Below are positions 1-64,000 of a stretch of DNA of 64,000 nucleotides, in pieces. The DNA comes from Candidatus Aminicenantes bacterium. GTDB taxonomy: Bacteria > Acidobacteriota > Aminicenantia > Aminicenantales > JAFGBC01. Numbering within the stretch: position 1 is the first letter of the stretch; each line of letters opens with the position of its first letter. The stretch is from positions 2,560,001 through 2,624,000 of the forward strand of contig OY969696.1 of NCBI GenBank assembly GCA_963702005.1, written 5' to 3'. A program made the position numbers and the translations under genes. The notes under the pieces are model-generated. The model was not told the origin of the DNA, did no database searches, and was given only the letters and a program-made list of their open reading frames with translations.

Positions 1-14
1 CGCCTCCCCTTATA

Positions 15-43
15 TTGACAACCCCCTTTGATCAGTTTAAAGT
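15..43 (+). promoter_or_regulatory. sigma70-type promoter upstream of tRNA-Gly
   Basis: TTGACA (15-20), 17-bp spacer, TAAAGT (38-43), about 35 bp before the tRNA. Confidence 0.7.
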
Positions 44-79
44 CATAAACGACGCCCGGCCGCCGAACCGGATGAGAGG

Positions 80-152
80 GCGGGCATAACTCAGCTGGTA
101 GAGTGCGAGCTTCCCAAGCTCGATGTCGCGGGTTCGAACCCCGTTGCCCGCT
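80..152 (+). tRNA. tRNA-Gly (CCC)
   Basis: Acceptor stem GCGGGCA/TGCCCGC, D-arm CTCAGCTGGTAGAG, anticodon arm CGAGC-TTCCCAA-GCTCG, T-loop GGTTCGAACCC; CCA not encoded. Confidence 0.96.
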
Positions 153-215
153 CTCTCGCCCGGTCGCCGGGCGTTTGCGTTTGGGGAGGATCGGAGCGAT
201 CTCGGCTGAAAGGGA

Positions 216-1040
216 TTGGCGGTGACGGATTGGTCGTTCATCCTGGAGCCCGTTCCGCTCAAGGGCGCCCTCAACATGGCGGTCGACGAGGTCCTCTTTC
301 GCTCGTTGGGCGCCGAAAGCCGAACGTGTCTTCGTTTCTATGCCTGGGAGCGTCCGACCGCGTCCCTCGGCTGCGGCCAGCCTGCCGAGGATGTCGTCGA
401 CGCCGGGGCCTGCCGAGACCTGGGCGTCGACATCGTCCGAAGGATCACGGGCGGCAAACTCGTTCTCCATCACCAAGAGTTAACCTATTCCATCTGCTCT
501 TCGGACGCGGGATTGTTTTCGGCGACGCTCCGGGCGTCCTACCGGTTGATCTCTCTGGGGCTCATCCGCGGCCTGGAGAAATTGGGTCTGCAAGCCGCCC
601 TGGCGGGGGCAACGCCGCAATTCTACAAGCGCGGCCTTTATCCCTGTTTCACGTCCCCGGCCGCCGATGAAGTCGAATGCCGGGGCCGAAAGATCGTGGG
701 GAGCGCCCAAAAGAGGGTCGGGACGAAGTTTCTCCAACACGGATCCATCCCCCTCCGGGACACGACGGCGCTCCTCAAAGCCATTTCCCGGCCGGCCGCC
801 GGCGGTCCCGAGCCGGGTCCATCCGGTCTCGATGGAGTTCTGGGACGCGCCGTCGCTTTCGAGGAACTGGCCGGCCGTTTGGCGGAGGGGCTGGCCGAGT
901 GCTTCGAAGTCCGGCTCATACCCGCCGTCCTGTCTGGGGCCGAAAAGGACGAAGTCGAAAGGATCCGCCGCGAACGGTACGACAACGACGAGTGGACGTT
1001 CCGGAAGGCCGAGCCGCCTCGGTTGATTTTTTCGGGATGA
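216..1040 (+). CDS. Lipoate-protein ligase A / octanoyltransferase LipM family
   Basis: NMAVDE, LRFYAW..PTASLG, VRRITGGKLVLH, KIVGSAQ and QHGSI motifs. Confidence 0.88.
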   Translation: MAVTDWSFILEPVPLKGALNMAVDEVLFRSLGAESRTCLRFYAWERPTASLGCGQPAEDVVDAGACRDLGVDIVRRITGGKLVLHHQELTYSICSSDAGLFSATLRASYRLISLGLIRGLEKLGLQAALAGATPQFYKRGLYPCFTSPAADEVECRGRKIVGSAQKRVGTKFLQHGSIPLRDTTALLKAISRPAAGGPEPGPSGLDGVLGRAVAFEELAGRLAEGLAECFEVRLIPAVLSGAEKDEVERIRRERYDNDEWTFRKAEPPRLIFSG

Positions 1041-1077
1041 AGTGTTAGGATTGTCGCGGGTTCGGAGATCGGCCGCC

Positions 1078-1996
1078 ATGAATGAGATCGACGAGCTCTC
1101 CAAGCTCGACATTAAAACGCTCCCGCCGCTGCGGACGCTGCTCTTGGACGACCTTCATCAGAAGGTCCTCAAGAATCTTCACCTCGAGGTGGGCGCGGGC
1201 CCCATCCTCTACCTCCTGTCGCCCTCCTATTCGGTCCTCAACCCGGAGCCAAGCGAACGGGTCACCGACTTCATCACAAAGAAGGAAGCTCTTCTCGACT
1301 ACCTAAAGGAATCCATCATCCAGAGCCTGGCCCTCTATTCGGCCCTGCTCCCCGTCAACAGCTATTTCGTCGAGCAGAACAACCATCTTGTCCTGGCACG
1401 GCTCCAGGACAAGGACGCGGAGGCCCGGAGGTTCGAGGTCAAGTTCTACACCCATTCCCCCCTCGAGCTCCTCTCCCACTACGAGGACAAGATCTATATC
1501 GGCCGGGATTTCATCGATCTTTTCAACTTCAAGCGGAAGTATTTCGGCATCCGCGAGCTCATCCTGTCCCTCCAGGACGAGAACGAGGTCCTGATCGATC
1601 GGGCCCAGAACAGGCTCAAGAACGCCCTCGAGTACAAATCCTATTTTCAGGAGATCAAGGAATCGGTCGGCGAGCTCGTCGGCGAGAGCCGGGCCGCCCT
1701 CGAGTCCTTGCCCCCCTACCCGGACCCGGCGAAAATGTCGGCGGCCGACCTCATCGATATTAACGCCCAGTACCGGATTCTCAACCATTACATCATCGAA
1801 CTCCACGACGAGGTCGCGGAGTTCGAAGAACCTCCTCCACTTCCGGAAGGAGATCGACTTCGTCCGCTACGTCACGAAATACAAGAAGGACGTCACCAAC
1901 CTCATCTCCTACTTCAACATCAAGATCAACGGGTTCTTCTCCCAGCGGATCAGCGGCTTCAAGGGCAAGCACGCCCGAGCGGCTAGTCTTCGATGA
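1078..1996 (+). pseudogene. Hypothetical alpha-helical protein with an apparent +1 frameshift near 1825-1828
   Basis: Genome-typical codon usage up to EVAEFE. It continues as NLLHFRKEIDFVRYVTKYKKDVTNLISYFNIKING in the adjacent frame to TGA at 1994-1996, while the ORF-track frame turns into P/Q/R-rich junk. Confidence 0.6.
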
Positions 1997-3281
1997 TGAT
2001 GTCCTCGTAGGTCGTGGCCAAGGTTATGGCCGGCTTGCCGACGGCCTCTCCGAACGCCTTCAAGATGAAAGTCCCGTTCCCCTCGGTCTGAGAAGGAGCG
2101 TCGACCTTCCAAGTGACGCGGCCGCCATGGGAGCTCGCCTGGAGGGGATACCGCTCGCCCTTGGGCCAATAAAAGCGGATCCCGGCGTACTCGCCCTGGA
2201 CGTCGACCGGACCGGCCAGCGCGGCCGGCGTCAGGACCAAGTTTCCGTGTGAAAGCCGGACGGTCGTCCGCCCGCTGAACTCGCTGATCTCGACGTCCTC
2301 ATAGGATGTCGTGATCTGGATGTCCGGCCCTCGTAGCTTTTGACAGGTCACGAGCAGGCTCCGTCCGTCGATGCTGACGCTCCCCTGGACCTCGGTCATC
2401 TTGATGCGGCCGTAGGCGTCGCGGATCTCGCATGTCCCTTGAATGTTCGCGGCTTCAACGTCGGAATGGTCGGCCTCGACCCGAACCGGCCCGGCGCCGC
2501 TGAGGTGAATCGGCTCGTAGGAATTAGAGATTTTTATCGGGGAGGGGGAGTCCTGGCCGAGGATTTCGGTGTGGGGCGCGTCGATTTCGACCTCGCCTCC
2601 GACCTTCTGGAAGTCGAGAGTCCCATAGCGATGGAGGAGTTTAAGCTTGCCCTTGACGTCCCGGACGATGACCTTGGAATGGCGGGAATCAACCGCGGCA
2701 TCCGCGCCGCAGCGTTGCAGGTCGACATCCTCATAGCTGTTGACGATCGAAACGGGCCCGCTGATGTCGGCGGCGCTGACCGGTCCATGCGAATTATCGA
2801 CGGACAGGCCGCGAAGGCCGACGGCTGTGACCTTGCCGTAGGAGTTGTCTATGGTCACGGCCATCCGGGCCGGGCAGGTGATCCGGAAGTCCGTTTCGAA
2901 GTTCCTGCGCTTCCTGAACTCGTCCCGGGTCGTGGAAAGGACACTGCGTCCGGGGTCTTTGCGGAGGACGGCCCGCAGGCGGGCGGAGACCGCCCGGGCA
3001 TCCGCTTCGGTCCTGCGATAGATGCGCTTGGCGAGGGTGATCGTGATCCGGTCGGTCTCCCCGCCCTGGATCTCGACCTGACCGTGGGCGTTTTCGACGG
3101 TCAGGTCGTCGGGGAAGGGCGGCTCGACGGTCAGGGTTTCCTGATAGTTGAACTCCTCGGCGTTCCAGAGGATTCCCTCTTCAAAATCCCAGATGATCGG
3201 GAGATTCCCATGCTGGATTTCATGGACTAAGACACCGGCCCCGATGATGAAGAGAAGAAGGATGACCTCTCTGGCTCTCAT
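1983..3281 (-). CDS. DUF4097-type beta-strand repeat membrane-anchored protein
   Basis: N-terminal TM segment; repeated 'v.nsyG.v.' beta-strand units; last gene of the ECF operon. Confidence 0.75.
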   Translation of the reverse strand: MRAREVILLLFIIGAGVLVHEIQHGNLPIIWDFEEGILWNAEEFNYQETLTVEPPFPDDLTVENAHGQVEIQGGETDRITITLAKRIYRRTEADARAVSARLRAVLRKDPGRSVLSTTRDEFRKRRNFETDFRITCPARMAVTIDNSYGKVTAVGLRGLSVDNSHGPVSAADISGPVSIVNSYEDVDLQRCGADAAVDSRHSKVIVRDVKGKLKLLHRYGTLDFQKVGGEVEIDAPHTEILGQDSPSPIKISNSYEPIHLSGAGPVRVEADHSDVEAANIQGTCEIRDAYGRIKMTEVQGSVSIDGRSLLVTCQKLRGPDIQITTSYEDVEISEFSGRTTVRLSHGNLVLTPAALAGPVDVQGEYAGIRFYWPKGERYPLQASSHGGRVTWKVDAPSQTEGNGTFILKAFGEAVGKPAITLATTYEDIIIED

Positions 3282-3284
3282 GGC

Positions 3285-3500
3285 TTAGTCCTTTTCGGCC
3301 CCGCCCTCCGATGAACCCGCGGAGCGCTCCTTGAGGCCGAAATAGAGCTTCCAGCCGCCCCAGAAAATGAGGATGAGGGGCCAGAGCCGGCCCACGCTGT
3401 CCCAGACATCGATGTCGAGGTTGTCCAGGAAAAAGATGAGGCCGATGACGATCAGGATAAGCCCCCAGGCGAGGGGATCGCGTCGTCTGTGTCTGGACAT
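3285..3500 (-). CDS. LiaF-like / DUF5668 small membrane protein
   Basis: WGLILIVIGLIFFLDNL...LWPLILI motif; RBS AGGAGG. Confidence 0.75.
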   Translation of the reverse strand: MSRHRRRDPLAWGLILIVIGLIFFLDNLDIDVWDSVGRLWPLILIFWGGWKLYFGLKERSAGSSEGGAEKD

Positions 3501-3518
3501 GGCTGCCTCCTTATCTCG

Positions 3519-4004
3519 TTAATCTTTGGTCTTGCCCGAAACGTGTTCGAAGACGAGCTTGATGCCGATGACGATGATGAGAATCGGCCAGTATTTCCAA
3601 ATCGAGCCGTAGTCGATGACGTCGAAGTTGCCCAGCAGGAATAGGGCGCCCAAGCCCATCAGGAACAAACCCCAGAAGACGGACCCGGTTTTGAATTCTC
3701 GGCCCGGCTCCTCGGCCTCCTCGTCGGCGTCGGGAGCCGCCAGGGCCTTGCGGTTGATGGCCTTGGCGACCTGGATGGCGTCGATAAGCTGAAAGATGTA
3801 GAACCCGGCCAGGCAGAGCCCGACGAAGGGCTGCATCCGGCCGCTGTCCTGCATGCTGACCAGGCCGGCGAAAACCAGGATATAAACCAGCCCCTTCAGG
3901 TATTGGCCCAGATAGAGGAATCCCGTCCCGGGGAAGATAGCGGACAGGATGCCGGCGGCCGCCGGGGATTTCGGCGGTGTTTTGACGATAACTTTCTGTT
4001 CCAT
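3519..4004 (-). CDS. TM2-like plus DUF5668 membrane protein
   Basis: KSP..AGILS..PGTG.LYLGQ..KG N-terminus; GLFLMGLG.LFLL..F....WKYWPILII C-terminus. Confidence 0.7.
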   Translation of the reverse strand: MEQKVIVKTPPKSPAAAGILSAIFPGTGFLYLGQYLKGLVYILVFAGLVSMQDSGRMQPFVGLCLAGFYIFQLIDAIQVAKAINRKALAAPDADEEAEEPGREFKTGSVFWGLFLMGLGALFLLGNFDVIDYGSIWKYWPILIIVIGIKLVFEHVSGKTKD

Positions 4005-4019
4005 TGTCTTTACCTCCGT

Positions 4020-4526
4020 TTATTTTTTGCGCTCCTCGTCGCCGCCCAGGAGCTTGGAGCTCTTGACGGAGTCGAGGACGCTGCTTGTCATTTCACCCAG
4101 CCGGCCCGTCAGGCCCTCGGCGCGGGCATAGAGCTTCTCGACCTGGCCGTAGGCGAGGTGGACCCGGCGGCTGAGGGAGCGGTCGATGAGCTTCCGATTC
4201 GGGTGGAAGGCGTACATCGAGGCCATGATGAGGACGGCCGACAGAACGGCCAGGGCCGGTTGGAGCCTGGGCAGGAAGAATCGGTTCAGCCGGACGAAAA
4301 ACGGCTTCTTCGTCTCGGGTATGGCGTAGAGCTCGGCCAGGAGGGCGGGATTGATTCCGGCCTCGGGGAAGGAAGCCAAAGCGGCCCGGCTCTCGCCCAT
4401 CAAGGCCAGGAGCTCGCGGCAATCCGGGCATCCGGCGAGGTGGCTCTCGATCCGGGACCGTTCGGCCGCGGTCGGCTCGCCGTCCAGGAGGGCGGAGAAT
4501 GACTCTCGGATGGCGTCACAGGTCAT
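4020..4526 (-). CDS. Zinc-binding (zf-HC2) anti-sigma factor
   Basis: MTC...SALLDGE...HLAGCPDC (HxxxCxxC) plus TM helix; overlaps the sigma factor gene. Confidence 0.88.
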   Translation of the reverse strand: MTCDAIRESFSALLDGEPTAAERSRIESHLAGCPDCRELLALMGESRAALASFPEAGINPALLAELYAIPETKKPFFVRLNRFFLPRLQPALAVLSAVLIMASMYAFHPNRKLIDRSLSRRVHLAYGQVEKLYARAEGLTGRLGEMTSSVLDSVKSSKLLGGDEERKK

Positions 4527-5076
4527 GGCATTCTCCCTTCTGTTCCTTCAGCGCCATCGCCAACTGCAGCCGGCCCCGGTTGATCCGGGACTTGACCGTC
4601 CCCAGGGGAAGGTCGAGGATCTCGGCCGTCTCTTCGTAGGATTTGTCTTGGATGTCCCTGAGGATGACGGCCATCCGGGTTTCCGGGGTGAGCCCGGCCA
4701 AGGCCTTCCAGAGCATCTTCTTGCGCTCTTCGCGGACCAGGTCCCGTTCGGGGTTGCTTTTGGATTCGGTCCGGTATAGGACGTCCTCGAAGTCGTCCCG
4801 GTTGGCCTTTTCCCATTTGGACTTCCTGTAGACGTCGATGAGGTGGTTCTTGGCCAGCGTCAAGAGCCAGGCGGCGAAGCTCTTGGAAGAGTCGTACTTG
4901 GGAAGAACGCCGTGAAGCTTGAGGAAAATATCCTGGGTCAGATCCTCGGCCTCCTGGTAGCTGCCGCAGAACTGGTAGGCCAGGTTGAAGACCCGTTTGG
5001 AATAAGTGTTCACCAGCGTCTCCCAGGCTCCTTGTTCGCCTTTTAAACATCCTTCGATCAACGTCTTGTCCTGCAC
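4516..5076 (-). CDS. ECF RNA polymerase sigma factor (SigW/RpoE-like)
   Basis: AEDLTQDIFLK, F.AWL, SYEETAEILDLPLGTVKSRINRGR. Confidence 0.93.
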   Translation of the reverse strand: MQDKTLIEGCLKGEQGAWETLVNTYSKRVFNLAYQFCGSYQEAEDLTQDIFLKLHGVLPKYDSSKSFAAWLLTLAKNHLIDVYRKSKWEKANRDDFEDVLYRTESKSNPERDLVREERKKMLWKALAGLTPETRMAVILRDIQDKSYEETAEILDLPLGTVKSRINRGRLQLAMALKEQKGECHDL

Positions 5077-5090
5077 TCACTTCACCCGGA

Positions 5091-5118
5091 TAGACGAAAA
5101 TGGCGCTTATAAAGTTCC
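5091..5118 (-). promoter_or_regulatory. Putative autoregulated ECF promoter
   Basis: Minus strand GGAAC, 17-bp spacer, CGTCTA directly upstream of the ECF gene. Confidence 0.6.
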
Positions 5119-5235
5119 GTAGCCCAATTCTATTTTTTGGATGCCTCGCCTGTCAACAGCATCCGTCCTGTTTGCCGGGTCGACAGGGACGAGAAAATTG
5201 CGGTAAACTGGGCCGGAACTAGGAGGGAGACCGAA

Positions 5236-7317
5236 ATGACCATTGGGGTTAGAAAAATAATCATCGTCTTGGCCGTACTGGCCGGGATCGTTCAGGGCGC
5301 CTTCGCCGTCAAGCCCATACCGTTCAAAACGGTGTTGTATGGGGTTTCCTATTACTGTGAATACATGCCCTATGAGCGGCTCGAGCAGGACGCTCGTCTG
5401 ATGGAACAGGCCGGGATCAACTTTGTCCGGCTGGGGGAGTCGAGCTGGGGGGTCTTGGAGCCCCGTGACGGGGAATTCGACTTTGCTTGGCTCGACAGGG
5501 TCGTCGAAAGGCTCCACAAGGCAGGGATCAAGGTCATCCTGGGCACGCCGACCTACTCCATTCCGGCTTGGCTATTCCATCTGCACCCCGAGATCCAGGT
5601 CAAACAGGTCAATCAACCCCGGTACACCTACGGCATCCGCCAGATGACGGACTTGACGCACCCGGTCTATCGGCGGTATGCAGAAAGGATCATACGGAAG
5701 CTCGTTGTACATTTTAGGGACCTCCCGGCCATTATCGGCTATCAGCTCGATAACGAGACCCATCCCTCGGGGACGGCCGACGGGCGGGTCCAACTGCTCT
5801 TCCGGGACCGCCTCCAGTCCAAGTTCAAGACTGCCGACGCGCTCAACCGGGCCTGGGGCTTGAATTATTGGGGCCAGCGCATCAACGACTTCGCCGAGCT
5901 GCCGCCCCGGGACGGCGCCCTAAACCCGGGATACAAGCTCGAATGGGAACGCTTTCAACAATGGGTCGCCACGGATTTTCTGGCTTGGCAGGCGGGGATC
6001 GTCCGGGAACTGGCCCGGCCCGACCAGTTCATCACCCATGATTTCTGCGGCGGCCTGCCCACGGATGTGGACCACGTCGACATCGCCAAGGCCCTTGACG
6101 TCACGGCCGTCAATATTTACCACGGCGTCCAGGACAACCTCAACGGCGAGGAGATCGCCTTCTCGGGCGACCTGCACCGTTCACTCAATAAGGGCAATTA
6201 CCTCGTTACCGAGACCAACGCCCAGACGATCGGTTGGGACTCGCAAGCTCAGTTTCCACCCTACGACGGGCAGCTCCGCTTGTCGGCCTTCGCCCAGATC
6301 GCCAGCGGCGCCAACCTGGTGGCTTACTGGCACTGGCACTCGCTCCATTATGGACAGGAAACCTACTGGAAGGGAGTTCTGTCCCATGACCTCGAGCCGG
6401 GCCGGGCCTTCGAGGAAGTGAGCCGGATCGCCGCGGACTTGAAGAGGGTGGGGCCCGAGCTCGCGAATCTCAAGAAGAAGAATCGAGTCGCCATCCTCTA
6501 CAGCCTTGATTCGCTCCACGCCTTGAACTTCATGCCTTTCGACGGCGCCGCGAATTATATGACGGTCCTCAACCAGATCTACCGCGCCCTGTACGGGCTC
6601 AACGTGGAGACCGATTTCATCTTTCCGAAGAGCGAGAGCTTAAAAGACTACAACTTGATCGTGGTCCCCCCGCTCTACATCGCGAGCGACGAACTCCTGG
6701 GGCGGTTGGCCGCGTATGTCAAGGACGGCGGCCATCTCCTGATGTCGTTCAAGAGCGGCTTCTGCGATGAGAACTCGACGGTCCGCTGGACCATGGCTCC
6801 GGGACCATTGCGGGAAGCGGCCGGATTTCATTACCAGGAGTTTTCCAACTTAACGAATCCCTTGGCCTTAAAAGGCGATCCGTTCGGCGCCGGGGAGAAC
6901 AATAAGGTTTCGGTTTGGGCGGAGATGATTATCCCTGAGCGGGCGCAGACGTTGGCATTTTACGATCATCCGTTCTTCGGCAGGTATCCGGCGGTCACCA
7001 GAAATACATTCGGGAAAGGGAGCTTGACCTACATGGGAACGTTCCCCTCCGATAAGCTCTTTGAGAAAATCCTTGAGGACACGCTCAAGACGGCGGGCAT
7101 TCCCCTCGAAGATAGAGGATTGCCGCCCTCCATCCGGGTCAGGCGAGGAACGACGGCGGCGGGTCGGCCGGTGGCCTTCTATCTCAATTTTTCCGGCGAG
7201 CGGATTCCCTTCTCCTACGCCGGCGGCAACGGAACCGAGCTCATGTCCGGGCGACCCGTAAAAAGCGGAGAGCTGTTGTCTGTTGCCCCTTGGGATTTTG
7301 TGATTGTCCGGGAATAG
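5236..7317 (+). CDS. Secreted beta-galactosidase, GH42
   Basis: YGVSYYCE, VRLGESSW..LEP, ILGTPTY, QLDNE, YWHWHS; signal peptide; RBS AGGAGG before ATG 5236. Confidence 0.9.
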   Translation: MTIGVRKIIIVLAVLAGIVQGAFAVKPIPFKTVLYGVSYYCEYMPYERLEQDARLMEQAGINFVRLGESSWGVLEPRDGEFDFAWLDRVVERLHKAGIKVILGTPTYSIPAWLFHLHPEIQVKQVNQPRYTYGIRQMTDLTHPVYRRYAERIIRKLVVHFRDLPAIIGYQLDNETHPSGTADGRVQLLFRDRLQSKFKTADALNRAWGLNYWGQRINDFAELPPRDGALNPGYKLEWERFQQWVATDFLAWQAGIVRELARPDQFITHDFCGGLPTDVDHVDIAKALDVTAVNIYHGVQDNLNGEEIAFSGDLHRSLNKGNYLVTETNAQTIGWDSQAQFPPYDGQLRLSAFAQIASGANLVAYWHWHSLHYGQETYWKGVLSHDLEPGRAFEEVSRIAADLKRVGPELANLKKKNRVAILYSLDSLHALNFMPFDGAANYMTVLNQIYRALYGLNVETDFIFPKSESLKDYNLIVVPPLYIASDELLGRLAAYVKDGGHLLMSFKSGFCDENSTVRWTMAPGPLREAAGFHYQEFSNLTNPLALKGDPFGAGENNKVSVWAEMIIPERAQTLAFYDHPFFGRYPAVTRNTFGKGSLTYMGTFPSDKLFEKILEDTLKTAGIPLEDRGLPPSIRVRRGTTAAGRPVAFYLNFSGERIPFSYAGGNGTELMSGRPVKSGELLSVAPWDFVIVRE

Positions 7318-7343
7318 CGAAACGGCGGATATCGGCCTATATC

Positions 7344-7388
7344 AATCCCCTTCGCGGGATCCCACGGACGTAAGTCCGAGGAGCTTCA
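7344..7388 (+). repeat. Solo IS200/IS605-type palindromic element (short form of the 43156-43359 element)
   Basis: AATCCCCTTCGCGGGAT matches the left end and CCCACGGACGTAAGTCCG.GGAGCTTCA matches the right end of the 43.2-kb element. Confidence 0.7.
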
Positions 7389-8447
7389 GTCCGGATGCCG
7401 GTGGCGGTGGTGGCTGTCCGGCCAATGCCCATGGACGTGCTCCAATTCCTCGTGTTCATGCTCGTGAACGTGAGGGGTCGCACTGTCCGCTGTCGGGTGG
7501 CGATGGTCATGATGGCCGTCCCGATGGGTATGGACATGGGTATGGACCGTCTTCTCATGGCGGTGCCGATGGCCGTGCTTTTCCCTGATAACGAGCCAGG
7601 CGCCGGCGGCCATGAGAACAAGGGCCGGAAGCATTAAAGCGTTCGCTGTCTCTTTGAGCAAGATAGGGGAGAGGCCCGCGGCGATGAAGGGCGCCAAACC
7701 GAAGAACGCTCCTGTTCGGGCCGCGCCCCAGCCCTCCAGGGCCTTGATGAAGAAGACGAGACTCAGCCCATAGCTAACGAAACCGAGAACGAGGCCCGAA
7801 GCCAACCGGACATCCAAGGCGGGCCTGATTCCCAGAGCCAGGGCGACCATGAGGGTGATCGATCCGGCGCAGAGCCCTTTGATTCTGGCGACAAGGACGG
7901 GGTCCTTGTCCGATATGTGCCTGGTCAGGTTATTGTCCAGGGCCCAGCAGAACATGGACGCCAGGACAAGGATCGGGCCGGACGGGCTGAGGATTCTTCC
8001 TTCCGAGTCCCAAGATAGGATAACGGCCGCAGCCGTCATAAAGCCTAACGCAGCCCATAGGCGCGGGGCGGCCGGCTCCTTGAATAGGACGACAGCAATC
8101 AGGGCCGTGAACAGCCCTTCCAAGTTGAGGAGCAGGGACGCCGAGAATCCCAAGGTCCGGGTCAGTCCGTACATGAGGAGAATGGGCCCGAGGATGCCGC
8201 CCGCCAGGATGGCTCCCGCCAGCCACCAGCGATCCCGAATTCCAAAGGCGATCACGGGTTTTTTGCGTCCGGGATCAAGGACCTTCTGAGCCCCGGCGAA
8301 GACGGTTAAGCCCGCGAACGCGCCCAGATAGAGGACGGCCGAGAGGACCAGGGGATGGGTCTCTCTGAGAAGGATCTTTGCGAAGGGCGGGCTTAAGCCG
8401 AACAGGACGGCAGCGATAAGGACCTGGATTAGGGGCCGCTTAGTCAT
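7386..8447 (-). CDS. DMT/EamA transporter with His-rich C-terminal tail
   Basis: About 10 TM helices, ASLLLNLE, WALDNNLTR; HxHxH-rich tail ending PDSHHRHRH. Confidence 0.87.
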   Translation of the reverse strand: MTKRPLIQVLIAAVLFGLSPPFAKILLRETHPLVLSAVLYLGAFAGLTVFAGAQKVLDPGRKKPVIAFGIRDRWWLAGAILAGGILGPILLMYGLTRTLGFSASLLLNLEGLFTALIAVVLFKEPAAPRLWAALGFMTAAAVILSWDSEGRILSPSGPILVLASMFCWALDNNLTRHISDKDPVLVARIKGLCAGSITLMVALALGIRPALDVRLASGLVLGFVSYGLSLVFFIKALEGWGAARTGAFFGLAPFIAAGLSPILLKETANALMLPALVLMAAGAWLVIREKHGHRHRHEKTVHTHVHTHRDGHHDHRHPTADSATPHVHEHEHEELEHVHGHWPDSHHRHRHPD

Positions 8448-8456
8448 ATCTGCCGG

Positions 8457-10100
8457 TCAGGGACGCTCCTTGAGGTTTCGAACGGCGGTCTTGGCCGCTC
8501 CCGGCCCCAGTTCGAAGGGAACCTTAGCCTCTCGAAAGTCATTTCCGGCGAGTCCGATGTCACGGCTGCGCTCGCCCCGGACGAGCAGGAAAATGCCGGT
8601 CCCGGGAACGGAACGGCAGTTCCGGACCAGGGCCTTTTCAACGTTGTCCAGGACGACGGCCGGAGCGGCTGCAGGATCGGCCGCGCCGGGCCCGCCCTTG
8701 AAACCGTCGAGGTCCAGGTCCTGGATGTCCTCGAGAGCAAGGGCGCTCCGCCATTGGGCGTAGGCAGGCTTCTCCCAAACTATCTCGACGTCCTTGAGCC
8801 TGAGGTTGCGGGCCCACCGGAAGGAGAGAGCGTGGACGGCCTTGTCGTAGACCGCCCCGGGGTCGTGGGCCACGAAAAGCTTAACGTTGTCGAGAGTCAC
8901 GCCCTCGAGCCAGTTCTCGGGATGGCCGTTGCAGACGCTCGATCCCTTTCCATGGGCGATGACGTTCCGGATCGTCAGATTACGGACCGAGCCGGCCGGC
9001 CGGTCGTCCTCCTTTTTCCAGTTTTTATGGACCTCGCTCCGTTTTTTGACGTTGAAATGGAGCGGATCGCCGTCCCCCCACCAGAACCAGTCGAAGCGAT
9101 TGCATTCGATGGTCAAGTTGGAGAGGATGATGTCGCTGACCTCGCCGCCGTCGAAGTCCATGACGGCGATCCCGCGATTTGAATTGGTGATGACGCAGTT
9201 GTCGACGGTGACCCGGCGTATGGCGTTCATGTTCCCGTCGCAGAACTTAAGGGCGCTCGAGGATGAACTCAGCCGGCAGTTGGTGACCGTGATGTTCTCA
9301 CAGGGCAGGGCCGGGCCGAACCAGTTCATGGAGTAGAAGACGAGGGCGTCGTCGCCCGTCTCAATCGTCGAGTTTGCAATGCGGAGATCCCTGCAGCCGT
9401 CGGGGTCGATCCCGTCGGCCCAGACGCCGTCTCTCTGACTTGATTTAATATAGACGCCGTCGATGATCATCCGCTCGCAGCCGTAGGGATGGATGGTCCA
9501 GGACGGAGAATCGACGAACGACAAGCCCGTGATCCGGACGTCCTTGCAGCGGAGGAGGAGCACGAGCTTTCCGAACTGGTTCGATTTGGGGAAGGAGCGC
9601 AGGAGGGGCTTCCCGGCCCGCTCCTGCATGAGCTGGTTGGGGTAGATGAAGTCGTCATGGAAATCGCCCTTGGGACGCCATTCATACTCTCCTTGCCCGT
9701 CGACGATACCGCGGCCCTCGAGCGTGATGCCCTCCAGGTCTTCTCCGTAGAACAAGGCGTCCTTGTCGAAGGCGGCCTTATTGTTCTTCATGGAGTAGAT
9801 TGTTGCGCCGGCCTCGATGAGGAAGCGGACATGACTTCTAAGGTGGACCGTCCCGGTCGAGTATTCGCCCGGCGGGACATAGACTATGCCGCCGCCAGCG
9901 GCCGCGCAGGCATCGACCGCTTTCTGGAGGGACGGCCGGGCGTCGTCGGATTTGATGCCGGAGGCCCCATAGTGCCGGACGTTGAAAATAGCAGGCGCGC
10001 TGGAGCCCGTCTTGGAGGCCGGCTCCTGAGGCTCCGCGGATATTGCCATGAAAACGGCGACGACGATTCCGGCCGTCATCAGAGTCGAAATTCTCTTCAT
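8457..10100 (-). CDS. Secreted GH28-family (polygalacturonase-like beta-helix) glycoside hydrolase
   Basis: FNVRHYGA, GGG.VYVPPG.Y.TG, SPSWTIH, DGIDPD, TGDDA; signal peptide. Confidence 0.85.
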   Translation of the reverse strand: MKRISTLMTAGIVVAVFMAISAEPQEPASKTGSSAPAIFNVRHYGASGIKSDDARPSLQKAVDACAAAGGGIVYVPPGEYSTGTVHLRSHVRFLIEAGATIYSMKNNKAAFDKDALFYGEDLEGITLEGRGIVDGQGEYEWRPKGDFHDDFIYPNQLMQERAGKPLLRSFPKSNQFGKLVLLLRCKDVRITGLSFVDSPSWTIHPYGCERMIIDGVYIKSSQRDGVWADGIDPDGCRDLRIANSTIETGDDALVFYSMNWFGPALPCENITVTNCRLSSSSSALKFCDGNMNAIRRVTVDNCVITNSNRGIAVMDFDGGEVSDIILSNLTIECNRFDWFWWGDGDPLHFNVKKRSEVHKNWKKEDDRPAGSVRNLTIRNVIAHGKGSSVCNGHPENWLEGVTLDNVKLFVAHDPGAVYDKAVHALSFRWARNLRLKDVEIVWEKPAYAQWRSALALEDIQDLDLDGFKGGPGAADPAAAPAVVLDNVEKALVRNCRSVPGTGIFLLVRGERSRDIGLAGNDFREAKVPFELGPGAAKTAVRNLKERP

Positions 10101-10122
10101 CAGAAACCTCCTTCGCGGCGGA

Positions 10123-11211
10123 TCAGGGCTTGTGGCCGCAGCGGATGCCCCTCGGGTTGAGGCACTTATTACAGGAGACGCAGTCGGAGCGGCCGATCTC
10201 GCCGGTCCGAAATTTATGGACGAGCTGCGGATCCTTGATGAGGGGACGGCTCAAAGAGATGAAATCCGCCCCGCCGTCCAAGACGGCTTTTCCCATGGCC
10301 CGCAAGGTCCGCCAGCCGCCCAGCCCGAAGACGGGGATCCGGACGGCCGCCTTGACCTTGGCCGCGCTGTCCACAAAATAGCCTTCCTCCTCCTCGGACC
10401 TCAGCCCCTCCCACATGGATCCCTTTCCCGCTTCGGCCATGCCGCCGCTGACCTCGATGCCGTCCAGTCCTTCCGCTTCGAGCGTCCGGGCGACGCGGAC
10501 GCTGTCCTCGACCATCAATCCGCCGTCCAGGAAATCCGTCGAGTTCAGCTTGATGATAATGGGAAAATCCCGGCCGGCGATCCGCCTGATGCCGCGCATA
10601 ATCTCGACCAGAACTCGGCTCCTATTATCCAAGCTGCCGCCCCATTCGTCCGGTCGCCGGTTTGTGTGGGGCGATAGGAAGGAGCTCAGGAGATAGCCGT
10701 GAGCGGCATGGAGCTGGACGCCGTCGAAACCGGCCTCCCTGGCCCGCCGGGCAGCGGCGACGAAATCGGCGATGAGAGCCGGGATCTCGGCAGCTGAAAG
10801 AGCCCTGGGCATGATCTTGGAGACAGGATCGTAGACGGCCGAGGGCGCGACCGGGATGCAGCCGCAAATCCTCTCCTTGGTCTGGCGTCCGGCATGGGCG
10901 ATTTGGAGAAACACCTTGGAAGGGAAGGCATGGACGGCCTCGGGGATCCGGCGCAGCCCCTGAACCATCCCATCCTGATGGACGCCGAGCTGGCGAGGGG
11001 CGGCTTTCCCGGCCGCTTGGACGAAGGCATGGCCGGTGATGATAAGGCCGACCTCGCCCCGGCCGAGCTCCCGGAACAGCTCGATCTGGCGGTCCGTGAC
11101 GCGGCCGTCCTCCTCGGCCAGAAAATCATGAGTCGCCGACCTGACGAAGCGATTGGGGAGTGTCAGAGATCCCAGCCGGGCTTCCCGGAAAAGTATCGAT
11201 GGAGCGTTCAT
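10123..11211 (-). CDS. NADH:flavin oxidoreductase (Old Yellow Enzyme family)
   Basis: NRFVRSAT, QIAHAGRQ, GFDGVQLHAAHGYLLSSFLSP.TNRR.DEWGG; C-terminal CxxCxxC. Confidence 0.92.
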   Translation of the reverse strand: MNAPSILFREARLGSLTLPNRFVRSATHDFLAEEDGRVTDRQIELFRELGRGEVGLIITGHAFVQAAGKAAPRQLGVHQDGMVQGLRRIPEAVHAFPSKVFLQIAHAGRQTKERICGCIPVAPSAVYDPVSKIMPRALSAAEIPALIADFVAAARRAREAGFDGVQLHAAHGYLLSSFLSPHTNRRPDEWGGSLDNRSRVLVEIMRGIRRIAGRDFPIIIKLNSTDFLDGGLMVEDSVRVARTLEAEGLDGIEVSGGMAEAGKGSMWEGLRSEEEEGYFVDSAAKVKAAVRIPVFGLGGWRTLRAMGKAVLDGGADFISLSRPLIKDPQLVHKFRTGEIGRSDCVSCNKCLNPRGIRCGHKP

Positions 11212-11278
11212 TTCCCCTCCATTTTCTGGTATTTTGGACTGGGATGCAACGGTCCGCTCCCAGGCAGGGTTTTAGACA

Positions 11279-11869
11279 ATGAGCATGGACGAACAAGATC
11301 TGGTCCGCAAGGTCCAGGCCGGCGACGAAGATGCCTTTGCCGAGATCGTCCGTCTCTATAAAGACAGGATTGTGAATTACCTCTTTCAATTTACGCGCGA
11401 TTACCAGAAGGCCGTCGACCTGTCCCAGGAAACGTTCATCAGGGTCTATTTCAAAGCCGATAAATACAAGCCGGTTGCGCCCTTCTCATCCTGGATCTAC
11501 ACCATCGCCTCGAACCTGGCCAAAACCGAGCTCAAGCGGTCCAACCGGCATAGCACCGTGTCCCTGGATGAGGTCACATCCCACTTCGAATCGGGTGCTT
11601 ACAGCGAGGACCGGCCGGATTCGGGCCTCATCAAGAACCTACACAAGGCTCTGGACGGCCTCCACCCCCGCTACCGCATTCCCGTCGTCCTCAAGGACAT
11701 CGAGGGGTTTTCCCAGGAGGAGATCGCCCGGATCATCAAAAAGCCGGTGGGCACGGTCAAAGCCCGAATCAGCCGTGGCCGCGGCTACTTGAAACGGGAA
11801 CTGGAGAAGGCCCTTCATGTCCGGGTCGACGGCGCAACGCTCAAAGGAGAGTCCCATGGACGAGCTTAA
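11279..11869 (+). CDS. ECF RNA polymerase sigma factor (RpoE-like)
   Basis: DLSQETFIRVY, FSSWIYTIA.N, EEIA.....PVGTVKARISRGR. Confidence 0.92.
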   Translation: MSMDEQDLVRKVQAGDEDAFAEIVRLYKDRIVNYLFQFTRDYQKAVDLSQETFIRVYFKADKYKPVAPFSSWIYTIASNLAKTELKRSNRHSTVSLDEVTSHFESGAYSEDRPDSGLIKNLHKALDGLHPRYRIPVVLKDIEGFSQEEIARIIKKPVGTVKARISRGRGYLKRELEKALHVRVDGATLKGESHGRA

Positions 11870-12215
11870 GCTTCTCGGCCAGCTGCCCCGCGTTCGAGCC
11901 CCTCTCGGGTTCGAGGGCCGGGTCTTAGCCCGGCTTGCGGAGAGGAAGGAGCACAGGCTTCGGCGCATCAAGGCCGTCCGACTCTCGCTGGCTGGGGCGT
12001 CCGCCTTTCTCCTGGTCGGCTTCGTCGTCACCCGCCTCTTCATCCTGCCCGGGACCGGCCCTGTCGTCTCGGCGGAAGGGAAGAAAGGACACTTTATCCC
12101 CATCAACGAACCCGTCGACTATTCCCGGGAGGTCCGAGATGTGTCCCGGGATAGCGAGACGATTTATATATTGGAGCAGGTCTCGGATATCACCACAGCG
12201 GACATCACATATTAA
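11856..12215 (+). CDS. Putative single-TM anti-sigma factor
   Basis: Overlaps the sigma gene; LPRVRAPLGFEGRVLARL then one TM helix; RBS AAGGAG. Confidence 0.6.
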   Translation: MDELKLLGQLPRVRAPLGFEGRVLARLAERKEHRLRRIKAVRLSLAGASAFLLVGFVVTRLFILPGTGPVVSAEGKKGHFIPINEPVDYSREVRDVSRDSETIYILEQVSDITTADITY

Positions 12216-12228
12216 GGAGGATTCCAGC

Positions 12229-13836
12229 ATGTCCAAGACCACAATCAAATTCATGGCCCTTATGGGCGTCGTGCCGTTCCTCGTCGGACAGGTGGTTGCG
12301 GCCCCCCGTACGACGGCGGCCGGGTCGGCCTCCGACGAGGTCCGGATCGAGGACGTGACCCGGACCGTCATGCCTTCGGTCGTCAAGATCGAGGTCGGCC
12401 TCAAAAGCAAGAAGGGGATCCGCAAGATCGCGACCGGCGTCGTCATCGACAAGGACGGCTCGATCGCGACGACGGCCCTCCTCTCGCCCCGCGACGAAAC
12501 GGTCACGATCATGACCGCCGACGGGAAGGAGATGGAAGCCGAGTTCCTGGGCATGGACCCCGAAACCCGGCTGGCCGTCGTGCGGGCCAAGGACAAGGGG
12601 CTGGCGCCCCTCGCCCTGGCCGATCCGGCCAAGCTCGGTCCCGGCTCTTGGATCGGGGTCGTCTCGTTCTCGCCCGAGAACACGCCTTCGGTGACTCAGG
12701 GCATCGTCAGTTCGGTCTCGGCCGATAGACTCCGGCTCAATGTCTGGGTCGTACCGGGGAGTTCCGGCAGCCCGGTCGTCAACGCCCAAGGCCAAATGGT
12801 CGGGCTGCTTAGGGGGAGCTACGCGGATACCCTGCCCCTGGTCTTTCAGTTTCAGGAGAAAGAGGTCGTCGGGTCCGGCTACGCCTGGAGTCAGGGCGAA
12901 GCCCCCGCCTCCGGCATGGCCATGGCCATTCCCTCCGATATCGTCAAGTTCATTACGGACGAGATCCGGACTAAAGGAAAGGTCGAGCGGGGCTGGATGG
13001 GCGTCTCGATCGCCGAGAACGAGGACGGACGGACCGAGATCGTTTCCGTCGAGAAAGACAGCCCGGCGGAACTGTCCAAGCTGCAGAAGGGCGACATCGT
13101 GCTCTCCATGGACGGGAAAGAGGTCAAAAACAGCCCGTCCCTCGCCTCCGAGATCCGCAAGCGGAAGCCCGGCCAGGACGTCGCCGTGAAAGTCGAGAGA
13201 GACGGGAAGACGGTCGAGGCGCGGGTCAAACTGGGCGAATACCCCGAGTCCGAGGCGCGCCGCGAGCTCGAGTTGACCTTCCCCAGGCTCTTTGCTCCCG
13301 ACGCCGAATCCAAGCTTCTGTTCACCCAGCGCGCTAAGAGTTTTCCCGACCTGGGCCGCGTTTTCGCCATGGCCAATCGGAAATACATCGGCGTCTACCT
13401 CGATGAGCTCACGCCCGAGCTTTCCGAGCACTTCGGGCTCAAGGAGGGAACGGGTCTGCTCGTCACCAAGTTCGCCGAGAAGAGCCCGGCTCGAGAAGCC
13501 GGCCTCAAGGTCGGGGACGTCGTCTTCAAGGTCGACGGCGTCCGCGTCGAAACGGTCGCCAAGCTCAGCGAAGTCATCCAGGCTAAGACGAAAGGCGACA
13601 AGGTTAAGGTCGAATTCCTCCGCGACAAGAAAGCCCTCAGCCTCGACATCGCCGTCGGCGAGGAGGAGAGGACGGGCTTCTTCGAGAGCACGCCCGAAAT
13701 GTCCGGCGACTTGTTGAGCTCTTATTCCTGGAGTTCTCGGCCCGAGGAGACCGCGCGGGCGACCCCGCCCGAAACTCCGGTTATTTCGGGGTGGACGACC
13801 CTGGCCTCGGGAACGCGCAGCGTTTTCTGGATTTAA
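12229..13836 (+). CDS. HtrA/DegP-like trypsin domain plus 2 PDZ protein, probably catalytically inactive
   Basis: Signal peptide, PSVVKI, GVVIDKDG, SVTQGIVS, PGSSGSPVVN, RGWMGV and YIGV PDZ starts; triad His and Asp positions substituted. Confidence 0.85.
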   Translation: MSKTTIKFMALMGVVPFLVGQVVAAPRTTAAGSASDEVRIEDVTRTVMPSVVKIEVGLKSKKGIRKIATGVVIDKDGSIATTALLSPRDETVTIMTADGKEMEAEFLGMDPETRLAVVRAKDKGLAPLALADPAKLGPGSWIGVVSFSPENTPSVTQGIVSSVSADRLRLNVWVVPGSSGSPVVNAQGQMVGLLRGSYADTLPLVFQFQEKEVVGSGYAWSQGEAPASGMAMAIPSDIVKFITDEIRTKGKVERGWMGVSIAENEDGRTEIVSVEKDSPAELSKLQKGDIVLSMDGKEVKNSPSLASEIRKRKPGQDVAVKVERDGKTVEARVKLGEYPESEARRELELTFPRLFAPDAESKLLFTQRAKSFPDLGRVFAMANRKYIGVYLDELTPELSEHFGLKEGTGLLVTKFAEKSPAREAGLKVGDVVFKVDGVRVETVAKLSEVIQAKTKGDKVKVEFLRDKKALSLDIAVGEEERTGFFESTPEMSGDLLSSYSWSSRPEETARATPPETPVISGWTTLASGTRSVFWI

Positions 13837-13906
13837 CGCGGGCAGCCCTGCACCGCCCGGCGGAAGCCGCCGAGCAGTACAGGACCTGCTCCTATGTCCA
13901 TCTCTC

Positions 13907-13949
13907 GGGGGAGGTGGGGAGAGCGATCTCCCGCCTCCCCTCACTTTTT
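13907..13949 (+). terminator. Putative intrinsic terminator
   Basis: GGGGAGGTGGGGAGA-GCGA-TCTCCCGCCTCCCC hairpin followed by a T-rich tract. Confidence 0.5.
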
Positions 13950-14017
13950 CTCCCTGACGAAACCCGTCTTGACTTCTATTCGGTCCCACACCTAAAATGA
14001 AATCACCCGTTCGCCGA

Positions 14018-14114
14018 CGCGAAGCCCCGCCCTTCAGGGCGGAGACGAGAAGCGTGGCTCAGGGTTAAACCTGATCAAGCTCCGGCATTCATGCCGGGGA
14101 GTCGAGGGTTTGAC
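14018..14114 (+). repeat. Cluster of IS200/IS605-end or REP-like palindromes
   Basis: GAAGCCCCGCCCTTCAGGGCGG and AAGCTCCGGCATTCATGCCGGGGA hairpins in an intergenic region. Confidence 0.45.
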
Positions 14115-14232
14115 AAGGAGAAGAGAAGATCGCGAGGGACCCTCTTGGGAAGACGGGTTCAAGAAATTATCTCCGAGTCCAGGCCTTTTTTTGCGTGGGG
14201 CTGAGTTCGGCATTCTAGGGCGAGAGTTGCGC

Positions 14233-16122
14233 ATGTCAGAGCGGAGAGCGATCAGGGGCATCCCGAAGAAGGGGAAGGCTCGGGTTCGTGTCCGGCCGGC
14301 GCGCCGGGCCATTCTTCCCGACGGCGAGAAACAGGTCCAAAGCATCCTGATGAGCTCTCCGATTCCCTGTTTTATCATCGACCGCGAGCATCGCGTCCGG
14401 TATTGGAACCGTGCTTTGGCCGTGCTGAGCCAAATGGCCCCGGCCGAGGTCATCGGAACCCATCAACATTGGAAGGCCTTTTACAGGTCGAAACGCCCCT
14501 GCCTGGCCGACCTCCTCGTCGACGGAGATCACAAGGCGATCCGCCGCTGGTACGGGAAGAAGGGCAGCAAGTCCGGCCTGATCAAGGAAGGTTATGTCGC
14601 CACCGACTTCTTCCCCGACCTGGGCCGCGAGGGCCGATGGCTCCATTTCACGGCCGCCGCCATCCGGGATTCGGTGGGAGTCCTAATCGGAGCAATTGAA
14701 ACGCTCGAAGACATCACCGATCTCAAGAAGGCCGAAGAGGCGCTCCTTGAGTCGGAGGAGAAATACCGAACGCTCGTCGAGAACGTCAGCGAGATCATCT
14801 TCAGCGTCGACGTCGAAGGGCGCATCACCTACATCAGCCAACAGGTCGAGAGCGCAACCGGCTACAAACCCAAACAGATCATCGGCCGGCATTTCGGGCA
14901 GTTCGTCCATCCCGAGGACCTGCCCGGATTGAGCGAGAGCTTCCGGCTCAGCCTGGCCGGACATCTCAAATCCTTTGATTTCAGGGTGCTGGGCAAAGGC
15001 GGACGGATCGTCCATGCCCAGGTCTCCAGCCGTCCCATTATCGAGGGGGATCGGGCCGTGGGCCTTCACGGAGTCATTACGGACATCACCGAGCGGAAGC
15101 GTGTGGAACATGAGTTGCGGGACTCGGAGATGAAGTTCCGGGGGCTTTTCGAACATGTCTTCGACGGCGTCTATCAAACCAAACCCGACGGCACCTTCCT
15201 GACGACGAATCCCGCCCTGATCACGATGCTGGGCTATAAATCCGAGGAAGAGCTGTTGGCCCTCAACGTCGCCAGCTTATACGCGAATCCCCGGGACCGC
15301 GAGGTCATGAAAAAGAAGCTCGAAACGGAAGGGGAGCTTCACGGCTACGAGCTGCTCCTGAAGCGCAAGGACGGCCGCCTCATCAACGTCATTCAAAACG
15401 CTTACACCATCAAGGACGGGCGGGGCCGGGTCGCCTACTACGAGGGGACGCTGACCGATGTTACGGCGCTCAAGCAGATCGAAGCCGAGGTCAAGGCCAA
15501 GTTGAAGGAAAAGGACATCATGCTCCAGGAGATCAACCACCGGGTCAAGAACAACCTCCAAATCATCTCGAGCCTGCTCCGCCTCCAATATGATCGCGTC
15601 CTTCATCCCGAGGCCAAGGATATTTTAAGGGGGAGCCTGAACAGAGTTCGGGCGATGGCCCTCACCCACGAAAAACTCTATAAATCCGAGGACCTATCCA
15701 GGATCGATCTCAACGACTACCTGAAAAGTCTGACGACCCACCTGCTGGCCCTCTACGCCGAAGGGGGAGAGAACATCAAGATCCGCATCGAGGCCGAGGG
15801 CGTCTTCCTGGACATCACCCAGGCCAACCCCTGCGGGCTGCTGATCAACGAGCTGGTCACCAACGCGATCCGCCACGCTTTCGACCCCGGCCAGAAGGGG
15901 GAGATCCGCATCGCCGCCGCGCGGGAGCGCGCCGACTGGCTCCGGATCGTCGTCAGAGATACGGGCCGGGGCCTGCCCGGGACGATCGATATCAGAAAGA
16001 CGCACACCCTGGGGATGCAGATCGTCATGGGGCTGATCGACCAGCTCGAAGGGACGATCGAGATGAGGGCCGAGCCGGGCCGCGGGACCGAGTTTGTTAT
16101 TCGGATCCCAGCCAATCTTTGA
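14233..16122 (+). CDS. Cytoplasmic multi-PAS sensor histidine kinase (HisKA_2/HWE-like)
   Basis: Three PAS/PAC repeats; LQEINHRVKNNLQIISSLL H-box, NELVTNAIRHAF, DTGRG, LGMQIV. Confidence 0.9.
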   Translation: MSERRAIRGIPKKGKARVRVRPARRAILPDGEKQVQSILMSSPIPCFIIDREHRVRYWNRALAVLSQMAPAEVIGTHQHWKAFYRSKRPCLADLLVDGDHKAIRRWYGKKGSKSGLIKEGYVATDFFPDLGREGRWLHFTAAAIRDSVGVLIGAIETLEDITDLKKAEEALLESEEKYRTLVENVSEIIFSVDVEGRITYISQQVESATGYKPKQIIGRHFGQFVHPEDLPGLSESFRLSLAGHLKSFDFRVLGKGGRIVHAQVSSRPIIEGDRAVGLHGVITDITERKRVEHELRDSEMKFRGLFEHVFDGVYQTKPDGTFLTTNPALITMLGYKSEEELLALNVASLYANPRDREVMKKKLETEGELHGYELLLKRKDGRLINVIQNAYTIKDGRGRVAYYEGTLTDVTALKQIEAEVKAKLKEKDIMLQEINHRVKNNLQIISSLLRLQYDRVLHPEAKDILRGSLNRVRAMALTHEKLYKSEDLSRIDLNDYLKSLTTHLLALYAEGGENIKIRIEAEGVFLDITQANPCGLLINELVTNAIRHAFDPGQKGEIRIAAARERADWLRIVVRDTGRGLPGTIDIRKTHTLGMQIVMGLIDQLEGTIEMRAEPGRGTEFVIRIPANL

Positions 16123-16717
16123 GGAGCTCGGTGTACTGGACCGGGGAGAGCCGTCTCCGGCCGTAGAGACCCTTCGACCAGCGCTGGTGGAACGCTTCGT
16201 AGAGGATGATTCCGGCCGAAACGGACAGGTTGAGGCTCTGGACCATGCCGACCATCGGGATCCGGATTTTGAGGTCGGCCAGGGCAAGGGCCTCGGCTGA
16301 GACGCCCTCCCCTTCGCTCCCGAAGACGAGGGCGATCGGCTGCGTATAATCGACCTCCCGGTAGGGAACGGCATTCTCGCTCAAGTCGGTCGCGGCGATC
16401 AAACAGCCCTCGGCCTTAAGCTTCGTCAGGCACTCGGTCGCCGAGGCATGAACGTTGAAAAGAATCCATTTGTCGGCCCGGGTCGAGATGGCCTTGTTGA
16501 AGACGAGGATGTCCGGGTTGGGGGAGATGATGTCCAAGGTCAGGACGCCCGCGGCGTCGCAGGTCCGAATAACGGCGCTTGCGTTGTGGGCGATGGCGAC
16601 GCCCTCCAGGACGACGCGGAGGTCCGGCTGGCGGCGGTCGAGGACGCCGCTGACCCGCTGGACTCGGCGTTCGGTGGGCACGGGCCCATCATAGCAGACA
16701 CGGCTCAGGGGCTTCAA
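16097..16717 (-). CDS. trmH: tRNA (guanosine-18 2'-O)-methyltransferase, SpoU family
   Basis: RRQPDLRVVLE, HNASAVIRTCDAAG, VFGSEGEG, IPMVGMVQSLNLSV; start may be GTG 16681. Confidence 0.85.
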   Translation of the reverse strand: MKPLSRVCYDGPVPTERRVQRVSGVLDRRQPDLRVVLEGVAIAHNASAVIRTCDAAGVLTLDIISPNPDILVFNKAISTRADKWILFNVHASATECLTKLKAEGCLIAATDLSENAVPYREVDYTQPIALVFGSEGEGVSAEALALADLKIRIPMVGMVQSLNLSVSAGIILYEAFHQRWSKGLYGRRRLSPVQYTELLKDWLGSE

Positions 16718-17265
16718 CCTAGAAGAACCATCTTGGCTAGGAGGAGGAGGCCGACGGCGGCCGTCCCGGCTAAGGCCCTATATTCTTTGTTCCTGAGGTA
16801 CAGGCCCCAGCTGAACGCGACCTGGGAAGGGCCGGGGCGCCGTAGGGCCGGGAAAAATAAGGGGACTCGGCGGCGATAGTCGGCGTAGCCGTCGGGGAAA
16901 AGCTCCTTCATACGACGCCTTTCCTTAGCGATCGTCACGCTGTAGAAAACGAGAAAATAAGCCGCGAAGACGGCCAGGGCCGGCCAGGACCAGGCTCCAA
17001 TCGCAAGCCCGATTCCGAGGAGGAAGTTCCCCAGGTAGAGCGGATTCCGGGTCAATCCGTAAGGACCCGAAGTCGCCAGCTCCTTGTCCTTTTTAAGATA
17101 TCCCGAAGCCCAAGCGCGAATGAGAAGACCGCTGAGGCCGATAACGACGAAGGCCAGGAGGGAACGAGTATTGGGCGCGGCGAAGACGAGGGTCAGGATC
17201 AAGGCCGCCAATCCCGCCCGGACCCGGCACCGACAGATGAGCCGTTCGAATCTGCGCTCAGGCAT
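16714..17265 (-). CDS. Isoprenylcysteine carboxylmethyltransferase / PEMT-family membrane protein
   Basis: LATSGPYGLTRNPLYLG, ERRRM..LF...YADY..RVPLFFP. Confidence 0.85.
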   Translation of the reverse strand: MPERRFERLICRCRVRAGLAALILTLVFAAPNTRSLLAFVVIGLSGLLIRAWASGYLKKDKELATSGPYGLTRNPLYLGNFLLGIGLAIGAWSWPALAVFAAYFLVFYSVTIAKERRRMKELFPDGYADYRRRVPLFFPALRRPGPSQVAFSWGLYLRNKEYRALAGTAAVGLLLLAKMVLLG

Positions 17266-18244
17266 CGAGGCCGAGCCTTTCCAGGGCGAGCGAAGCCACG
17301 TCCTCCGAAGTTAGAATTTCGAGACAGCGGAGGTTTCGACACTCCCTCCGGTAGCAGAGGCTGCACTCCAAGCGTCGAAAGGCGACTCGGTCTTCGGGGC
17401 GGAAAGGGCCGTTGCGGGCCGGGTTGGTCGGTCCGAAGATCCCGACCACGGGCACGGACAGGGCGCAAGCGGCCTGGAGGGCGAACGTGTCGCCGCTGAT
17501 GAGAAGCGAGGCTGTCCGGATCAAAGCCATGACCTCGGGAAGAGTCAGATAGGGAACGAGCGGAACACCGGCCGCCCGGCCGACCGCGTCGGCGATCGTC
17601 TTTTCGTCCGCGTTTCCCCAAAGCAGGAGCACGGGCAGCCCCCGGGCTTTCAGCCGTTCGGCAACCCCGATCCATTTTTCCGGCCGCCAGCGCTTGCTCG
17701 CCCAGGCCGCCCCAGTGTTCAGAAGGACAAACGGACGGCCGGCGCGGAGGCCCAGCCCCCCGATCAAGGAGGAGATTTTGGCCGTGAGGGCGCGGGGAAA
17801 GACCAGGGGGAAATCGATGCGGTCGTCGTCGATCCCGATCGCTCTGAGCAGCCTCAGGTTCTTGAGGATGACGTGATCCTCTTCGGAGAGGGGATCGAGC
17901 CGCTCCGTGTAAAAAAGGCCCGCCAGAGGCTCCTTGAGGTTGACTCGGCTGAAACCGATCCGCCTTCGGCTGCGGGAGAGCCGGGAGATATAAGCCGACT
18001 TCAACAAGCCCTGGAAGTCCAGCGCGACCTGGTCCTTAAGCCGGACGCGGGTCCGCCAGCCGGGGCTTCCCAGGACGATGACCTCGTCGATCCCCGGGAC
18101 CAGGTCGAGGATAGCCCGGCCGCTCTTCCCGACGATCCAGGCGACCCGGGCCTTGGGCCGGTGGCGGCGCAAGGCGGCGAAGGCGGGCAACGTATGGATG
18201 ATATCTCCCAGCGAGCTGAGGCGGATGACGAGGTAGCTCTCCAT
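17258..18244 (-). CDS. waaC: LPS heptosyltransferase I-like (GT9)
   Basis: IRLSSLGDIIH, DFQGLLKS, SKRW, GDT, IFGPT; adjacent to ADP-heptose genes. Confidence 0.8.
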   Translation of the reverse strand: MESYLVIRLSSLGDIIHTLPAFAALRRHRPKARVAWIVGKSGRAILDLVPGIDEVIVLGSPGWRTRVRLKDQVALDFQGLLKSAYISRLSRSRRRIGFSRVNLKEPLAGLFYTERLDPLSEEDHVILKNLRLLRAIGIDDDRIDFPLVFPRALTAKISSLIGGLGLRAGRPFVLLNTGAAWASKRWRPEKWIGVAERLKARGLPVLLLWGNADEKTIADAVGRAAGVPLVPYLTLPEVMALIRTASLLISGDTFALQAACALSVPVVGIFGPTNPARNGPFRPEDRVAFRRLECSLCYRRECRNLRCLEILTSEDVASLALERLGLDA

Positions 18245-18247
18245 GCG

Positions 18248-18733
18248 TCAGCCCTTCCCGCCGGAAGCGATCCGCCCGATGATGTCCGTCGCGTTTCTGA
18301 TCTTGGGGCCGCCCGCAATGGCGATCCTGCCGCCATAGGCCTTGACCGTCGCCCGCTCCGGGACGGTTGCCCGGGTATAGTCGGATCCCTTGGCGTGGAC
18401 GTCCGGCTTGAGGGTGAGGAGGACCCTTTCGACATTGGGCTCATTAAAGATCGTGATGTAATCGACGGCGGACAAGGCGCTCAGGATCTCGGCGCGTTCG
18501 AGCTCGGAGAGAATCGGCCGGCCCCGGCCTTTGAGACGGCGGACCGAGGCGTCGCTGTTGAGGGCGACGACGAGGATGTCGCCCCGGCGCCGAGCGTCCT
18601 CGAGATAACGGACGTGCCCGGCATGGATGAGGTCGAAACAGCCGTTGGCCAGGATGATACGCAGGCCTTTTTTCTTGCAACGATCAACGATCCGGCTGAG
18701 CTCTTGCAGGGTTTTAAGTTTCTTCGGCTTCAA
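18248..18733 (-). CDS. hldC: D-glycero-beta-D-manno-heptose 1-phosphate adenylyltransferase (RfaE domain II)
   Basis: NGCFDLIHAGH, LNSDASVRRLKG.GRP, KGSDY. Confidence 0.85.
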   Translation of the reverse strand: MKPKKLKTLQELSRIVDRCKKKGLRIILANGCFDLIHAGHVRYLEDARRRGDILVVALNSDASVRRLKGRGRPILSELERAEILSALSAVDYITIFNEPNVERVLLTLKPDVHAKGSDYTRATVPERATVKAYGGRIAIAGGPKIRNATDIIGRIASGGKG

Positions 18734-19731
18734 GAGCGTATTGCGCCTCGGAGTTCGTCGGGGGACACGGTCGCCGTCCCTTTTTTCATGACGACGAGGC
18801 CGCCCGCGGCGTTGGCGAGGAGGGCGGCATGCCGGAAGCTCGCCCCGGCGGCCAGGGACAGGGTGAAAACGCTGATGACCGTGTCGCCGGCGCCGGTGAC
18901 GTCCACGATATCGGTCGTGCCCCGGACGGGGATGAATAGGGCGGGCTTTCCTTTCTCGAAGAGAGCCATCCCTTTCGACCCGCGCGTAATGAGCAGGGCG
19001 GGGGAGCGGAGCCTGTCGAGAAGGAGCCTGCCCGCGTTCCGAACCGAGGACGGGTCGTCCCCGACCGGACGATTCAGGGCGGCTTCGACCTCGGGCTCGT
19101 TGGGAGTCGCGGCCGTGACGCCGGGGAAACGGAGGAGGCGGAAGCGGGAGTCGAGAAGAACGGCCCGGCCGGCCCGCTTAAAAGCGGAAAGGGCCGACTT
19201 GAACACGTCCTCCTGGACCGTCCGGTAGTTATAATCGGAGATGATGAGGGCGCCGCAGCTCCCGGCCAGTCCGCGCAACGAGGCTGCGAGCTTCCGCTTC
19301 AAAGCGGCGGCGTCCGGGACATAGGCTTCGCGGTCGATCCTCAGGATTTGTTGTTTTCGGGTGTTGTCCTCGCCGGCCAGGATTCGGGTTTTGATCGGCG
19401 TCGCACAGGCTTTATCGCGGGAAAGGCAGGAGGCGGAGATGTGTTGGCTCTTAAGGAGCGCAAGAATCTGGGAGGCGGCTTCGTCGTCGCCGAGGACTCC
19501 GACCGGGATCGGGTTCGCGCCCAGGGCCTTGAGGTTCTGGAGGGTGTTTCCGGCTCCCCCGAGCAGATACTCCCGTTTCCGGAAGGAAAGGATAAGGACG
19601 GGCGCTTCCCTAGAAATACGGCGGGTGCTTCCGTAAACATATTCGTCCAGAATGTAATCGCCCCAGACGGCGATCTTGCGGCCGCGAAATCCGTCGATGA
19701 TGGAGAGGAGGACATCCTTATCGTATGTCAT
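18730..19731 (-). CDS. hldA: D-glycero-beta-D-manno-heptose-7-phosphate kinase (RfaE domain I)
   Basis: GDYILDEY, RISREAPV, GGAGN, TPNE.E, DVTGAGDTV. Confidence 0.88.
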   Translation of the reverse strand: MTYDKDVLLSIIDGFRGRKIAVWGDYILDEYVYGSTRRISREAPVLILSFRKREYLLGGAGNTLQNLKALGANPIPVGVLGDDEAASQILALLKSQHISASCLSRDKACATPIKTRILAGEDNTRKQQILRIDREAYVPDAAALKRKLAASLRGLAGSCGALIISDYNYRTVQEDVFKSALSAFKRAGRAVLLDSRFRLLRFPGVTAATPNEPEVEAALNRPVGDDPSSVRNAGRLLLDRLRSPALLITRGSKGMALFEKGKPALFIPVRGTTDIVDVTGAGDTVISVFTLSLAAGASFRHAALLANAAGGLVVMKKGTATVSPDELRGAIRS

Positions 19732-19862
19732 GGCCGATTAGAAAGAATATTTATCAGAAACGGCCTAAAAAGGCAAACAGGGACGGTCGACGTCAATACT
19801 TTCTGCACAATTACTTGTGCATTTTCATTTTAACGAAGGAAAGAAAACGGAAGACGTTATTG

Positions 19863-20477
19863 AAAGTAAAGATCCCCGCGGCAAGCCGCGGGGCATTAGG
19901 AGCGCAGCTTCAAGGCCAGCTGCGCAGGCCCTTGCTCCAGTTCTCGGTGACTGACGATGTACTTCGCGATCACATCCCTCGTCATCCGGTCTCCGACCGT
20001 CCTTGCGAAATATCCGTCCTCCCACACTTCCCCGCCCCATAGCTTCTTTTTCAAGCCCGCAAACTCGCGAAACAACCCCCTCCCACTCATGCTCTTTATG
20101 ATCCTGACGACCTCCCCGATCGATCGCGATGGCGGAAATGATACTAGCAAATGAATATGATCTTCGGTAATTTCCATCTCGATGATTTCAATATCGTACG
20201 ATTCGCAAATCTCTCCCATGATCTGTTTCGCTCGTTCCCGGACTTCCACCCGCTCGAATATCTTCTTCCGGTACTTCGGACACCAGACCAGATGGTAGGA
20301 CGTGTCGTAGACCGAATGACTCGTCCGTTTCAGCGTCACCCATATACTTTACCACACTCCCGAGCAAGGGCCTTTGTGGATAAGGGGGACTTTCCGGTCC
20401 CCCTGATCACCCCCTCGGCAAGGCATACATTCCACCCCGTGGCAAGCCACGGGGCAGCCTGTAAAGCTTTCGTGCAA
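19863..20477 (-). mobile_element. IS200-family insertion sequence, copy 1 (tnpA only)
   Basis: 615 bp shared with 54728-55342; subterminal hairpins CCCCGCGGCAAGCCGCGGGG and CCCCGTGGCAAGCCACGGGG. Confidence 0.92.
19896..20339 (-). CDS. tnpA: IS200/IS605 Y1 (HUH) transposase
   Basis: YHLVWCPKYR, DHIHLL, W..GYF..TVG and catalytic KYI. Confidence 0.95.
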   Translation of the reverse strand: MTLKRTSHSVYDTSYHLVWCPKYRKKIFERVEVRERAKQIMGEICESYDIEIIEMEITEDHIHLLVSFPPSRSIGEVVRIIKSMSGRGLFREFAGLKKKLWGGEVWEDGYFARTVGDRMTRDVIAKYIVSHRELEQGPAQLALKLRS

Positions 20478-20509
20478 TCGGATTAGTATGATAATGAATT
20501 CCTGTCCGA

Positions 20510-21136
20510 TTATTTCACCTTGATGATGAAATTCACGGCGGCGTTCTTGGGCCTGGTTTCTTCTCCCGCGTTGAGCCGCGATTTGGTGTTATATCTTATC
20601 GCGCCTAATATATTCGCCTTCGCCGAGGTGGTGTTATATACATTCGTGCCTTGCCAGACCGACGTTCCTGATCCTGTATCAGCAATATCAACATACGCAG
20701 CCAAACCAGCGAAGGTGTGAATATGCTCCGTCTGGTCGTGCGTATGATTCTGCAGCGAATCTTCTTGCACGGACCCGACGCCCGTCGCGCTTCCGCCGGG
20801 CTTGGACGGCGCCCTCTTCTTGACGTCCGGGTCCCGGCCGCTCCCGGCGTCGTCGCCCCGCAGGAATCTTCCTCGGAGATCCGGCAGGTAGAACGTGTAG
20901 CCGCTCCCCCCCCAGCGTCTCCCGATAACCGCATAGAGGTCCTTATAAACAGCCGTGTTCATCGCCTTGCCGTCGCACAGCATCCAGCCTGCGGGAACCG
21001 ATTTTGCTTCTCCAGCCCAGGCGATGATCGTCCCCACCGGTAGCGAATCGCTGGCCGCCCTCGCCGGAGCCATGATTCCTACGGCGCCCACAGCCGACAA
21101 CATTGATAGAACGCCGGCCAATACTAAGTTCTTCAT
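20510..21136 (-). CDS. Secreted phage tail-collar domain protein, copy 1
   Basis: Signal peptide ending APARA; PVGTIIAW, GWMLCDG, F.LPDLRGRFLRG, HTH..HIH, ETRPKNAAVNFIIK. Confidence 0.88.
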   Translation of the reverse strand: MKNLVLAGVLSMLSAVGAVGIMAPARAASDSLPVGTIIAWAGEAKSVPAGWMLCDGKAMNTAVYKDLYAVIGRRWGGSGYTFYLPDLRGRFLRGDDAGSGRDPDVKKRAPSKPGGSATGVGSVQEDSLQNHTHDQTEHIHTFAGLAAYVDIADTGSGTSVWQGTNVYNTTSAKANILGAIRYNTKSRLNAGEETRPKNAAVNFIIKVK

Positions 21137-21246
21137 AGCTAGCCCTCCTTACAAAAACAGGATAAGCCGGATAAGGATTCCCATTTCAATCACGTCCGCC
21201 CGCAATCCACACTTCAGGTCGAATGCTCATCCTGCTTCTTGGGACA

Positions 21247-21275
21247 AAGATAAATCCCTGTCCTGGATATGTCAA
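21247..21275 (-). promoter_or_regulatory. sigma70 promoter of collar gene 1
   Basis: TTGACA-17bp-TATCTT on the minus strand. Confidence 0.65.
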
Positions 21276-21317
21276 GGATAGGGGAAGAGAGGTCGGGTTG
21301 CTCGGCGATCGTCCGCG

Positions 21318-21400
21318 GGGAGTCCGATGCGGTCAGGGAAGGCCCGGACCTATGCGGATCGGGCGCTTCCGATCACGAGCGGGACGGGCAAGCCCGAAGC
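21318..21400. repeat. About 83-bp intergenic repeat, copy A (copy B at 22132-22214)
   Basis: Shared core CCCGGACCTATGCGGATCGGGCGCTTCCGATCACGAGCGGGACGGGCAAGCC downstream of collar genes 2 and 3. Confidence 0.85.
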
Positions 21401-22038
21401 TATTTCACCTTGATGATGAAATTCACGGCGGCGTTTTTCGGGCGCGTTTCTTCTCCCGCGTTGACTCGCGATTTGGTGCCGTACTTAATCGCGCCCATGA
21501 TATTTGCAGAGGCCGAGTCTGTATTGGTGTAGCTGCTCGTCCACGAATTCATGTTGACCGCATAATAGCCTGACGCTGATGTAGTCGCCCCAAAAGAGGA
21601 GGTATATCTCCCATACATATGCTGATGGGGAGTTTGCTCATGCGCATGGTTTTGCAGCGAATCCTCCTCGACCGAACCGACTCCCGTGGCGCTGCCGCCA
21701 GGATTGGAGGGCATTCGCTTCTTCACATCAGGGTCACGGCCCGTTCCGGCATCGTCCCCCCGGAGGAACCTTCCCCTCAGGTCGGGCAGGTTGAACTTAT
21801 CGCCTGCGCTTCCCCATGACGTTCCGATGGCCGTGAAGAGTTCTTTATAGACCGATTTGCTCAGAGCCTTCCCGTTGCACAGCATCCAGCCAGCCGGAAC
21901 GGAACTCGATGTTCCGCACCAGGCGATGACAGTGCCCACCGGAAGCGAGTCACCGGCAGCGCGCGCTGGCGCCATGATTACTGCGATGCCCATAATTAAT
22001 AACGAAGATAGAACCCCTACCAATAGCAACTTTTTCAT
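21400..22038 (-). CDS. Secreted phage tail-collar domain protein, copy 2
   Basis: Same motifs as copy 1; ATG 22038 with RBS GGAGGG. Confidence 0.88.
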   Translation of the reverse strand: MKKLLLVGVLSSLLIMGIAVIMAPARAAGDSLPVGTVIAWCGTSSSVPAGWMLCNGKALSKSVYKELFTAIGTSWGSAGDKFNLPDLRGRFLRGDDAGTGRDPDVKKRMPSNPGGSATGVGSVEEDSLQNHAHEQTPHQHMYGRYTSSFGATTSASGYYAVNMNSWTSSYTNTDSASANIMGAIKYGTKSRVNAGEETRPKNAAVNFIIKVK

Positions 22039-22068
22039 TGAGCCCTCCACAATCCACAATCTGGGACA

Positions 22069-22097
22069 AGAATATGTGCCATCTTAGGAGATGTCAA
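22069..22097 (-). promoter_or_regulatory. sigma70 promoter of collar gene 2
   Basis: TTGACA-17bp-TATTCT. Confidence 0.65.
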
Positions 22098-22131
22098 GGA
22101 CGAAGGGATGATAGGTTGGCGGCCGCCCGTA

Positions 22132-22214
22132 GGGAGTCCGATGAGGCCGAGGAAAGCCCGGACCTATGCGGATCGGGCGCTTCCGATCACGAGCGGGACG
22201 GGCAAGCCTGGAGC
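22132..22214. repeat. About 83-bp intergenic repeat, copy B
   Basis: Near-identical to 21318-21400. Confidence 0.85.
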
Positions 22215-22843
22215 TATTTTACCTTGATGATGAAATTGACTGCGGTGTTCTTGGGACGGGTTTCCTCTCCGGCGCTGACCGCTGATTTTGTATTGTATCT
22301 ATTTGCGCCGAGGATATTCGCGTTCGAAGAAGTCGAGGTTAGATGTTTCGTATTCGTCCCTTTGATCCAAGTCCCACTTCCAGTATCGGCAATTTGAAAG
22401 ATATTGTACTCGAAAAGGTAATCATGGGTATGGGGAGTTTGGTCATGTGAATGGTTTTGCAGCGAATCCGCTTGAACGGAGCCGACACCGGTCGTATTGC
22501 CGCCCGGATTGGACGGAACCCTTTTATTCGCGTCGGGGTCACGGCCCGTTCCAGCATCGTCGCCCCGGAGGAATCGCCCCCTCAGGTCGGGCAGGTTGAA
22601 CTTATCGCCCGCGCTTCCCCAAGATGTCCCGATAGCCGTGAAGAGTTCTTTATAGACCGATTTGTTCAGAGCTTTGCCGTTGCATAGCATCCAGTTGGCT
22701 GGCACGGAGCTCGATGGACCGCCCCAGGCGATGATGGTGCCCACGGGCAGCGAATTGTCCGTCGCCCTTGTTGGGGCCATGATACCCACCGCGCCCACAG
22801 CCGACAACGTTGATAGAACGCCGGCCAATACTATGTTCTTCAT
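22214..22843 (-). CDS. Secreted phage tail-collar domain protein, copy 3
   Basis: Same motifs; HSH..HTH. Confidence 0.88.
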   Translation of the reverse strand: MKNIVLAGVLSTLSAVGAVGIMAPTRATDNSLPVGTIIAWGGPSSSVPANWMLCNGKALNKSVYKELFTAIGTSWGSAGDKFNLPDLRGRFLRGDDAGTGRDPDANKRVPSNPGGNTTGVGSVQADSLQNHSHDQTPHTHDYLFEYNIFQIADTGSGTWIKGTNTKHLTSTSSNANILGANRYNTKSAVSAGEETRPKNTAVNFIIKVK

Positions 22844-22946
22844 AGCTATCCCTCCTTATAAAAACAGGATAAGCCGGATAAGGATTCCCTTTTCAACCGC
22901 ATCCGCCCGCAATCCAGGTCGTTTTCGCATCCTGCGAACTAAGACA

Positions 22947-22975
22947 AGCATAAGGACCGGCTTGGTAGGTGTCAA
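22947..22975 (-). promoter_or_regulatory. sigma70 promoter of collar gene 3
   Basis: TTGACA-17bp-TATGCT. Confidence 0.65.
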
Positions 22976-23062
22976 GGACGGCGGGAAGAGAGGCCGGGAC
23001 AGGATATTCTCAAGTTGCACGAAACAATAAAATCGCATATATTTTTAGAGCTTCGACCGGGT

Positions 23063-23094
23063 GCCGGAGTGGCGGAACTGGCAGACGCGCTGGA
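23063..23094 (+). pseudogene. Truncated 5' fragment of tRNA-Leu
   Basis: GCCGGAGTGGCGGAACTGGCAGACGCGCTGGA matches 25012-25043 with one mismatch, and about 90 bp of upstream sequence is also duplicated; no T-arm follows. Confidence 0.85.
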
Positions 23095-23211
23095 ATAAAA
23101 ATTCCTTCGTCGTTGATGCGGGGCGATGGCGAAAATTTATTTATTCAAGGCCCGGGCCGGAAAATCCGGGCGATTCTGAGCGCAAGCGGGACGAAATTAA
23201 AAGGGGGGATT

Positions 23212-23841
23212 CTATTTCACCTTGATGATGAAATTCACGCTCGCGTTCTTGGGACGGGTTTCCTCTCCGGTTTTGACCTGAGACTTTGTTTTATACGTTT
23301 TCGCGCCCATGATGTACGCAGTACTCGGGAGGCCACTCCTTTCAGTGGACGGGTTAGGTCGCATGAACTGCCAATCTAGCCCCGCCTGGGCATTCGCGCT
23401 GTAATTATGGTCCTCGAAATTATGGCTATGCGGGGCCTGATCATGCGTATGGTTTTGCATCATGTCATCTTGGACCGATCCGACGCCCGTCGCGCTGCCG
23501 CCCGGATTGCAGGGCTTGCGATTCTTTGCATCGGGATCCCGGTGCGTTCCGGCATCCTCGCCCCGGAGGAATCTTCCTCTGAGGTCCGGCAGGTTGAACT
23601 TATCGTCTGCGCTTCCCCATGACGTTCCGATGGCCGTGAAGAGTTCTTTATAGACCGATTTGCTCAGAGCCTTCCCGTTGCATAGCATCCAGTTTGCTGG
23701 AACGGAGCTTGATACGCCGCCCCAGGCGATGATGGTGCCCACTGGCATTCCATCGTCGGTCGCCCTCGCCGGTGCCATAATGCCTACGGCGCCCACAGCC
23801 GACAACATTGAAAGAATCCCCGCCAACACGAAATTTTTCAT
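23212..23841 (-). CDS. Secreted phage tail-collar domain protein, copy 4
   Basis: Same motifs; HTH..HSH. Confidence 0.88.
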   Translation of the reverse strand: MKNFVLAGILSMLSAVGAVGIMAPARATDDGMPVGTIIAWGGVSSSVPANWMLCNGKALSKSVYKELFTAIGTSWGSADDKFNLPDLRGRFLRGEDAGTHRDPDAKNRKPCNPGGSATGVGSVQDDMMQNHTHDQAPHSHNFEDHNYSANAQAGLDWQFMRPNPSTERSGLPSTAYIMGAKTYKTKSQVKTGEETRPKNASVNFIIKVK

Positions 23842-24178
23842 CGCTTTCCCTCCTTATATATAGAGATATTTTTGAAATTGGACCCATTTTCCGCAAGCCG
23901 GGATGTCCGAAGGCGGCAGCTTGCGAAGAGCCATAGCTTTCAAAAACGGCACAGAACTATTTCTCCGTTTTGCTAAAACCAACCCCGATATAAATATGTT
24001 ATATACTCAGCTGATGATCGAAATCAACAAAAGACAAATACCTCATTCGGACCGTTTTTGGTAATGCTTATCCGTTTACCGAAATTGCCCTCCTTCTTGG
24101 GAACGGGGATTAGCGTCACCTTGAGCAATCGTTCCCCCTTGGGGCGACGCAGATGAATAAAGTGGGGTTGTCCTTCGT

Positions 24179-24805
24179 TCATCTCACCTTGATGATGAAA
24201 TTCACGGCCGCGTTCTTGGGGCGGGATTCTTCTCCCGCCTTGATTTCTGAGCTGGTTTTGTATTTTATTGCGCCGAATAATTCCGGTTGGGCCCATGTCG
24301 TGGTTCGAGCGCCTTCAGTAGCCCAGGCGAACAAATAATCATTACCTAAATCTGCTTTAGCGTAGCCATCATAATGTTGATAATTATGGTTATGTCGATT
24401 CTGATAGTGCGAATGCTCTTGAATGGAATCCTCTTGCACCGAGCCGACGCCTGTCGCGCTGCCGCCGGGATTGGAAGGCTTCCGCTTTTTCACATCGGGG
24501 TCGCGGCCCGTCCCGCCATCATCACCCCGAAGGAACCTCCCCCTTAGGTCAGGCAGGTTGAATTTATCGCCGGAACTTCCCCACGAGGTTCCGATGGCAG
24601 CGAAAAGGTCTTTATAGACTGTTTTGTTTAGCGCTCTGCCGTTGCACAACATCCAGCTCGTCGGGATGGAGCTTGTCTCCCCGCCCCAAGCGATGATGGT
24701 GCCCACGGGCAGCGAATTGTCCGTCGCCCTTGTTGGGGCCATGATACCCACCGCGCCCACAGCCGACAACATTGATAGAACGCCGGCCAATGCTAAGTTC
24801 TTCAT
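24179..24805 (-). CDS. Secreted phage tail-collar domain protein, copy 5
   Basis: Same motifs; HSH..HNH. Confidence 0.88.
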   Translation of the reverse strand: MKNLALAGVLSMLSAVGAVGIMAPTRATDNSLPVGTIIAWGGETSSIPTSWMLCNGRALNKTVYKDLFAAIGTSWGSSGDKFNLPDLRGRFLRGDDGGTGRDPDVKKRKPSNPGGSATGVGSVQEDSIQEHSHYQNRHNHNYQHYDGYAKADLGNDYLFAWATEGARTTTWAQPELFGAIKYKTSSEIKAGEESRPKNAAVNFIIKVR

Positions 24806-24895
24806 AGCTAACCCTCCTTATTAGGATTCCCTTTTCAACCGCGTCTACCCGCAATCCGTAATTCAGATCGATTTTCCATCTTGCTACTTGGGACA

Positions 24896-24924
24896 AAGAT
24901 AAATCCCTGTTCTGGATATGTCAA
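24896..24924 (-). promoter_or_regulatory. sigma70 promoter of collar gene 5
   Basis: TTGACA-17bp-TATCTT. Confidence 0.65.
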
Positions 24925-25011
24925 GAACGACGGGATGAGAGGTCGGGACAGGATATTCTCAAGTTGCGCGAAATGATAAAATCGCATATATTTTTAGAGC
25001 TTTGACCGGGT

Positions 25012-25100
25012 GCCGGAGTGGCGGAAATGGCAGACGCGCTGGACTCAAAATCCAGTCCGGGGCGACTCGGGTGTGGGTTCGATTCCCTCCTCCGGCACCA
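25012..25100 (+). tRNA. tRNA-Leu (CAA)
   Basis: Acceptor stem GCCGGAG/CTCCGGC, anticodon arm CTGGA-CTCAAAA-TCCAG, long variable arm, GGTTCGATTCC, encoded CCA. Confidence 0.96.
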
Positions 25101-25121
25101 TATGTTGCGAGGAGGGTTTGA

Positions 25122-26177
25122 ATGAACTTTGCGCGGGTCGCGCTGGCGGCCGCGGCGTTTTGCGCCGCCTGCGCCACGGCGAGCGCGCCCGCGGCGGCGC
25201 CCAAGGGCCCGCTCCCTGCCTTCCAGAAAGGGATCGCCTACACCGGCTATTCGAGCGGAGCCTACGAGGGCGAGGGAGCGCGCCGGGCCGTGAAGGACCT
25301 AGCGGCGACGAACGCTCGCTGGATCCAGGTCCTCGTCACGGGCTATCAAGACACGATCAAGTCCACCTTTATAACCCGGACGGGGAAAGAGACGCCTACG
25401 GACTCTTCCCTGACCGGGATCATCCGCTACGCCAAAAGCCTCGGCCTGAAGGTTTTTCTGAAGCCCCACGTCGACCTTCTCCTCGACCCCACCCGCTGGA
25501 GGGGGGAGATCGGCCTGGGATTCACGGAAGCGGAGTGGGATCTCTGGTTCTTGTCCTACCGGGCTTTCCTAGTCCATTATGCCCTCATGGCCGAGAGCTT
25601 GGGCGTGGAAATGTTCTGCGCCGGCTGCGAGCTCGATTCGACCGTCGGCCGCGTCGAGGATTGGCGCCGGACGATCGGCGCCGTTCGGACCGTTTACAAA
25701 GGCCGATTGACCTACGCCGACGATCAGATCGAGCAAGATCCGGATGCCGTCCAGTGGTGGAACGCCCTGGACTTCATTGGCATGGACGCCTACCCGACGC
25801 TGACCGACAAGCTCCATCCGACCGTCGAAGACTTCAGCTCGGGCTGGTCCCGCTACATCGCGGAGCTGCGCGCGCTCGCGCGCCGATGGCGGAAGCCCCT
25901 GATCCTGACCGAGATCGGCTACCGGAGCGTCCAGGGCGGCGCCCAGAATCCCTGGGATTGGCAGCGTACGGGGCCGGTCGATCTGGAGGTCCAGGCCAAC
26001 GCCTATGAGGCGGCTTTCGGGGCGGTCCAGGGAGAGGATTGGCTCCGGGGCATGTATTGGTGGCAGTGGTCGCCCGACCCGGACGAGGGCGGGACCGGTG
26101 ACACCGGATATACCCCTCACGGCAAGCCGGCCGAGAAGGTCCTGACGGCCCGTTATAAACGGGCCTTCCTGCGATAG
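25122..26177 (+). CDS. GH113-family glycoside hydrolase (TIM barrel), exported
   Basis: LKVFLKPHV, WRGEI, GCEL, LTYA, LDFIGMDAY, LTEIGYRS, G.YWWQW. Confidence 0.8.
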   Translation: MNFARVALAAAAFCAACATASAPAAAPKGPLPAFQKGIAYTGYSSGAYEGEGARRAVKDLAATNARWIQVLVTGYQDTIKSTFITRTGKETPTDSSLTGIIRYAKSLGLKVFLKPHVDLLLDPTRWRGEIGLGFTEAEWDLWFLSYRAFLVHYALMAESLGVEMFCAGCELDSTVGRVEDWRRTIGAVRTVYKGRLTYADDQIEQDPDAVQWWNALDFIGMDAYPTLTDKLHPTVEDFSSGWSRYIAELRALARRWRKPLILTEIGYRSVQGGAQNPWDWQRTGPVDLEVQANAYEAAFGAVQGEDWLRGMYWWQWSPDPDEGGTGDTGYTPHGKPAEKVLTARYKRAFLR

Positions 26178-26192
26178 CCGAGGAGGTTTCGG

Positions 26193-27290
26193 ATGAAGGC
26201 CAGGAGCGCTAGGCTTCTATCCCTCGACGCGTTTCGCGGGCTGACGATCGCGTTCATGATCCTCGTCAACAATCCCGGGAGCTGGGACCACGTCTACTGG
26301 CCGCTGAAACATGCCGCCTGGCACGGCTGGACGCCGACCGACCTGATCTTTCCCTTTTTCCTGTTCATCGTCGGCGTCGCCATCCCCCTGGCCCTGGGCC
26401 GGCGCAAGGACGAGGGCATCCCGGCCGCCGGCCTCTACGGCAAGATCTTTTCCCGGACGTTCATCATCTTCGGGCTGGGGCTCCTCCTCAATTTCGTGCC
26501 CAAGTTCAACCTGCCCGCGCTCAGGATTCCGGGAGTCCTCCAGAGAATCGCAATCTGTTATCTCGTCGCCTCCCTTCTCTATCTCAGGGGCGGCTGGAAG
26601 GGGAGGGCGCTGGCCGCTTTCCTGCTCATGGCCGTCTATTGGCTGGCCATGAAGCTCATCCCCGTCCCGGGCTTCGGGGCGGGCGACCTGAGCCAGGCCG
26701 GAAACGTGTGCGGCTTCATCGACCGGACCCTGATGGGGGGCCATCTCTACCTTCCGGGCTTCGACCCGGAAGGAGTGCTCAGCACGCTGCCGGCCGTCGC
26801 CTCGACCCTGCTGGGCGTCCTGACGGGAGAGTGGTTGAAGTCGCGCTTGTCCCTGATGACCAAATGGGCCGGGCTGTGGGTCGCGGGGACGTTCCTGGCC
26901 GCGGCCGGGATCTTCCTCCATCCCCTGATCCCGATCAACAAGCAGCTCTGGACGCCGAGCTTCGTCCTGTTCACGGCCGGGGCGGCCATGCTCCTGTTCG
27001 GCGCTTGCTATCTCGTCATCGACGGAATCCGGTTCAAAGTCTGGGCCGTTCCGTTCCTCGTCTTAGGGACGAATGCCATCGTCATCTATGCCGGTTCGTC
27101 CCTGATGACCAAGATCATCCAAACGGTCGCGGTCGGCGGCACGTCGTTGAAGGCCTGGATCTACGGCCATGTCTTCGTTCCGGCGGCGGGTCCGCTCAAC
27201 GGTTCGCTGGCCTTCGCGATCGTCTTCGTCCTGTTCTGGCTGGCCGTCGCCCTTCCGTTCTACGTCAAGAAAATCTTCATCAAGATCTGA
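26193..27290 (+). CDS. HGSNAT / NagX-like (DUF5009) membrane acyltransferase-transporter
   Basis: [49 protein letters not shown]. Confidence 0.87.
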
Positions 27291-27306
27291 ATCCAAGGAG
27301 GTTGCC

Positions 27307-27561
27307 GTGTCGGAAAAATCGAAACTCGTGACTTTCCTGTTCTGCTGGGTGCTGGGCGTTTTCGGCGGACACCGCTTCTACGTCGGGAAAATCGGAACGG
27401 GAGTCATCTGGCTCTTGACCTTGGGGGTCTTCGGCATCGGGGTGCTGGTCGACCTGATCATGATCCTGACCGGCTCTTTCACAGACGCCAAGAATGTCCC
27501 GGTCACGGCCTGGATGACGGCCAAAGACGCCCAGGGTAACGTCCTTCACTATCTGGTTTGA
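27307..27561 (+). CDS. TM2-domain membrane protein
   Basis: KSK......[15 protein letters not shown]...L.TLG.FGIG...DLI; GTG start with RBS AAGGAGG. Confidence 0.85.
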
Positions 27562-27613
27562 TTGACATCCCGGCGCTCTTCTGGTAGAAATTCTTAAGAA
27601 GGGCGAGTTCCTT

Positions 27614-27961
27614 ATGCTGATCAGAAAACGGACACAGGGCGATGTCGTGATCATCGACATCGAGGGCGAGATCCAGCGATCCGACATCACGGACGTGACT
27701 CTCCATCAGGTCGTCAAGGACCATCTCGAGACGGGCTGCCGCAACATCCTCCTCAACCTGGAGAAGGTCCGCTTCATCGACAGCTTTGGCGTGGGCGAGA
27801 TCCTGGCCAGCTTCATCTCGACCCAGAACCTGGGCGGAAAATTCAAGATGGCCCGGATTTCCAAGAAGCTGTTTCTCATCTTCGACGTCACGATGCTGAC
27901 GCGCGTCCTGGAGATTTTCGATACCGAGGAGTCCGCTCTCCAGAGCTTCCCCAAGGCCTGA
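27614..27961 (+). CDS. STAS-domain anti-sigma factor antagonist
   Basis: 115 aa; ILLNLEKVRFIDSFGVG phospho-Ser motif. Confidence 0.88.
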   Translation: MLIRKRTQGDVVIIDIEGEIQRSDITDVTLHQVVKDHLETGCRNILLNLEKVRFIDSFGVGEILASFISTQNLGGKFKMARISKKLFLIFDVTMLTRVLEIFDTEESALQSFPKA

Positions 27962-27995
27962 GCCCTCGGGGTGAAGGGAAGGGCCCGATCCCCCT

Positions 27996-30527
27996 TTGAA
28001 AGCCTCGCGTTTCGACCGCCTCCTGATCCGGGTCGCCGACATCCGGCCCGCCGAACGTCCGTTCGCGGTCCTGTTTTTCCTGTACTTCTTCCTGATCACG
28101 TTTCCGGCCTACATCATCAAGCCCGTCAAGCTCTCCCTTCTCCTTCGCTCGTTCAAGGCCGGGGACCTTCCTTACGCCTATCTCCTGTCGGCCGTGTTGA
28201 TCGGGTTCGTGGCTACGCTCAACGCCCGCCTCCTCGAGCGGCTTCCGCGCCGGCGCTACCAGGCCGGAACCATCCTGTTCTTCATGTCCAACCTCGTCCT
28301 GTTTTGGTTCCTGCTCAAGTCCCATTGGCCGGGTCTGAGCTTGATCTACTGGTTTTGGTCGGACGTTTTCATCGCGACGACCGTGACCCAGTTCTGGATC
28401 GGCTTCCACGACGTCTTCCATCCCCACCAAGCCAAGCGGCTCATCGGGTTTCTGGTCAGCGGAGGCCTGCTGGGCGGGATCTGCGGGTCGCTTTTAGCCG
28501 GGTGGCTGGCTCGGCTCATCGGCACCGAAAACCTTCTCCTTGTCTGTCCGGCCGTCTTGGCCGGAACCTTCGTCGTCATCGAAGCCCTCCATCGCCAGCG
28601 GGCGAAAGCCCCGGCCGGGGGCGGGGCGCGCGATCAGATCCCGGATAAGCGGCCGCCGGTCTCCACCCGTGCCCTGGAGGGATTCCGGCTCCTCCGCAGC
28701 AGCCGCTACTTGTCCCTCCTGGCCGGAGTCCTGGTCTTGGCGGTCGTCGTCGGGACCCTTATCGAGCTCCAGTTCAACACGATCCTCCAAGCCTTCGTCA
28801 AGGACAAGGACGCCAGGACGGCCTTCATCGCCACCTTCTTCGCCATCCTGCTCATCATCTCCTACCTGTTCCAGGTGTTCGTGTCCGGGCCGATCCTGAG
28901 GCGCTTCGGCATCAAGACCGCCCTCGTCATCGGACCCGTCCTTCTGCTGGCCGGCGCCTTCTCCATTTTCATCGTTCCGGCCGGGGCCCTCATCGCTTGG
29001 GCCGTCGCGGCCCGCGGGACCGATAAGGGCATGGACAACACACTCAACCAGTCCGTCCGGGAGCTGCTCTACATTCCGGTCCCGGCCGGCATCAAGTACA
29101 AGGCGAAGCTCTTTATCGACATGTTCGTGACCAAGTTCGCGAACGGCATCGGAGCGCTCCTCTTTCTGGTCACTTTCACGGGCCTCCACTGGTCGGTCCG
29201 CAAGGTCAGCTTCCTGAGCCTGGCCCTGATCGCCGTCTGGTTCGTCCTCGTCAGGCTCATCCACTTGGAGTATATCCGTGTCGTCAAGCAGGACCTCGAA
29301 CGGCGCTGGGAAGACGGGCACAGGCTCGTCGCCGAACGGGTCGACCTGGACATGACCCGGCTCATCTTCGACACGATCCAAAGTCGGGAAAAAAGTTCCT
29401 CGCTATACCTGATGAACCTGTTTGACCTGGTCGGGAAGGAGAAGCTGACCCCGGAGCTCAAAAAGCTTATCGCCTCCCAGGCCGAGGAGTACCGCCTCAG
29501 GACCCTGGATTCCGTCCTCGATGTCGGAGCCGAAGCGTCCGGCCTGGAGGTCGGTGACATCTTCGAGGACGCGGATTGGCAGAGGAATATCCGGGAGATC
29601 CTCGAGCTCGATTCCTACCGTAAGGTCATGGACGAATACCTCAAGCAAACCTTGTCCGGATCGAAACGGGCCGATGAGATATCCCGCATGGAGGCGGCCA
29701 AGCTCCTGGGGCTGCGCGGACCGTCGCCGGCCGCCGTCCGCGGTTTGAAGGCCCTCCTGGCCGATCCCTCGGCCGAGGTCCTGAACTACGCCCTCGGCAG
29801 CGCCGCCCGGCTCCAAAGGAAAGAGCTGCTGCCCGTCGTCATCGGCCACCTGGCTAATCCCCAGATCCGCCAGGTCGCCGCCGACGCCCTGGTCGCTCAC
29901 GGCGAGAAGGCCCTGCCCGTCCTGAAAGCCCATTTGGAGGACGGCCGCCGGAACCTCGAACTTCGGCGCACCCTTCCCGACATACTGGCCAGAATCGGCA
30001 CGCCCAAGGCCGCCGACATCCTGCTCGGAGAGCTCGATAAAAAGATGACGGAGATCCTGGAGGCCGAGATCATCGAGGCTCTTTTCCGCTTGAAATTGAA
30101 AAATCCCGATATTCGTTTCCGCGAGAAGCGGGTCTTCCCGCTCGTCCTGGACCAGATCCGGCAGTCTTGCCGGCTTTTCCTGGACCTCTGTTCGGCCAAG
30201 ACCGAATCCTCCTGCCCCGACGTCCGATCCGACGTACGGATGGCGCTGGCCCTCAAGAGGATCTTCGAGCTCTTGAGCCTCGTCTATCCGATCGAGGATG
30301 TCGTCCGGGCCTACCAGAACCTTCTGACCGGGACCGAGCGTTCGGCCGATTATTCTCTGGAACTCCTCGACAACATCCTCAACAAGGAGATCCGGGACGG
30401 TCTGGCCCCGCTGGTCGAAGCCTGGCCGACCGAGGAAAGGATCCGGCGCTGCCGGAAGTTTTTAGCCGGGTCCCGGCCCGGACGCCGGGAGGGGGCTTCC
30501 CCTCCGAAGGTGACTCGGATAGAATGA
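27996..30527 (+). CDS. NTT/TLC (Npt1/Npt2) nucleotide translocase fused to HEAT repeats
   Basis: YIIKPVK, QFW..F.DVF....AKRL, RELLYIPVP...KYKAK.FID; C-terminal helical HEAT-like repeats. Confidence 0.85.
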   Translation: MKASRFDRLLIRVADIRPAERPFAVLFFLYFFLITFPAYIIKPVKLSLLLRSFKAGDLPYAYLLSAVLIGFVATLNARLLERLPRRRYQAGTILFFMSNLVLFWFLLKSHWPGLSLIYWFWSDVFIATTVTQFWIGFHDVFHPHQAKRLIGFLVSGGLLGGICGSLLAGWLARLIGTENLLLVCPAVLAGTFVVIEALHRQRAKAPAGGGARDQIPDKRPPVSTRALEGFRLLRSSRYLSLLAGVLVLAVVVGTLIELQFNTILQAFVKDKDARTAFIATFFAILLIISYLFQVFVSGPILRRFGIKTALVIGPVLLLAGAFSIFIVPAGALIAWAVAARGTDKGMDNTLNQSVRELLYIPVPAGIKYKAKLFIDMFVTKFANGIGALLFLVTFTGLHWSVRKVSFLSLALIAVWFVLVRLIHLEYIRVVKQDLERRWEDGHRLVAERVDLDMTRLIFDTIQSREKSSSLYLMNLFDLVGKEKLTPELKKLIASQAEEYRLRTLDSVLDVGAEASGLEVGDIFEDADWQRNIREILELDSYRKVMDEYLKQTLSGSKRADEISRMEAAKLLGLRGPSPAAVRGLKALLADPSAEVLNYALGSAARLQRKELLPVVIGHLANPQIRQVAADALVAHGEKALPVLKAHLEDGRRNLELRRTLPDILARIGTPKAADILLGELDKKMTEILEAEIIEALFRLKLKNPDIRFREKRVFPLVLDQIRQSCRLFLDLCSAKTESSCPDVRSDVRMALALKRIFELLSLVYPIEDVVRAYQNLLTGTERSADYSLELLDNILNKEIRDGLAPLVEAWPTEERIRRCRKFLAGSRPGRREGASPPKVTRIE

Positions 30528-30542
30528 AAAAAGGGAAATGCC

Positions 30543-32219
30543 ATGTCTGACCTGTTCATTTATCCCAAGGACGGCGAACCTTTCGCCTTTGTGGCCGAGA
30601 AGGATCGGACCCTGATCGGCCGGGCTCCGGACAACGACCTGCCCTTGACGGACCAGTTCTGCTCCTCCCATCATGCCGCGATCCTGCGCCGCGGAGAAAA
30701 ATTTACGGTCGTCGATTCGAGCAGCAAGAACGGAACCTTCGTCAACGGCCTCAAGATCCAGCAGGAGACCGAACTCGCCAACGGGGATGAGATCCTGGTC
30801 GGCATGACCCGCCTCATCTTCGGCAAGAAGCCGCTCTCCCATGTCGAGCTCGTCGACGCCGGACCCCTGGCCGAGAACATCAACACGATCGTCAACGTCC
30901 GGGATATCCTCAAGGAAAGCGCCGTCGATACGATAACCCGGAAGCCGGACACCGCCCTCGACCCCGAAGCACTCCAGCGCGAACAGAAGGTCCTCCGCGT
31001 CCTCAACGAAGTCAGCCAATCCCTCATCTACCACATGCCGATGGCCGAACTCCTGTCCCACATCATGGACCTCATCACCGAGAACATCAGGATGGACAGG
31101 GCCGTTCTCCTGCTCAGGGAGGGCAATCCGCCCCATCTCGTTCCCCGGGTCATCCGGATTCCGAACCGGGACATGAAGGACCAGAGCGTCCGGATCAGCC
31201 AGAGCATCGTCCGGACGGCCCTCGAAAAGAACTCGGCCGTCCTCGTCTCCGACATCCAATCGGACACCCAGTTCCGCTCCCAGGCCAGCATCATCCAGTC
31301 CAGAATCCATTCGGCCCTGTGCGTCCCGCTCTGGAACAACAAGGAGATCATCGGGCTCGTCTACGGCGACCGGATTTCGCTTCTGGAGCCGTTCCGATCC
31401 GAAGACATGAAACTCCTGACCTTCCTGGCCAACCTGGCCGCTATCAAGATCGAGAACGCCCGGCTTTTCGACCAGGCCCTGGAGAGGAGCCGCCTCGACC
31501 GGGAGCTGAGCCTGGCCGTTCAAATCCAGAGGAATTTTTTGCCCAAGGAAAGCCCGATCCCGGACGCCTTCGACATCTGGGGGACGAACTTTTGCTGCTG
31601 CAAGGTCGGCGGCGACTACTACGATTTTATCCCGACCGGCCCCGGCTCGGTCGGCCTGGCCATCGCCGATGTCTCGGGAAGCGGGGTTGGAGCGGCCCTG
31701 CTGATGGCCTCGCTGCGGGCCGCCCTCCACTCCGAGATCCATCCCGGCGTCGATCCCTCGGCCATGGCGGCCAAGCTCAATGAGTTTGTCTACCGCAGCT
31801 CGGAAAGCGACACCTTCATCTCCTTCTTCTTCGGAGATCTCGACAAATCGATCGGGGAGCTCCGCTACGTCAATGCCGGCCACAACGCGCCCGTCCTGGT
31901 CCGGGCCTCGGGCGCCGTCCAGCGCCTGCCCCGCCTGGGCTATTGTCTGGGCATGTTCCCGGGGGCGGAGTTTGAAGTCGGGACGGTCCGGTTCGAGCCC
32001 GGGGACAGGCTGTGTCTGTACACGGACGGGATAACCGAGAGCCGCAACCAGGATCGGGAGGAATACGGTGAAGAGCGGCTGATCGGACTCCTCAAGGCGA
32101 ACCCGGACGAAAGCGCCCGGGAGACGGGGGAGCGGATCGTGGCCGATGTCAAGGCTTTCTCTCTATGCGACGACCCGGAGGACGATATGACGATCGTGGT
32201 CGTTAAGAGGAAGGCCTGA
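30543..32219 (+). CDS. FHA-GAF-SpoIIE (PP2C) phosphatase, RsbU-like
   Basis: IGR..DNDL, SSHHA, SKNGTFVNG (FHA); SALCVPL (GAF); VGGDYYD, ADVSG.G, NAGH, YTDG, DDMT. Confidence 0.92.
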   Translation: MSDLFIYPKDGEPFAFVAEKDRTLIGRAPDNDLPLTDQFCSSHHAAILRRGEKFTVVDSSSKNGTFVNGLKIQQETELANGDEILVGMTRLIFGKKPLSHVELVDAGPLAENINTIVNVRDILKESAVDTITRKPDTALDPEALQREQKVLRVLNEVSQSLIYHMPMAELLSHIMDLITENIRMDRAVLLLREGNPPHLVPRVIRIPNRDMKDQSVRISQSIVRTALEKNSAVLVSDIQSDTQFRSQASIIQSRIHSALCVPLWNNKEIIGLVYGDRISLLEPFRSEDMKLLTFLANLAAIKIENARLFDQALERSRLDRELSLAVQIQRNFLPKESPIPDAFDIWGTNFCCCKVGGDYYDFIPTGPGSVGLAIADVSGSGVGAALLMASLRAALHSEIHPGVDPSAMAAKLNEFVYRSSESDTFISFFFGDLDKSIGELRYVNAGHNAPVLVRASGAVQRLPRLGYCLGMFPGAEFEVGTVRFEPGDRLCLYTDGITESRNQDREEYGEERLIGLLKANPDESARETGERIVADVKAFSLCDDPEDDMTIVVVKRKA

Positions 32220-32242
32220 GGAAGCCCGAGGACGGGTGCGGC

Positions 32243-32683
32243 ATGGGACGGGCTATCGAGCGGATCAAGGTCCTGGCGGATCTCGGGGACGTCGACCGGG
32301 TCCGGAACGTCCTCAGAAACGCGCTCGAGCGCTGGGGCGTCGACGAAGAGGACGGCTTCAAGATCGAGCTGTCCCTTTATGAAGTCTGCATCAATATCAT
32401 TCTCTACGCCTATCCGGGAGGCCGCGGCGAGATCGATGTCCGCCTCTGGATGGAGGGAAACCGGTTCCATCTCGAGGTCCGGGACACCGGCCTGCCCTTC
32501 GACCCCCGGAGCCTCGCCCCGCCGGACATCCGCGAGAATATCAGGACGGGGAAGAAGGGCGGCTTGGGCGTCTACCTGGTCCGAACCCTGATGGACGGTT
32601 TTTCCTACCGGCGCGAGAAGGAAACCAACGTCCTGACGGTTACCAAAACCCTGAGGCCGAGGAAACCCTCCTCTACGAGCTAA
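32243..32683 (+). CDS. RsbW/SpoIIAB-like anti-sigma Ser kinase
   Basis: E.C.NII.YAY, RDTG.PFDP, GGLGVYLV..LMD. Confidence 0.88.
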   Translation: MGRAIERIKVLADLGDVDRVRNVLRNALERWGVDEEDGFKIELSLYEVCINIILYAYPGGRGEIDVRLWMEGNRFHLEVRDTGLPFDPRSLAPPDIRENIRTGKKGGLGVYLVRTLMDGFSYRREKETNVLTVTKTLRPRKPSSTS

Positions 32684-32713
32684 AAGACTGCGCGGCCCCT
32701 CCCTGCTTTTCGG

Positions 32714-33547
32714 TCAGTAAAGAACGTTGGCCTCCCCGTTTTCCTTGATCAGGCGGTCGACCTCGGCCAGGATGAGGTCGCGGCGGATGAGCACGGCGTT
32801 GATCTCCTCGTCGCTGAGATACTCCCCGACGGCCGCCCGGATCGTGTCGAAGGTCAGGCCCTTGAGCTTATCGACGAAGGCCCGGGGGAGCTCCTTCATG
32901 AGCTTGGGGCCTTCGGGATGCTTGGCCGTATAGATAAGCTCCTTGGTAAATTTTTTTGAAGTGCGGAAGGAACGCGAGTGATCGATGAGGATCATCCGCC
33001 AGTCCGGCTGGGTGATCAGGATCTGGTTCATGTGGCGGTCCTCGTTCGCGATCAGGTTGTCGAAAGCCCGCTGGAGGTAAGTGCTCCGGTTCCAGGCAAA
33101 GACGTGGATGGGCGGCGTCTTGATCTTCTTTTCTTCTTTTTGTTTCAGGGACAGGCAATCCTCGATCCAGAGCTGGCAGGAGCCGCGGTTTTCGTGGAAG
33201 CGCCTCTCGACCGTGGGCGGGACGCGGCCGAGATCGAGAAGCTTGTCCATGAGATAGGCCGCGATCTCGAATTGCCATCCTTCGATATAGCCGGACATCC
33301 GGCCCTGGGCGTTCTTCCAAAGAGCGCGGTGGACGATGTCGCCCTTTTTAAGGGTCAACTCCCACGGGCTGGTTACAGACTCAGGACCGACCATCTGTTT
33401 ACTGGCGATGATGTCGGCCGTCCTCAGGAACTCCTCCCATTGAGGCCGTTCCGCGATCTCCTCGGGCAGGAACTGGGCCCGGAGAGCTGGGGCGACGGTT
33501 AAAAAGGCCAGCGCGATCAGGGAAAGATAAACCGGCTTTTTGTTCAT
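32714..33547 (-). CDS. Secreted atypical kinase, Fam20C/PI4K-II-like, copy 1
   Basis: Signal peptide ending ALRA; ALWK, EIAAY.MDKLL....VPPTV.R, GS.Q, FDNLIANEDRH, LIDHSRSF. Confidence 0.7.
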   Translation of the reverse strand: MNKKPVYLSLIALAFLTVAPALRAQFLPEEIAERPQWEEFLRTADIIASKQMVGPESVTSPWELTLKKGDIVHRALWKNAQGRMSGYIEGWQFEIAAYLMDKLLDLGRVPPTVERRFHENRGSCQLWIEDCLSLKQKEEKKIKTPPIHVFAWNRSTYLQRAFDNLIANEDRHMNQILITQPDWRMILIDHSRSFRTSKKFTKELIYTAKHPEGPKLMKELPRAFVDKLKGLTFDTIRAAVGEYLSDEEINAVLIRRDLILAEVDRLIKENGEANVLY

Positions 33548-33596
33548 ACTCCCTCCCTCCATCCGACGTCCATTCTATCTCCGCGGCGCCGCGGAT

Positions 33597-34418
33597 TCAA
33601 TACAGAACCTTATCCTCTCCATTGGCCCGGATCATGTCCTCGATCTCTTTGAGGACGAGGTCCTTGCGGGCCAGGACGGCCTGGATTTCCTCGTCGCTCA
33701 AGTACGGCCCCACCGCCGTCCGGACGCTTTCGAAGGTCAGGGATTTGATGCGATCCACGAAGGCGCGGGGAAGGCGGCGGAAAAGGAGGGGGCGAGGCTT
33801 AGCGCCCTGGCCGTAGAGGAGCCGATTGCTGAATTCGGGGCCTTTTCGGAAAGAGCGTGAGTGATCGATGAGAATGCTCCGCCAATCCTTGGTATAGAGC
33901 ATGTTTTGCTGGGTCCGGTCCTCGTTGGCGATGAGGCTGTCGAAGGCCCTGATCAGATATTTGGCTTTCTCGGTCCGGTCCAGGAACTCGTCGGGGATTC
34001 TTATATTATTTTCCGCGACCTTGAGAAGGCTCGTCTCGACCGTCGCCCAGAATTGAAGGGATCCTTTTTTGCCCAGGTACTCCCGTTCGACGGTCGGCGG
34101 GATCATGTCGAGTCCGAGGAGTTTATCCATCCGATAGGCCGCGATTTCGTACTGCCAGCCCTCCCAGAAGCCGAGCTGCCAGCCGCTGGGGTTCTTCCAA
34201 GCGGCCCGCTCCTCCCGGCCGTCCTTGCGGAGCGTGAGCCGAATGGGTTTGGTGACGCCCTCGGGGATATCCTCCGCCTTGACGATTTCGGCCGAGGCCA
34301 GGAAATCCTCGATGGCTTCCCTTTGAGCGATCTCCTCCGGCCTGAACTGGGCGAATGCGGCCGAGGCCAATGCCACTAGGACAATCGTAGCGGGACGTCG
34401 GATGGTTCGGAGTTTCAT
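33597..34418 (-). CDS. Secreted atypical kinase, Fam20C/PI4K-II-like, copy 2
   Basis: Signal peptide ending AFA; AAWK, EIAAYRMDKLL....IPPTVER, FDSLIANEDRT..N, LIDHSRSF; clear paralog of copy 1. Confidence 0.7.
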   Translation of the reverse strand: MKLRTIRRPATIVLVALASAAFAQFRPEEIAQREAIEDFLASAEIVKAEDIPEGVTKPIRLTLRKDGREERAAWKNPSGWQLGFWEGWQYEIAAYRMDKLLGLDMIPPTVEREYLGKKGSLQFWATVETSLLKVAENNIRIPDEFLDRTEKAKYLIRAFDSLIANEDRTQQNMLYTKDWRSILIDHSRSFRKGPEFSNRLLYGQGAKPRPLLFRRLPRAFVDRIKSLTFESVRTAVGPYLSDEEIQAVLARKDLVLKEIEDMIRANGEDKVLY

Positions 34419-34528
34419 GTCCTTCTTCCCTGGGAGAATTCGTCTGGAATCTATATAGCATATCCGAACCCGCAAATCCACCAAGTTGTGTTGACAGGGC
34501 TTTTTCGGTTGGTGTAGAGTGGTTCCTC

Positions 34529-35395
34529 GTGTTTGCCAAAAAAGCGTTCGCCGCCGTCCTCTCGCTGGTTCCCATCCTCCTGCCGGCGGCCTGCGCGCCG
34601 CGCCTCGCGCCCACGATTCTCTTTCCTTATCAATGGCCGGGGAAGCCGGGCTTCGACGGAAACATCGACCGGATTGGGATCGAGGGGCCTTCCGGTATCG
34701 TATTCCATCCCGGCCGCAACACTCTCTTCATCGTCGGGGACAAAGGTCTCATCGCCGAGATCGCTAAGGACGGCACGCCTGTCTTTAGCCAGCCCCTGCC
34801 CGGTGACCTGGAGGGGATCACGGTCGATCCGGCGACCGGGCTCTTGTATATCGTCGTCGAGGGGGACGACGTCATCCTCGAATTCGACCCGGAGCGGCGG
34901 ACCGTCCTGCGCCGTTTTCCGATCAACCGGGCCTTTGGGGGCTGTCCCGAATTTTTGGAGAAGCAGCGGGACAGGTACGACGACGGCATCGAGTCGATCG
35001 CCTGGATCGCGAACCCGTCCCATCCCGAAGGAGGAACCTTCTATATCGGGAATCAATGGGACCCGCCGGTCATCATCGAAGTCGAGGTTCCTCTCCGGTC
35101 GCGGGCGGCCGGGCCGGCCGAGGCCCGCATCGTCCGCGTCCTTCCCACTAAGATCGCCGACCCGGCCGACATGTACTACGACGCCCGGACGCGCCGCTTG
35201 AACGTCGTCTGCGACGCCGACAACATCCTTCTCGAGATCACGCTCTCCGGCCGAATCGTCGCTCAGTATGCGTTTCCCGGAGACAGTCAAGAAGGACTGG
35301 CCAGGGACGATGAAGGATACCTCTACCTGGCCCAGGATAACGGGGGGATCTTCAAGCTTAAGGATCTCAGGACCCCGGCGGCCCGCCGGAAGTGA
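34529..35395 (+). CDS. SdiA-regulated / YjiK-like beta-propeller lipoprotein
   Basis: Lipobox-like LPAAC; EGPSGI, LFIVGD.G, GDLEGIT, GIESIAW, QEGLA repeats. Confidence 0.7.
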   Translation: MFAKKAFAAVLSLVPILLPAACAPRLAPTILFPYQWPGKPGFDGNIDRIGIEGPSGIVFHPGRNTLFIVGDKGLIAEIAKDGTPVFSQPLPGDLEGITVDPATGLLYIVVEGDDVILEFDPERRTVLRRFPINRAFGGCPEFLEKQRDRYDDGIESIAWIANPSHPEGGTFYIGNQWDPPVIIEVEVPLRSRAAGPAEARIVRVLPTKIADPADMYYDARTRRLNVVCDADNILLEITLSGRIVAQYAFPGDSQEGLARDDEGYLYLAQDNGGIFKLKDLRTPAARRK

Positions 35396-36743
35396 GTTTT
35401 CTATGCTCGCGGGCGATCAGGATGCCCAGGGCGATCCAGACGGCAACGACGGCCAAGTTGAACTTGGCGAAACCCTCGATCTTGAAGGCGAAGACGCTCG
35501 TCCCTAAAAGGACGGTCAAGGCGGACAGGACGTCCCCGGACCGGTGAAAGAACGTGTCGATGGCCGCCTTGGCCTTGTATTTGGCCTCCCGTGACGTGAT
35601 CAGGAATAGGGCGTGACGCGTCGTGTTCATCAGGGAGTAGTCGGTGGCGTTCTCGACGGCCTTGGTCCATTTCACGGCCAGCAACGTTGCACCCAAGCTT
35701 ACCGCCGCGTAGCCGCCGAAGGCCAGGACGGGGAGGAAGAATAGGGCGCCTCGGACGCCGACCGCTCTGAAGATCCGGGAGACCAGGAAGAGCTGTATGA
35801 CGACGGCGAGCAGGTTGAAGACCGTGAAGAAATCCGCATAGAGCTGACCCAGGTAATCGACCGTGCTCAAGCCGCCCATCGTCCCCGCCGCCGCCGCCGC
35901 CTGGGCGGCTCGGCTGAAGACCCGGTCCAGAATGTATTGGCCATTCGTGTTGACGAGGTTCAAGACCATTATGAATAAGGCGATCAGGAGAAGGTAGCGG
36001 CTCGAGAAGAGAAGACGGAAACCTCCGCCCTTGGCGAGGGGTTTTTCTCCGAGGGCTTGGGCCTCCCGTGACTTCAGGCGGATCCGGTCGACCTCCCTGC
36101 GGTGGACGACCAGGGTCAGGAGGATACAGATGCTGAGCACGGCGCCGGCCACGATCATCATCGCGTAGCAGCCGAGCGAGGCGACCAAAACCTTGACGAT
36201 CGCGCTTCCGGTCAGGGCCCCAAAGGTCGCACCGAAGGCGATGAGAGGAAAGAGCCTTCGGCCTTCGGCTTCCGTGTAGATGTCGTTGGCGAACCCCCAG
36301 AATTGGGCGGGAAGCATGACGCTGAAAACGCCCGCCCAGACGAAGAAGGCGATCCCCATCGTGCCCAGCGGCGTCCCGAAGAGATAGAGGCCGTAGAAGA
36401 GGACGAGGTTGCTTATAAAGAAGACGAGGACGGTGGCGATGAGTTTTTGGCGGGGGACACGGGAGGCGAGATGGCTGAAGGCCTTGACGGCGAAGACGAG
36501 GACCACGGCCGTCGCGGCGGACAGGTAGCTCTTATATTCGGCGCCCTTCCCGGCGTTGATCAGGGCGTCCCGGACGGGTTTGACGATGTAGTAGCAGGTC
36601 ATAAGGAGGTAGACGTTCAGGACAAGGAGGACGGCCGTGGAGGCCTCGCCGGGATGGACTTCCGAGAACAGCCGCAGGAACCGATAGAGGGGCGGCTCGG
36701 GCTTCGGGAGCGCGGCCGACCTCTCGTTCTTTTCCAAGGTCAA
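35367..36743 (-). CDS. NTT/TLC-family nucleotide (ATP/ADP) translocase
   Basis: YYIVKPVRDAL, QFWGFANDIY....GRRLFPLI, K..E....YSL.......LF....REAKYKAKAAIDTFF.R.GD. Confidence 0.87.
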   Translation of the reverse strand: MTLEKNERSAALPKPEPPLYRFLRLFSEVHPGEASTAVLLVLNVYLLMTCYYIVKPVRDALINAGKGAEYKSYLSAATAVVLVFAVKAFSHLASRVPRQKLIATVLVFFISNLVLFYGLYLFGTPLGTMGIAFFVWAGVFSVMLPAQFWGFANDIYTEAEGRRLFPLIAFGATFGALTGSAIVKVLVASLGCYAMMIVAGAVLSICILLTLVVHRREVDRIRLKSREAQALGEKPLAKGGGFRLLFSSRYLLLIALFIMVLNLVNTNGQYILDRVFSRAAQAAAAAGTMGGLSTVDYLGQLYADFFTVFNLLAVVIQLFLVSRIFRAVGVRGALFFLPVLAFGGYAAVSLGATLLAVKWTKAVENATDYSLMNTTRHALFLITSREAKYKAKAAIDTFFHRSGDVLSALTVLLGTSVFAFKIEGFAKFNLAVVAVWIALGILIAREHRKLTSGGPPGS

Positions 36744-37564
36744 TTCCTTCCGGCCGGGGGACCGAACAGGACGGCCGCTTCGCCCTTGTCCTTGATGAGA
36801 CCTTCCAGCGCGTCCAGGATGCGTCCCGTCCTCTTCGCCATCGCCCGGAGCTCGGCGTCGTTGAGAAATGCCCCGAGGGTCGCTTGAAGCTTTTTGAGAT
36901 CAAGATGCCGCAGCGTCTCGAACAAGGCCCGGGAGCAGCGCGTGACCTCGCAGCCGGGGATCAGGGCGGGCTCGGGCGAAAACGCCTCCGAGAAATCGAC
37001 TCGGCAGATCTTCCAATTGTCCTTGTGGACGAAGGTGTCCTCCAGGTTTCCGCACTCGTTGAAGACCAGGTTTTCGAAGATTCTGATCTCGGCCAGGGCG
37101 TCCCGGAACGCCGCCGGGTCCGGAGGAGAGATCCCGCGTCTTTTCAGGTCCCTGAATTTCACGCAGTTCTCGAGGAAAAGCTGGAGCGATCCCGGCACTT
37201 CGTCGATCGTCCGCTCGACGATGGGCGGGATGATCCGGAGGCCGACGAGCTTGGACAGCCCATAGGCCGCGAGCTCGTAGTGGTAGCTGTCGGGAAGGAG
37301 GGCCGGCCGCTTCCGGTCGACGTACTTAAAAATGGCCCGGCGCTCGACGACCCCGTCGCTCAAGGTGATGATCCAGGGGGCGGTCCGGCCTCCGGCCCCG
37401 CTTTTGTCGATGGAAACGACGCGGGCCGATCCCAGGAAAGCTTCCAGGGCGGCCGGATCGGGTTCGTCCTGCGCTCTCATGCCGGCCAAGCTTAGAGCCG
37501 GAACGCACGCCCAAACGACACCGGCCAGGAGCATCCCGACTCTCAAAAACGCGCTATTATTCAT
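36740..37564 (-). CDS. Secreted pseudokinase, paralog of the 32.7-34.4 kb kinases
   Basis: Signal peptide; AIFK, YELAAY..SKL....IIPPIVER and GSLQ retained; NEDR replaced by NECG, IDHS replaced by VDFS. Confidence 0.65.
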   Translation of the reverse strand: MNNSAFLRVGMLLAGVVWACVPALSLAGMRAQDEPDPAALEAFLGSARVVSIDKSGAGGRTAPWIITLSDGVVERRAIFKYVDRKRPALLPDSYHYELAAYGLSKLVGLRIIPPIVERTIDEVPGSLQLFLENCVKFRDLKRRGISPPDPAAFRDALAEIRIFENLVFNECGNLEDTFVHKDNWKICRVDFSEAFSPEPALIPGCEVTRCSRALFETLRHLDLKKLQATLGAFLNDAELRAMAKRTGRILDALEGLIKDKGEAAVLFGPPAGRN

Positions 37565-38657
37565 CCCCCTCCCCCCAGACCGAGAATTGTCCTTTGTCTA
37601 TGATGAGGGCGCTCAGGCGGCCTCCGTAAAAATGTGTGATTCCGGTGTCGATAATCCAGATCCGCTTCTGGAACCGGCTCATATATTCCATGGCGACCGG
37701 GCTTCCGATTTGAGGGGAATGCGCGATGACCATATAATGGGCCTTCAGGTTGGCGAAGATTTGGTCGACTTCGGGGGCGAACTCGTTCTCGTCCCGTTGA
37801 GCCAGGTCCCGGTACCAGAGGGGGCCGAACCGGTCATAGATGACCTGTGGATGGAACAGACGCATGACCCGGGGACTCTTGACGGGTACGCTCAGAAAAG
37901 AAAGCTCTTCGCGGAGGACATCGTTGATCCGAGCCAGGTCCCAGGTCGAATATTTAGGGCTGACACCGCCGTGGACGAAGATGACGTCGTTGATTTTCTC
38001 TATGCAGTTTTTCTTCAAGAACCAAGGGCCGTAGTCCTCGAGAAAACCGCTGAAGTAGGCGGACTGGGCCTCCTTATCGGTCTTCATCGTTTTTGTCCAA
38101 TAGCCCGTCAGCATGGGGGAGTATTCCGGGTTGGCCTCTTTCGTCGGGCTGCCGTCGCCGATTATGCCTTTGAGGACATCCCGCTCACGGCTCTCTCGGA
38201 AGTCCCGGGGAAGGAACGACAGGAACTGCTCCAAAGTCACGAGGTCCGGATAGTCGAAAACGATGCCGATAAGGTTCAGGATCTCGTGGTTGCCGAGCAG
38301 GACATGGATTTTTCCCCCCGCTAAAGCGGCTTCGACCTCGAGTCTCATCAACAGGTCCAGGATTTTCCGGGCGTCGGGCCCTCGGTCCATAATGTCTCCG
38401 GTTTGGATCAGGTGGATCTGTCCCCCCGCCCAGTGGAGGCCTTCATCGACGAGCCCGGTCCCCTTCAGGATAGCGACGAAGTTCCCGTAGTCGCCGTGGA
38501 GGTCGCCGACGGCAACGATTTTTTCGACGCCGGTCCAAACGCAGGGTCTATCGGAAGCGCGAAGGGGGGAGAAGGCGACGGCCAGGACGAAGACAAGGAC
38601 GATGGGCAGAAAGGGTAGGCCGAGCCATCGTCTTCGGGTTTTGGGTGGTCTCGGCAT
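37557..38657 (-). CDS. Secreted metallophosphoesterase, Shewanella-like phosphatase (Shelph/PPP-type)
   Basis: GDLHGD, QTGDIMDRGPD, LLGNHE, FVHGG, GPLWYR, IDTG; N-terminal signal peptide or anchor. Confidence 0.87.
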   Translation of the reverse strand: MPRPPKTRRRWLGLPFLPIVLVFVLAVAFSPLRASDRPCVWTGVEKIVAVGDLHGDYGNFVAILKGTGLVDEGLHWAGGQIHLIQTGDIMDRGPDARKILDLLMRLEVEAALAGGKIHVLLGNHEILNLIGIVFDYPDLVTLEQFLSFLPRDFRESRERDVLKGIIGDGSPTKEANPEYSPMLTGYWTKTMKTDKEAQSAYFSGFLEDYGPWFLKKNCIEKINDVIFVHGGVSPKYSTWDLARINDVLREELSFLSVPVKSPRVMRLFHPQVIYDRFGPLWYRDLAQRDENEFAPEVDQIFANLKAHYMVIAHSPQIGSPVAMEYMSRFQKRIWIIDTGITHFYGGRLSALIIDKGQFSVWGEGDE

Positions 38658-38763
38658 CGATACTCCAAAACCCATTTATAGTAGATTGGCTGGGACAAAT
38701 CAATAGCGGTTTGATTTTCGGAACGATCGGGACGATAATGAATCTCCGTCAAAGGAGGATGCC

Positions 38764-40110
38764 ATGAAAAGAAGCTCCCGACCCGGGGGCCGTTGCTCCC
38801 GACTCGGGTGCGGACTGGCCGCGGCCGTCTTCTTGTTCCCCTCCTGCGGCGCCGGGAGCGTCCCCGGGAAGTCCCCGGCTCCCTCGAGCCCCGCCGTCCG
38901 GAACGGAATCGAGGTCTTTCTCGCCAAGCTCCCGGACTTCGTGAAGGGAAAGCGGCTTGGCCTCATTACCAACCCGACGGGCGTTGCGAGCGACCTTCGC
39001 TCCACGGTAAAGCTTCTCAAGGCCGTTCCGGGAATCAAGCTGGTCGCCCTCTACGGGCCCGAACACGGCGTCCGGGGAAACGCCCAGGCGGGCGAGAGCG
39101 TTCCGTTCTATTTCGACGAAAAGTTCGGAGTCCCCGTTTTCAGCCTTTACGGCCAATCCACGAAGCCCGCCCCCGGGATGCTCAAGAACATCGACGAATA
39201 CATGCGATCGTTCGACACCAAGGACACGGGCAAGCTCCCGGAAGCGTCCATGGTCGAGGATGTCGATATGCTCATCTACGACATCCAGGACGTCGGAACC
39301 CGGATCTATACCTATGTCGCGACCATGGCCTACGCCATGCAGGCCTGCGCCGAAAGCGGCATCGATTTCGTCGTCCTGGACCGGCCCAACCCGATCAACG
39401 GGCTGGACATGGAAGGCCCCATCCTCGAGTATCCCGCCTACAGCTCTTTCGTCGGGCTCTATCCGATACCGCTCCGCCACGGGATGACGATCGGCGAGCT
39501 GGCCCGCCTCTTCAACGACCGCTTCCTGGCCAAGAAAGCCCGATTGACCGTGGTGCCGGCCGAAGGCTGGAAGCGGGAGATGTGGTACGACGATACGGGT
39601 TTGCCCTGGGTCATTCCTTCGCCCAACATGCCCACCCTTGACACCGCCGCGGTCTATCCCGGCCAGGGCTTATTCGAAGGGACGAACGTCTCGGAGGGGC
39701 GGGGGACGACCAGGCCCTTTGAGCTCTTCGGAGCCCCTTGGGTTGACGGATTTGAGCTGGCCCGGGCCCTCAACGGCCTCGGCCTTCCCGGCGTTAAGTT
39801 CCGGGAAGCTTGGTTCACGCCGACCTTTTCCAAATTTAAGGGTCAATCCTGCGGAGGATGCCAGATCCATATCATTGATCGTACAGCCTATCGTCCCTTG
39901 GCGACGACGCTCCACATCATCCGGGTCTTGAGCGAGATGTATCCCGACCGGTTCGAATTCCACAAGGATTATTTCGACAAGGTCATGGGCACGTCCCGAG
40001 TCCGCGAGGCCCTTGAAAAGGGGACTTCCGTTCCGGCCATCTTGGAGAGCTTCAAGGCCGGCCTGGCCGAGTTCGGGAAGCTCCGTCGGCCTTACCTGCT
40101 CTATGAATAG
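38764..40110 (+). CDS. namZ: Exo-beta-N-acetylmuramidase NamZ (DUF1343)
   Basis: GLITNPTG, GPEHG.RG, DIQDVG.R.YTY, DRPNP, HGMT.GELA, PSPNMP, SEGRGT. Confidence 0.9.
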   Translation: MKRSSRPGGRCSRLGCGLAAAVFLFPSCGAGSVPGKSPAPSSPAVRNGIEVFLAKLPDFVKGKRLGLITNPTGVASDLRSTVKLLKAVPGIKLVALYGPEHGVRGNAQAGESVPFYFDEKFGVPVFSLYGQSTKPAPGMLKNIDEYMRSFDTKDTGKLPEASMVEDVDMLIYDIQDVGTRIYTYVATMAYAMQACAESGIDFVVLDRPNPINGLDMEGPILEYPAYSSFVGLYPIPLRHGMTIGELARLFNDRFLAKKARLTVVPAEGWKREMWYDDTGLPWVIPSPNMPTLDTAAVYPGQGLFEGTNVSEGRGTTRPFELFGAPWVDGFELARALNGLGLPGVKFREAWFTPTFSKFKGQSCGGCQIHIIDRTAYRPLATTLHIIRVLSEMYPDRFEFHKDYFDKVMGTSRVREALEKGTSVPAILESFKAGLAEFGKLRRPYLLYE

Positions 40111-40216
40111 CCCGAACGGCCTGAATTGAATGAGGGCTGATTTTCCATTACAATGGTCCCTTTCCGGCGGCGCTCGCCCCGGGCGTCGTCCCAACTCATG
40201 AGAAGCGAGGTCATTG

Positions 40217-41788
40217 ATGGCGACCCACCCCAATTCCTACGCGCTGGCCAATCCGCTCTCGGTCCTTTTCAACAAGCCCCCGACGGACTTCCAGCGGGCC
40301 GACTTCCTGAAGGTCATCGAGCACAAGCAACTGGAACGGATCACTTTTCATTATACGGCCCTGGACGGCAAGCTCAAGGAGCTTAAAGTCCCGGTCGCAA
40401 ACGCCCGCCAGGCCGAGATGATCCTGGCCGAGGGGGAGCGGGTCGACGGCTCCTCGCTCTTCAAGGGGATGGTCGACGCGGCCCTCTCCGACCTGTACGT
40501 CGTTCCCGTCTACAGGACGGCTTTCCTGAACCCGTTCGACGAAGGCAGCCTCGATTTCATCTGCCGCTACCTGACCAAGGACGGCGAGCTGGCCCCCTTC
40601 GCTCCGGATACGATCCTGATCCGGGCTCTCGAGACCTTCCGCAAAAACTCCGGGCTCGACCTCTACAGCCTGGGCGAGCTCGAATTTTTTCTATTGAGCC
40701 CGATCCAGGCTCCCATCTACCTCAATCCCAAGACGTCGAGCTATCACGCCTCGGCCCCCTACGTCAAGAGCGGCACCATCCTCAACGAGATGGTCCGGTA
40801 CATCACTCAGATCACGGGGGCCGTCAAGTACGCCCACAGCGAAAACGGGTTCGTCGAGAGCGTCCGGAGCGATGAGCCCGAGATCGCCGGGAAGAGGGCC
40901 GAGCAGCTCGAGATCGAGTTTCTGCCCCGGCCGGCCGAGGAGATGGCCGACAGCCTCGTTTTGGGCCGCTGGCTGATCCGGAATACTGCCTTCCGCTACG
41001 GCTGCGTCGCGACCTTCACCCCCAAGATCGAGGAAGGCGTCGCCGGAAGCGGCCTTCACTTCCACCTCGAGCTTCTCCGGGACGGAAAGAGCGTCATGAC
41101 CGGCAAGGACGGCGCCCTGTCCGATGAGGCCCGCAAGCTCATTGGGGGGCTGTGCGAATACGCCGACAGCCTGACGGCCTTCGGAAACACGGTCTCCTCG
41201 GCCTACCTCCGGCTCGTTCCCAACCAAGAGGCGCCGACCCGGATCTGCTGGAGCAACCTCAACCGGAGCGCCATGATCCGGGTTCCCTTGGGCTGGACAA
41301 ACCTCCAGGATCTGGCCGGGCGCGTCAACCCCGGAAACGGTCCGGAGTTCCGAGAGCCGAGCGGCGGCCGCCAGACGGTCGAGCTTCGCTCGCCGGACGG
41401 AAGCGCCCTCATCCATCTCATGCTGGCCGGACTAGTCATGGCCGTCGACTGGGCCTTCCAGGAACGCCGGTCGCTCTTCCACGAGAACCTACCTCTCCAG
41501 CTCGCCGAAAAGTTTTACGTTAAAGGGAATATTTTCACCGATAAGGAGCTCCTGGCGCGGCTGCCCATCCTGCCGATGAGCTGCGTCGAGTCCAGCCGGA
41601 TCCTCCTCATGAAGCGCGAGCTCTACGAGCGGGACGGCATCTTCCCGCCCAGCATTATCGACTATGTCGCCCAGCTCCTCCACAGCGAGAACGACGAGAA
41701 CATGAACAGGAGGCTGGCCGACCTGCCCGCCGACGACCGGCTTCACCAGACCCGCAAAATCATGCACAAGGATCTCCATCGGCATTGA
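40217..41788 (+). CDS. Glutamine synthetase family protein
   Basis: RVDGSSL, ELEFF, HSE.G, TF.PK, GSGLHFH, Y.RLVP.QEAP, NRSA.IRVP, ELRSPD. Confidence 0.87.
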   Translation: MATHPNSYALANPLSVLFNKPPTDFQRADFLKVIEHKQLERITFHYTALDGKLKELKVPVANARQAEMILAEGERVDGSSLFKGMVDAALSDLYVVPVYRTAFLNPFDEGSLDFICRYLTKDGELAPFAPDTILIRALETFRKNSGLDLYSLGELEFFLLSPIQAPIYLNPKTSSYHASAPYVKSGTILNEMVRYITQITGAVKYAHSENGFVESVRSDEPEIAGKRAEQLEIEFLPRPAEEMADSLVLGRWLIRNTAFRYGCVATFTPKIEEGVAGSGLHFHLELLRDGKSVMTGKDGALSDEARKLIGGLCEYADSLTAFGNTVSSAYLRLVPNQEAPTRICWSNLNRSAMIRVPLGWTNLQDLAGRVNPGNGPEFREPSGGRQTVELRSPDGSALIHLMLAGLVMAVDWAFQERRSLFHENLPLQLAEKFYVKGNIFTDKELLARLPILPMSCVESSRILLMKRELYERDGIFPPSIIDYVAQLLHSENDENMNRRLADLPADDRLHQTRKIMHKDLHRH

Positions 41789-41793
41789 GCTCG

Positions 41794-42047
41794 AGCTGTG
41801 ATCCGCAAGACAGTCTCGCTCCCATTCAGGTTTTTAACGCCGTTTCCAAGCCGCTCTTCTCGGCGCCTGCGGAGCTCGCACGTCCGATCTCATCCTTTGA
41901 GCACATTCCTGTAATCAATATGCTATCCATCATGCATTTGGGTATAGCTCGAGAGTCCTCGCCGCTCGCAAAGCCGGGTTCCCTCGAAGAGCGGCTTGGA
42001 AAGGCTAAACCTTCAATGGTCGCTTCGACTATCTTGCGATCACAGCT
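41794..42047. mobile_element. MITE-like element with long imperfect terminal inverted repeats
   Basis: AGCTGTGATCCGCAAGACAGTC...TTTCCAAGCCGCTCTTC pairs with GAAGAGCGGCTTGGAAA...GACTATCTTGCGATCACAGCT. Confidence 0.65.
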
Positions 42048-42095
42048 AAGAAGGCGTATCCAGTTGGGCAAGCGTAGCTTTCAGAAGAGGGTCAA

Positions 42096-43157
42096 TTGTC
42101 GAGAGAAACAATGACGCCGCGGGAGCGCTGGCAGGCCGTCCTCGAGCGCCGTAAGCCCGACCGGCTGCCCATGGACTATTGGGGGACCGATGAGGCCACG
42201 GCGGCTCTCATGCGCCATCTCGGCTGCGCGTCGAAGGAAGAGGCTCTCCGCGAGCTCCACGTGGATTATGTCATCAAGGTCGCGCCCCGCTACATCGGAC
42301 CCAGGCTGCCTGCGGACGAGGACGTATTCGGAAGAAAATTCAGGGACGTCGACTACGGATCAGGGGTCTATCGCGAGTGCGTCCACAATCCGCTGGCGGG
42401 CTTCAAGTCGATCGAGGAGATCCAAAGCGGCTACTTCTGGCCCAACCCGGACTGGTGGGACTACGGCGTTATCCGCGGCCAGATTCGCGGCAACGAGATG
42501 TATCCCATTCAAGGCGGCGGCTCGGAACCGTTCCTGATCTATAAAGAGCTCCGCGGCGACGAACAGTCCTTGGTCGATTTCATCGAGAATCCGGAGATCG
42601 CCCATTATCTCCTGGACAAGCTTTTTGGGCTCGCCCATGAAGACACCCGGCGGATTTTCGAGCAGGCCCCCGGAAAAATTTTTCTGGCCTACGTGGCTGA
42701 GGATATGGGCGGCCAATCGGACCTTTTATTCTCGCCCGCCCACATCAGGGAGTTCCTGCTGCCCGGGATGAAACGAATCATCGACCTCGCCCGCCAGGCG
42801 GGGGTCTACGTCTTCCATCACAACGACGGCTCCTGCCGGAGGATCATCCCCGACATGATAAGCCTGGGCATCAACCTCCTCAACCCCATCCAGTGGCGCT
42901 GTCCGGGAATGGAGCGGGAAGGGTTGAAGCGGGATTTCGGGGACAAGATCGTCCTCCACGGCGGCATGGACAACCAACAGACGCTTCCCTTCGGGACCGT
43001 CGAGGACGTGCGCCGGGAAGTCCTGGACAACATCCGCATCCTGGGCGCCGGAGGCGGCTACGTCCTGGCCCCCTGCCATAACATCCAGTCCAACACGCCT
43101 CCTGAGAATGTCGTGGCCATGTACGAGACGGGATATAACGAAGGCCGCAGCGCTTAA
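42096..43157 (+). CDS. Uroporphyrinogen decarboxylase / MtaA-CmuA superfamily protein
   Basis: MTPRER....L....PDR.P, EDMG.Q..L.FSP, HNDG, LNPIQ, GG.D.Q.TLP.GT, APCHNIQ.NTP.EN. Confidence 0.85.
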   Translation: MSRETMTPRERWQAVLERRKPDRLPMDYWGTDEATAALMRHLGCASKEEALRELHVDYVIKVAPRYIGPRLPADEDVFGRKFRDVDYGSGVYRECVHNPLAGFKSIEEIQSGYFWPNPDWWDYGVIRGQIRGNEMYPIQGGGSEPFLIYKELRGDEQSLVDFIENPEIAHYLLDKLFGLAHEDTRRIFEQAPGKIFLAYVAEDMGGQSDLLFSPAHIREFLLPGMKRIIDLARQAGVYVFHHNDGSCRRIIPDMISLGINLLNPIQWRCPGMEREGLKRDFGDKIVLHGGMDNQQTLPFGTVEDVRREVLDNIRILGAGGGYVLAPCHNIQSNTPPENVVAMYETGYNEGRSA

Positions 43158-43359
43158 TCCCCTTCGCGGGATTCCAGGGACGTTAGTCCGTGGATGAATA
43201 GCGAATTCCCCGCTTCGGGGACAGGCAGCAGCCTTGCAGTACTCATGGCTTCCATGAGTGCGGTTTCGCAGTACTCATGGAGCCGAATAAACGGCTCCAT
43301 GGGTGCGCTCCAGCGTCCGCAAAGGGTAGATCCCACGGACGTAAGTCCGTGGAGCTTCA
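43156..43359 (+). mobile_element. Non-autonomous IS200/IS605-type mini-element (PATE-like) with structured interior
   Basis: Related hairpins at both ends (CCAGGGACGTTAGTCCGTGG; CCACGGACGTAAGTCCGTGG-AGCTTCA); internal GCAGTACTCATGG direct repeats each opening a hairpin; ends shared with 7344-7388. Confidence 0.7.
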
Positions 43360-44856
43360 GCGAGACCGGAATTCGTTTTTCAACGTTTGCCACAGGATGT
43401 TGAATCGACCCTGCAGCTCGCCATAAACGCTTGAGGCAAAGGGTCTCGGCTCGGCGTCGTCGGTTCCTTTGCGGACCATAGCTTCGGCAAGATCGGCGAT
43501 CGCAATCTCCTCGCCCTGCTCCCGGCGCCAGGTCCAAATGGATTGGAGGGCGGCGCCGAAGGCCGCGGCCTCCTGCTCCTGAAGCGTCACGACCGGCGTC
43601 CGGAACACGTCGGCCACGATCTGCAGCCAAAGGCGGCTTTTAGCTCCGCCTCCGGTGGCCCTGATCTCGGACGGCCTCAATCCCAGCTCCTTCATCCGGC
43701 CGAAGCCGTAGCCGAGGTTGAGGATGGTCCCTTCCATAATCGCGCGGGCCGTATCGGCTCGATTGAAGTTGAGCCTGTTCAGCCCGAACAGGACGCCGCT
43801 GGCCTTGGGAAGGACGGGAACCCTCTCGCCGTCGATGAACGGAAGAAAAACGAGGCCGCCTGCGCCCGGCTCGGCCTCGCCGGCCAGACGTTCGAGATCC
43901 TCGTTGGACAGGCCTCCGGCGAACGCCTTAAAAAGCTCAGTCGTGTTGGTGACGTTCATGGTGCAGAGGAGAGGGAGCCAGCCGCCGGTGCTGTCGCAGA
44001 ATGCGGCGATTTCGCCCTCAGGATCCGAAAAGGGCTCCGCGAAATAGGAATAGATAGTCCCGGAGGTGCCCAAGCTCAGCGTGCAAACTCCGGGCGCGAC
44101 GTTTCCCGTCCCGATCGCCCCCATCATGTTGTCCCCACCGCCGCTCGAAACGAGGACTTTCTTGAGCCCGAACTTCACTCTGAACTCGGGCCTGAGATAG
44201 CCCAGGGGGCGGGAGGAATGTTCCAGCTCGGGGAGGGCTGGGTCAAGCGAAAGATCGACGGCGGCTACAGCCTCTGGATGCCAACGCCTGTTCCGGATGT
44301 CCATCAGCCCCGTGCCCGACGCGTCGCCGTATTCCATGCGGACGACGCCGGTCAAGACATAATTTAGATAATCATGGGGGAGGAGGGCCTTGGACAGTTT
44401 TCCGAAATTAACGGGCTCATTTTTCTTGAGCCAGAGGATCTTCGAGGCCGTGAAGCCCACGGCCAGGGCGATGCCCAACTTTTCGATATAGGCCTTCGTC
44501 CCGCCCAATTGAGCGACCAGGAATTCCGTTTCGGCCGTCGTTGATGTGTCGTTCCAGAGCTTGGCGGGCCGGAGCGGCCGGCCGTCCCCGCCGAGAGGCA
44601 CGAATCCGTGCTGCTGTCCGGAGACGCCGAGCGACACGACCTGGCTGGGATCGATCTTCGATTCTTTGAGCGCTTCGCTGAGGGCCACCTCCAGCGCCGC
44701 CACCCAGACGGCCGGGTCCTGCTCGCTTTCTCCCGGCTTCAGGCCCGGGACCATGAAGTGGGGCGCGGCGCCCCGGCCGAGGACCTTGCCGCTCGCGCCG
44801 TCGACGACCAGAGCCTTGGTGCCTTGGGTTCCGGAATCAATCCCGATCGCGTACAT
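43357..44856 (-). CDS. xylB: Xylulokinase-like FGGY carbohydrate kinase
   Basis: IGIDSGTQGTK, SGQQHG, AKLWND, DASGT, GGDN, SLGTSG, GER.P, GGGAKS..W.QI.ADV. Confidence 0.82.
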   Translation of the reverse strand: MYAIGIDSGTQGTKALVVDGASGKVLGRGAAPHFMVPGLKPGESEQDPAVWVAALEVALSEALKESKIDPSQVVSLGVSGQQHGFVPLGGDGRPLRPAKLWNDTSTTAETEFLVAQLGGTKAYIEKLGIALAVGFTASKILWLKKNEPVNFGKLSKALLPHDYLNYVLTGVVRMEYGDASGTGLMDIRNRRWHPEAVAAVDLSLDPALPELEHSSRPLGYLRPEFRVKFGLKKVLVSSGGGDNMMGAIGTGNVAPGVCTLSLGTSGTIYSYFAEPFSDPEGEIAAFCDSTGGWLPLLCTMNVTNTTELFKAFAGGLSNEDLERLAGEAEPGAGGLVFLPFIDGERVPVLPKASGVLFGLNRLNFNRADTARAIMEGTILNLGYGFGRMKELGLRPSEIRATGGGAKSRLWLQIVADVFRTPVVTLQEQEAAAFGAALQSIWTWRREQGEEIAIADLAEAMVRKGTDDAEPRPFASSVYGELQGRFNILWQTLKNEFRSR

Positions 44857-44876
44857 GCATAGCCTCCGCAGCGTGG

Positions 44877-45701
44877 TCAGGTACAATGCCTGAGCCGCTC
44901 GAAATAGGCGGAAAAATCGGTGGGCTTCCTGACGGAAATCTTTTGATAGAGTTCGAGGTAGGCGTTCCCGAAGCGTCGCCTTTCGCGGTCGTTGGCGATG
45001 GTCTTCGCGAGGATTCGGCCTTGAGAGCCGAAGGACCCGATCGCCCTCCGAATGAGCTCTTCCTCGCCGGTCGGGGCTAAGATCCCGCAATCGGCCCTCA
45101 GCGTCGGCTCGCCCTCTTCGGGGGCGGCGAAGTCCGTCCAGACCGAATAGGCCAGGTAGCTTCGGATCTCGCAGGGGGGGCCGAGGTCGGCCAGGATCGG
45201 ATCGCCGGACTGGGGCATGGTGTAAACCCCCATATAGTAAGCGGCCGTGTGGTCCCGGTGCTCGAAATGTCCGCTCGAAAAAACGACCCGGCTGATCCGC
45301 TCCCGGCGGAAAATCCGGATGAGTTCATCGAATAGGCTAGGGCTTCCCTCCGGGCGTCGGTCGAGAGCGGACATCAAGGCGAAGTCGGGGGTGTCGTGGA
45401 ACAGAATCCGGTCTTCCGGGATTCCGAGCGATGCGTAGGCCGTCAGCGCTTCCTTCTGTCGCCGTCCGACGATGGAATCCTTTTCCGCGACCGTCGAATA
45501 ACCGGCGTCGCCGCGACAGAAGACGAAAACCCAGGGCATTCCTCCCCGGTCCAATACGGCCCTCAGGAGGTATCCGGCGCCCAGGATAACGTCGTCGTCG
45601 TGGGGGGAGAAGAAAGCGACCCGCTCCTTCCGCGCCCAGCCCGGAAACAGAAGGTCGAGCTCCCGGCTTCTCTTGAGCCGCCGGAAATCAACGAATTCCA
45701 T
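44877..45701 (-). CDS. PIG-L/LmbE-family deacetylase
   Basis: SPHDDD..LG, G..GY, R..E, HRDH. Confidence 0.8.
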   Translation of the reverse strand: MEFVDFRRLKRSRELDLLFPGWARKERVAFFSPHDDDVILGAGYLLRAVLDRGGMPWVFVFCRGDAGYSTVAEKDSIVGRRQKEALTAYASLGIPEDRILFHDTPDFALMSALDRRPEGSPSLFDELIRIFRRERISRVVFSSGHFEHRDHTAAYYMGVYTMPQSGDPILADLGPPCEIRSYLAYSVWTDFAAPEEGEPTLRADCGILAPTGEEELIRRAIGSFGSQGRILAKTIANDRERRRFGNAYLELYQKISVRKPTDFSAYFERLRHCT

Positions 45702-47278
45702 TAAAAAACCTTGAGCGGATTTCGCAACGTCTGGAGATAAAAGTCCAGCTTTTCTCGATAATCCCGGCCCAGCTTCAGGAAGAGGTAGGCGTTCTTCTCA
45801 TAGAAGACGCTCCCCTTGGGGAGGGCGGTCAGGAGGTTGTTGGTTGAGTAGTCGGCCCAAGTGTAGAGGAGGGGCCTGACCCAGTAAACATACTCGCCGT
45901 CGGAAGGCGCATAAAAATAGGTCCCGGGCTTATGGAGGAAAGCGCCGGCCGGGCCGAAGACCGTGGCGAGATCTTTAATGCGGAGACAGAAGACGCCGTA
46001 ATCCTCCTTCGTGTTGAGGAGCCCGACCCAGTCTGCGTCCTCGGGCCCGATGGAGACGAGACCGAAGGGGACGCCCGGCTTGGCCTGGAGGGACATCTGG
46101 ACGATCCCCTGCCGCCGGGATTTATAGATCAGCGAATCGAACAGCTCCTTGGAGAAGACCATTTCGTCGTTCCGAACGGCGATGACGGCCAAGTCGTTCC
46201 GAGCCGTCATCCGCGTCTCGCTCAGGATCCAGGGCGCATCGATCTCGAGCGTATAGAGAACTTCGAGGTCGACGTCCTTGACGCGGGGCAGCGGGCCGCT
46301 GCGGAAGTTCCGGTACAGGAATTCGCCGCTCTTCTCCTCGAAGACGGCCGGCGGGTTCCAGTCGAAGGAGTGATCCCAGGCGACGCCGGGGACGAAGCAA
46401 TCGGGGTTCCAGTGGATGACGCCCGCTTTGTTATAGAGCTTGACGCCTTCCTTGAAGTATTCCATGGTATTGATCTGGCCGCTCTGGGGATGGAAGCCGA
46501 GGGCCAAAACCGAGTTTCGGACGGTCTTGCCCAGCCCCTCGCCGGTCACCTCGAACCCCTTCTCCTCGAACGGACCCTTTTCGCCCTTAAAAACCGAGAT
46601 CAGCTTGGTCTGGCGGCCCGCGACCTGGACCGGAAATGCGATCTTGGTGGTCAGTGTCACGGGATGGTCTTTGGCCGCGGCTTCGGAAGGGGAATTCTCC
46701 TTCGTGTCTAAAACCTGGTAGGGAATCTGGACCGCGCCGTCGAACAGGCAGAAGCGGCCGTCCTCGATCGTCGATTTGGGGGCGGTCAGGGTGGCGGTGA
46801 CGATCTCGGACTTCCGTCCCAACCCGGCCTCCTCCTCGATCTTTACGATCCGGTAGAATCCCTCCTCGCAGCTCAAGGAGGGAATCCCGCCGTCTTCAGG
46901 AGAGAACGCCCCGAACTCGGCTTTGGAGGGCTTCTTGGCCCCGGCCGGCAGATGGCTGAGGACGATCTTGTAGGCTTTATTGGCGCGCCAGGCGAAGTCG
47001 AGGATGAACGTATAAATTCCGGGGTCGAGGGGGGCGCCCAGCTCGACCTTCGCTCCGTCTTTAAAGACGAGAATATCTGCAACCGGCTTGCCGTCCATCT
47101 GGAGACTCTGGAAGGCCGTCTTTATTTTCTTGACGATGAAGGCGAACTGGATATGGAAACAGGGGCTTTCGATCGTCGGAGCCTTGAATTCGAGGCTCTG
47201 GGCCTGACTCTGCGCGAATAGCCCTGCGGCGGCCAACCCAAAGATCAAGAGAAGTCCGGAGACGAAGATGCGTTTCAT
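45701..47278 (-). CDS. Secreted hypothetical protein (paralog of 48639-50378)
   Basis: Signal peptide; shares GLGKT..NS, G.IHWNPD and RN.E.VF.K..F with the paralog. Confidence 0.75.
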   Translation of the reverse strand: MKRIFVSGLLLIFGLAAAGLFAQSQAQSLEFKAPTIESPCFHIQFAFIVKKIKTAFQSLQMDGKPVADILVFKDGAKVELGAPLDPGIYTFILDFAWRANKAYKIVLSHLPAGAKKPSKAEFGAFSPEDGGIPSLSCEEGFYRIVKIEEEAGLGRKSEIVTATLTAPKSTIEDGRFCLFDGAVQIPYQVLDTKENSPSEAAAKDHPVTLTTKIAFPVQVAGRQTKLISVFKGEKGPFEEKGFEVTGEGLGKTVRNSVLALGFHPQSGQINTMEYFKEGVKLYNKAGVIHWNPDCFVPGVAWDHSFDWNPPAVFEEKSGEFLYRNFRSGPLPRVKDVDLEVLYTLEIDAPWILSETRMTARNDLAVIAVRNDEMVFSKELFDSLIYKSRRQGIVQMSLQAKPGVPFGLVSIGPEDADWVGLLNTKEDYGVFCLRIKDLATVFGPAGAFLHKPGTYFYAPSDGEYVYWVRPLLYTWADYSTNNLLTALPKGSVFYEKNAYLFLKLGRDYREKLDFYLQTLRNPLKVF

Positions 47279-48642
47279 GGCTTAAACCTCCTGAAATAGG
47301 GGTTAACTGCTTTTGCCGGGATATCGACCCTATCTTGTCCCACGAGGTCCTGGACTGTCAAGGGCAGGCGGTTGAAGATGCCGACCTCCCGGCCCCTTTT
47401 CCAAAAGGCGTCCTCGATGACCGCGTATTCGACGGGAAAAACGAGGCGGTGGGTTTCAGCGAACCCCATAAAGGCGACGTCGATCATCAGCGCGACATTC
47501 CGTCCGAGCGGCTCGTCCGTATAGGGCGTGACCGCTCCGTATCCTTCCTGGCACTCCGAACAGCCCGTGTTGTGGATGAAGGTGTATGGTTCGCGGGGGG
47601 AAATGCGGCGGCCCAGCCGGTCTCTGAGCTTGGTGCGGGCGATGAAAGCCTTCCCGGCCCTGTCGATCGACGAGGAGGGCCGCCCGCGACGGGCGGCCTC
47701 CCGGGTCGCCTTGATGACGACATGATAGAGGCCCTCGAGCGCACGCAGGAAAGCCTTCTCGTCCGGTGTCCAGCCGGCCCCGACCTTTACGGTCCGGCGC
47801 ATGATTCCGTGATAGCCGTTGAAGGTGGGACTGATCCCGAGCGAGACGAACTCCCCTTTCCGGATGACCCGATTCGTGGCCGGGCCCAGCACGGTCCGGC
47901 CCCGCGTCCCGGAGGATACGATCGTCGGGAATCCGGTCCGGCCCGCCCCGAGCATCTTCATGATGGCGTCGCCGACGCCCGCGACGTCCAATTCGCGGAC
48001 TCCGGGCCGCAGCACGGCGAGCATGCCCAGGAAAGCCGCGTCCGCGATCGCGTTCGCGGCGGCGCACAGGGCAAGCTCTCGGGGGCTCTTTTCGTATTTG
48101 AGCAAGCGCAGCAGGCGGGGGGCGAAAACAACGTTATCCGAACCGAAGCGGCCCTGGAAGAGGGCCAGATGGTCATGGGGAAGAAACTGACCGCTCGAGA
48201 GGATCGCGATCCGCACGGCCCCTCCGGAGCGGGGAGGGACGAGACGGGCCATGAGCGCGTCGAGGCTCCCGAATTGAGCGTGGCGGTAGTCCTCATCCGA
48301 GATCTGGAACTCGCGGAGGAGGAAGACCTCGACGCCTGAAGCCTTGACGCAGTCTTCGAGGACGTGGCCGCCCTCAGAGCCGGCGACAACGATGGGACTG
48401 CCCTCGACCGGGACGATGATCCCGTAGCGCTCGATGATCGGGTCGAAGACGCCGGCCAGCCAGGCGACGTCCGACCGGTCGAGCTCGCTGCCGCAGGCGT
48501 AGGCCGCGTCAAAACCTTCGGCCTTGAGGACGGCCTGCAGGCGCTTCCAGCGCTCTTTGTACTCGGCTTTGGAAATGGCCAAGGAGCGATCGATGCGGTC
48601 CCCGTGGACGCGGATGATGTTTTCGATGAGTGTGGTCTTCAT
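47275..48642 (-). CDS. M24 (pita-bread) fold hydrolase lacking most metal ligands
   Basis: EY.ER...LQ, KS..EL, PG.RE, FPTIVSSG, GYHG...RT, IED. Confidence 0.75.
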   Translation of the reverse strand: MKTTLIENIIRVHGDRIDRSLAISKAEYKERWKRLQAVLKAEGFDAAYACGSELDRSDVAWLAGVFDPIIERYGIIVPVEGSPIVVAGSEGGHVLEDCVKASGVEVFLLREFQISDEDYRHAQFGSLDALMARLVPPRSGGAVRIAILSSGQFLPHDHLALFQGRFGSDNVVFAPRLLRLLKYEKSPRELALCAAANAIADAAFLGMLAVLRPGVRELDVAGVGDAIMKMLGAGRTGFPTIVSSGTRGRTVLGPATNRVIRKGEFVSLGISPTFNGYHGIMRRTVKVGAGWTPDEKAFLRALEGLYHVVIKATREAARRGRPSSSIDRAGKAFIARTKLRDRLGRRISPREPYTFIHNTGCSECQEGYGAVTPYTDEPLGRNVALMIDVAFMGFAETHRLVFPVEYAVIEDAFWKRGREVGIFNRLPLTVQDLVGQDRVDIPAKAVNPYFRRFKP

Positions 48643-50378
48643 TTTTTCTTTTTGCCTCCGATCGTGCCCTCGACGCCCTCCTCGAAGGACTCGGTCAGGT
48701 GGGGCGCCAGCCAGCCCTCGGGGCTCTCGGGATAAGTCTCGATATAATCCCGGACGGCCAGGGGGTTCTTGAGCGTTTCGAAGGTGGCGTCCAACATGCT
48801 AGAAAATCCCTGACCCTTGGGAAAGGCGAAGGCCATCCAGGCGACCCGGTCGGCGTAGATGCTGCCGGCCTTGATGGGCAGCATCCTGGTCTGGTTGTTC
48901 GAGCCGAAGGAATAGACGAAGGCCCTCGCCATATAATACCAGGGGCCGTGCTGGATATAGATGAACGGTTGTTGCTGCGAGGCGGGCCCGGCCTGGATGT
49001 TGGCGAGCGTGCAGTCGAGGAACAGGCTCGCGAACCCGATGCCCTTGGCCTCGTCATAGAAGGCAACCCAGGGCGTGTCGGGCCTGATGACGGCGGCGTG
49101 GTCGGGGTGCATCCGCGAGGCGGCGAAATCGATGACTTTGACGGGACCGGGGAGCGTTTTATATGCAGCCTTGCTGAAGACGTCCTTATTGAAGACGATC
49201 TCGGCGTTGCGGAGGGCCTTCCCGAAGAAGTCCTTGCGGATCTCGGTTACGGTCTCGGCCACGACATAGGGCAAACCCGCATAGAAATAATAGGTAACTG
49301 CAACGTCAACGCCCTCAGGGAAGGGAAGGGGCTTGGCCCGGCGCAGGGAATAAAAGACCGGGCCGGAAACTTCGCTGAAGGGCGGATGGTCCCAGTCCGA
49401 AGCATGATACCAAGCGTGAGGGGGAGCATAGAGGTCGGGATTCCAGTGGACGGCTCCGTTCGTTTCGAGCTTGTGCTCGAGACGAATACCGCTCGCTTTC
49501 TCGTGGATTTCATGGATGGCCCCGCTCTTTTCCTGGAGGACGATCTTGTAGAAGGAGTTCTCGATCGTCTTGCCCAACCCCTGGCCGGAGACGGACAGGT
49601 CGCTTATGTAGGAAAGCTTGGGCGGGGATGGATTGTTGTAAAAAACGAGATAGGTCGCTTTTTCATACGCTTTGAGGTCGACCGGAAAGGCGACGCTGAA
49701 GGTCGTCGTCGGATGATAATGAATGATGGGCAGGCCGGTTTTTTCGTCTTTCTCCACGGCCGAGAGGAGCTTCTCGTCCGCCCAACGCTCAACATCATAG
49801 ACTTGAGAAGGGACTTCGCTGTAGACGACGTCGGAGCCCGCCGGTTCGGCCAGGACGACGCGGATCTCTTCGGGAGATCCGAACGTCCGGCTCAGGACTC
49901 CCGCGGTGGCATGGACCGGGAAATTCGTCCGGGCGATCCCGTTCTCCTCGGCGACGACCAACGCCAAATAGTTCTTCCAGGTCGGGTCCCAGTAGCCCTT
50001 GCCGTCCGGCGCCTGCAGGCTTTGACGGAGGACTCTCGGTTTTCCGGATCGGGCCTCGGCGAGCCGGAGCTCGAGCGCGTAGGCTTTGCGGCCCTGCCAA
50101 GGCCAGCGAACCTTGATGTCAAAGGGCCGCTCGCCGTTGACAACGGCGGCGGGGAGCTCGCGGCCGTCCTGGAACAGGAGGAGATCGCGGCTTCTGGTCC
50201 CGTTGACGAGGACGGACGTAACCTTCCAATCCGAGCCGCGGAAGTCGGACCCGGGCTGGAACGAGGTCCGGATGAAATACCACGGCTCTCCGCCTTGAGG
50301 ATAGCCGAACTCGGCGGCTCCCAAGTCGAGAGCCGAGCTCAGCGCCAGTAAAACGATGAGGACGCGGGCAGTCTTCAT
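48639..50378 (-). CDS. Secreted hypothetical protein
   Basis: Signal peptide; RBS GGGAGG; GLGKTIENS, GAVHWNPD. Confidence 0.75.
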   Translation of the reverse strand: MKTARVLIVLLALSSALDLGAAEFGYPQGGEPWYFIRTSFQPGSDFRGSDWKVTSVLVNGTRSRDLLLFQDGRELPAAVVNGERPFDIKVRWPWQGRKAYALELRLAEARSGKPRVLRQSLQAPDGKGYWDPTWKNYLALVVAEENGIARTNFPVHATAGVLSRTFGSPEEIRVVLAEPAGSDVVYSEVPSQVYDVERWADEKLLSAVEKDEKTGLPIIHYHPTTTFSVAFPVDLKAYEKATYLVFYNNPSPPKLSYISDLSVSGQGLGKTIENSFYKIVLQEKSGAIHEIHEKASGIRLEHKLETNGAVHWNPDLYAPPHAWYHASDWDHPPFSEVSGPVFYSLRRAKPLPFPEGVDVAVTYYFYAGLPYVVAETVTEIRKDFFGKALRNAEIVFNKDVFSKAAYKTLPGPVKVIDFAASRMHPDHAAVIRPDTPWVAFYDEAKGIGFASLFLDCTLANIQAGPASQQQPFIYIQHGPWYYMARAFVYSFGSNNQTRMLPIKAGSIYADRVAWMAFAFPKGQGFSSMLDATFETLKNPLAVRDYIETYPESPEGWLAPHLTESFEEGVEGTIGGKKKK

Positions 50379-50404
50379 GTGGCCTCCCTGTTTATAGGAC
50401 GAAG

Positions 50405-50566
50405 TTAAGATTTTCCAGAGGGTCGGACGCCAGCGTCGCGCTCGAGCTTCCGAAGGATGGCCTTGAGCTCGCCGAAGCCCTTGACGGCAATCATGACCGA
50501 AACGGCCGCGAAGCCGCCCACCCCCAGCGTGAGCAGGATCAGCCAGATTAACGGCCAGGACGTCAT
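50405..50566 (-). CDS. Small membrane protein coupled to the symporter
   Basis: ATGA overlap with the symporter stop; one hydrophobic helix; 53 aa. Confidence 0.65.
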   Translation of the reverse strand: MTSWPLIWLILLTLGVGGFAAVSVMIAVKGFGELKAILRKLERDAGVRPSGKS

Positions 50567-52047
50567 GCGGCTTCTCCCCTCGAGCCGTCGGGCTTCAAGA
50601 TGTTCTGGGCGAGCGACCCGATGATCATTCCGGCCAGGGCCAAGGCGTAGCTCCAGATCCCAAGCCTGCTGACCGGAGGATGGCCGGGCAGGAAAAAGAG
50701 GACGGTCGGCACCGCTCCCAGAATGAAGGCCAGGGCGGCGCCCCAAGTCCGGCCTCTAAAAAGACCGAACCGGGCATCGTGAATATAGATGCCGAAAACG
50801 GCCGAAACGAGCGTTCCGGCCAGGAAGAGGTTGACGGCCAACATGAGGTAGAAAAAGAGCAGCTCCTCGGATTTGAAGATGAACGACCACCAGATAATGA
50901 ACAGGATGACGAAAGCCATCGTGCCTCGATTGACGGCCAATCGGCGGCGGTCATTCAGCCGCCGTCCCGTCAGCCTTTCATAAGCGACGCCGATGAGGTC
51001 CTGGGAGATGACCGAGCTCCAGGACAGAAGGTAGCTGGAGTAGGTGGACATGGAGGCGGCCAGCATGGCGGCCAGCATCAGGCCGAGGATTCCCTTCGGG
51101 GTCAGCCGGACGATCATCAGCGGCAGGGCCTGGAGGGGATCATCCGGCTTGACCGCCAGACAGCTCAGCGCCAGAACGCCCCAGAATACGGGGATGAAGG
51201 CCCGGGCCAGGAACATAATGCTCGACCAGGTGAAGATCCGCGTCCCGGTCCGGCTGTCCTTGGCCGAGAAGATTCTCATCGTGATGTAGGGAGCGATCGT
51301 CAGGACCGACAGCTGGAACAGGAGCTGCCAGAAAAAGAAGGTCCATCCGAAGGCGCTCCCGGCGGCGAAGGGATTGAAGCCCTTGACGCCGAACGTCCCT
51401 TCCACCGTCGAAACGATCCGCGGCCAACCCACCTTGAAGAATCCGAACACGGTCAGAAAGACCATGCCCAGGCTGAGGAGGATGTATTGGATGTAATTCG
51501 TGAAAATAACCGAGACCATGCCTCCCAGGGCGGTGTAGAGAAGGACGACGCCGAGGAGGCCGATCATGGTCCACAGGATGGTGTCTTGGGGAAGGCCGGT
51601 CACGGTGTTGATGAACTTGGCTTCCACCCCCGGGAAGACGCCGAAATTGATGATGCCGCCCGCGGCCATCAGGAAACCGGCCAGGAAGCGGACGCCCCGT
51701 CCGAACTTGCGCTCGAACAGCTCGGGCAGAGTCATGATGCGCAGCTCGAGCAGGGGCTTGATGATGAAACCGGTCCGTCCCAAAAACAGGAACACCAGGA
51801 AGAACGGGATGCCGATCATCAGGGCGGCCAGCCCATTCTTATAGCCGGCTTCGGCTAAGTACATATACGTGATGATGCCGATTTCGGAGGAGACCAGGGA
51901 GGCCAGGCCGAGGTTGAGGCCCATCGAGCGCTCGGCGACCAGGAAGCCGGAAAGGTCCTTGATGTATTTCTTGACGAAGGTCCCCGAGTAAATCGTCAGC
52001 GCCAGGTAGATGGCGATGATGGCGACGTCGACGGCGCTTAGGTTCAT
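50563..52047 (-). CDS. Sodium:solute symporter (SSS) family
   Basis: D.AIIAIY, FLVAERS, TLPE..E..FG, YTALGGM.SV..T, AA.LAA.MST. Confidence 0.9.
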   Translation of the reverse strand: MNLSAVDVAIIAIYLALTIYSGTFVKKYIKDLSGFLVAERSMGLNLGLASLVSSEIGIITYMYLAEAGYKNGLAALMIGIPFFLVFLFLGRTGFIIKPLLELRIMTLPELFERKFGRGVRFLAGFLMAAGGIINFGVFPGVEAKFINTVTGLPQDTILWTMIGLLGVVLLYTALGGMVSVIFTNYIQYILLSLGMVFLTVFGFFKVGWPRIVSTVEGTFGVKGFNPFAAGSAFGWTFFFWQLLFQLSVLTIAPYITMRIFSAKDSRTGTRIFTWSSIMFLARAFIPVFWGVLALSCLAVKPDDPLQALPLMIVRLTPKGILGLMLAAMLAASMSTYSSYLLSWSSVISQDLIGVAYERLTGRRLNDRRRLAVNRGTMAFVILFIIWWSFIFKSEELLFFYLMLAVNLFLAGTLVSAVFGIYIHDARFGLFRGRTWGAALAFILGAVPTVLFFLPGHPPVSRLGIWSYALALAGMIIGSLAQNILKPDGSRGEAA

Positions 52048-52050
52048 GAA

Positions 52051-52269
52051 TTAATACTTCTGCCAGTCCGGCTTATGCTCGTAGACATACTTGTAATAAT
52101 CAGCTCCCTCTTCACGGTGCAGGCGAACCAGGATCCGGTAGAGCTCATGGGGTGTCGTACCAGTCGGGAATCCGATGACGGCGTGGGGCTTCTCCCGTAT
52201 AACGCCGGCCACGATCCGGGCCGCGAGTTCGCTGGCCGCCTTGGCGTCGGGCTGTATGATGATCTCCAT
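52051..52269 (-). pseudogene. nagB: Glucosamine-6-phosphate deaminase with a large in-frame internal deletion
   Basis: NagB N-terminus (KP.AVIGFPTGTTP..LY..L...HREEG) joined directly to a NagB-type C-terminal tail (ADYYKYVYEHKPDWQ); 72 aa versus about 250-260 normally. Confidence 0.75.
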
Positions 52270-52295
52270 GGCTCCGACTCCTTTGTCCGGGAACC

Positions 52296-53153
52296 TCAGC
52301 GGGTCCGGAGATGGGCTTTGAGCTTGGCGGCGACGTCGGCCTTGAATTTCTCGATATGGTCGAGGACGAATCCGACGATGTCACGGGTCGGGTCCGCGAC
52401 GAGCGGAGTCAGGTCCATGGCGAACCAGAGCTCTTCGGACTCGTCCGTCCCTTGGGCCTGGAAATAGCTCGCGTTGGCCCTGCGCCTTCCCAGCGTCGCC
52501 AGGTCGTACCTCTTGCCGCCCGCGATCTGGGAATCATAGATGCCGACAAGGCCGGCGGCCAGGTGGTCGCGCCCGCTCACGTCCAAAGGAACCTTGTCAT
52601 TGTCGTCCAGCCAGTCCAGGCCACGCCAGACCTCGCATCCGTAGACGCGGGACGGCCCGCCGCCGGCCGGACGCGCCCGGAGCGCGGCCAAGACGGCCAG
52701 GACGATCGAGACGTGCGTTTCATGCTTATCGGCCGGGTTGTGGGTGTACACGACGGAAGGCCGGCACAGGGTTAGGATATGGCCCAGGTCGTCGGTCAGG
52801 GCCGGATTCCCAGGATCCTTGACGACGGCGCTGGCATGGTTGAGTTGGACCAGAACTCCGTACTCGCCGACCGTCGCGGCCTTCTCCTGCTCGATCCGTC
52901 TGAGCTTCGCCATGTCCTCGTCGCTATAGCCGGCGTAAGGTCCCGAACGCGGGCTCCCGCCGCCCGAAGTGCAGGTGACGGCGCCGAAGTGGCGGTCGGG
53001 CTTTCGGTAGCATTCCAGAATGCCGTGAAAGGCCATGATCTCCAGGTCGTCCTGATGGGCGCCTACGCCGAGATGGGAGATCCGTTTAAAGGCCGTTTCG
53101 ACGGGCGTTCCGTCCGGGACGAAAACGGACGCGAGGCGATTCGAGAATGTCAT
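52296..53153 (-). CDS. PIG-L/LmbE-family deacetylase
   Basis: GAHQDDLE, G.GSPR.G, R..EQ..AA, YTHN.ADKH.TH, GCEVWR. Confidence 0.83.
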   Translation of the reverse strand: MTFSNRLASVFVPDGTPVETAFKRISHLGVGAHQDDLEIMAFHGILECYRKPDRHFGAVTCTSGGGSPRSGPYAGYSDEDMAKLRRIEQEKAATVGEYGVLVQLNHASAVVKDPGNPALTDDLGHILTLCRPSVVYTHNPADKHETHVSIVLAVLAALRARPAGGGPSRVYGCEVWRGLDWLDDNDKVPLDVSGRDHLAAGLVGIYDSQIAGGKRYDLATLGRRRANASYFQAQGTDESEELWFAMDLTPLVADPTRDIVGFVLDHIEKFKADVAAKLKAHLRTR

Positions 53154-54580
53154 GGCTTCGATCCCTCCTTGGGCGCGAGCTGGGGGAGGCTGGCGGCCGC
53201 CATGGCTTGCCCGACCCGGCGGCTTTGTTCGTCGAGAAGATGAACGGCGATCCGTTCGGACAGGTCCGGGAATTCGGTCCGCAGCACTTCGGCGGCCTTG
53301 GCGACGATGAGATCGCCGCCGGCGCCGGACAGGACCCGGCCCAGGACGAGAAGATCCCCGAACTCGTAAAACAGCGCGTAGTAGGGGATCGCATAGCCCA
53401 AGTAGATTCCGAGCGTTTCAAAGATCTCCCGGGCTCGGGGGTGACCCGCTTCGGCCAGACGCTGGATCTCCTTCAGCCGATCGGGGAGCCGGACATCGGA
53501 CGAAAAAGAGAAACCGGCCGCCGGCGCGAGCTTGTTGACGGCTTGCTGGGAGAAATAAAGCGCCCCGACGCCCGTGTCTCCCGACCATTCGTCGGGGGGG
53601 GCGGCCGGGTTGATGTCGATAGGGACGAAGGCCAGCTCGTCCAGCCAGCCCGGGATGCCGCCCGAGCGATCGACGAAGCCGGCGGCCTGGCTGGAGCCCA
53701 TGGCGACGCCCAGCATGGCCGTCCGTTCCAGGGTCAGGGTTCCGGCCAGGGCCGTCACTTCGCCGTCGTTGATGACTTCGAGCGGAACGCCCCACGCTTT
53801 GCGCAGGTCGAGGAACATGGGTCGAACCCTCCGCTCGAAGATATCCTCGGGGACGCCGCGAAACAGAGACGCGATCCGGACTTGGTTGTCGATATAAACG
53901 CCGGCCGAGCTGCCTCCGATGGCATCGACGCGGGGAAGCCGGGCCGCCGCGTTTTTCAGGCCCTCCTGGATTCGGCCGTAGTGGTAGGAGGGGTCGGCTT
54001 GCTCCTGGGGCTGCCAGGGGATTTCTTGGCTGTAAACGGGATCGCCGTCGATGACCGAGGCGACCTTGAAATCGCTGGCCCCTAAGTCGAAGCCGATCCG
54101 GCAGCCGTCCCAGTGGCCGCCCAGGATCGAAGCGGTTTCCCGGGCCGAGGGGAATTCGCGCTCCCCGACCAAGCTGACTTCGAACGGCTTTTGGTAGATT
54201 CGACTCATGACCTTGGCGTCGAACGACCGGCGGCCTTGGGGGGAGTAGAGCCCTTTGAGGAATTCGCCCAAAGCGCGCGGCCCTTGCCAGGTGATCTTCC
54301 AGCCGCCCCTCGCCCAGAGAAGGAACTTAACGAGGCGTTCCGTCCAGAGCGAGGTCGCCGCGTCCGCCCGGCCGGCGGGAAGGAGCCGCGTCTCGAAGAC
54401 CGAGACAAGGCCGTTCTCCCTTTCCAGCCCGATCCGAACCGGGACCCCCCCTCCGGATTCGGCCAGCGCCCGCCGGTACCTAAGGAAGGCCAGGGACAGC
54501 GGCCGAAAGCCGGGATCGAGAGAGGAGGCGACGCGGGGACTCGCGTTCAGCAGTTCCGGCAGCGCGGCGTTGGGGCTCAT
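53150..54580 (-). CDS. ROK-family sugar kinase-like protein
   Basis: IGFDLGASD.K, GSSAG, VINDG.V.AL.G, G.AMGSS, ELAF. Confidence 0.83.
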   Translation of the reverse strand: MSPNAALPELLNASPRVASSLDPGFRPLSLAFLRYRRALAESGGGVPVRIGLERENGLVSVFETRLLPAGRADAATSLWTERLVKFLLWARGGWKITWQGPRALGEFLKGLYSPQGRRSFDAKVMSRIYQKPFEVSLVGEREFPSARETASILGGHWDGCRIGFDLGASDFKVASVIDGDPVYSQEIPWQPQEQADPSYHYGRIQEGLKNAAARLPRVDAIGGSSAGVYIDNQVRIASLFRGVPEDIFERRVRPMFLDLRKAWGVPLEVINDGEVTALAGTLTLERTAMLGVAMGSSQAAGFVDRSGGIPGWLDELAFVPIDINPAAPPDEWSGDTGVGALYFSQQAVNKLAPAAGFSFSSDVRLPDRLKEIQRLAEAGHPRAREIFETLGIYLGYAIPYYALFYEFGDLLVLGRVLSGAGGDLIVAKAAEVLRTEFPDLSERIAVHLLDEQSRRVGQAMAAASLPQLAPKEGSKP

Positions 54581-54727
54581 GGCACGGGTTTGCTATTATA
54601 GCACGGCATCTCCGATTTTTTAATCCTAAGGTTCGAGCGGGAAAGAGAATTTAGGGCCGGTGCTTTTGGGCGTTGCGCCAGAAGGCCTAAGCCGCAGGCG
54701 TCTGGGGTCAAACCTACACTTTGTCAC

Positions 54728-55342
54728 AAAGTAAAGATCCCCGCGGCAAGCCGCGGGGCATTAGGAGCGCAGCTTCAAGGCCAGCTGCGCAGGCCCTTGC
54801 TCCAGTTCTCGGTGACTGACGATGTACTTCGCGATCACATCCCTCGTCATCCGGTCTCCGACCGTCCTTGCGAAATATCCGTCCTCCCACACTTCCCCGC
54901 CCCACAGCTTCTTTTTCAAGCCCGCAAACTCGCGAAACAACCCCCTCCCACTCATGCTCTTTATGATCCTGACGACCTCCCCGATCGATCGCGATGGCGG
55001 AAATGATACTAGCAAATGAATATGATCTTCGGTAATTTCCATCTCGATGATTTCAATATCGTACGATTCGCAAATCTCTCCCACGATCTGTTTCGCTCGT
55101 TCCCGGACTTCCACCCGCTCGAAAATCTTCTTCCGGTACTTCGGACACCAGACCAGATGGTAGGACGTGTCGTAGACCGAATGACTCGTCCGTTTCAGCG
55201 TCACCCATATACTTTACCACACTCCCGAGCAAGGGCCTTTGTGGATAAGGGGGACTTTCCGGTCCCCCTTATCACCCCCTCGGCAAGGCATACATTCCAC
55301 CCCGTGGCAAGCCACGGGGCAGCCTGTAAAGCTTTCGTGCAA
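54728..55342 (-). mobile_element. IS200-family insertion sequence, copy 2
   Basis: 615 bp; four substitutions versus copy 1 spotted by eye. Confidence 0.92.
54761..55204 (-). CDS. tnpA: IS200/IS605 Y1 transposase
   Basis: Identical to copy 1 except one M/V change. Confidence 0.95.
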   Translation of the reverse strand: MTLKRTSHSVYDTSYHLVWCPKYRKKIFERVEVRERAKQIVGEICESYDIEIIEMEITEDHIHLLVSFPPSRSIGEVVRIIKSMSGRGLFREFAGLKKKLWGGEVWEDGYFARTVGDRMTRDVIAKYIVSHRELEQGPAQLALKLRS

Positions 55343-55388
55343 AAAGGAAATTTACACTAAGGGTAAAAGTGTAGGTTTGACCCCGATC

Positions 55389-58300
55389 CTACTCAAACCT
55401 GGTTCTTATATATTCGGCGGCGCTTTCCGGGCTGAGCTTAACACTCCCTGGGCCGCTCCTCACGTAGAAATCCCCACTCGCGGCCTCCTCGGTACCCTTC
55501 CACTTCAAAAAGACCGGCTCAGGGCTCCTCTGACAACTGACCAGGCAGACCGTCTTCCCCTGGACAATCTGAGTTTTCGGGTCGATGCAGGTGCCGGCCC
55601 GATCGCCGAGGCCGTTCCGGACCGCTTGGGCGAGATGTCTCATGAATTCGTCGTCGCTCTCGAACCGATCCTTCTCGATGCCCGTCACGGTGCCTTCGTC
55701 GGCAACCCCGATCAGCAGGTCTCCGCCGGCCGTATTGAGGAATGCGGCGATCGTCTTCAGCACGGAATGGGTGATGAGCTTATCGTCTTTCTTATCCTCC
55801 CGAAGGTTCCAGCGCAAGCTCGACTTGAACTCCAAGGTCTTCGACTCTCCTCTTTTGATCAGCTCCTCGGCCTGCCTGTGGGCCCGCAAGTAATGGTCGA
55901 ACAGGAAATCGCGCAGGGCCGCCCCAAAGGCCCGATCGTCAGTGATCCGCTTATACAGGTCGAAGTTCGAGTCCACGATCTCCTGGATTGCGTCCTCGAC
56001 TTTATGGTCGAACGTCAGACGGATATTCTCGCGGGTATTGACCCTGGCGCTCGCGTCGAGGGCGGCGTCCTCGTTGAGCTTTTGCAGGATTTGCCCGAGA
56101 GTCAGCCTGTGCTCCGGCCCGAGGTTCAACCCGAATCTCTCATTGAGCTCGGCGATGATCTGGGAGAGCGGCTCGAGCAGTTCCTCCTGTCCGCTGCGTT
56201 GATCCTTTGTCATGACGGGGGCAAGCTGGCCGCCCTTCCGTTCGGGCGTGATCTTGCCGCTCCCCGTCTGCCGGATGCGGTACGACTCCATGTCGATATT
56301 CTGCTGGACCTCGCGCGGCAGGGTGTCCTGGTCGCCGGGAATCAGTCGCCTCAGGTGGCGGGCAAAGACGTAGAGCTTTTCGAGCTCGGTGTCGGCAAAG
56401 GTCAAAACCTGGGCCAGGAAAGCATAGAGGCGGACGTAATCGGTCAACTGGCCGCGAAAATCATGCTGTTCGTCGGCCGGCAGTCCCGCGAATCGCGTCG
56501 TCACCGGGGCCAGGACGGCATAAAGCTGGTCCTGGGTCGCTCTCCTGTCGAAATAGACCTTGGCGAACCGCTCGACATCCGCTTTGGTGAAGACAGGGAA
56601 GCCCATGAGCCGGGTCTGGATTTCGTAGAGCAGATTCGGGTCGGTCGCTTCCGACAAAAGCGTCGTCTCGTAATACGGCTCGAAAGCGTCCCGGATGGCG
56701 TCTGCCTCGTTGGCGAAATCGAGGACCATAGTTCCCCGCTTTTCCGGATGGATCCGGTTGAGCCGCGATAGCGTCTGGACAGCGTTCACCCCGCCGAGCT
56801 TTTTATCCACGTACATCGTATGGAGGAGAGGCTGGTCGAAGCCGGTCTGGAACTTGTTGGCGCATACGAGGAACCTATATTCCGACCGCTCGAAGACTTT
56901 GGCCGTTTGTTTCTCCGAAAAGCCGTTCATCCCCGATTCCGTGTATGACTGGCCGCCGTCCGCGACCTTCCCGGAGAATGCGACCAGGGCTTTGAAGGGA
57001 AGGCCTTTTTCCTGGATGTAGTGGTCCAAAGCCAGCTTAAAACGGACGGCGTGCAGGCGCGACCGGGTCACGATCATGGCCTTGGCCTTGCCGCCGATCT
57101 CATTGGAAACCTGGGCGACGAAGTGCTCGACCATGATCCGCACCTTCTCTCCGATGGCGTGAGGGTGGAGCTCGACAAAGGCTTTGAGAAGGTATTGGGC
57201 TTTGCTCTTGTCGTAGCGGGGGTCGTCCTCGATTTTCTTTAGGAGGCGCCAGTAAGCCTTGTAAGTCGTATAGTTGTCGAGGACGTCGAGGATAAAGCCC
57301 TCCTCGATCGCCTGCCGCATGCTGTAGAGGTGGAACGGCGCGAATTTCCCGTCGGCCCGCTTCGTCCCGAATAGCTCGAGCGTCTTGGACTTGGGTGTCG
57401 CCGTGAAGGCGAACAGCGAAAGGTTCGGCAGGCGGCCGCGCTTTTCCATCTCGGCCAGGATCGTCGCTTCGAGTTCCTCCTCGGGAGTTTCCGCCCCGGC
57501 CTCTTCCCGCTCAGCCTCTTCGAGGCTCCCGGCCGCCAGCACCGACTTGAGGCTCTTCGTGCTCTCGCCCGACTGGGAGGAATGGGCCTCGTCCACGATC
57601 ACGGCGAATCGATGTCCCGGGAGATCTCCGATCTCGCCGACGATGACCGGGAACTTCTGGAGCGTGGTCACGATGATCGTTTTTCCCGATTCGAGGGCCT
57701 GCTTGAGCTGGTGCGAAGTTGTATCGATGTTCTCGACGACGCCCAACGTCTGTTCGAACTGGCGCATGGTCGCCTGGAGCTGGCGGTCGAGGATGCGCCG
57801 GTCGGTGACGACGACGATCGAGTCGAAAACGCGCTTATCCTGAAGGTCGTGCAGGGTCGCCAGCCGGTGGGCCAGCCAGGCGATGGTGAAGCTCTTGCCG
57901 CTTCCGGCCGAATGTTGGACGAGATAGCGCTGACCGGCTCCGTTCTGCCGGGCATGGGCGACGAGTCGTCGCACGGCATCGAGCTGCTGGTAGCGGGGGA
58001 AAATGAGCGTCCGCCCGCTTATTTTTCGACCCCTTTCGTCTTCGTCCTCGATCTCGTGGATGAATTGGCGGATGAGGTCGAGGACGCTGTCGCGGGCCCA
58101 GATTTTCTCCCAGAGATAGGCCGTCGGGTAACCCTTCTGCGTCGGCGGAACGGGGGGATTTCCCGCGCCGCCGAACTTCCCTTGGTTAAAGGGCAGGAAG
58201 CGCGTCCTCGGTCCGGCGAGTCGAGTCGTCACGTAGACGAGGTCCGGGTCCACGGCGAAATGGGCCAGGCACCGGCCGTAGGCGAAAAGCGGCTCGCGCG

Positions 58301-58898
58301 GGTCGCGGTCGATCTTGTACTGCCGTATGGAATCCTCAACCGTCTGCCCCGTGAGGGGGTTCTTGAGCTCGGCGGTGAAGATCGGGACACCATTCAGAAA
58401 TAGCACCATGTCGAGGCTCTGGGCGGTTTTTTCGCTGTAGGCGAGCTGACGGACGACCGCGAAGAGATTCGCCGCGTGGAGCCGCTGGAGCGCTTCGTTA
58501 AGCCCGCTCGACGGACGGAAGAAGGCCGTCTGGAACTTACAGCCGGAGTCCTTGAAGCCGTTGCGGAGGACGTCGAGGGTGCCGCGCCGCTCGATTTCGC
58601 GCGACAGCCGCTTGAGAAATTGCTCCTTGACCGCGGCCCCATGGTGTTGTTTGAGCTTTTCCCATTCCTTGGGCTGGGTCGCCAGGACGAAATCGATGAC
58701 GGCGCTCGGCAGAAGGCAGAGCGACTGGTCATATTCTTCGGGCGGACGCTTACGATAGCCCCCGGCCGGGAATTCACCATAGGGCGTGGGCTCTTCGCGG
58801 ACCCCGGCGGCCTCTCCGACGCATGCGTCCGGCCCAAAGCGCAACAGCCCGCACTCGATCGTATTTTCAAAGCTTCGTTCGGAGACTTCAACCGTCAT
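55389..58898 (-). CDS. hsdR: Type I restriction endonuclease R subunit with C-terminal Schlafen/AlbA_2 domain
   Basis: D.VLFLNG.P..TAELK, QHSAGSGKS, VDEAH, FTATP, TGFDQP, QTLSRLNR; tail ESKTLEFKSS...IAAFLNT.GG.LLIGV.D.G. Confidence 0.92.
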   Translation of the reverse strand: MTVEVSERSFENTIECGLLRFGPDACVGEAAGVREEPTPYGEFPAGGYRKRPPEEYDQSLCLLPSAVIDFVLATQPKEWEKLKQHHGAAVKEQFLKRLSREIERRGTLDVLRNGFKDSGCKFQTAFFRPSSGLNEALQRLHAANLFAVVRQLAYSEKTAQSLDMVLFLNGVPIFTAELKNPLTGQTVEDSIRQYKIDRDPREPLFAYGRCLAHFAVDPDLVYVTTRLAGPRTRFLPFNQGKFGGAGNPPVPPTQKGYPTAYLWEKIWARDSVLDLIRQFIHEIEDEDERGRKISGRTLIFPRYQQLDAVRRLVAHARQNGAGQRYLVQHSAGSGKSFTIAWLAHRLATLHDLQDKRVFDSIVVVTDRRILDRQLQATMRQFEQTLGVVENIDTTSHQLKQALESGKTIIVTTLQKFPVIVGEIGDLPGHRFAVIVDEAHSSQSGESTKSLKSVLAAGSLEEAEREEAGAETPEEELEATILAEMEKRGRLPNLSLFAFTATPKSKTLELFGTKRADGKFAPFHLYSMRQAIEEGFILDVLDNYTTYKAYWRLLKKIEDDPRYDKSKAQYLLKAFVELHPHAIGEKVRIMVEHFVAQVSNEIGGKAKAMIVTRSRLHAVRFKLALDHYIQEKGLPFKALVAFSGKVADGGQSYTESGMNGFSEKQTAKVFERSEYRFLVCANKFQTGFDQPLLHTMYVDKKLGGVNAVQTLSRLNRIHPEKRGTMVLDFANEADAIRDAFEPYYETTLLSEATDPNLLYEIQTRLMGFPVFTKADVERFAKVYFDRRATQDQLYAVLAPVTTRFAGLPADEQHDFRGQLTDYVRLYAFLAQVLTFADTELEKLYVFARHLRRLIPGDQDTLPREVQQNIDMESYRIRQTGSGKITPERKGGQLAPVMTKDQRSGQEELLEPLSQIIAELNERFGLNLGPEHRLTLGQILQKLNEDAALDASARVNTRENIRLTFDHKVEDAIQEIVDSNFDLYKRITDDRAFGAALRDFLFDHYLRAHRQAEELIKRGESKTLEFKSSLRWNLREDKKDDKLITHSVLKTIAAFLNTAGGDLLIGVADEGTVTGIEKDRFESDDEFMRHLAQAVRNGLGDRAGTCIDPKTQIVQGKTVCLVSCQRSPEPVFLKWKGTEEAASGDFYVRSGPGSVKLSPESAAEYIRTRFE

Positions 58899-59829
58899 GG
58901 CGCTTCTCCCGAGGTCGCCACGGCCCGCCGGGTTCCCAGACCTCGTTGAATTCCGTTCTCGCATTGAGCGCTTGAAGAACCGGGAGGAGGAAGTTTCTTA
59001 TTCTTATCACGACTTGCTGGAGCGGCAGGGTTGCTGAACTCTTCCCGATCCTGCGCAGAAACGCTCCCCATTGTATGTTCTTGTCCTTATCTTGGGCGAA
59101 CTCGTCAGTAAACGCAACCGGCAGCTCTGATAGTGATGTAAACACTCCTCGTTTGAGCGACACCCGCACGGCTCTCTGAAGCTCTGCGCCATTAAATGAA
59201 AATAGGTCCCCCAAGACAGCGATGTCATAAAAATCTTTCATTCGGCTGTTCAACATCCCAAGTTCCAACATAGCATCGAGTTTTTCCGTTATGGTAGTTT
59301 CTTTTCGATAGGCTAGGATACGAGGCGCCGGCATGTCGAGGAGAGTTGGGTAAAAAACGTATTCCGGTTCCGGCCATACGCTGTCGCCGATCCCGATATC
59401 AACTTGAAGAGGAATCCTGATGTTCCCCAAACGGGCCATGAACTTGGTGCGAAATCCGTGGTATTCGGTCTCGTCGCGGATCGGCTCGACAACCATGGTG
59501 TCCGCAACGAAGGTCAATCCGTCGGGCTCCACTTTCATACGGCCGATTTTCGAGAAGACTCGACGGAGCCGGGCTTCCGTAGGGTTGCCGATTCCCAAGA
59601 GATCAAGGTCCATCGTCGTACGCGGCAAATCGCTGGTCCATAGCACAAACAGCATGGCGCCTTTTACGACAAAACTCTCGGCGTGGTCGGATTTCCCAAG
59701 CCGATAGAGCCAACGCTCGAACGCGTACCTTCTCAAGACCGGCGTGAAATCGTGAGTCCTCGCCGGGTCGAGGTTGAGCAGCCGCTGATGAACGGAAGCC
59801 GGGAGATTCGTTATAGGGTCCTTGGTCAC
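58888..59829 (-). CDS. abiEii: AbiEii-family nucleotidyltransferase toxin (type IV TA)
   Basis: ER.LYRL, FVVKGAML, RTTMDLDL, QVDIG.GD, EKL.AM, NSRMKDFYD; GTGA overlap with the antitoxin. Confidence 0.88.
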   Translation of the reverse strand: MTKDPITNLPASVHQRLLNLDPARTHDFTPVLRRYAFERWLYRLGKSDHAESFVVKGAMLFVLWTSDLPRTTMDLDLLGIGNPTEARLRRVFSKIGRMKVEPDGLTFVADTMVVEPIRDETEYHGFRTKFMARLGNIRIPLQVDIGIGDSVWPEPEYVFYPTLLDMPAPRILAYRKETTITEKLDAMLELGMLNSRMKDFYDIAVLGDLFSFNGAELQRAVRVSLKRGVFTSLSELPVAFTDEFAQDKDKNIQWGAFLRRIGKSSATLPLQQVVIRIRNFLLPVLQALNARTEFNEVWEPGGPWRPREKRHDG

Positions 59830-60440
59830 GACAGGGCTTCCATATAGGGCTTCATAATCTTCTGAACTCGACAAATCTTGGCATAATGCCATAGCTCGTC
59901 GCGGGTGGCCTTGTGCGACCGAAGACAATCTCTGAGCGCCTCGACAGCCACGTCCAGCCCGATTTTATTGCGGAACTTGAACGTGTCAGCAACCGTCTTG
60001 GCGGGGTTGTAGACGCGGATTCTGCCTCCCGGAAAATCACGGACTTCGATACCTTCAGAGAAGGCCTTTCCCGATGAGTAGACAAATCGCAGGCGGAGAG
60101 TCTCGATTCTCGGCCGCCAAGCGCTATTGGGGAGGGCCAGCCAAACGTCATATGGCTCCTGTGTGCCGATTTCATGAAAACGGAGAGCGGAAAGGAGGCA
60201 AACAACCCCCTTCGGCACGAGCTTTGAGGCTTCGATAAGTGTCCGATGCTCCTCCATCTGCCCGCCGAGCCTATAGAGCCCGCGGCCCGCCCGTTCGATG
60301 AGGCCTCTTTTATAAAGATAACGCAGCATCTCGCGGGAAATTCCCATTTCGGCAAGATCTCGGGAGCGCAGACTTCCACGGCTCTTAAGAAGCCCGATGG
60401 CCTTCTTCGTAACCTCGCCCGAAATGCGAATTTTTTCCAT
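59826..60440 (-). CDS. abiEi: AbiEi-family antitoxin / transcriptional regulator
   Basis: N-terminal wHTH (G.IER.GRGLY), VCLLSAL.FH, KTVAD.FKFRNKIGLDVA.EAL. Confidence 0.88.
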   Translation of the reverse strand: MEKIRISGEVTKKAIGLLKSRGSLRSRDLAEMGISREMLRYLYKRGLIERAGRGLYRLGGQMEEHRTLIEASKLVPKGVVCLLSALRFHEIGTQEPYDVWLALPNSAWRPRIETLRLRFVYSSGKAFSEGIEVRDFPGGRIRVYNPAKTVADTFKFRNKIGLDVAVEALRDCLRSHKATRDELWHYAKICRVQKIMKPYMEALS

Positions 60441-60459
60441 ATTTGACATTTCCCAGGTA

Positions 60460-60487
60460 ATTATAAACATTTACATAGGAATTGCAA
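60460..60487 (-). promoter_or_regulatory. Putative sigma70 promoter of abiEi-abiEii-hsdR
   Basis: TTGCAA-16bp-TATAAT on the minus strand. Confidence 0.5.
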
Positions 60488-60554
60488 GTCTTTTCTCGAA
60501 GGGGAGGAGGACTCCTTGCCCAAGTTATTTACGTAACTTTTATAAGCCCCCCGC

Positions 60555-60586
60555 TTATTAAAGGATAATGGCTTATCCTTTAATAA
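60555..60586. promoter_or_regulatory. Perfect 14-bp inverted repeat (candidate operator)
   Basis: TTATTAAAGGATAA-TGGC-TTATCCTTTAATAA in the AT-rich divergent intergenic region. Confidence 0.55.
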
Positions 60587-60896
60587 CGATTTTCGGCTGA
60601 TATTCCATATGCTTTGTAACTTCTCTTTGTCTTTTCCAGAACGACCATCATCTTCTCATTTTAGGCCAAATGAATCTCGCTAATCTAGAATTCGAGAAAA
60701 GTCCCTTCGGCTTTCTTCTATGGACCGGTAATGATCCGGCTCATATTGCTGCTTGCCGTATGGCAGTGATTATCTTAAGATGTTTTATAGCGCTTAGTTT
60801 TTTCCCCAATATTTCGCTTCCGCTGAGGATGTTCCAGCGCTATCAACGCTTCCATGTCGGCCATGGCGCATATGAATTGACAGGATTCAAAATAAG

Positions 60897-61862
60897 ATGA
60901 GAACCCTAAAAACATTTTGGACAGGGCTAATCACCTTAGGTGAAGAACCCCTCCAACCGAATCCTCCGTTTATTGGAGCCGGTTGGACGGCGATTCTTGC
61001 ACCTCAAAGGAAAGATCCGCCCACGATTTATAAAGGAAGAGAAATAGTAATTAGCACAAGATCGTGGGCGGTAGCTCAACGTGCACTGGATCTTATCCAC
61101 GGTTGTCATCAGCTAGTGAATGATATCCCTCCATTTGTTTCCATACACCCGATCGCATACAACATGACAGAGCCCCGCTGGATGGAACCAGAAGAGAGAC
61201 AACGCCAATATGAAATAGAATTCAGCACCGCGGATTTCCCTCTTGCGTGTGCCCTCGCGGCAAAAGCTTCGCGACGTCGGCAATGGGCCTATGCTGTTGC
61301 CAAGTGGAAGTTCAGTAGGTCACTGTACTCAGTTCACCATATTGATCTTGAGCCATGGATATCTCGTCATCTGCCAGTTTCCTCATTCCCAGATGATCAT
61401 GTAATGTTCGCTTATGCCATTGTTACATCTTACTCAGTCCTGGAGGATCTTGGCATGGAACTTAGGGCTTCATCCAGCAGACCAAGCCGGGTTAAGGGAG
61501 AATGGAATCCTATTGTGCTACAGGATCTTGAACGACGCTTGAATAAAGGTGGTGTAAATTTAAAGGAGACACTACTCTGGACCGTGCGCGGGACAAAACG
61601 CAAAATAGAGAAGCGCAGGCCCATTCCACCAGCGGCAAGGGCCCCGTGGTCTGGGTGGACCGTGCGAGACTCTGAGCTTCCGATAGCGGACGCTATTGCT
61701 TATGCCGACTGGATGCGTGACTGTGTCGCCTCACACAACGTAAAAGATCTGACGCGCGTTCTTTCACCTTATGATGTGGTCAATGTACAGCATTTAGCGA
61801 GAAGGCTACTACTGGAATGTCTTGGTTTCTGGCGCTGGCGTGAGAAAAGGCGTTCCCAATAA
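60897..61862 (+). CDS. Hypothetical protein, possible HEPN-domain nuclease
   Basis: 321-aa lower-GC ORF inside the R-M locus; SY.VLE helix and C-terminal RDCVASH (Rx5H). Confidence 0.55.
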   Translation: MRTLKTFWTGLITLGEEPLQPNPPFIGAGWTAILAPQRKDPPTIYKGREIVISTRSWAVAQRALDLIHGCHQLVNDIPPFVSIHPIAYNMTEPRWMEPEERQRQYEIEFSTADFPLACALAAKASRRRQWAYAVAKWKFSRSLYSVHHIDLEPWISRHLPVSSFPDDHVMFAYAIVTSYSVLEDLGMELRASSSRPSRVKGEWNPIVLQDLERRLNKGGVNLKETLLWTVRGTKRKIEKRRPIPPAARAPWSGWTVRDSELPIADAIAYADWMRDCVASHNVKDLTRVLSPYDVVNVQHLARRLLLECLGFWRWREKRRSQ

Positions 61863-61911
61863 GGATACAACCCATGGGATCGAAAGCAGCTATTATATTT
61901 CAAGAATGTAA

Positions 61912-63252
61912 CTATCGACTTACCCCGTTTGTTATGTTCCTGATATCAATTTTACCAGTAACCGCAAAAGAAATGAGGGCCGTGCGGTATTCTTTGAGAC
62001 AACCCGCTGCTCTCCTTATGGTCATCAGCAAAGCATCAATCTTGCTAACTGCATTGTCCAATTGATCGGCTATGCGTTGTTGTTCTTTTATGGGCGGAAT
62101 TGGTGTTGATATTTCAAAGAAACCATCGGGGTACAACCGTAGCCTAGATTTCCAGATGCCTTTAGAGTACCTAGTAAGTTCGGCTACATGGAGAGGTGTT
62201 CTGCAAAGGTAGTCATAATAGCGCGGGTCGAGAGAACTTGTTCGTAGAACATAAACATTATATGAAGGGCTGACAATACCGCTTTCTTTTGATATCCCCA
62301 ATGCGCCCATCCAGGCCCACATCGTGTTTATCGCGAGTTCACCTGCACTACATATTTTATAATCCTCCAATGACTCGGCCTCGATCATTGTGACATTCTT
62401 CTCGGAGCGCCGAGTTACTCCCGAAAGATGCGATACCGTCAGTAGCTCCTCATCGCCATAATCGGATCGGATATCCGAATCTTCAAATAGTCTTTTGTTG
62501 GATTCTATCGCCCAGTGTGTCGGAATCTCCCCGAGCCACTCGACGCCGGAGTCTTTCATGGGTACGGTTGGGACGAGGCCTTTGGTGACTGCTTGGGTGA
62601 TTAGGGCCGTGCGCTTTTCCTGAAGCAATTCGATCAGCCGTTCTTTTTTCTCGATGAGGGCATCGATCTTTGCCGTCTCACGTTCGAGGAAGGCAGATAT
62701 GGCTCTTTGTTCATCAGCGTCGGGGATAGCAATGGGGATGCTCATAACCTGGTCGGGACTCGCTCTCGGCATTTTTGTCCCATATGTCATTGCATTTATC
62801 CAGGCTATGAAGCCGGGACTCAAGAGTTGATAAGCTAGAAAAGATGGACTAATCTCTCCTCCAGATCGAAACACAAGGAGTTCTGAGGAACATCGTCCAT
62901 CAAAACTCGAGAGGAGCACTTTTGCTAGATATGGACGGAGCTTTCCGAATAGAACATCTCCTGATCGAAAACAGGTATATAGCCCTTCGGCCTCTTGCCC
63001 CTCGCTTGACCCGTATCCCGCTGCGCTAACCATTTTTCCCGTGAGCGATTCAAGATGTTCCAAGCCTATATATGGAATCTCCACCGCAATTCCGTCTATG
63101 CGGTCTGTTATTAAAGGCGCAATATACTTTAGGGGCCGTACTTTCCAGTTCTCCGGGATTTTTCCCAGCCACTCGACGCCTGAATCTTTGTATCGAGGAT
63201 AGGGGTGGAACTGTCGGCGTTCGATTCCCAAGCTATTTTGATCTTTACTCAC
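61912..63252 (-). CDS. hsdS: Type I R-M specificity subunit
   Basis: Two KDSGVEWLG.IP..W repeats, P...EQ..I spacers, R.ALI..AVT; GTG start at 63252 inferred. Confidence 0.92.
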   Translation of the reverse strand: MSKDQNSLGIERRQFHPYPRYKDSGVEWLGKIPENWKVRPLKYIAPLITDRIDGIAVEIPYIGLEHLESLTGKMVSAAGYGSSEGQEAEGLYTCFRSGDVLFGKLRPYLAKVLLSSFDGRCSSELLVFRSGGEISPSFLAYQLLSPGFIAWINAMTYGTKMPRASPDQVMSIPIAIPDADEQRAISAFLERETAKIDALIEKKERLIELLQEKRTALITQAVTKGLVPTVPMKDSGVEWLGEIPTHWAIESNKRLFEDSDIRSDYGDEELLTVSHLSGVTRRSEKNVTMIEAESLEDYKICSAGELAINTMWAWMGALGISKESGIVSPSYNVYVLRTSSLDPRYYDYLCRTPLHVAELTRYSKGIWKSRLRLYPDGFFEISTPIPPIKEQQRIADQLDNAVSKIDALLMTIRRAAGCLKEYRTALISFAVTGKIDIRNITNGVSR

Positions 63253-63253
63253 G

Positions 63254-63619
63254 TTAAATGTATTCCCGATCGATCGGCCCATCGCCTAAATCTATAACTG
63301 AGGAGCAATAATAGACGCGGAAAAGCTTCCTGAACGTTTTCATTGAACGGTCTTTCGGCCAGAGAGACGGATCTGCACACCAGCCGTCGAGTTCGATCTC
63401 AAAAATGGTCTTGAAGTTCCGCTTTAACCAGCTCTCCGCGTCCGCATCTTGTTCCGGTATAAGATATGCTGTCGAATCTGCGACCAGTTCTTCTAAATTC
63501 AACGCCGCATCATCATCGGGGTTTTTCCTGGCCCACTCCAAGAAACCCTCCGTCGGCACGACAACGAGGACGTTGCGATTTATCGTAGGCAGGTTTTCAT
63601 AGTGCATATCATGTTTCAT
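63254..63619 (-). CDS. Hypothetical protein between hsdM and hsdS
   Basis: 121 aa, co-oriented; motifs NR.....P...F.EW, YLIPE, FE.EL..W......WP..R. Confidence 0.65.
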   Translation of the reverse strand: MKHDMHYENLPTINRNVLVVVPTEGFLEWARKNPDDDAALNLEELVADSTAYLIPEQDADAESWLKRNFKTIFEIELDGWCADPSLWPKDRSMKTFRKLFRVYYCSSVIDLGDGPIDREYI

Positions 63620-63642
63620 GGCACAATTCTCTCACTAGACAA

Positions 63643-64000
63643 CTAATCCTCTGGTTTCGATCCTGTAATCTCAGCCAACATCTGGACGATATCCTTCTCG
63701 CTAGCCCGGATATCCGCCTCGATCTCCTCGAGCGGGCGGGGTGGGACATATTTGTAGAAATAACGGTTGAAGTTGATTTCGTAGCCGATGAGGCCGACCA
63801 GACCGTCCTTGGAGTCACGTCTGGACGTATCGATCCAAGCGTCGGGGACATGGGGTAGCACCTCTCGTTCGAAAAACGCCCGGACGCTTGCCGGGACGCC
63901 CTGGGCGTCGATCGGATCGGGGCCGTCGACCAACGAAATGCTTTCGGTGTCACGGAGCTCGGGGTCGGGCTCCGGATTCCCGTCTTTGTCGCGGCAGACA
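63643..64000 (-). CDS. hsdM: Type I R-M methyltransferase, C-terminal part (truncated by the window edge)
   Basis: GNPEPDPELRDTE, FEREVLPHVPDAWID, GYEINFNRYFYKY.PPR.LEEI. Confidence 0.9.
   Translation of the reverse strand, partial: VCRDKDGNPEPDPELRDTESISLVDGPDPIDAQGVPASVRAFFEREVLPHVPDAWIDTSRRDSKDGLVGLIGYEINFNRYFYKYVPPRPLEEIEADIRASEKDIVQMLAEITGSKPED

Follow-up and report, generated by a model that had tools for sequence, protein, structure and literature searches.

A family of eight small leader-bearing proteins homologous to the receptor-binding head of T4 gp12, probably an exported sugar-binding set, in a Candidatus Aminicenantes genome

Eight small genes in one Candidatus Aminicenantes genome encode homologs of the T4 gp12 receptor-binding domain, and these gp12-type heads probably act as an exported sugar-binding set with different binding tips. 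Five of the paralogues (g1 to g5; 208-212 aa each) lie co-oriented on the minus strand at positions 20510-24805 of the window, i.e., the whole 64,000-nt stretch of DNA that was analyzed, and three more (g6, g7, and g8) lie elsewhere in the single-contig genome, bringing the family to eight. The reading that we favor, and consider fairly likely, is that the proteins are exported as trimeric heads that bind glycans, each of one of several discrete specificity types, and are spread as cargo of mobile elements. The features of the array and its surroundings are as follows:

17258..19731, minus strand: chromosomal left flank, with heptosyltransferase (GT9), cytidylyltransferase-like, and PfkB-kinase (rfaE-type) genes, kept in relatives
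19896..20339, minus strand: IS200-type Y1 transposase adjoining the 3' end of the array (Pfam Y1_Tnp, E = 3.7e-40)
20510..21136, minus strand: paralogue g1, 208 aa, with leader, Collar, two HxH dyads, variable head, and conserved C-terminal strand
21247..21275, minus strand: sigma-70-like promoter match of g1 (TTGACA, 17 nt, TATCTT)
21400..22038, minus strand: paralogue g2, 212 aa if begun at MKK (an upstream TTG would give 219 aa)
22069..22097, minus strand: promoter-like match of g2, whose 5' leader is shortened
22214..22843, minus strand: paralogue g3, 209 aa, the reference sequence
22217-22309, minus strand: g3 putative C-terminal return strand, residues 179-209
22310-22420, minus strand: g3 variable head, residues 142-178
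22424-22453, minus strand: g3 HxH pair, residues 131-140
22568-22741, minus strand: g3 Collar, residues 35-92
22763-22843, minus strand: g3 leader, residues 1-27
22907..23102, plus strand: segmental copy, 82% identical to 24856-25051 (g5 upstream region and approximately the first 40 nt of tRNA-Leu)
22947..22975, minus strand: promoter-like match of g3
23212..23841, minus strand: paralogue g4, 209 aa, upstream region without the common promoter and leader block
24179..24805, minus strand: paralogue g5, 208 aa
24896..24924, minus strand: promoter-like match of g5
25012..25100, plus strand: tRNA-Leu(caa), marker of the insertion hot spot

The sequence-only reading of this DNA had described five co-oriented genes, each having a leader, a collar domain, a pair of HxH dyads, a highly divergent stretch, and a conserved end, and our ORF calls, Pfam scan, and alignment agree with that description. 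More specifically, the Collar domain (PF07484) was matched in all five window proteins at residues 35-92 (E = 2.5e-19 to 1.2e-18; 67-69 bits, the Pfam cut-off being 24 bits) and eight times genome-wide; a search of NCBIfam returned no family for the five. Alignment of the eight genomic paralogues revealed that H131, H133, H138, and H140 are invariant, as is the C-terminal motif G-E-E-x-R-P-K-N..V-N-F-I-I-K-V (8 of 8), and H131 and H133 are at least 90% conserved across 80 sequences. Between these elements lies a divergent block of ~37-41 columns (residues 142-178), in which within-genome identity is 0.05-0.41, compared with 0.66-0.92 in the collar. Only 32 residues precede the collar, leader included, so that there is no N-terminal shaft or attachment domain, and the collar begins ~5 residues past the predicted cleavage site.

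Homology to gp12 extends over the whole domain. The family profile matched gp12 chains 1ocy, 1pdi, and 5iv5 with E values from 2.2e-17 to 1.5e-15, query residues 28-209 aligning end to end with the receptor-binding domain (gp12 337-526). In the HMM alignment, the first HxH falls on the H-K-H of gp12, its zinc site, and the C-terminal motif is matched too; the HxH neck of the window proteins is a putative metal-binding site. A PDB sequence search returned six chains, all of them phage tail-fibre proteins (E up to 1), the best PHROGs match was a tail collar fibre protein (E = 4e-35), and the top Foldseek matches were gp12, the cyanophage A-1(L) fibre, and the gp37 tip. The proposal that each protein is a stand-alone gp12-type head is thereby upheld, as the profile alignment runs from the collar to the C-terminal return strand. 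The window proteins nevertheless depart from T4 gp12 (1OCY, 1PDI, 5IV5), with which they have in common the collar, HxH, and C-terminal motif and possibly the knitted trimer: (i) they lack the N-terminal shaft and baseplate-binding part and carry an export-type leader there instead; (ii) they contain one HxH dyad more, and their head is much shorter; (iii) they are not encoded with tail genes; and (iv) identity is only ~26% in the fold alignment.

The g3 homotrimer model gave an ipSAE of 0.90 (0.92, 0.87, and 0.90 in separate runs) versus 0.00 for the best control. In calibration, this tool's mark was reached by 20 of 30 one-chain pairs with solved structures and by 1 of 23 single chains. The model contains ~700 contacts, with at least 79% contact agreement between runs and partner pLDDT of at least 85, and residues 189-204 contact residues 87-104 of the neighbouring chain; the monomer model alone reached a pLDDT of only 70.5. 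The proteins model as a knitted homotrimer and may form one, with the qualification that gp12 trimers have already been solved, so the score may reflect likeness to, or memory of, such a complex only. From homology and the monomer model, the variable segment would lie exposed at the distal end.

The leaders consist of M-K, ~20 hydrophobic residues, and A-P-(A/T)-R-A. Judged from the listed N-termini, such a leader is kept in 61 of 61 members of the close clade, its sequence drifting. A crude rule on hydrophobicity and charge, on which the label "Sec-type" rests, flagged leaders in 75 of 99 cellular homologues versus 13 of 112 on viral contigs, most of the 13 being artefacts; in some distant homologues, lipoboxes replace such leaders. 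These observations fit the export-type leaders proposed from the sequence, and the window proteins are probably exported. Two other routes were discarded, namely lipoprotein anchoring, because the leaders have no Cys (no lipobox), and twin-arginine export, because they have no RR. The genome encodes two secretins and gave no match to GspL, so the proteins may stay periplasmic, and in that case binding of cell-surface glycans may not apply.

Promoter consensus matches were found for four of the five window genes, and an alignment of upstream regions placed a common promoter block before seven of the eight paralogues. For g1, the match is followed by a conserved ~100-nt leader and then by an AGGAGG ribosome-binding site. 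An Rfam scan of 19700-25300 returned tRNA only and no known family for this conserved 5' leader, which was also without covariation support (covariation term +0.99; 1 compensatory pair in 30). The segmental copy at 22907..23102 is a trace of duplication inside the array; it has diverged, given that the exact 42-nt tRNA start was found once only at up to 3 mismatches.

The genes had been described as domesticated; they are not simply so, as their genomic setting identifies them as mobile cargo. The array occupies the rfaE/tRNA-Leu junction, which is uninterrupted in two relatives (G002 and G003), where tRNA-Leu lies ~240 bp from the rfaE-type gene with nothing between, and a third relative (G001) carries different cargo at the same tRNA-Leu site. 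The array is therefore an insertion at a tRNA-Leu hot spot, and we dropped a link to the neighbouring heptose genes, since their adjacency is a product of insertion at a site that holds other cargo in G001. Similarly, a 14.9-kb integrative element, bounded by a perfect 48-bp tRNA-Arg repeat and encoding an integrase, a primase-helicase, and a TerL-like protein, carries g6 and g7 at its att-proximal end, and g8 adjoins a displaced 55-bp tRNA-His fragment, with a broken integrase near the intact tRNA-His. In three relatives checked for an empty tRNA-Arg site, the contigs stop at the tRNA, and a 100-bp multicopy repeat lies in the right flank of the element. GC3 of the array genes (0.61-0.69) is lower than that of their neighbours (0.75-0.88).

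The Y1 transposase beside the array is 1 of 11 near-identical genome copies (at least 99% identity by BLAST), and the window holds two IS200 transposases and a defence island. The host is a sediment bacterium. Some contigs from four DNA runs, each run comprising short contigs that cover small shares of the region, bridge parts of the array (X1, 21083 to 24753; X4, 22905 to 24848; X3, 19776 to 24979). Such contigs could represent shorter arrays or an empty site in other strains, or equally well assembly paths across repeats or foreign DNA from other organisms.

Among 53 window ORFs scanned with Pfam, none matched a capsid, baseplate, sheath, or integrase family (the ORFs being drawn from 59 greedily called ORFs and a few more from the ORF list), in agreement with the original description of the window. 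Extending the search to the genome (one contig, 4.31 Mb, 94% complete), we obtained no match to models of sheath, gp25, baseplate J, HK97-type capsid, portal, or tape measure (PF04984, PF04965, PF04865, PF05065, PF04860, and PF10145), which divergent structural genes could escape. One TerL-like ORF is present, in the element holding g6 and g7. With no contractile-tail or other tail gene matched genome-wide, the array genes are not parts of a split prophage tail or eCIS, a possibility for which a search for eCIS and tailocin genes had been proposed.

The heads fall into discrete types that are conserved between genomes and are not hypermutating. Heads common to different genomes were found for g8 and P0006 (identity 1.00), g1 and P0010 (0.94), and g3 and P0002 (0.86); in the case of g1 and the metagenome protein P0010, the heads are 94% identical and the collars only 70%. 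Of the earlier claim of hypervariable heads, the divergent repertoire (0.05-0.41 identity) stands, and the discrete types are a correction to it. Likewise, variation driven by a diversity-generating retroelement (DGR) was rejected, as the single RVT_1 match, at 0.666 Mb, lies >1 Mb from all three loci; that the heads differ in length, yet are conserved between genomes, also counts against a DGR target. Across the eight genes, dN/dS was 0.11-0.18 in the leader, collar, and C-terminus, indicative of all eight being kept functional. In the head, pN was 0.57 and dN/dS ~0.75, a ratio that is uninterpretable for positive or diversifying selection because dS is saturated (~1 or more).

A scan of named genomes with patterns from the eight paralogues yielded 167 pattern matches, none of them confirmed; a broader alignment succeeded. 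Leader-bearing relatives, often arrayed, occur across many phyla; the species genomes that were scanned contain at least 539 such loci. The notion of a repertoire holds in that the paralogues have different heads, and has to be widened in that the kind is not unique to this genome. In other phyla, uncharacterised stalked Collar proteins, e.g., six tandem copies in a Chitinophagaceae MAG (locus L193) and those of a Limisphaerales MAG (L161), resemble the window proteins in their export-type leader, gp12-type head, conserved C-terminus, and tandem arrays, and have no phage structural neighbours. They differ in size (median 304 aa) and in having ~129 residues (stalk) before the collar, and are 32-45% identical to the window proteins; the L161 array also mixes Collar, S74, and Gp53-like tips. 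Only 3 of the 75 leader-flagged cellular homologues are as minimal as the window proteins. Small Collar forms of the COG4675 kind (~165-200 aa) occur in metagenome loci in twos and threes (e.g., L075, L076, L086, L088, L091, and L095) or as two sets of three (L064), and their matches to the window profile are mostly confined to the collar. The window proteins retain the complete gp12-type head and C-terminus; they also carry a leader, and each gene stands alone with its own promoter (four of five matched).

Under the names searched, we found no study of leader-bearing Collar protein arrays in the literature. We regard the mosaic adhesive trimer (MAT) proteins of Bdellovibrio bacteriovorus as, by analogy, the nearest functional counterpart. 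In their published description, whose main text does not use the word "collar", these are signal-bearing trimeric phage-fibre-like adhesins with a repertoire of 21 paralogues that differ in their C-terminal binding tips, one member of which binds prey surface glycans, and are defined by a beta-rich domain (~130 aa) that is conserved and follows the signal peptide, and by a stalk of beta-helical or prism form (PMC10769870). The window proteins are likewise cellular, leader-bearing (by the heuristic rule), and fibre-like, and form a paralogous repertoire with different tips, but they have neither the ~130-aa domain nor the stalk. Proteins of COG4675, or "microcystin-dependent protein" (MdpB), a name that JGI gives to close relatives, contain the same Pfam domain and are listed among those detected in a soil metaproteome (PMC5579227). 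By description rather than sequence, the family can also be likened to a paralogous "phage tail collar domain" group of Candidatus Solibacter usitatus Ellin6076, for which a positive codon-based selection statistic (Z 3.7) is reported (PMC3174227).

Homology, domain layout, genomic setting, and mobility are established by the data above; the picture that we draw from them for the eight paralogues, from export and trimer formation to metal binding, glycan binding, and biological role, would run as follows. Each gene would give rise to a small pre-protein exported by the Sec route, in most cases from its own sigma-70-type promoter, and in the cell envelope three chains would intertwine into a homotrimer like the receptor-binding head of T4 gp12. 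Such a trimer would comprise a collar, a neck whose HxH dyads are held together by metal ions, and a distal head formed by the ~37-residue divergent hairpin, from which the C-terminal strand would return to the collar. On this common scaffold, different heads would supply a repertoire of discrete specificities; as with phage fibre tips, the targets would most likely be glycans of the envelope or the environment. As there is no shaft, anchor, or toxin domain, the proteins would be free trimeric lectin-like binders and not particle parts. The family spreads by local duplication and by travelling on integrative elements that target tRNA genes.

A rather unlikely alternative is that the genes are cargo for receptor masking or superinfection exclusion, with exported mimics of receptor-binding protein (RBP) heads occupying the receptors or the periplasmic entry route of competing phages; several head types would then cover several classes of phage receptor. 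The att-proximal position of g6 and g7 in their element, the placement of g8 beside a tRNA-His fragment, the insertion of the array at the tRNA-Leu hot spot, the promoters of most genes, and the low GC3 are all consistent with such cargo, as is the lack of an anchor or shaft, owing to which the proteins can bind and block but cannot tether. Against it, PADLOC assigned no family to the four collar proteins scanned, the two secretins without a GspL match offer no clear surface route, and homologues in other phyla have stalk domains and ordinary chromosomal surroundings. No exported RBP mimic is known to us to serve in defence, and the literature searched yielded none. The bolder form of this idea, in which satellite-like elements carry exported, anchorless RBP-head mimics as a new kind of superinfection exclusion and a modular anti-adsorption repertoire, is decidedly unlikely; under it, each type of head would either occupy all receptors of a single envelope class or catch incoming tail tips in the periplasm.

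We consider it very unlikely that the leader is an uncleaved signal-anchor holding the trimeric head in the periplasm, where it would bind peptidoglycan or lipid-linked glycans or block phage DNA entry. The ~20-residue hydrophobic core is long enough for such an anchor, several clade members have no clean small-x-small site after it, and the missing GspL match fits as well, but a canonical A-x-A preceded by proline (A-P-A-R-A and the like) is present in 8 of 8 copies and, judged from the N-termini, in most close relatives. Least probable is that the proteins are distal fibre-tip subunits of a phage or satellite, with the "leaders" serving as N-terminal docking helices: phages do encode separate short collar/HxH tips beside long fibres (L212 and L231), 1707 phage records contain homologues, and two copies share an element with a TerL-like gene, but all phage matches are <60% identical (31-40% for full-length matches on viral contigs), the phage homologues inspected have no such leaders, only ~5 residues lie between leader and collar, no tail, baseplate, capsid, or portal family was matched in the genome, and five copies stand in the window without any phage gene.

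Among modular proteins that bind the surface glycans of bacteria, phage fibre tips are the best understood. In this family, the binding head alone has been parted from the particle, given a predicted export signal, multiplied into types, and placed on mobile elements. With a mature protein of ~180 aa and eight natural head variants on one scaffold, the family offers the smallest form for testing. If its members block phage receptors, they would represent a new defence principle, and the anti-adsorption logic might also explain the widespread leader-bearing Collar arrays of other phyla; if they are lectins or adhesins, they would provide many small glycan binders that assemble by themselves, a resource so far untapped.

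Five co-oriented genes of 208 to 212 aa were called on the minus strand of the window at 20510-24805, and each of the encoded proteins (g1 to g5) carries a Pfam Collar match (E ~1e-19, residues 35-92), with no NCBIfam model matched by any of the five. Aligned with one another, g2 to g5 show 61 to 69% identity to g1; near-invariance is seen in the leader, the collar, the neck, and the final 30 residues, and residues 142-178 (the head) are almost unalignable. The source genome (G000; one contig, 4.31 Mb, estimated completeness 94%) holds three extra copies, namely a pair at 2.736-2.738 Mb (g6 and g7) and a single gene at 1.793 Mb (g8). In all eight paralogues, H131, H133, H138, and H140 as well as the C-terminal motif G-E-E-x-R-P-K-N..V-N-F-I-I-K-V are invariant. 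The sequence-only reading had thus described the array correctly as to its open reading frames, collar domains, invariant HxH pairs and C-terminus, and divergent segment.

All eight copies begin with M-K, about 20 hydrophobic residues, and A-P-(A/T)-R-A, the collar starting about 5 residues further on, and these leaders contain neither Cys nor twin arginine. The N-termini of the close clade (61 sequences, at least 46% identity), read by eye, keep this arrangement in 61 of 61 cases with varying letters; since the arrangement is retained while the letters change, the leader would appear to behave as a targeting signal rather than as a folded part. A crude rule (mean Kyte-Doolittle hydropathy ≥ 2.2 in a 10-residue stretch close to the start, together with K or R) flagged 75 of 99 Collar ORFs at 79 loci from named genomes and 13 of 112 at 77 loci from viral contigs, most of the latter 13 being internal starts or cases in which the collar's first strand supplied the hydrophobic stretch. 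None of the phage homologues inspected had such a leader. Some distant homologues possess lipoboxes, which again would point to the envelope. The hydrophobic core of the leader is long, and the putative signal peptide may instead be an uncleaved membrane anchor. A genome search returned two secretins and no match to GspL.

A profile built from the five proteins matched the C-terminal receptor-binding domain of T4 gp12, the short tail fibre (1ocy, 1pdi, and 5iv5; E 2.2e-17 to 1.5e-15), and the alignment runs end to end (query 28-209, gp12 337-526). More specifically, the first HxH aligns on the H-K-H of gp12, which we take to be its zinc site, and the C-terminal motif aligns on the gp12 C-terminus. 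In the related fibre tip gp37, iron is held by repeated HxH motifs. With its two HxH dyads, a trimer of the window proteins would be expected to hold two metal ions. The PHROGs match was to "tail collar fiber protein" (E 4e-35). In an AlphaFold2 monomer model, of moderate confidence only (pLDDT 70.5), the leader forms an N-terminal helix, the collar is predicted with confidence, and the variable block takes the form of a beta-hairpin (residues 141-169); in Foldseek it matched best with gp12, the A-1(L) fibre of a cyanophage, and the tip of gp37. Residues 28-209, taken in three copies, were modelled as a homotrimer with an ipSAE of 0.90 (runs 0.92, 0.87, and 0.90; best of three controls, 0.00). 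In calibration, the pass mark was attained by 20 of the 30 one-chain pairs with solved structures and by 1 of the 23 single chains, and this pass may show likeness only, because gp12 trimers are already solved. The trimer model has ~700 contacts, with at least 79% contact agreement between runs and partner pLDDT of at least 85, and nearly all of residues 118-204 lie in inter-chain contact, an arrangement that in the model would fit the knitted head of gp12.

Divergence among the paralogues was partitioned by region, as the sequence-only reading had proposed.

Nei-Gojobori estimates by region, 28 pairs among the eight paralogues
Leader, collar, and C-terminus: pN 0.10-0.11; dN/dS 0.11-0.18
HxH block: pN 0.25; dN/dS 0.27
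Head: pN 0.57; pS 0.76, saturated; dN/dS ~0.75

The values outside the head indicate purifying selection and, with dS at ~0.7-1.1 there, the copies are old and all under such selection; the head value of ~0.75 stands on saturated pS, so that positive selection cannot be claimed. Across the 1830 pairs of the 61 close-clade members, mean identity was 0.67 for collars and 0.16 for heads. Nonetheless, particular heads recur between genomes (g8 versus the homologue P0006: head 1.00, collar 0.91; g1 versus P0010: head 0.94, collar 0.70; g3 versus P0002: head 0.86, collar 0.82), and the heads are therefore discrete, conserved types. That a head is better conserved than its own scaffold in at least one case suggests, from sequence comparison, that heads are exchanged as cassettes or else that collars are homogenised within a genome. 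A diversity-generating retroelement is unlikely, the only reverse transcriptase of the genome being over 1 Mb distant from each of the three loci.

The array occupies a junction that is short in two relatives. The interval from an rfaE-type gene to tRNA-Leu is ~240 bp both in G002, a genome of the same genus, and in G003, a complete genome from another family of the order; in the source genome, 5.1 kb is inserted there, consisting of one IS200 copy and the five genes. In a second same-genus genome (G001), a different 5.5-kb insert occupies this hot spot; it encodes several small membrane proteins along with signal peptidase I, and the direct repeat that flanks it contains the tRNA's first 42 nt. 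The g5 upstream region, together with the start of the tRNA, recurs at 82% identity upstream of g3, which we read from the sequence as a trace of segmental duplication within the array. GC3 is 0.61-0.69 in the five array genes versus 0.75-0.88 in flanking genes. The IS200-type element is probably active, since its 11 genomic copies are at least 99% identical. The array is mobile cargo. The other two loci also adjoin partial tRNA copies. The features concerned are as follows.

Window 19862-20480 and 54761-55204: IS200-type copies (nine more in the source genome)
G001 contig 192, 6800-12794 (locus L113): the different insert at the rfaE/tRNA-Leu hot spot
Source genome 2723217-2738194 (loci L114 and L098, 1-14195 of the latter): 14.9-kb element integrated at tRNA-Arg(acg), bearing perfect att repeats of 48 bp
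Source genome 1793865-1793919 (locus L100, 10866-10920): perfect 55-bp copy of the tRNA-His(gtg) 3' part, directly upstream of g8
Source genome 2224851-2224927: intact tRNA-His(gtg), 431 kb from the 55-bp copy and on the opposite strand
Source genome 2221894-2222022: broken integrase (89-aa frame), 2.8 kb from the intact tRNA-His

The g6/g7 pair sits between a tyrosine integrase and the 48-bp copy of the tRNA-Arg 3' part, the intact tRNA being 14.9 kb leftward. Besides this integrase, the element encodes Cro/CI-type and AlpA-type HTH proteins, a primase-helicase (AAA_25), a TerL-like ORF (phrog_2, E 1e-19), and several ORFs without a match; no capsid or tail match was obtained within it, and its layout resembles that of phage satellites. 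For g8, the positions of the tRNA-His copies would be accounted for by a single large inversion passing through an old integrated element. In G002, a collar-gene copy has its 3' end adjoining DNA that is found at 3.857 Mb in the source genome, where there is no copy. No other fragment was detected in the 40 relatives compared from the order (1 genome of 40), but many of their assemblies are fragmented, with repeats breaking contigs. Two further repeats were seen near these loci. A full tRNA-Glu(ctc) (L100 6900-6975) and a shorter 68-nt call (9027-9094) lie 2 kb apart at ~1.790-1.792 Mb and bracket a 560-aa ORF without a family match, which may be another small tRNA insertion. At ~2.7386 Mb (L098 ~14570-14730), a ~100-bp repeat with more than 40 copies in G001 (82-97% identity) looks like a MITE.

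Upstream regions are shared as well. A match to TTGACA-17-TAT(C/G/T)(C/T)T precedes four of the five window genes by 110-140 nt, promoter-like sites in the array region numbered 9 versus 3.8 ± 1.7 in shuffles, and the upstream alignment shows the promoter block to be common to seven of the eight paralogues. In six of the eight, the full ~100-nt 5' leader and an AGGAGG site are present too; in g2 the promoter is retained but the 5' leader is shortened, g5 misses ~20 nt of it just ahead of the ribosome-binding site, and the upstream region of g4 is different.

Window 21137-21250, 22844-22950, and 24806-24900, and upstream of g6 to g8: conserved ~100-nt 5' leader, from promoter match to ribosome-binding site

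As this segment matched no Rfam family and showed no covariation, it may simply be copied along with the gene.

The profile retrieved 54,166 cluster representatives at E ≤ 1e-3, of which 533 also pass E ≤ 1e-30. Among the matches are many proteins ~510-540 aa long with three to five collar stretches per chain (e.g., P0123, P0125, and P0128) in which, judged by their sequences, the trimer may have been joined into one chain. The unfused form of these may be represented by genes of ~165-200 aa that lie side by side in sets of two or three (L064, L075, L086, L091, and L095). Close relatives (46-77% identity) form 53 clusters besides the genome's own eight, come from metagenomes or unnamed sources only, and are labelled "microcystin-dependent protein" by JGI; longer metagenome contigs (L019, L020, and L021) carry single copies, with housekeeping neighbours where checked (L019 and L020). 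All 1707 matching phage records fell below 60% identity, and full-length matches on viral contigs were at 31-40%. When one genome was scanned per species, at least 539 loci were confirmed; the best-scoring 79 (32-45% identity) were examined and belong to Bacteroidota, Myxococcota, Verrucomicrobiota, Spirochaetota, Bdellovibrionota, Planctomycetota, Cyanobacteria, and Proteobacteria. Most of their proteins have a putative leader, then ~129 residues, then the collar (median 304 aa); 13 loci hold two to six tandem copies, and only 3 of 75 leader-flagged Collar proteins are as minimal as those of the window. Phage structural neighbours were found at none of the six loci whose neighbours were scanned.

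In a Limisphaerales MAG (L161, 419-6495), fibre-like proteins that bear leaders are encoded in tandem and have mixed tips: four Collar-tipped members share an N-terminal stalk motif, and two interspersed genes end in an S74 chaperone or a Gp53-like tip. This mosaic array resembles the mosaic adhesive trimer (MAT) proteins of Bdellovibrio bacteriovorus, yet lies outside Bdellovibrio. MAT proteins are described as signal-bearing trimeric fibres of the predator surface, one member of which binds prey glycans (PMC10769870). The N-terminal domain and stalk that define MAT are absent from the window proteins, which are therefore not members. Other papers list COG4675 proteins in a soil metaproteome (PMC5579227), report a positive selection statistic for a tail-collar paralogue group of Solibacter usitatus (PMC3174227), and present a PilV/tail-collar fusion in a shufflon, read by its authors as a pilus reusing a phage tail domain (PMC9881135); the name "microcystin-dependent protein" occurs in a brucellaphage paper. 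Open-access literature searched under tail-collar and microcystin-dependent names contained no account of exported stand-alone gp12-type heads.

Genome searches for sheath (PF04984), gp25 (PF04965), baseplate J (PF04865), HK97-type capsid (PF05065), portal (PF04860), and tape measure (PF10145) gave no match; all six gave matches in control genomes, although divergent structural genes could still escape. A prophage tail or eCIS split from the array, which the earlier reading had named as a possible refutation, was rejected on these grounds, and its statement that the window lacks capsid, baseplate, sheath, and integrase genes held among the 53 ORFs scanned with Pfam, none of which is an integrase or phage structural gene. 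The surroundings of the array are ordinary (heptose and LPS genes, GH113, GH28, GH42, NamZ, and regulators), with a defence island further on. Besides an IS200 copy, this island (54761-63953; GC lower, 0.48-0.50 at 60-64 kb) encodes a 1191-aa fusion of a type I restriction R subunit with a Schlafen/AlbA_2 domain, the toxin-antitoxin pair AbiEii/AbiEi, and the specificity subunit HsdS. Separately, TLC-type proteins resembling ATP/ADP transporters are encoded at 27996-30527 and at 35367-36743, one of the two being fused to MFS and HEAT repeats; such proteins are unusual in a free-living sediment bacterium.

A receptor-masking or exclusion function would be a less probable reading, one that fits both the mobile-element setting and proteins without any anchor; a part in a virion is unlikely. 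It is reasonably well supported that the window proteins are binding heads carried on mobile elements and predicted to be exported, to form trimers stapled by metal, and to have discrete specificities, and our best guess as to their role is that of a free lectin-like binder.

Follow-up and report, generated by a model that had tools for sequence, protein, structure and literature searches.

Can a bacterium carry out ATP-dependent phosphorylation outside its cytoplasm? The textbook view is that the periplasm has no ATP supply. The locus studied here lies in a window of 64,000 nucleotides (the whole stretch of DNA that was analysed) from an uncultured sediment bacterium, and it raises this question because it encodes tandem proteins that a first-pass annotation had read as secreted kinases similar to Fam20C. 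Both open reading frames, K1 and K2, are present on the minus strand, and all of the motifs quoted for them occur in the translations: AQF(L/R)PEEIA after a hydrophobic N-terminus, WK, EIAAY(L/R)MDKLL.L..(V/I)PPTVER, FD(N/S)LIANEDR(H/T) and LIDHSRSF. The observation is confirmed, and its interpretation is partly supported. Most of the mechanistic information is held by neighbours absent from that annotation: a third paralog (K3), a phosphatase partner and nucleotide carriers. Taken together, the context of the cluster suggests ATP-driven phosphorylation outside the cytoplasm. The genes are the following:

27614-27961 (+): STAS-domain protein, 115 aa, first gene of a cytoplasmic switch operon; PF01740 at 42.6 bits (cut-off 22.6)
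27996-30527 (+): NTT-HEAT, TLC/MFS membrane domain with C-terminal HEAT repeats, 843 aa
30543-32219 (+): FHA-GAF-SpoIIE (PP2C-type) phosphatase, cytoplasmic
32243-32683 (+): RsbW-like HATPase_c_2 serine kinase/anti-sigma-type protein, convergent with K1
32714-33562 (-): K1, predicted exported Fam20-like kinase-fold protein, 282 aa; catalytic loop NEDRH, metal site LIDHSRSF
33597-34418 (-): K2, tandem paralog of K1, 273 aa, 49% identical; catalytic loop NEDRT
34529-35395 (+): SdiA-regulated/phytase-like beta-propeller protein with a lipoprotein-like N-terminus, between the carrier gene and K2 on the opposite strand
35367-36743 (-): NTT, TLC-family (NTP/NDP exchange transporter-like) MFS membrane protein, 458 aa
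36740-37564 (-): K3, third paralog with a signal-like N-terminus; NECGN in place of NEDRH
37557-38675 (-): putative Shelph-type PPP-family phosphatase, 372 aa; hydrophobic signal or anchor at the N-terminus
38764-40110: NamZ, a glycan gene near the cluster

The phosphatase, K3 and NTT genes are tightly packed: the stop of the phosphatase gene overlaps the start of K3 by 8 nt, and the stop of K3 overlaps the start of NTT by 4 nt. The K1 start is likely to be an alternative ATG at 33547, which is preceded by a Shine-Dalgarno-like GGAGGGAGGGAG run and yields a protein of 277 aa, as long as the copy of K1 in the database (P0001). For K2, an upstream TTG could extend the reading frame to 34484, but GAAGGA lies directly 5' of the K2 ATG. 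Only 18 of 80 related loci contain the beta-propeller gene, which is therefore not a core part of the cluster. A scan of positions 32200-39000 gave four promoter-like sites (1.3 +/- 1.0 in shuffled sequences) and twelve terminator-like sites (8.1 +/- 2.8 in shuffles). Among sequencing data sets that contain this DNA, none came from RNA, and the DNA sets had a share of at most 0.16 of the sampled words. Further glycan genes near the cluster are GH113 and DUF5009-like genes.

To which family do K1 and K2 belong? Their likeness to each other is far beyond chance (136/275 identities, E 1e-87), and they are part of a large group: a search with K1 found 3248 proteins at E<=0.001 among 4060 candidates, and 1928 matches at the same threshold among representatives of 50%-identity clusters, while a search for longer homologs returned only four proteins. 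Neither protein reaches any Pfam cut-off. The Fam20C model (PF06702) scores 13.8 bits for K1 and 13.3 bits for K2 against a gathering cut-off of 26.8 and does not match K3, PI3_PI4_kinase (PF00454) scores 15.8 and 12.7 bits (cut-off 27.1), and HipA_2 (PF20613) scores 16.8 and 18.2 bits (cut-off 27). The NCBIfam SCO1664 family (TIGR03843) gives 38.5, 36.8 and 32.7 bits for K1, K2 and K3, respectively, against a curated cut-off of 172.4. Single-sequence searches of Pfam, NCBIfam and, with phmmer, the PDB thus returned only sub-threshold matches for K1 and K2, and family profiles were needed to see the relationship to Fam20. Among 81 family members, weak Pfam matches (E<=0.01) were most often to PI3_PI4_kinase (38 members, best 2e-7), followed by HipA_2 (25) and Fam20C (7). 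A few distant members do pass: P0140 (29.4 bits) and P0231 (27.2 bits) exceed the Fam20C cut-off, and P0231 (49.2 bits) and P0213 (30.4 bits) that of PI3_PI4_kinase. The automatic cluster names of the ESM Atlas read 'PI3K/PI4K catalytic domain-containing'. Since no Pfam cut-off is reached by K1 or K2, we regard them as part of a separate, large and unnamed bacterial family; and since their scores are sub-threshold and PI3_PI4_kinase is favoured over Fam20C, the term Fam20-like denotes resemblance and not membership.

The resemblance itself is clear at the level of profiles and predicted structure. A family profile (A1) searched against the PDB sequences matched FAM20A (4.1e-13), FAM20B (6.2e-10), zebrafish Fam20C (8.5e-9), human FAM20C (2.8e-8), C. 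elegans Fam20 (8.7e-7) and then PI4KIIalpha (2e-6). The Fam20 alignment given in the first-pass annotation holds up: HMMER pairs EIAAY..DKLL....VPPTVER with FAM20A, and FDnLIaNeDR with FDFLIGNMDRH. The check proposed there, AlphaFold followed by Foldseek, was run as well. The AlphaFold (AF2) model of K1 (pLDDT 92.9, pTM 0.87) has a Fam20-type kinase fold, and the outcome that was to refute the annotation, a predicted structure without such a fold, did not occur. In Foldseek, Fam20 entries fill all of the first ten places (E 8.7e-10 to 1e-8, TM(query) 0.60-0.64). With VIA-align, the highest Z scores were obtained for Fam20C (20.5; rmsd 3.3, 237 residues aligned), hydra Fam20 (20.0) and C. elegans Fam20 (19.1), followed by PI4KIIalpha (18.8; PI4KII range 18.4-18.8, 224-225 residues aligned), CtkA (15.8), CotH (11.3) and the HipA structures (10.6-12.0). 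By profile and by modelled structure, Fam20 is therefore the nearest solved family, and the type II PI4-kinases come next.

The likeness to Fam20 extends over the whole order of motifs, EIAA(F/Y)..D..L....PP.V.R, FD.L..N.DR and (L/I)D(N/H).R.F, in an alignment that reaches the C-terminal helix; 235-237 residues align with the AF2 model at an rmsd of 3.3 and 20% identity. In the HMMER pairing the catalytic residues follow in the same order, i. e. Lys (beta3), Glu (alphaC, EIAAF), Asp (GNxDRH) and Asp (LDNG/LDHG), with the catalytic roles that we take these residues to have in Fam20. Moreover, Fam20 works outside the cytosol, as is predicted for K1 and K2 from their signal sequences, and Fam20 has a degenerate paralog, FAM20A, to which K3 may be the counterpart in the bacterial cluster, although FAM20A is inactive via a residue other than the catalytic Asp lost from K3. 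There are also differences. K1 and K2 comprise about 250 residues after signal removal (273-282 aa in total) as compared to about 350-390 ordered residues in Fam20 (chains of 351-418), so only the core is common, and the extra N-terminal segment and the insertions of the full Fam20 domain are missing from them. Furthermore, the K1/K2 family is bacterial and its partners are a PPP phosphatase and NTT carriers; in the accessible text of a Legionella kinome paper, FAM20 is described as a eukaryote- or Metazoa-specific cluster (PMC9758233).

Type II PI4-kinases (PI4KIIalpha/beta) are the second-best profile match and nearly tied in structure: their fold is similar to that of the K1 model, with scores slightly below those of Fam20, and they share a DR(H/N)-type catalytic loop. 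They differ in that they are cytosolic, whereas K1 and K2 are exported by prediction, and in that the N-lobe/alphaC motif EIAAY...PPTVER aligns with Fam20 and not with PI4KII. H. pylori CtkA, HipA and CotH have the same kinase-like fold and are clearly more distant than both. An assignment of K1 and K2 to any of these three families was rejected, as the VIA-align scores are clearly lower. The HipA_2 match is sub-threshold, and the cluster has no toxin-antitoxin or spore context. CotH, according to the accessible text of PMC12189002, does act outside the cytoplasm, on the spore coat.

Are K1 and K2 active, and are they exported? Over 153 rows of the family alignment, the catalytic-loop Asp is kept in 122 (21 gaps), the catalytic-loop Asn in 124 and the metal-site Asp in 132 (19 gaps); the presumed ATP-binding Lys is more variable, with Lys in 95 rows, Arg in 18, Gln in 17 and 16 gaps. 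Among direct orthologs, the catalytic Asp is present in 80/81 K1 and in all 74 K2 proteins. Judged from their sequences, K1 and K2 look catalytically intact. It had been proposed that DRH in K1 and DRT in K2 reflect different substrates. The difference is real and is kept in the orthologs (His in 76 of 81 for K1, Thr in 67 of 74 for K2), but the wider family mostly has Asn at this position (78/153 rows); we found nothing that links the position to substrate choice. The N-termini were judged by a heuristic based on hydropathy and the lipobox rather than by a trained predictor, and they look like Sec or lipoprotein signals, as had been claimed. Of 120 close homologs, 119 have a hydrophobic N-terminal segment and 34 a lipobox-like motif, and such a segment is also seen in 92/110 near-complete cluster representatives; the neighbouring cytoplasmic genes fall below the threshold of the same heuristic. 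The idea that the segment anchors a cytoplasmic kinase domain was rejected, since positive residues precede the hydrophobic stretch, acidic ones follow it, and many orthologs carry lipoboxes. What stands of the proposal of exported Fam20C-like kinases is thus the fold, the proximity to Fam20, the conserved catalytic and metal-binding Asp residues and the signal-like N-termini.

K3 gives the cluster a different aspect. This protein is related to K1 (30% identity, E 1.8e-26) and keeps the Lys, the Glu and the metal-site Asp, but it is devoid of the catalytic Asp; the corresponding position is Cys in 48/58 K3 orthologs, and the loss is limited to the K3 clade that is linked to the phosphatase. 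K3 is a candidate pseudokinase partner of the phosphatase. The latter contains the motifs GDLHGD, GDIMDRG and GNHE, 31 orthologs show no variation at its metal and catalytic residues, and it matches the cold-active protein-tyrosine phosphatase of Shewanella (1v73, 2z72) at E 4.9e-29; NCBIfam matches to ApaH/PrpE Ap4A hydrolases are weak (1.4e-7 and 1.3e-4, below cut-off). The signature shared with the Shewanella enzyme (GDxHG, GDxxDRG, GNHE) and the homology to it place the product of 37557-38675, on sequence grounds, among the Shelph-type PPP phosphatases; the name Shelph (Shewanella-like) is taken from the accessible text of PMC535813. Unlike the known Shelph enzymes, this phosphatase is coupled in translation to a kinase domain that resembles Fam20, and elsewhere the two are fused. 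Such fusions are common: in 12 of 20 long family members, the kinase domain is preceded by a fused Metallophos domain at the N-terminus, and the fused form gave 3951 matches at E<=1e-10, with those named coming from Myxococcota, Deltaproteobacteria and Acidobacteria. A model of the phosphatase-K3 complex scored 0.70 as compared to 0.18 for the best control, with agreement between runs in at least 18% of contacts and a partner pLDDT of at least 89; the mark that it passes is reached by 116 of 157 solved complexes but by only 2 of 215 mismatched pairs. By analogy with FAM20A-FAM20C, heterodimers of K1 with K2 or with K3 would be conceivable as well.

If kinases work in the periplasm, where does the nucleotide come from? 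Both membrane proteins pass the 21-bit cut-off of PF03219 (TLC), NTT with 53.7 and NTT-HEAT with 35.3 bits, whereas in TIGR00769, the NCBIfam NTP/NDP exchange transporter model, they reach 61.9 and 44.9 bits and stay far below its cut-off of 387.2. The product of 27996-30527 has the NTT-HEAT architecture that Major, Embley & Williams (2017, PMC5381601) found to be widespread in free-living bacteria, with a function unknown at that time; their data set includes Aminicenantes and Acidobacteria. As stated in the accessible text of this study, canonical NTTs serve ATP uptake, and every NTT characterised comes from a parasite or an organelle; the same text makes no mention of a linkage of NTTs to exported kinases and a phosphatase, and the term 'export' is absent from it. 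The characterised carriers import, and it is our inference that those of the cluster export nucleotide.

The carriers accompany the kinases in many related loci, which were found with a 24-row family alignment. Related genomes are not independent and the following counts thus overstate the support: in Aminicenantes loci with enough flanking sequence, NTT is located upstream on the same strand in 45/61, as are K3 in 49/55, the phosphatase in 48/55 and at least one TLC-family gene in 52/55; among 36 loci of other orders in the phylum, 17 have the phosphatase next to or fused with the kinase and 9 have a neighbouring TLC-family gene; of 30 metagenome loci that span 9 kb or more, 24 contain kinase and TLC-family gene together; and PF03219 is matched in 69/75 genomes with the kinase versus 22/226 genomes without it. 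The TLC-family genes of the source genome are both in the K1/K2/K3 cluster. Across five complete or near-complete genomes, 5 of the 11 TLC-family genes are within 5 kb of a kinase gene, with none of two in each of the genomes G190 and G082. The linkage between carrier and kinase is frequent, not universal. The triad of phosphatase, NTT-HEAT and kinase as well as the phosphatase-kinase fusions recur in Acidobacteriota and in metagenome contigs, and the NTT-HEAT gene of our locus sits inside the STAS/RsbW/PP2C switch that adjoins the kinase cluster.

We give an even chance to the idea that K1 and K2 carry out NTP-dependent phosphorylation in the periplasm, fed by nucleotide exchange. K1 and K2 would be Sec-exported (and in many orthologs lipid-anchored), catalytically competent members of an unnamed bacterial kinase-fold family. 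After export, for which their N-termini argue, they would bind nucleotide and divalent metal via the conserved Lys (WK), Glu (EIAAY), Asn/Asp (NEDR) and Asp (IDHSR), and might pass phosphate to an extracytoplasmic substrate, most likely a protein. NTT, in the same gene string, and/or NTT-HEAT may bring the nucleotide across the inner membrane as NTP/NDP exchangers; here the observed gene linkage is the basis, and substrate and direction of the carriers are our reading of it. The exported Shelph-type phosphatase, in a complex with K3 as suggested by the fusions and the complex model, would reverse or edit the modification. Finally, the gene order suggests that the cytoplasmic STAS/RsbW-like/FHA-GAF-PP2C module may gate the nucleotide supply through NTT-HEAT. 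It is tempting to speculate that all this forms a self-contained extracytoplasmic system, in which NTT and NTT-HEAT export ATP in exchange for ADP, the reverse of the parasite NTTs, to fuel periplasmic Fam20-like kinases, the phosphatase held by the pseudokinase erases the mark, and the STAS/RsbW/PP2C switch gates the ATP; this full scheme is a tentative one that we hold to be somewhat less likely than not.

The substrate is the point at which another reading starts. FAM20C is a protein kinase, FAM20A is a pseudokinase, and FAM20B is a xylosylkinase; Fam20B, which phosphorylates xylose, and PI4KII, which phosphorylates a lipid, are models for a system with the same architecture and nucleotide supply that acts on a lipid head group, lipopolysaccharide, peptidoglycan or another envelope glycan at the outer face of the inner membrane. 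The sugar kinase FAM20B is second in the profile search (6.2e-10), and an affinity to lipid kinases is conceivable, as PI3_PI4_kinase is the commonest weak Pfam match (38/81) and PI4KIIalpha is within 2 Z of Fam20 (18.8 as compared to 19.1-20.5). The lipoprotein-like appearance of 34/120 close homologs would keep these proteins at the membrane, and NamZ (38764-40110), GH113 and DUF5009-like genes are nearby. However, these glycan genes are outside the conserved three-gene module of the metagenome loci, and the partner that is conserved and often fused belongs to the PPP family, with a protein-tyrosine phosphatase as its closest solved relative. We consider a non-protein substrate rather unlikely.

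The cluster might also scavenge nucleotides: the metallophosphoesterase would process extracellular nucleotides or dinucleoside polyphosphates, the NTTs would import, and the kinase-fold proteins would bind or modify nucleotides and not macromolecules. This would agree with the use of canonical NTTs for ATP uptake, as given for parasites and organelles in the accessible text of PMC5381601, with the sub-threshold ApaH/PrpE matches of the phosphatase and with K3, which keeps nucleotide-binding residues in the absence of the catalytic Asp. Yet the match to the protein phosphatase (4.9e-29) is far stronger than those to ApaH, the conservation of the catalytic Asp, the Asn and the metal-site Asp in K1, K2 and most of the family points to phosphotransfer, and a kinase would be useless in a compartment without a phosphate donor; scavenging thus seems improbable to us. 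The remaining idea, that the fold serves other chemistry (e. g. AMPylation) or only binding, with K1 and K2 as regulators or scaffolds of the phosphatase, is the one in which we have the least confidence. Pseudokinases and kinase-fold enzymes with other chemistry do exist in the same branch, the top sequence match, FAM20A, is a pseudokinase, the Lys position is variable across the family, and K3 illustrates that the fold tolerates the loss of the catalytic Asp; but this loss is confined to the phosphatase-linked K3 clade, and the four canonical catalytic positions are kept almost without exception in the K1 and K2 orthologs, which makes such a role very unlikely.

In the literature searched, with subscription journals largely outside its range, we found no description of bacterial Fam20-like kinases, of periplasmic kinases or of a link between kinases and Shelph phosphatases or NTTs. 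Our work points to a large family that resembles Fam20, is exported by prediction and recurs in fusion or linkage with an exported PPP phosphatase and NTT-type carriers. Every component, be it a small soluble domain or a single membrane protein, lends itself to expression and assay, and together they offer a route to three questions: whether bacteria carry out ATP-dependent phosphorylation outside the cytoplasm, which role the widespread NTT-HEAT proteins play in free-living bacteria, and where the kinases of the secretory pathway originate. If the self-contained system proposed above is real, it would overturn the assumption that the bacterial periplasm has no ATP-driven kinases, it would give a function to the NTT-HEAT family of free-living bacteria, and the bacterial module could be ancestral to the lumenal Fam20 kinases of eukaryotes and to the ER Shelph phosphatases of some protists.

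The two tandem minus-strand genes described in the first-pass annotation are real open reading frames, and every motif quoted from them is present. Their products, the Fam20-like kinase-fold proteins K1 and K2, are identical at 136 of 275 positions (49%, E 1e-87), and searching all 4.31 Mb of the genome found exactly three family members, all inside the window: K1, K2 and K3, the last 30% identical to K1 (E 1.8e-26). The start of K1 is probably the second ATG, at 33547, since GGAGGGAGGGAG precedes it and an identical protein in the database is 277 residues long; GAAGGA precedes the ATG of K2. The genes of the cluster are:

27614-27961, plus strand: STAS protein
27996-30527, plus strand: NTT-HEAT, a TLC/MFS carrier with HEAT repeats
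30543-32219, plus strand: FHA-GAF-PP2C protein
32243-32683, plus strand: RsbW-like kinase, convergent with K1
32714-33562, minus strand: K1, 282 residues
33597-34418, minus strand: K2, 273 residues counted from the ATG
between NTT and K2, opposite to the minus-strand string: SdiA-regulated-like lipoprotein
35367-36743, minus strand: NTT, a TLC-family carrier (PF03219, 53.7 bits, cut-off 21; TIGR00769, 61.9 bits, cut-off 387.2)
36740-37564, minus strand: K3, third family member
37557-38675, minus strand: Shelph-type PPP phosphatase with GDLHGD, GDIMDRG and GNHE, matching the Shewanella protein-tyrosine phosphatase (1v73/2z72, E 4.9e-29)

The minus-strand order is thus phosphatase, K3, NTT, the opposite SdiA-regulated-like gene, K2 and K1; the phosphatase stop and K3 start overlap by 8 nt, the K3 stop and NTT start by 4 nt. 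The co-directional plus-strand string (27614-32683), in which no sigma factor was seen, is apparently a partner-switching module built around a transporter. NTT and NTT-HEAT are the two TLC-family genes of this genome, both in the cluster. Just upstream of the STAS gene lies a small TM2-domain membrane protein (27169-27561, plus strand; PF05154, 67 bits). The cluster flanks (25122-27290 and 38764-40110, both plus strand) are glycan-related, with GH113, a DUF5009-like membrane protein and the exo-beta-N-acetylmuramidase NamZ; NamZ is syntenic with the cluster in 34 of 80 related loci, a glutamine-synthetase-like gene in 30. Elsewhere in the window, five paralogous ORFs in tandem (20510-24805, minus strand), 208-219 aa long and each bearing a Phage Tail Collar domain (PF07484, E ~1e-19), lie in a stretch whose G+C is 0.53-0.58 versus about 0.61 elsewhere, and G+C falls to 0.48-0.50 at the window end (60001-64000).

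K1 and K2 belong to a large, unnamed family. Among 4060 candidates, 3248 proteins were homologous at E<=0.001, the named ones labelled 'hypothetical protein' of Candidatus Aminicenantes, and 1928 representatives of 50%-identity clusters matched at E<=0.001, 1019 at E<=1e-10. Searched as single sequences, K1 and K2 reached no Pfam cut-off: the matches to HipA_2, PI3_PI4_kinase and Fam20C were all sub-threshold, as were those to the NCBIfam family SCO1664 (38.5 bits, cut-off 172.4) and, among solved chains, to FAM20A (E 0.026). A profile of 81 diverse members, run against solved chains, ranked FAM20A (4.1e-13), FAM20B (6.2e-10), zebrafish Fam20C (8.5e-9) and human FAM20C (2.8e-8) before C. elegans Fam20 (8.7e-7) and then PI4KIIalpha (2e-6), with alignments that take in the alphaC motif as well as the catalytic loop, metal-site motif and C-terminal helices. 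The kinase fold expected by the first-pass annotation was recovered in a confident AlphaFold2 model of K1 (mean pLDDT 92.9, pTM 0.87): Fam20 entries fill the first ten Foldseek rows (E 8.7e-10 to 1e-8, TM(query) 0.60-0.64), and VIA-align, a Foldseek-independent structural comparison, gave Fam20C a Z of 20.5 (rmsd 3.3, 237 aligned), hydra Fam20 20.0 and C. elegans Fam20 19.1, followed by PI4KIIalpha (18.8 and 18.4), H. pylori CtkA (15.8), actin-fragmin kinase (13.1) and, most distant, HipA (12.0) and CotH. The latter, according to PMC12189002 the bacterial kinase usually set beside Fam20C, is far more distant from the model (Z 11.3) than Fam20C itself. These comparisons place the proteins in a distinct bacterial family of the Fam20/PI4KII branch, with Fam20 marginally nearest. 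We prefer a separate family to a plain Fam20 label because the Pfam cut-offs were not reached, the weak Pfam matches among the 81 members are split (PI3_PI4_kinase 38, HipA_2 25, Fam20C 7, FAM198 7), a K1/K2-type protein corresponds only to the core of about 250 residues of the Fam20 domain, and the ESM Atlas names relatives automatically 'PI3K/PI4K catalytic domain-containing' or 'metallophosphoesterase family'.

The catalytic residues are widely conserved. Over 153 rows (K1-K3 and 150 representatives), the catalytic-loop Asp is present in 122 (21 gaps), the metal-site Asp in 132 (19 gaps), the Asn in 124, the alphaC Glu in 112 and the presumed ATP-binding Lys in 95 (R in 18, Q in 17); among orthologs, the catalytic Asp is kept in 80 of 81 for K1 and in all 74 for K2. 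The difference between DRH and DRT, once proposed to mark different substrates, is likewise kept in orthologs (H in 76/81 for K1, T in 67/74 for K2), but the wider family mostly has N there, which makes a role in substrate choice conjectural. In K1, K2, K3 and the phosphatase, the N-terminus begins with positive charge and continues with a hydrophobic stretch, followed in K1 and K2 by A-x-A and Q; the cytoplasmic neighbours lack this pattern. Of 120 close homologs, a heuristic scored a signal-like segment in 119 and a lipobox-like motif in 34; of 110 near-complete representatives, it scored the segment in 92. In phosphatase-kinase fusions, the segment stands at the start, directly ahead of the phosphatase domain. 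Signal-like N-termini and conserved residues are consistent with the earlier idea of active exported kinases, of which activity and substrate class are what we infer.

K3 is different: none of its 58 orthologs has the catalytic Asp, 48 have Cys, and FK, YELAAY and VDFSEAF are retained. A FastTree of 137 domains puts K1 and K2 together in a clade of 39 rows (support 99) and the K3 orthologs in another, of 12 (support 100), which includes a phosphatase-fused protein. A complex model of the phosphatase (41-372) with K3 (33-274) scored 0.70 versus 0.18 for the best control, a mark that 116 of 157 solved complexes attain, as against 2 of 215 mismatched pairs; this calibration holds only roughly because our own alignments were supplied. 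The runs had at least 18% contact agreement and partner pLDDT of at least 89, and the modelled interface sets K3 N-lobe loops (54-62, 81-92) beside phosphatase residues including N129 of GNHE. The modelling supports the view that K3 may bind the phosphatase.

Three lines of evidence tie the kinases to phosphatases and carriers. In 80 Aminicenantes loci, counting for each feature those with enough flank, K2 lies directly upstream of K1 in 64/72, NTT upstream on the same strand in 45/61, K3 upstream in 49/55, the phosphatase upstream in 48/55, any TLC-family gene in 52/55 and a convergent RsbW-like gene in 69/77; the SdiA-like gene occurs in only 18/80. The family is found in 75 of 301 sampled genomes of the phylum, with up to 8 copies each. 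Around the best match in each of 36 genomes from other orders, 17 have the phosphatase as a neighbour or fusion partner, and nine, all of them with the phosphatase as well, have an adjacent TLC-family gene. Five genomes that are complete or nearly so hold 11 TLC-family genes between them, and 5 of these genes have a family member within 5 kb (G000 2/2, G112 2/2, G002 1/3, G190 0/2, G082 0/2). PF03219 matched in 69 of 75 kinase-bearing genomes versus 22 of 226 without the kinase (among these 22 is G049, an unpublished genome); in two of the six kinase-bearing genomes lacking a match (G110, G258), a custom HMM finds an NTT-HEAT-like ORF adjoining the kinase. Moreover, in 12 of 20 long representatives the kinase domain is preceded by an N-terminal Metallophos domain. 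At E<=1e-10 this fused form has 3951 matches, of which the few with names, all labelled 'metallophosphoesterase', come from Myxococcota, Deltaproteobacteria, Acidobacteria, Terriglobia and Thermoanaerobaculia. An independent sample, drawn from metagenome contigs with the fused form as seed, comprised 30 loci of 9 kb or more; it contained the kinase in 27, the phosphatase in 27, a TLC-family gene (mostly NTT-HEAT-sized) in 25, kinase and carrier together in 24 and the fusion in 5, the three genes usually consecutive on one strand. These counts include related, non-independent genomes, and some loci lack the linkage; nevertheless, the evidence from fusion, from neighbourhood and from co-occurrence points the same way.

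The family grows by tandem duplication, as at G046:C23 (locus L114, 8419-12878), where the phosphatase gene is followed by five tandem kinase-like copies and NTT-HEAT and PP2C genes lie beside them. A member broken by two TGA codons (G082:C2:3674016-3674780) is probably a pseudogene. The full-length PF03219 match at G212:C54:24385-25833 (576 bits, E 4.6e-173; other matches in the phylum 20-83 bits) is by sequence a canonical ATP/ADP-translocase-type NTT.

The demonstrated fold, the conserved catalytic residues, the fusions and signal-like N-termini, and the linkage and co-occurrence of the genes are best read as an exported NTP-dependent phosphotransferase pair fed by linked carriers, with a Shelph-K3 eraser and a cytoplasmic switch. 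K1 and K2 would use nucleotide passing through NTT and NTT-HEAT, whose substrate and direction are presumed here, the Shelph-K3 complex would act as eraser, and the partner switch may regulate NTT-HEAT. Rival readings are that K1 and K2 act on lipid or glycan, that their fold serves non-kinase chemistry, or that the cluster scavenges nucleotides. In favour of scavenging, PMC5381601 describes canonical NTTs as serving ATP uptake and states that all characterised ones come from parasites or organelles; for the NTT-HEAT proteins of free-living bacteria it gives no known function.

A literature search covering few subscription journals found no description of a bacterial Fam20-like family or its Shelph/NTT linkage, and a Legionella kinome paper (PMC9758233) regards FAM20 as a cluster specific to eukaryotes or Metazoa. 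The kinase interpretation stands as far as computation reaches, with activity and substrate as its conjectural part: judged from sequence and model, K1 and K2 appear to be a new bacterial variant of the Fam20/PI4KII kind of kinase, and the conserved cluster in which they lie makes extracytoplasmic ATP-dependent phosphorylation directly testable.
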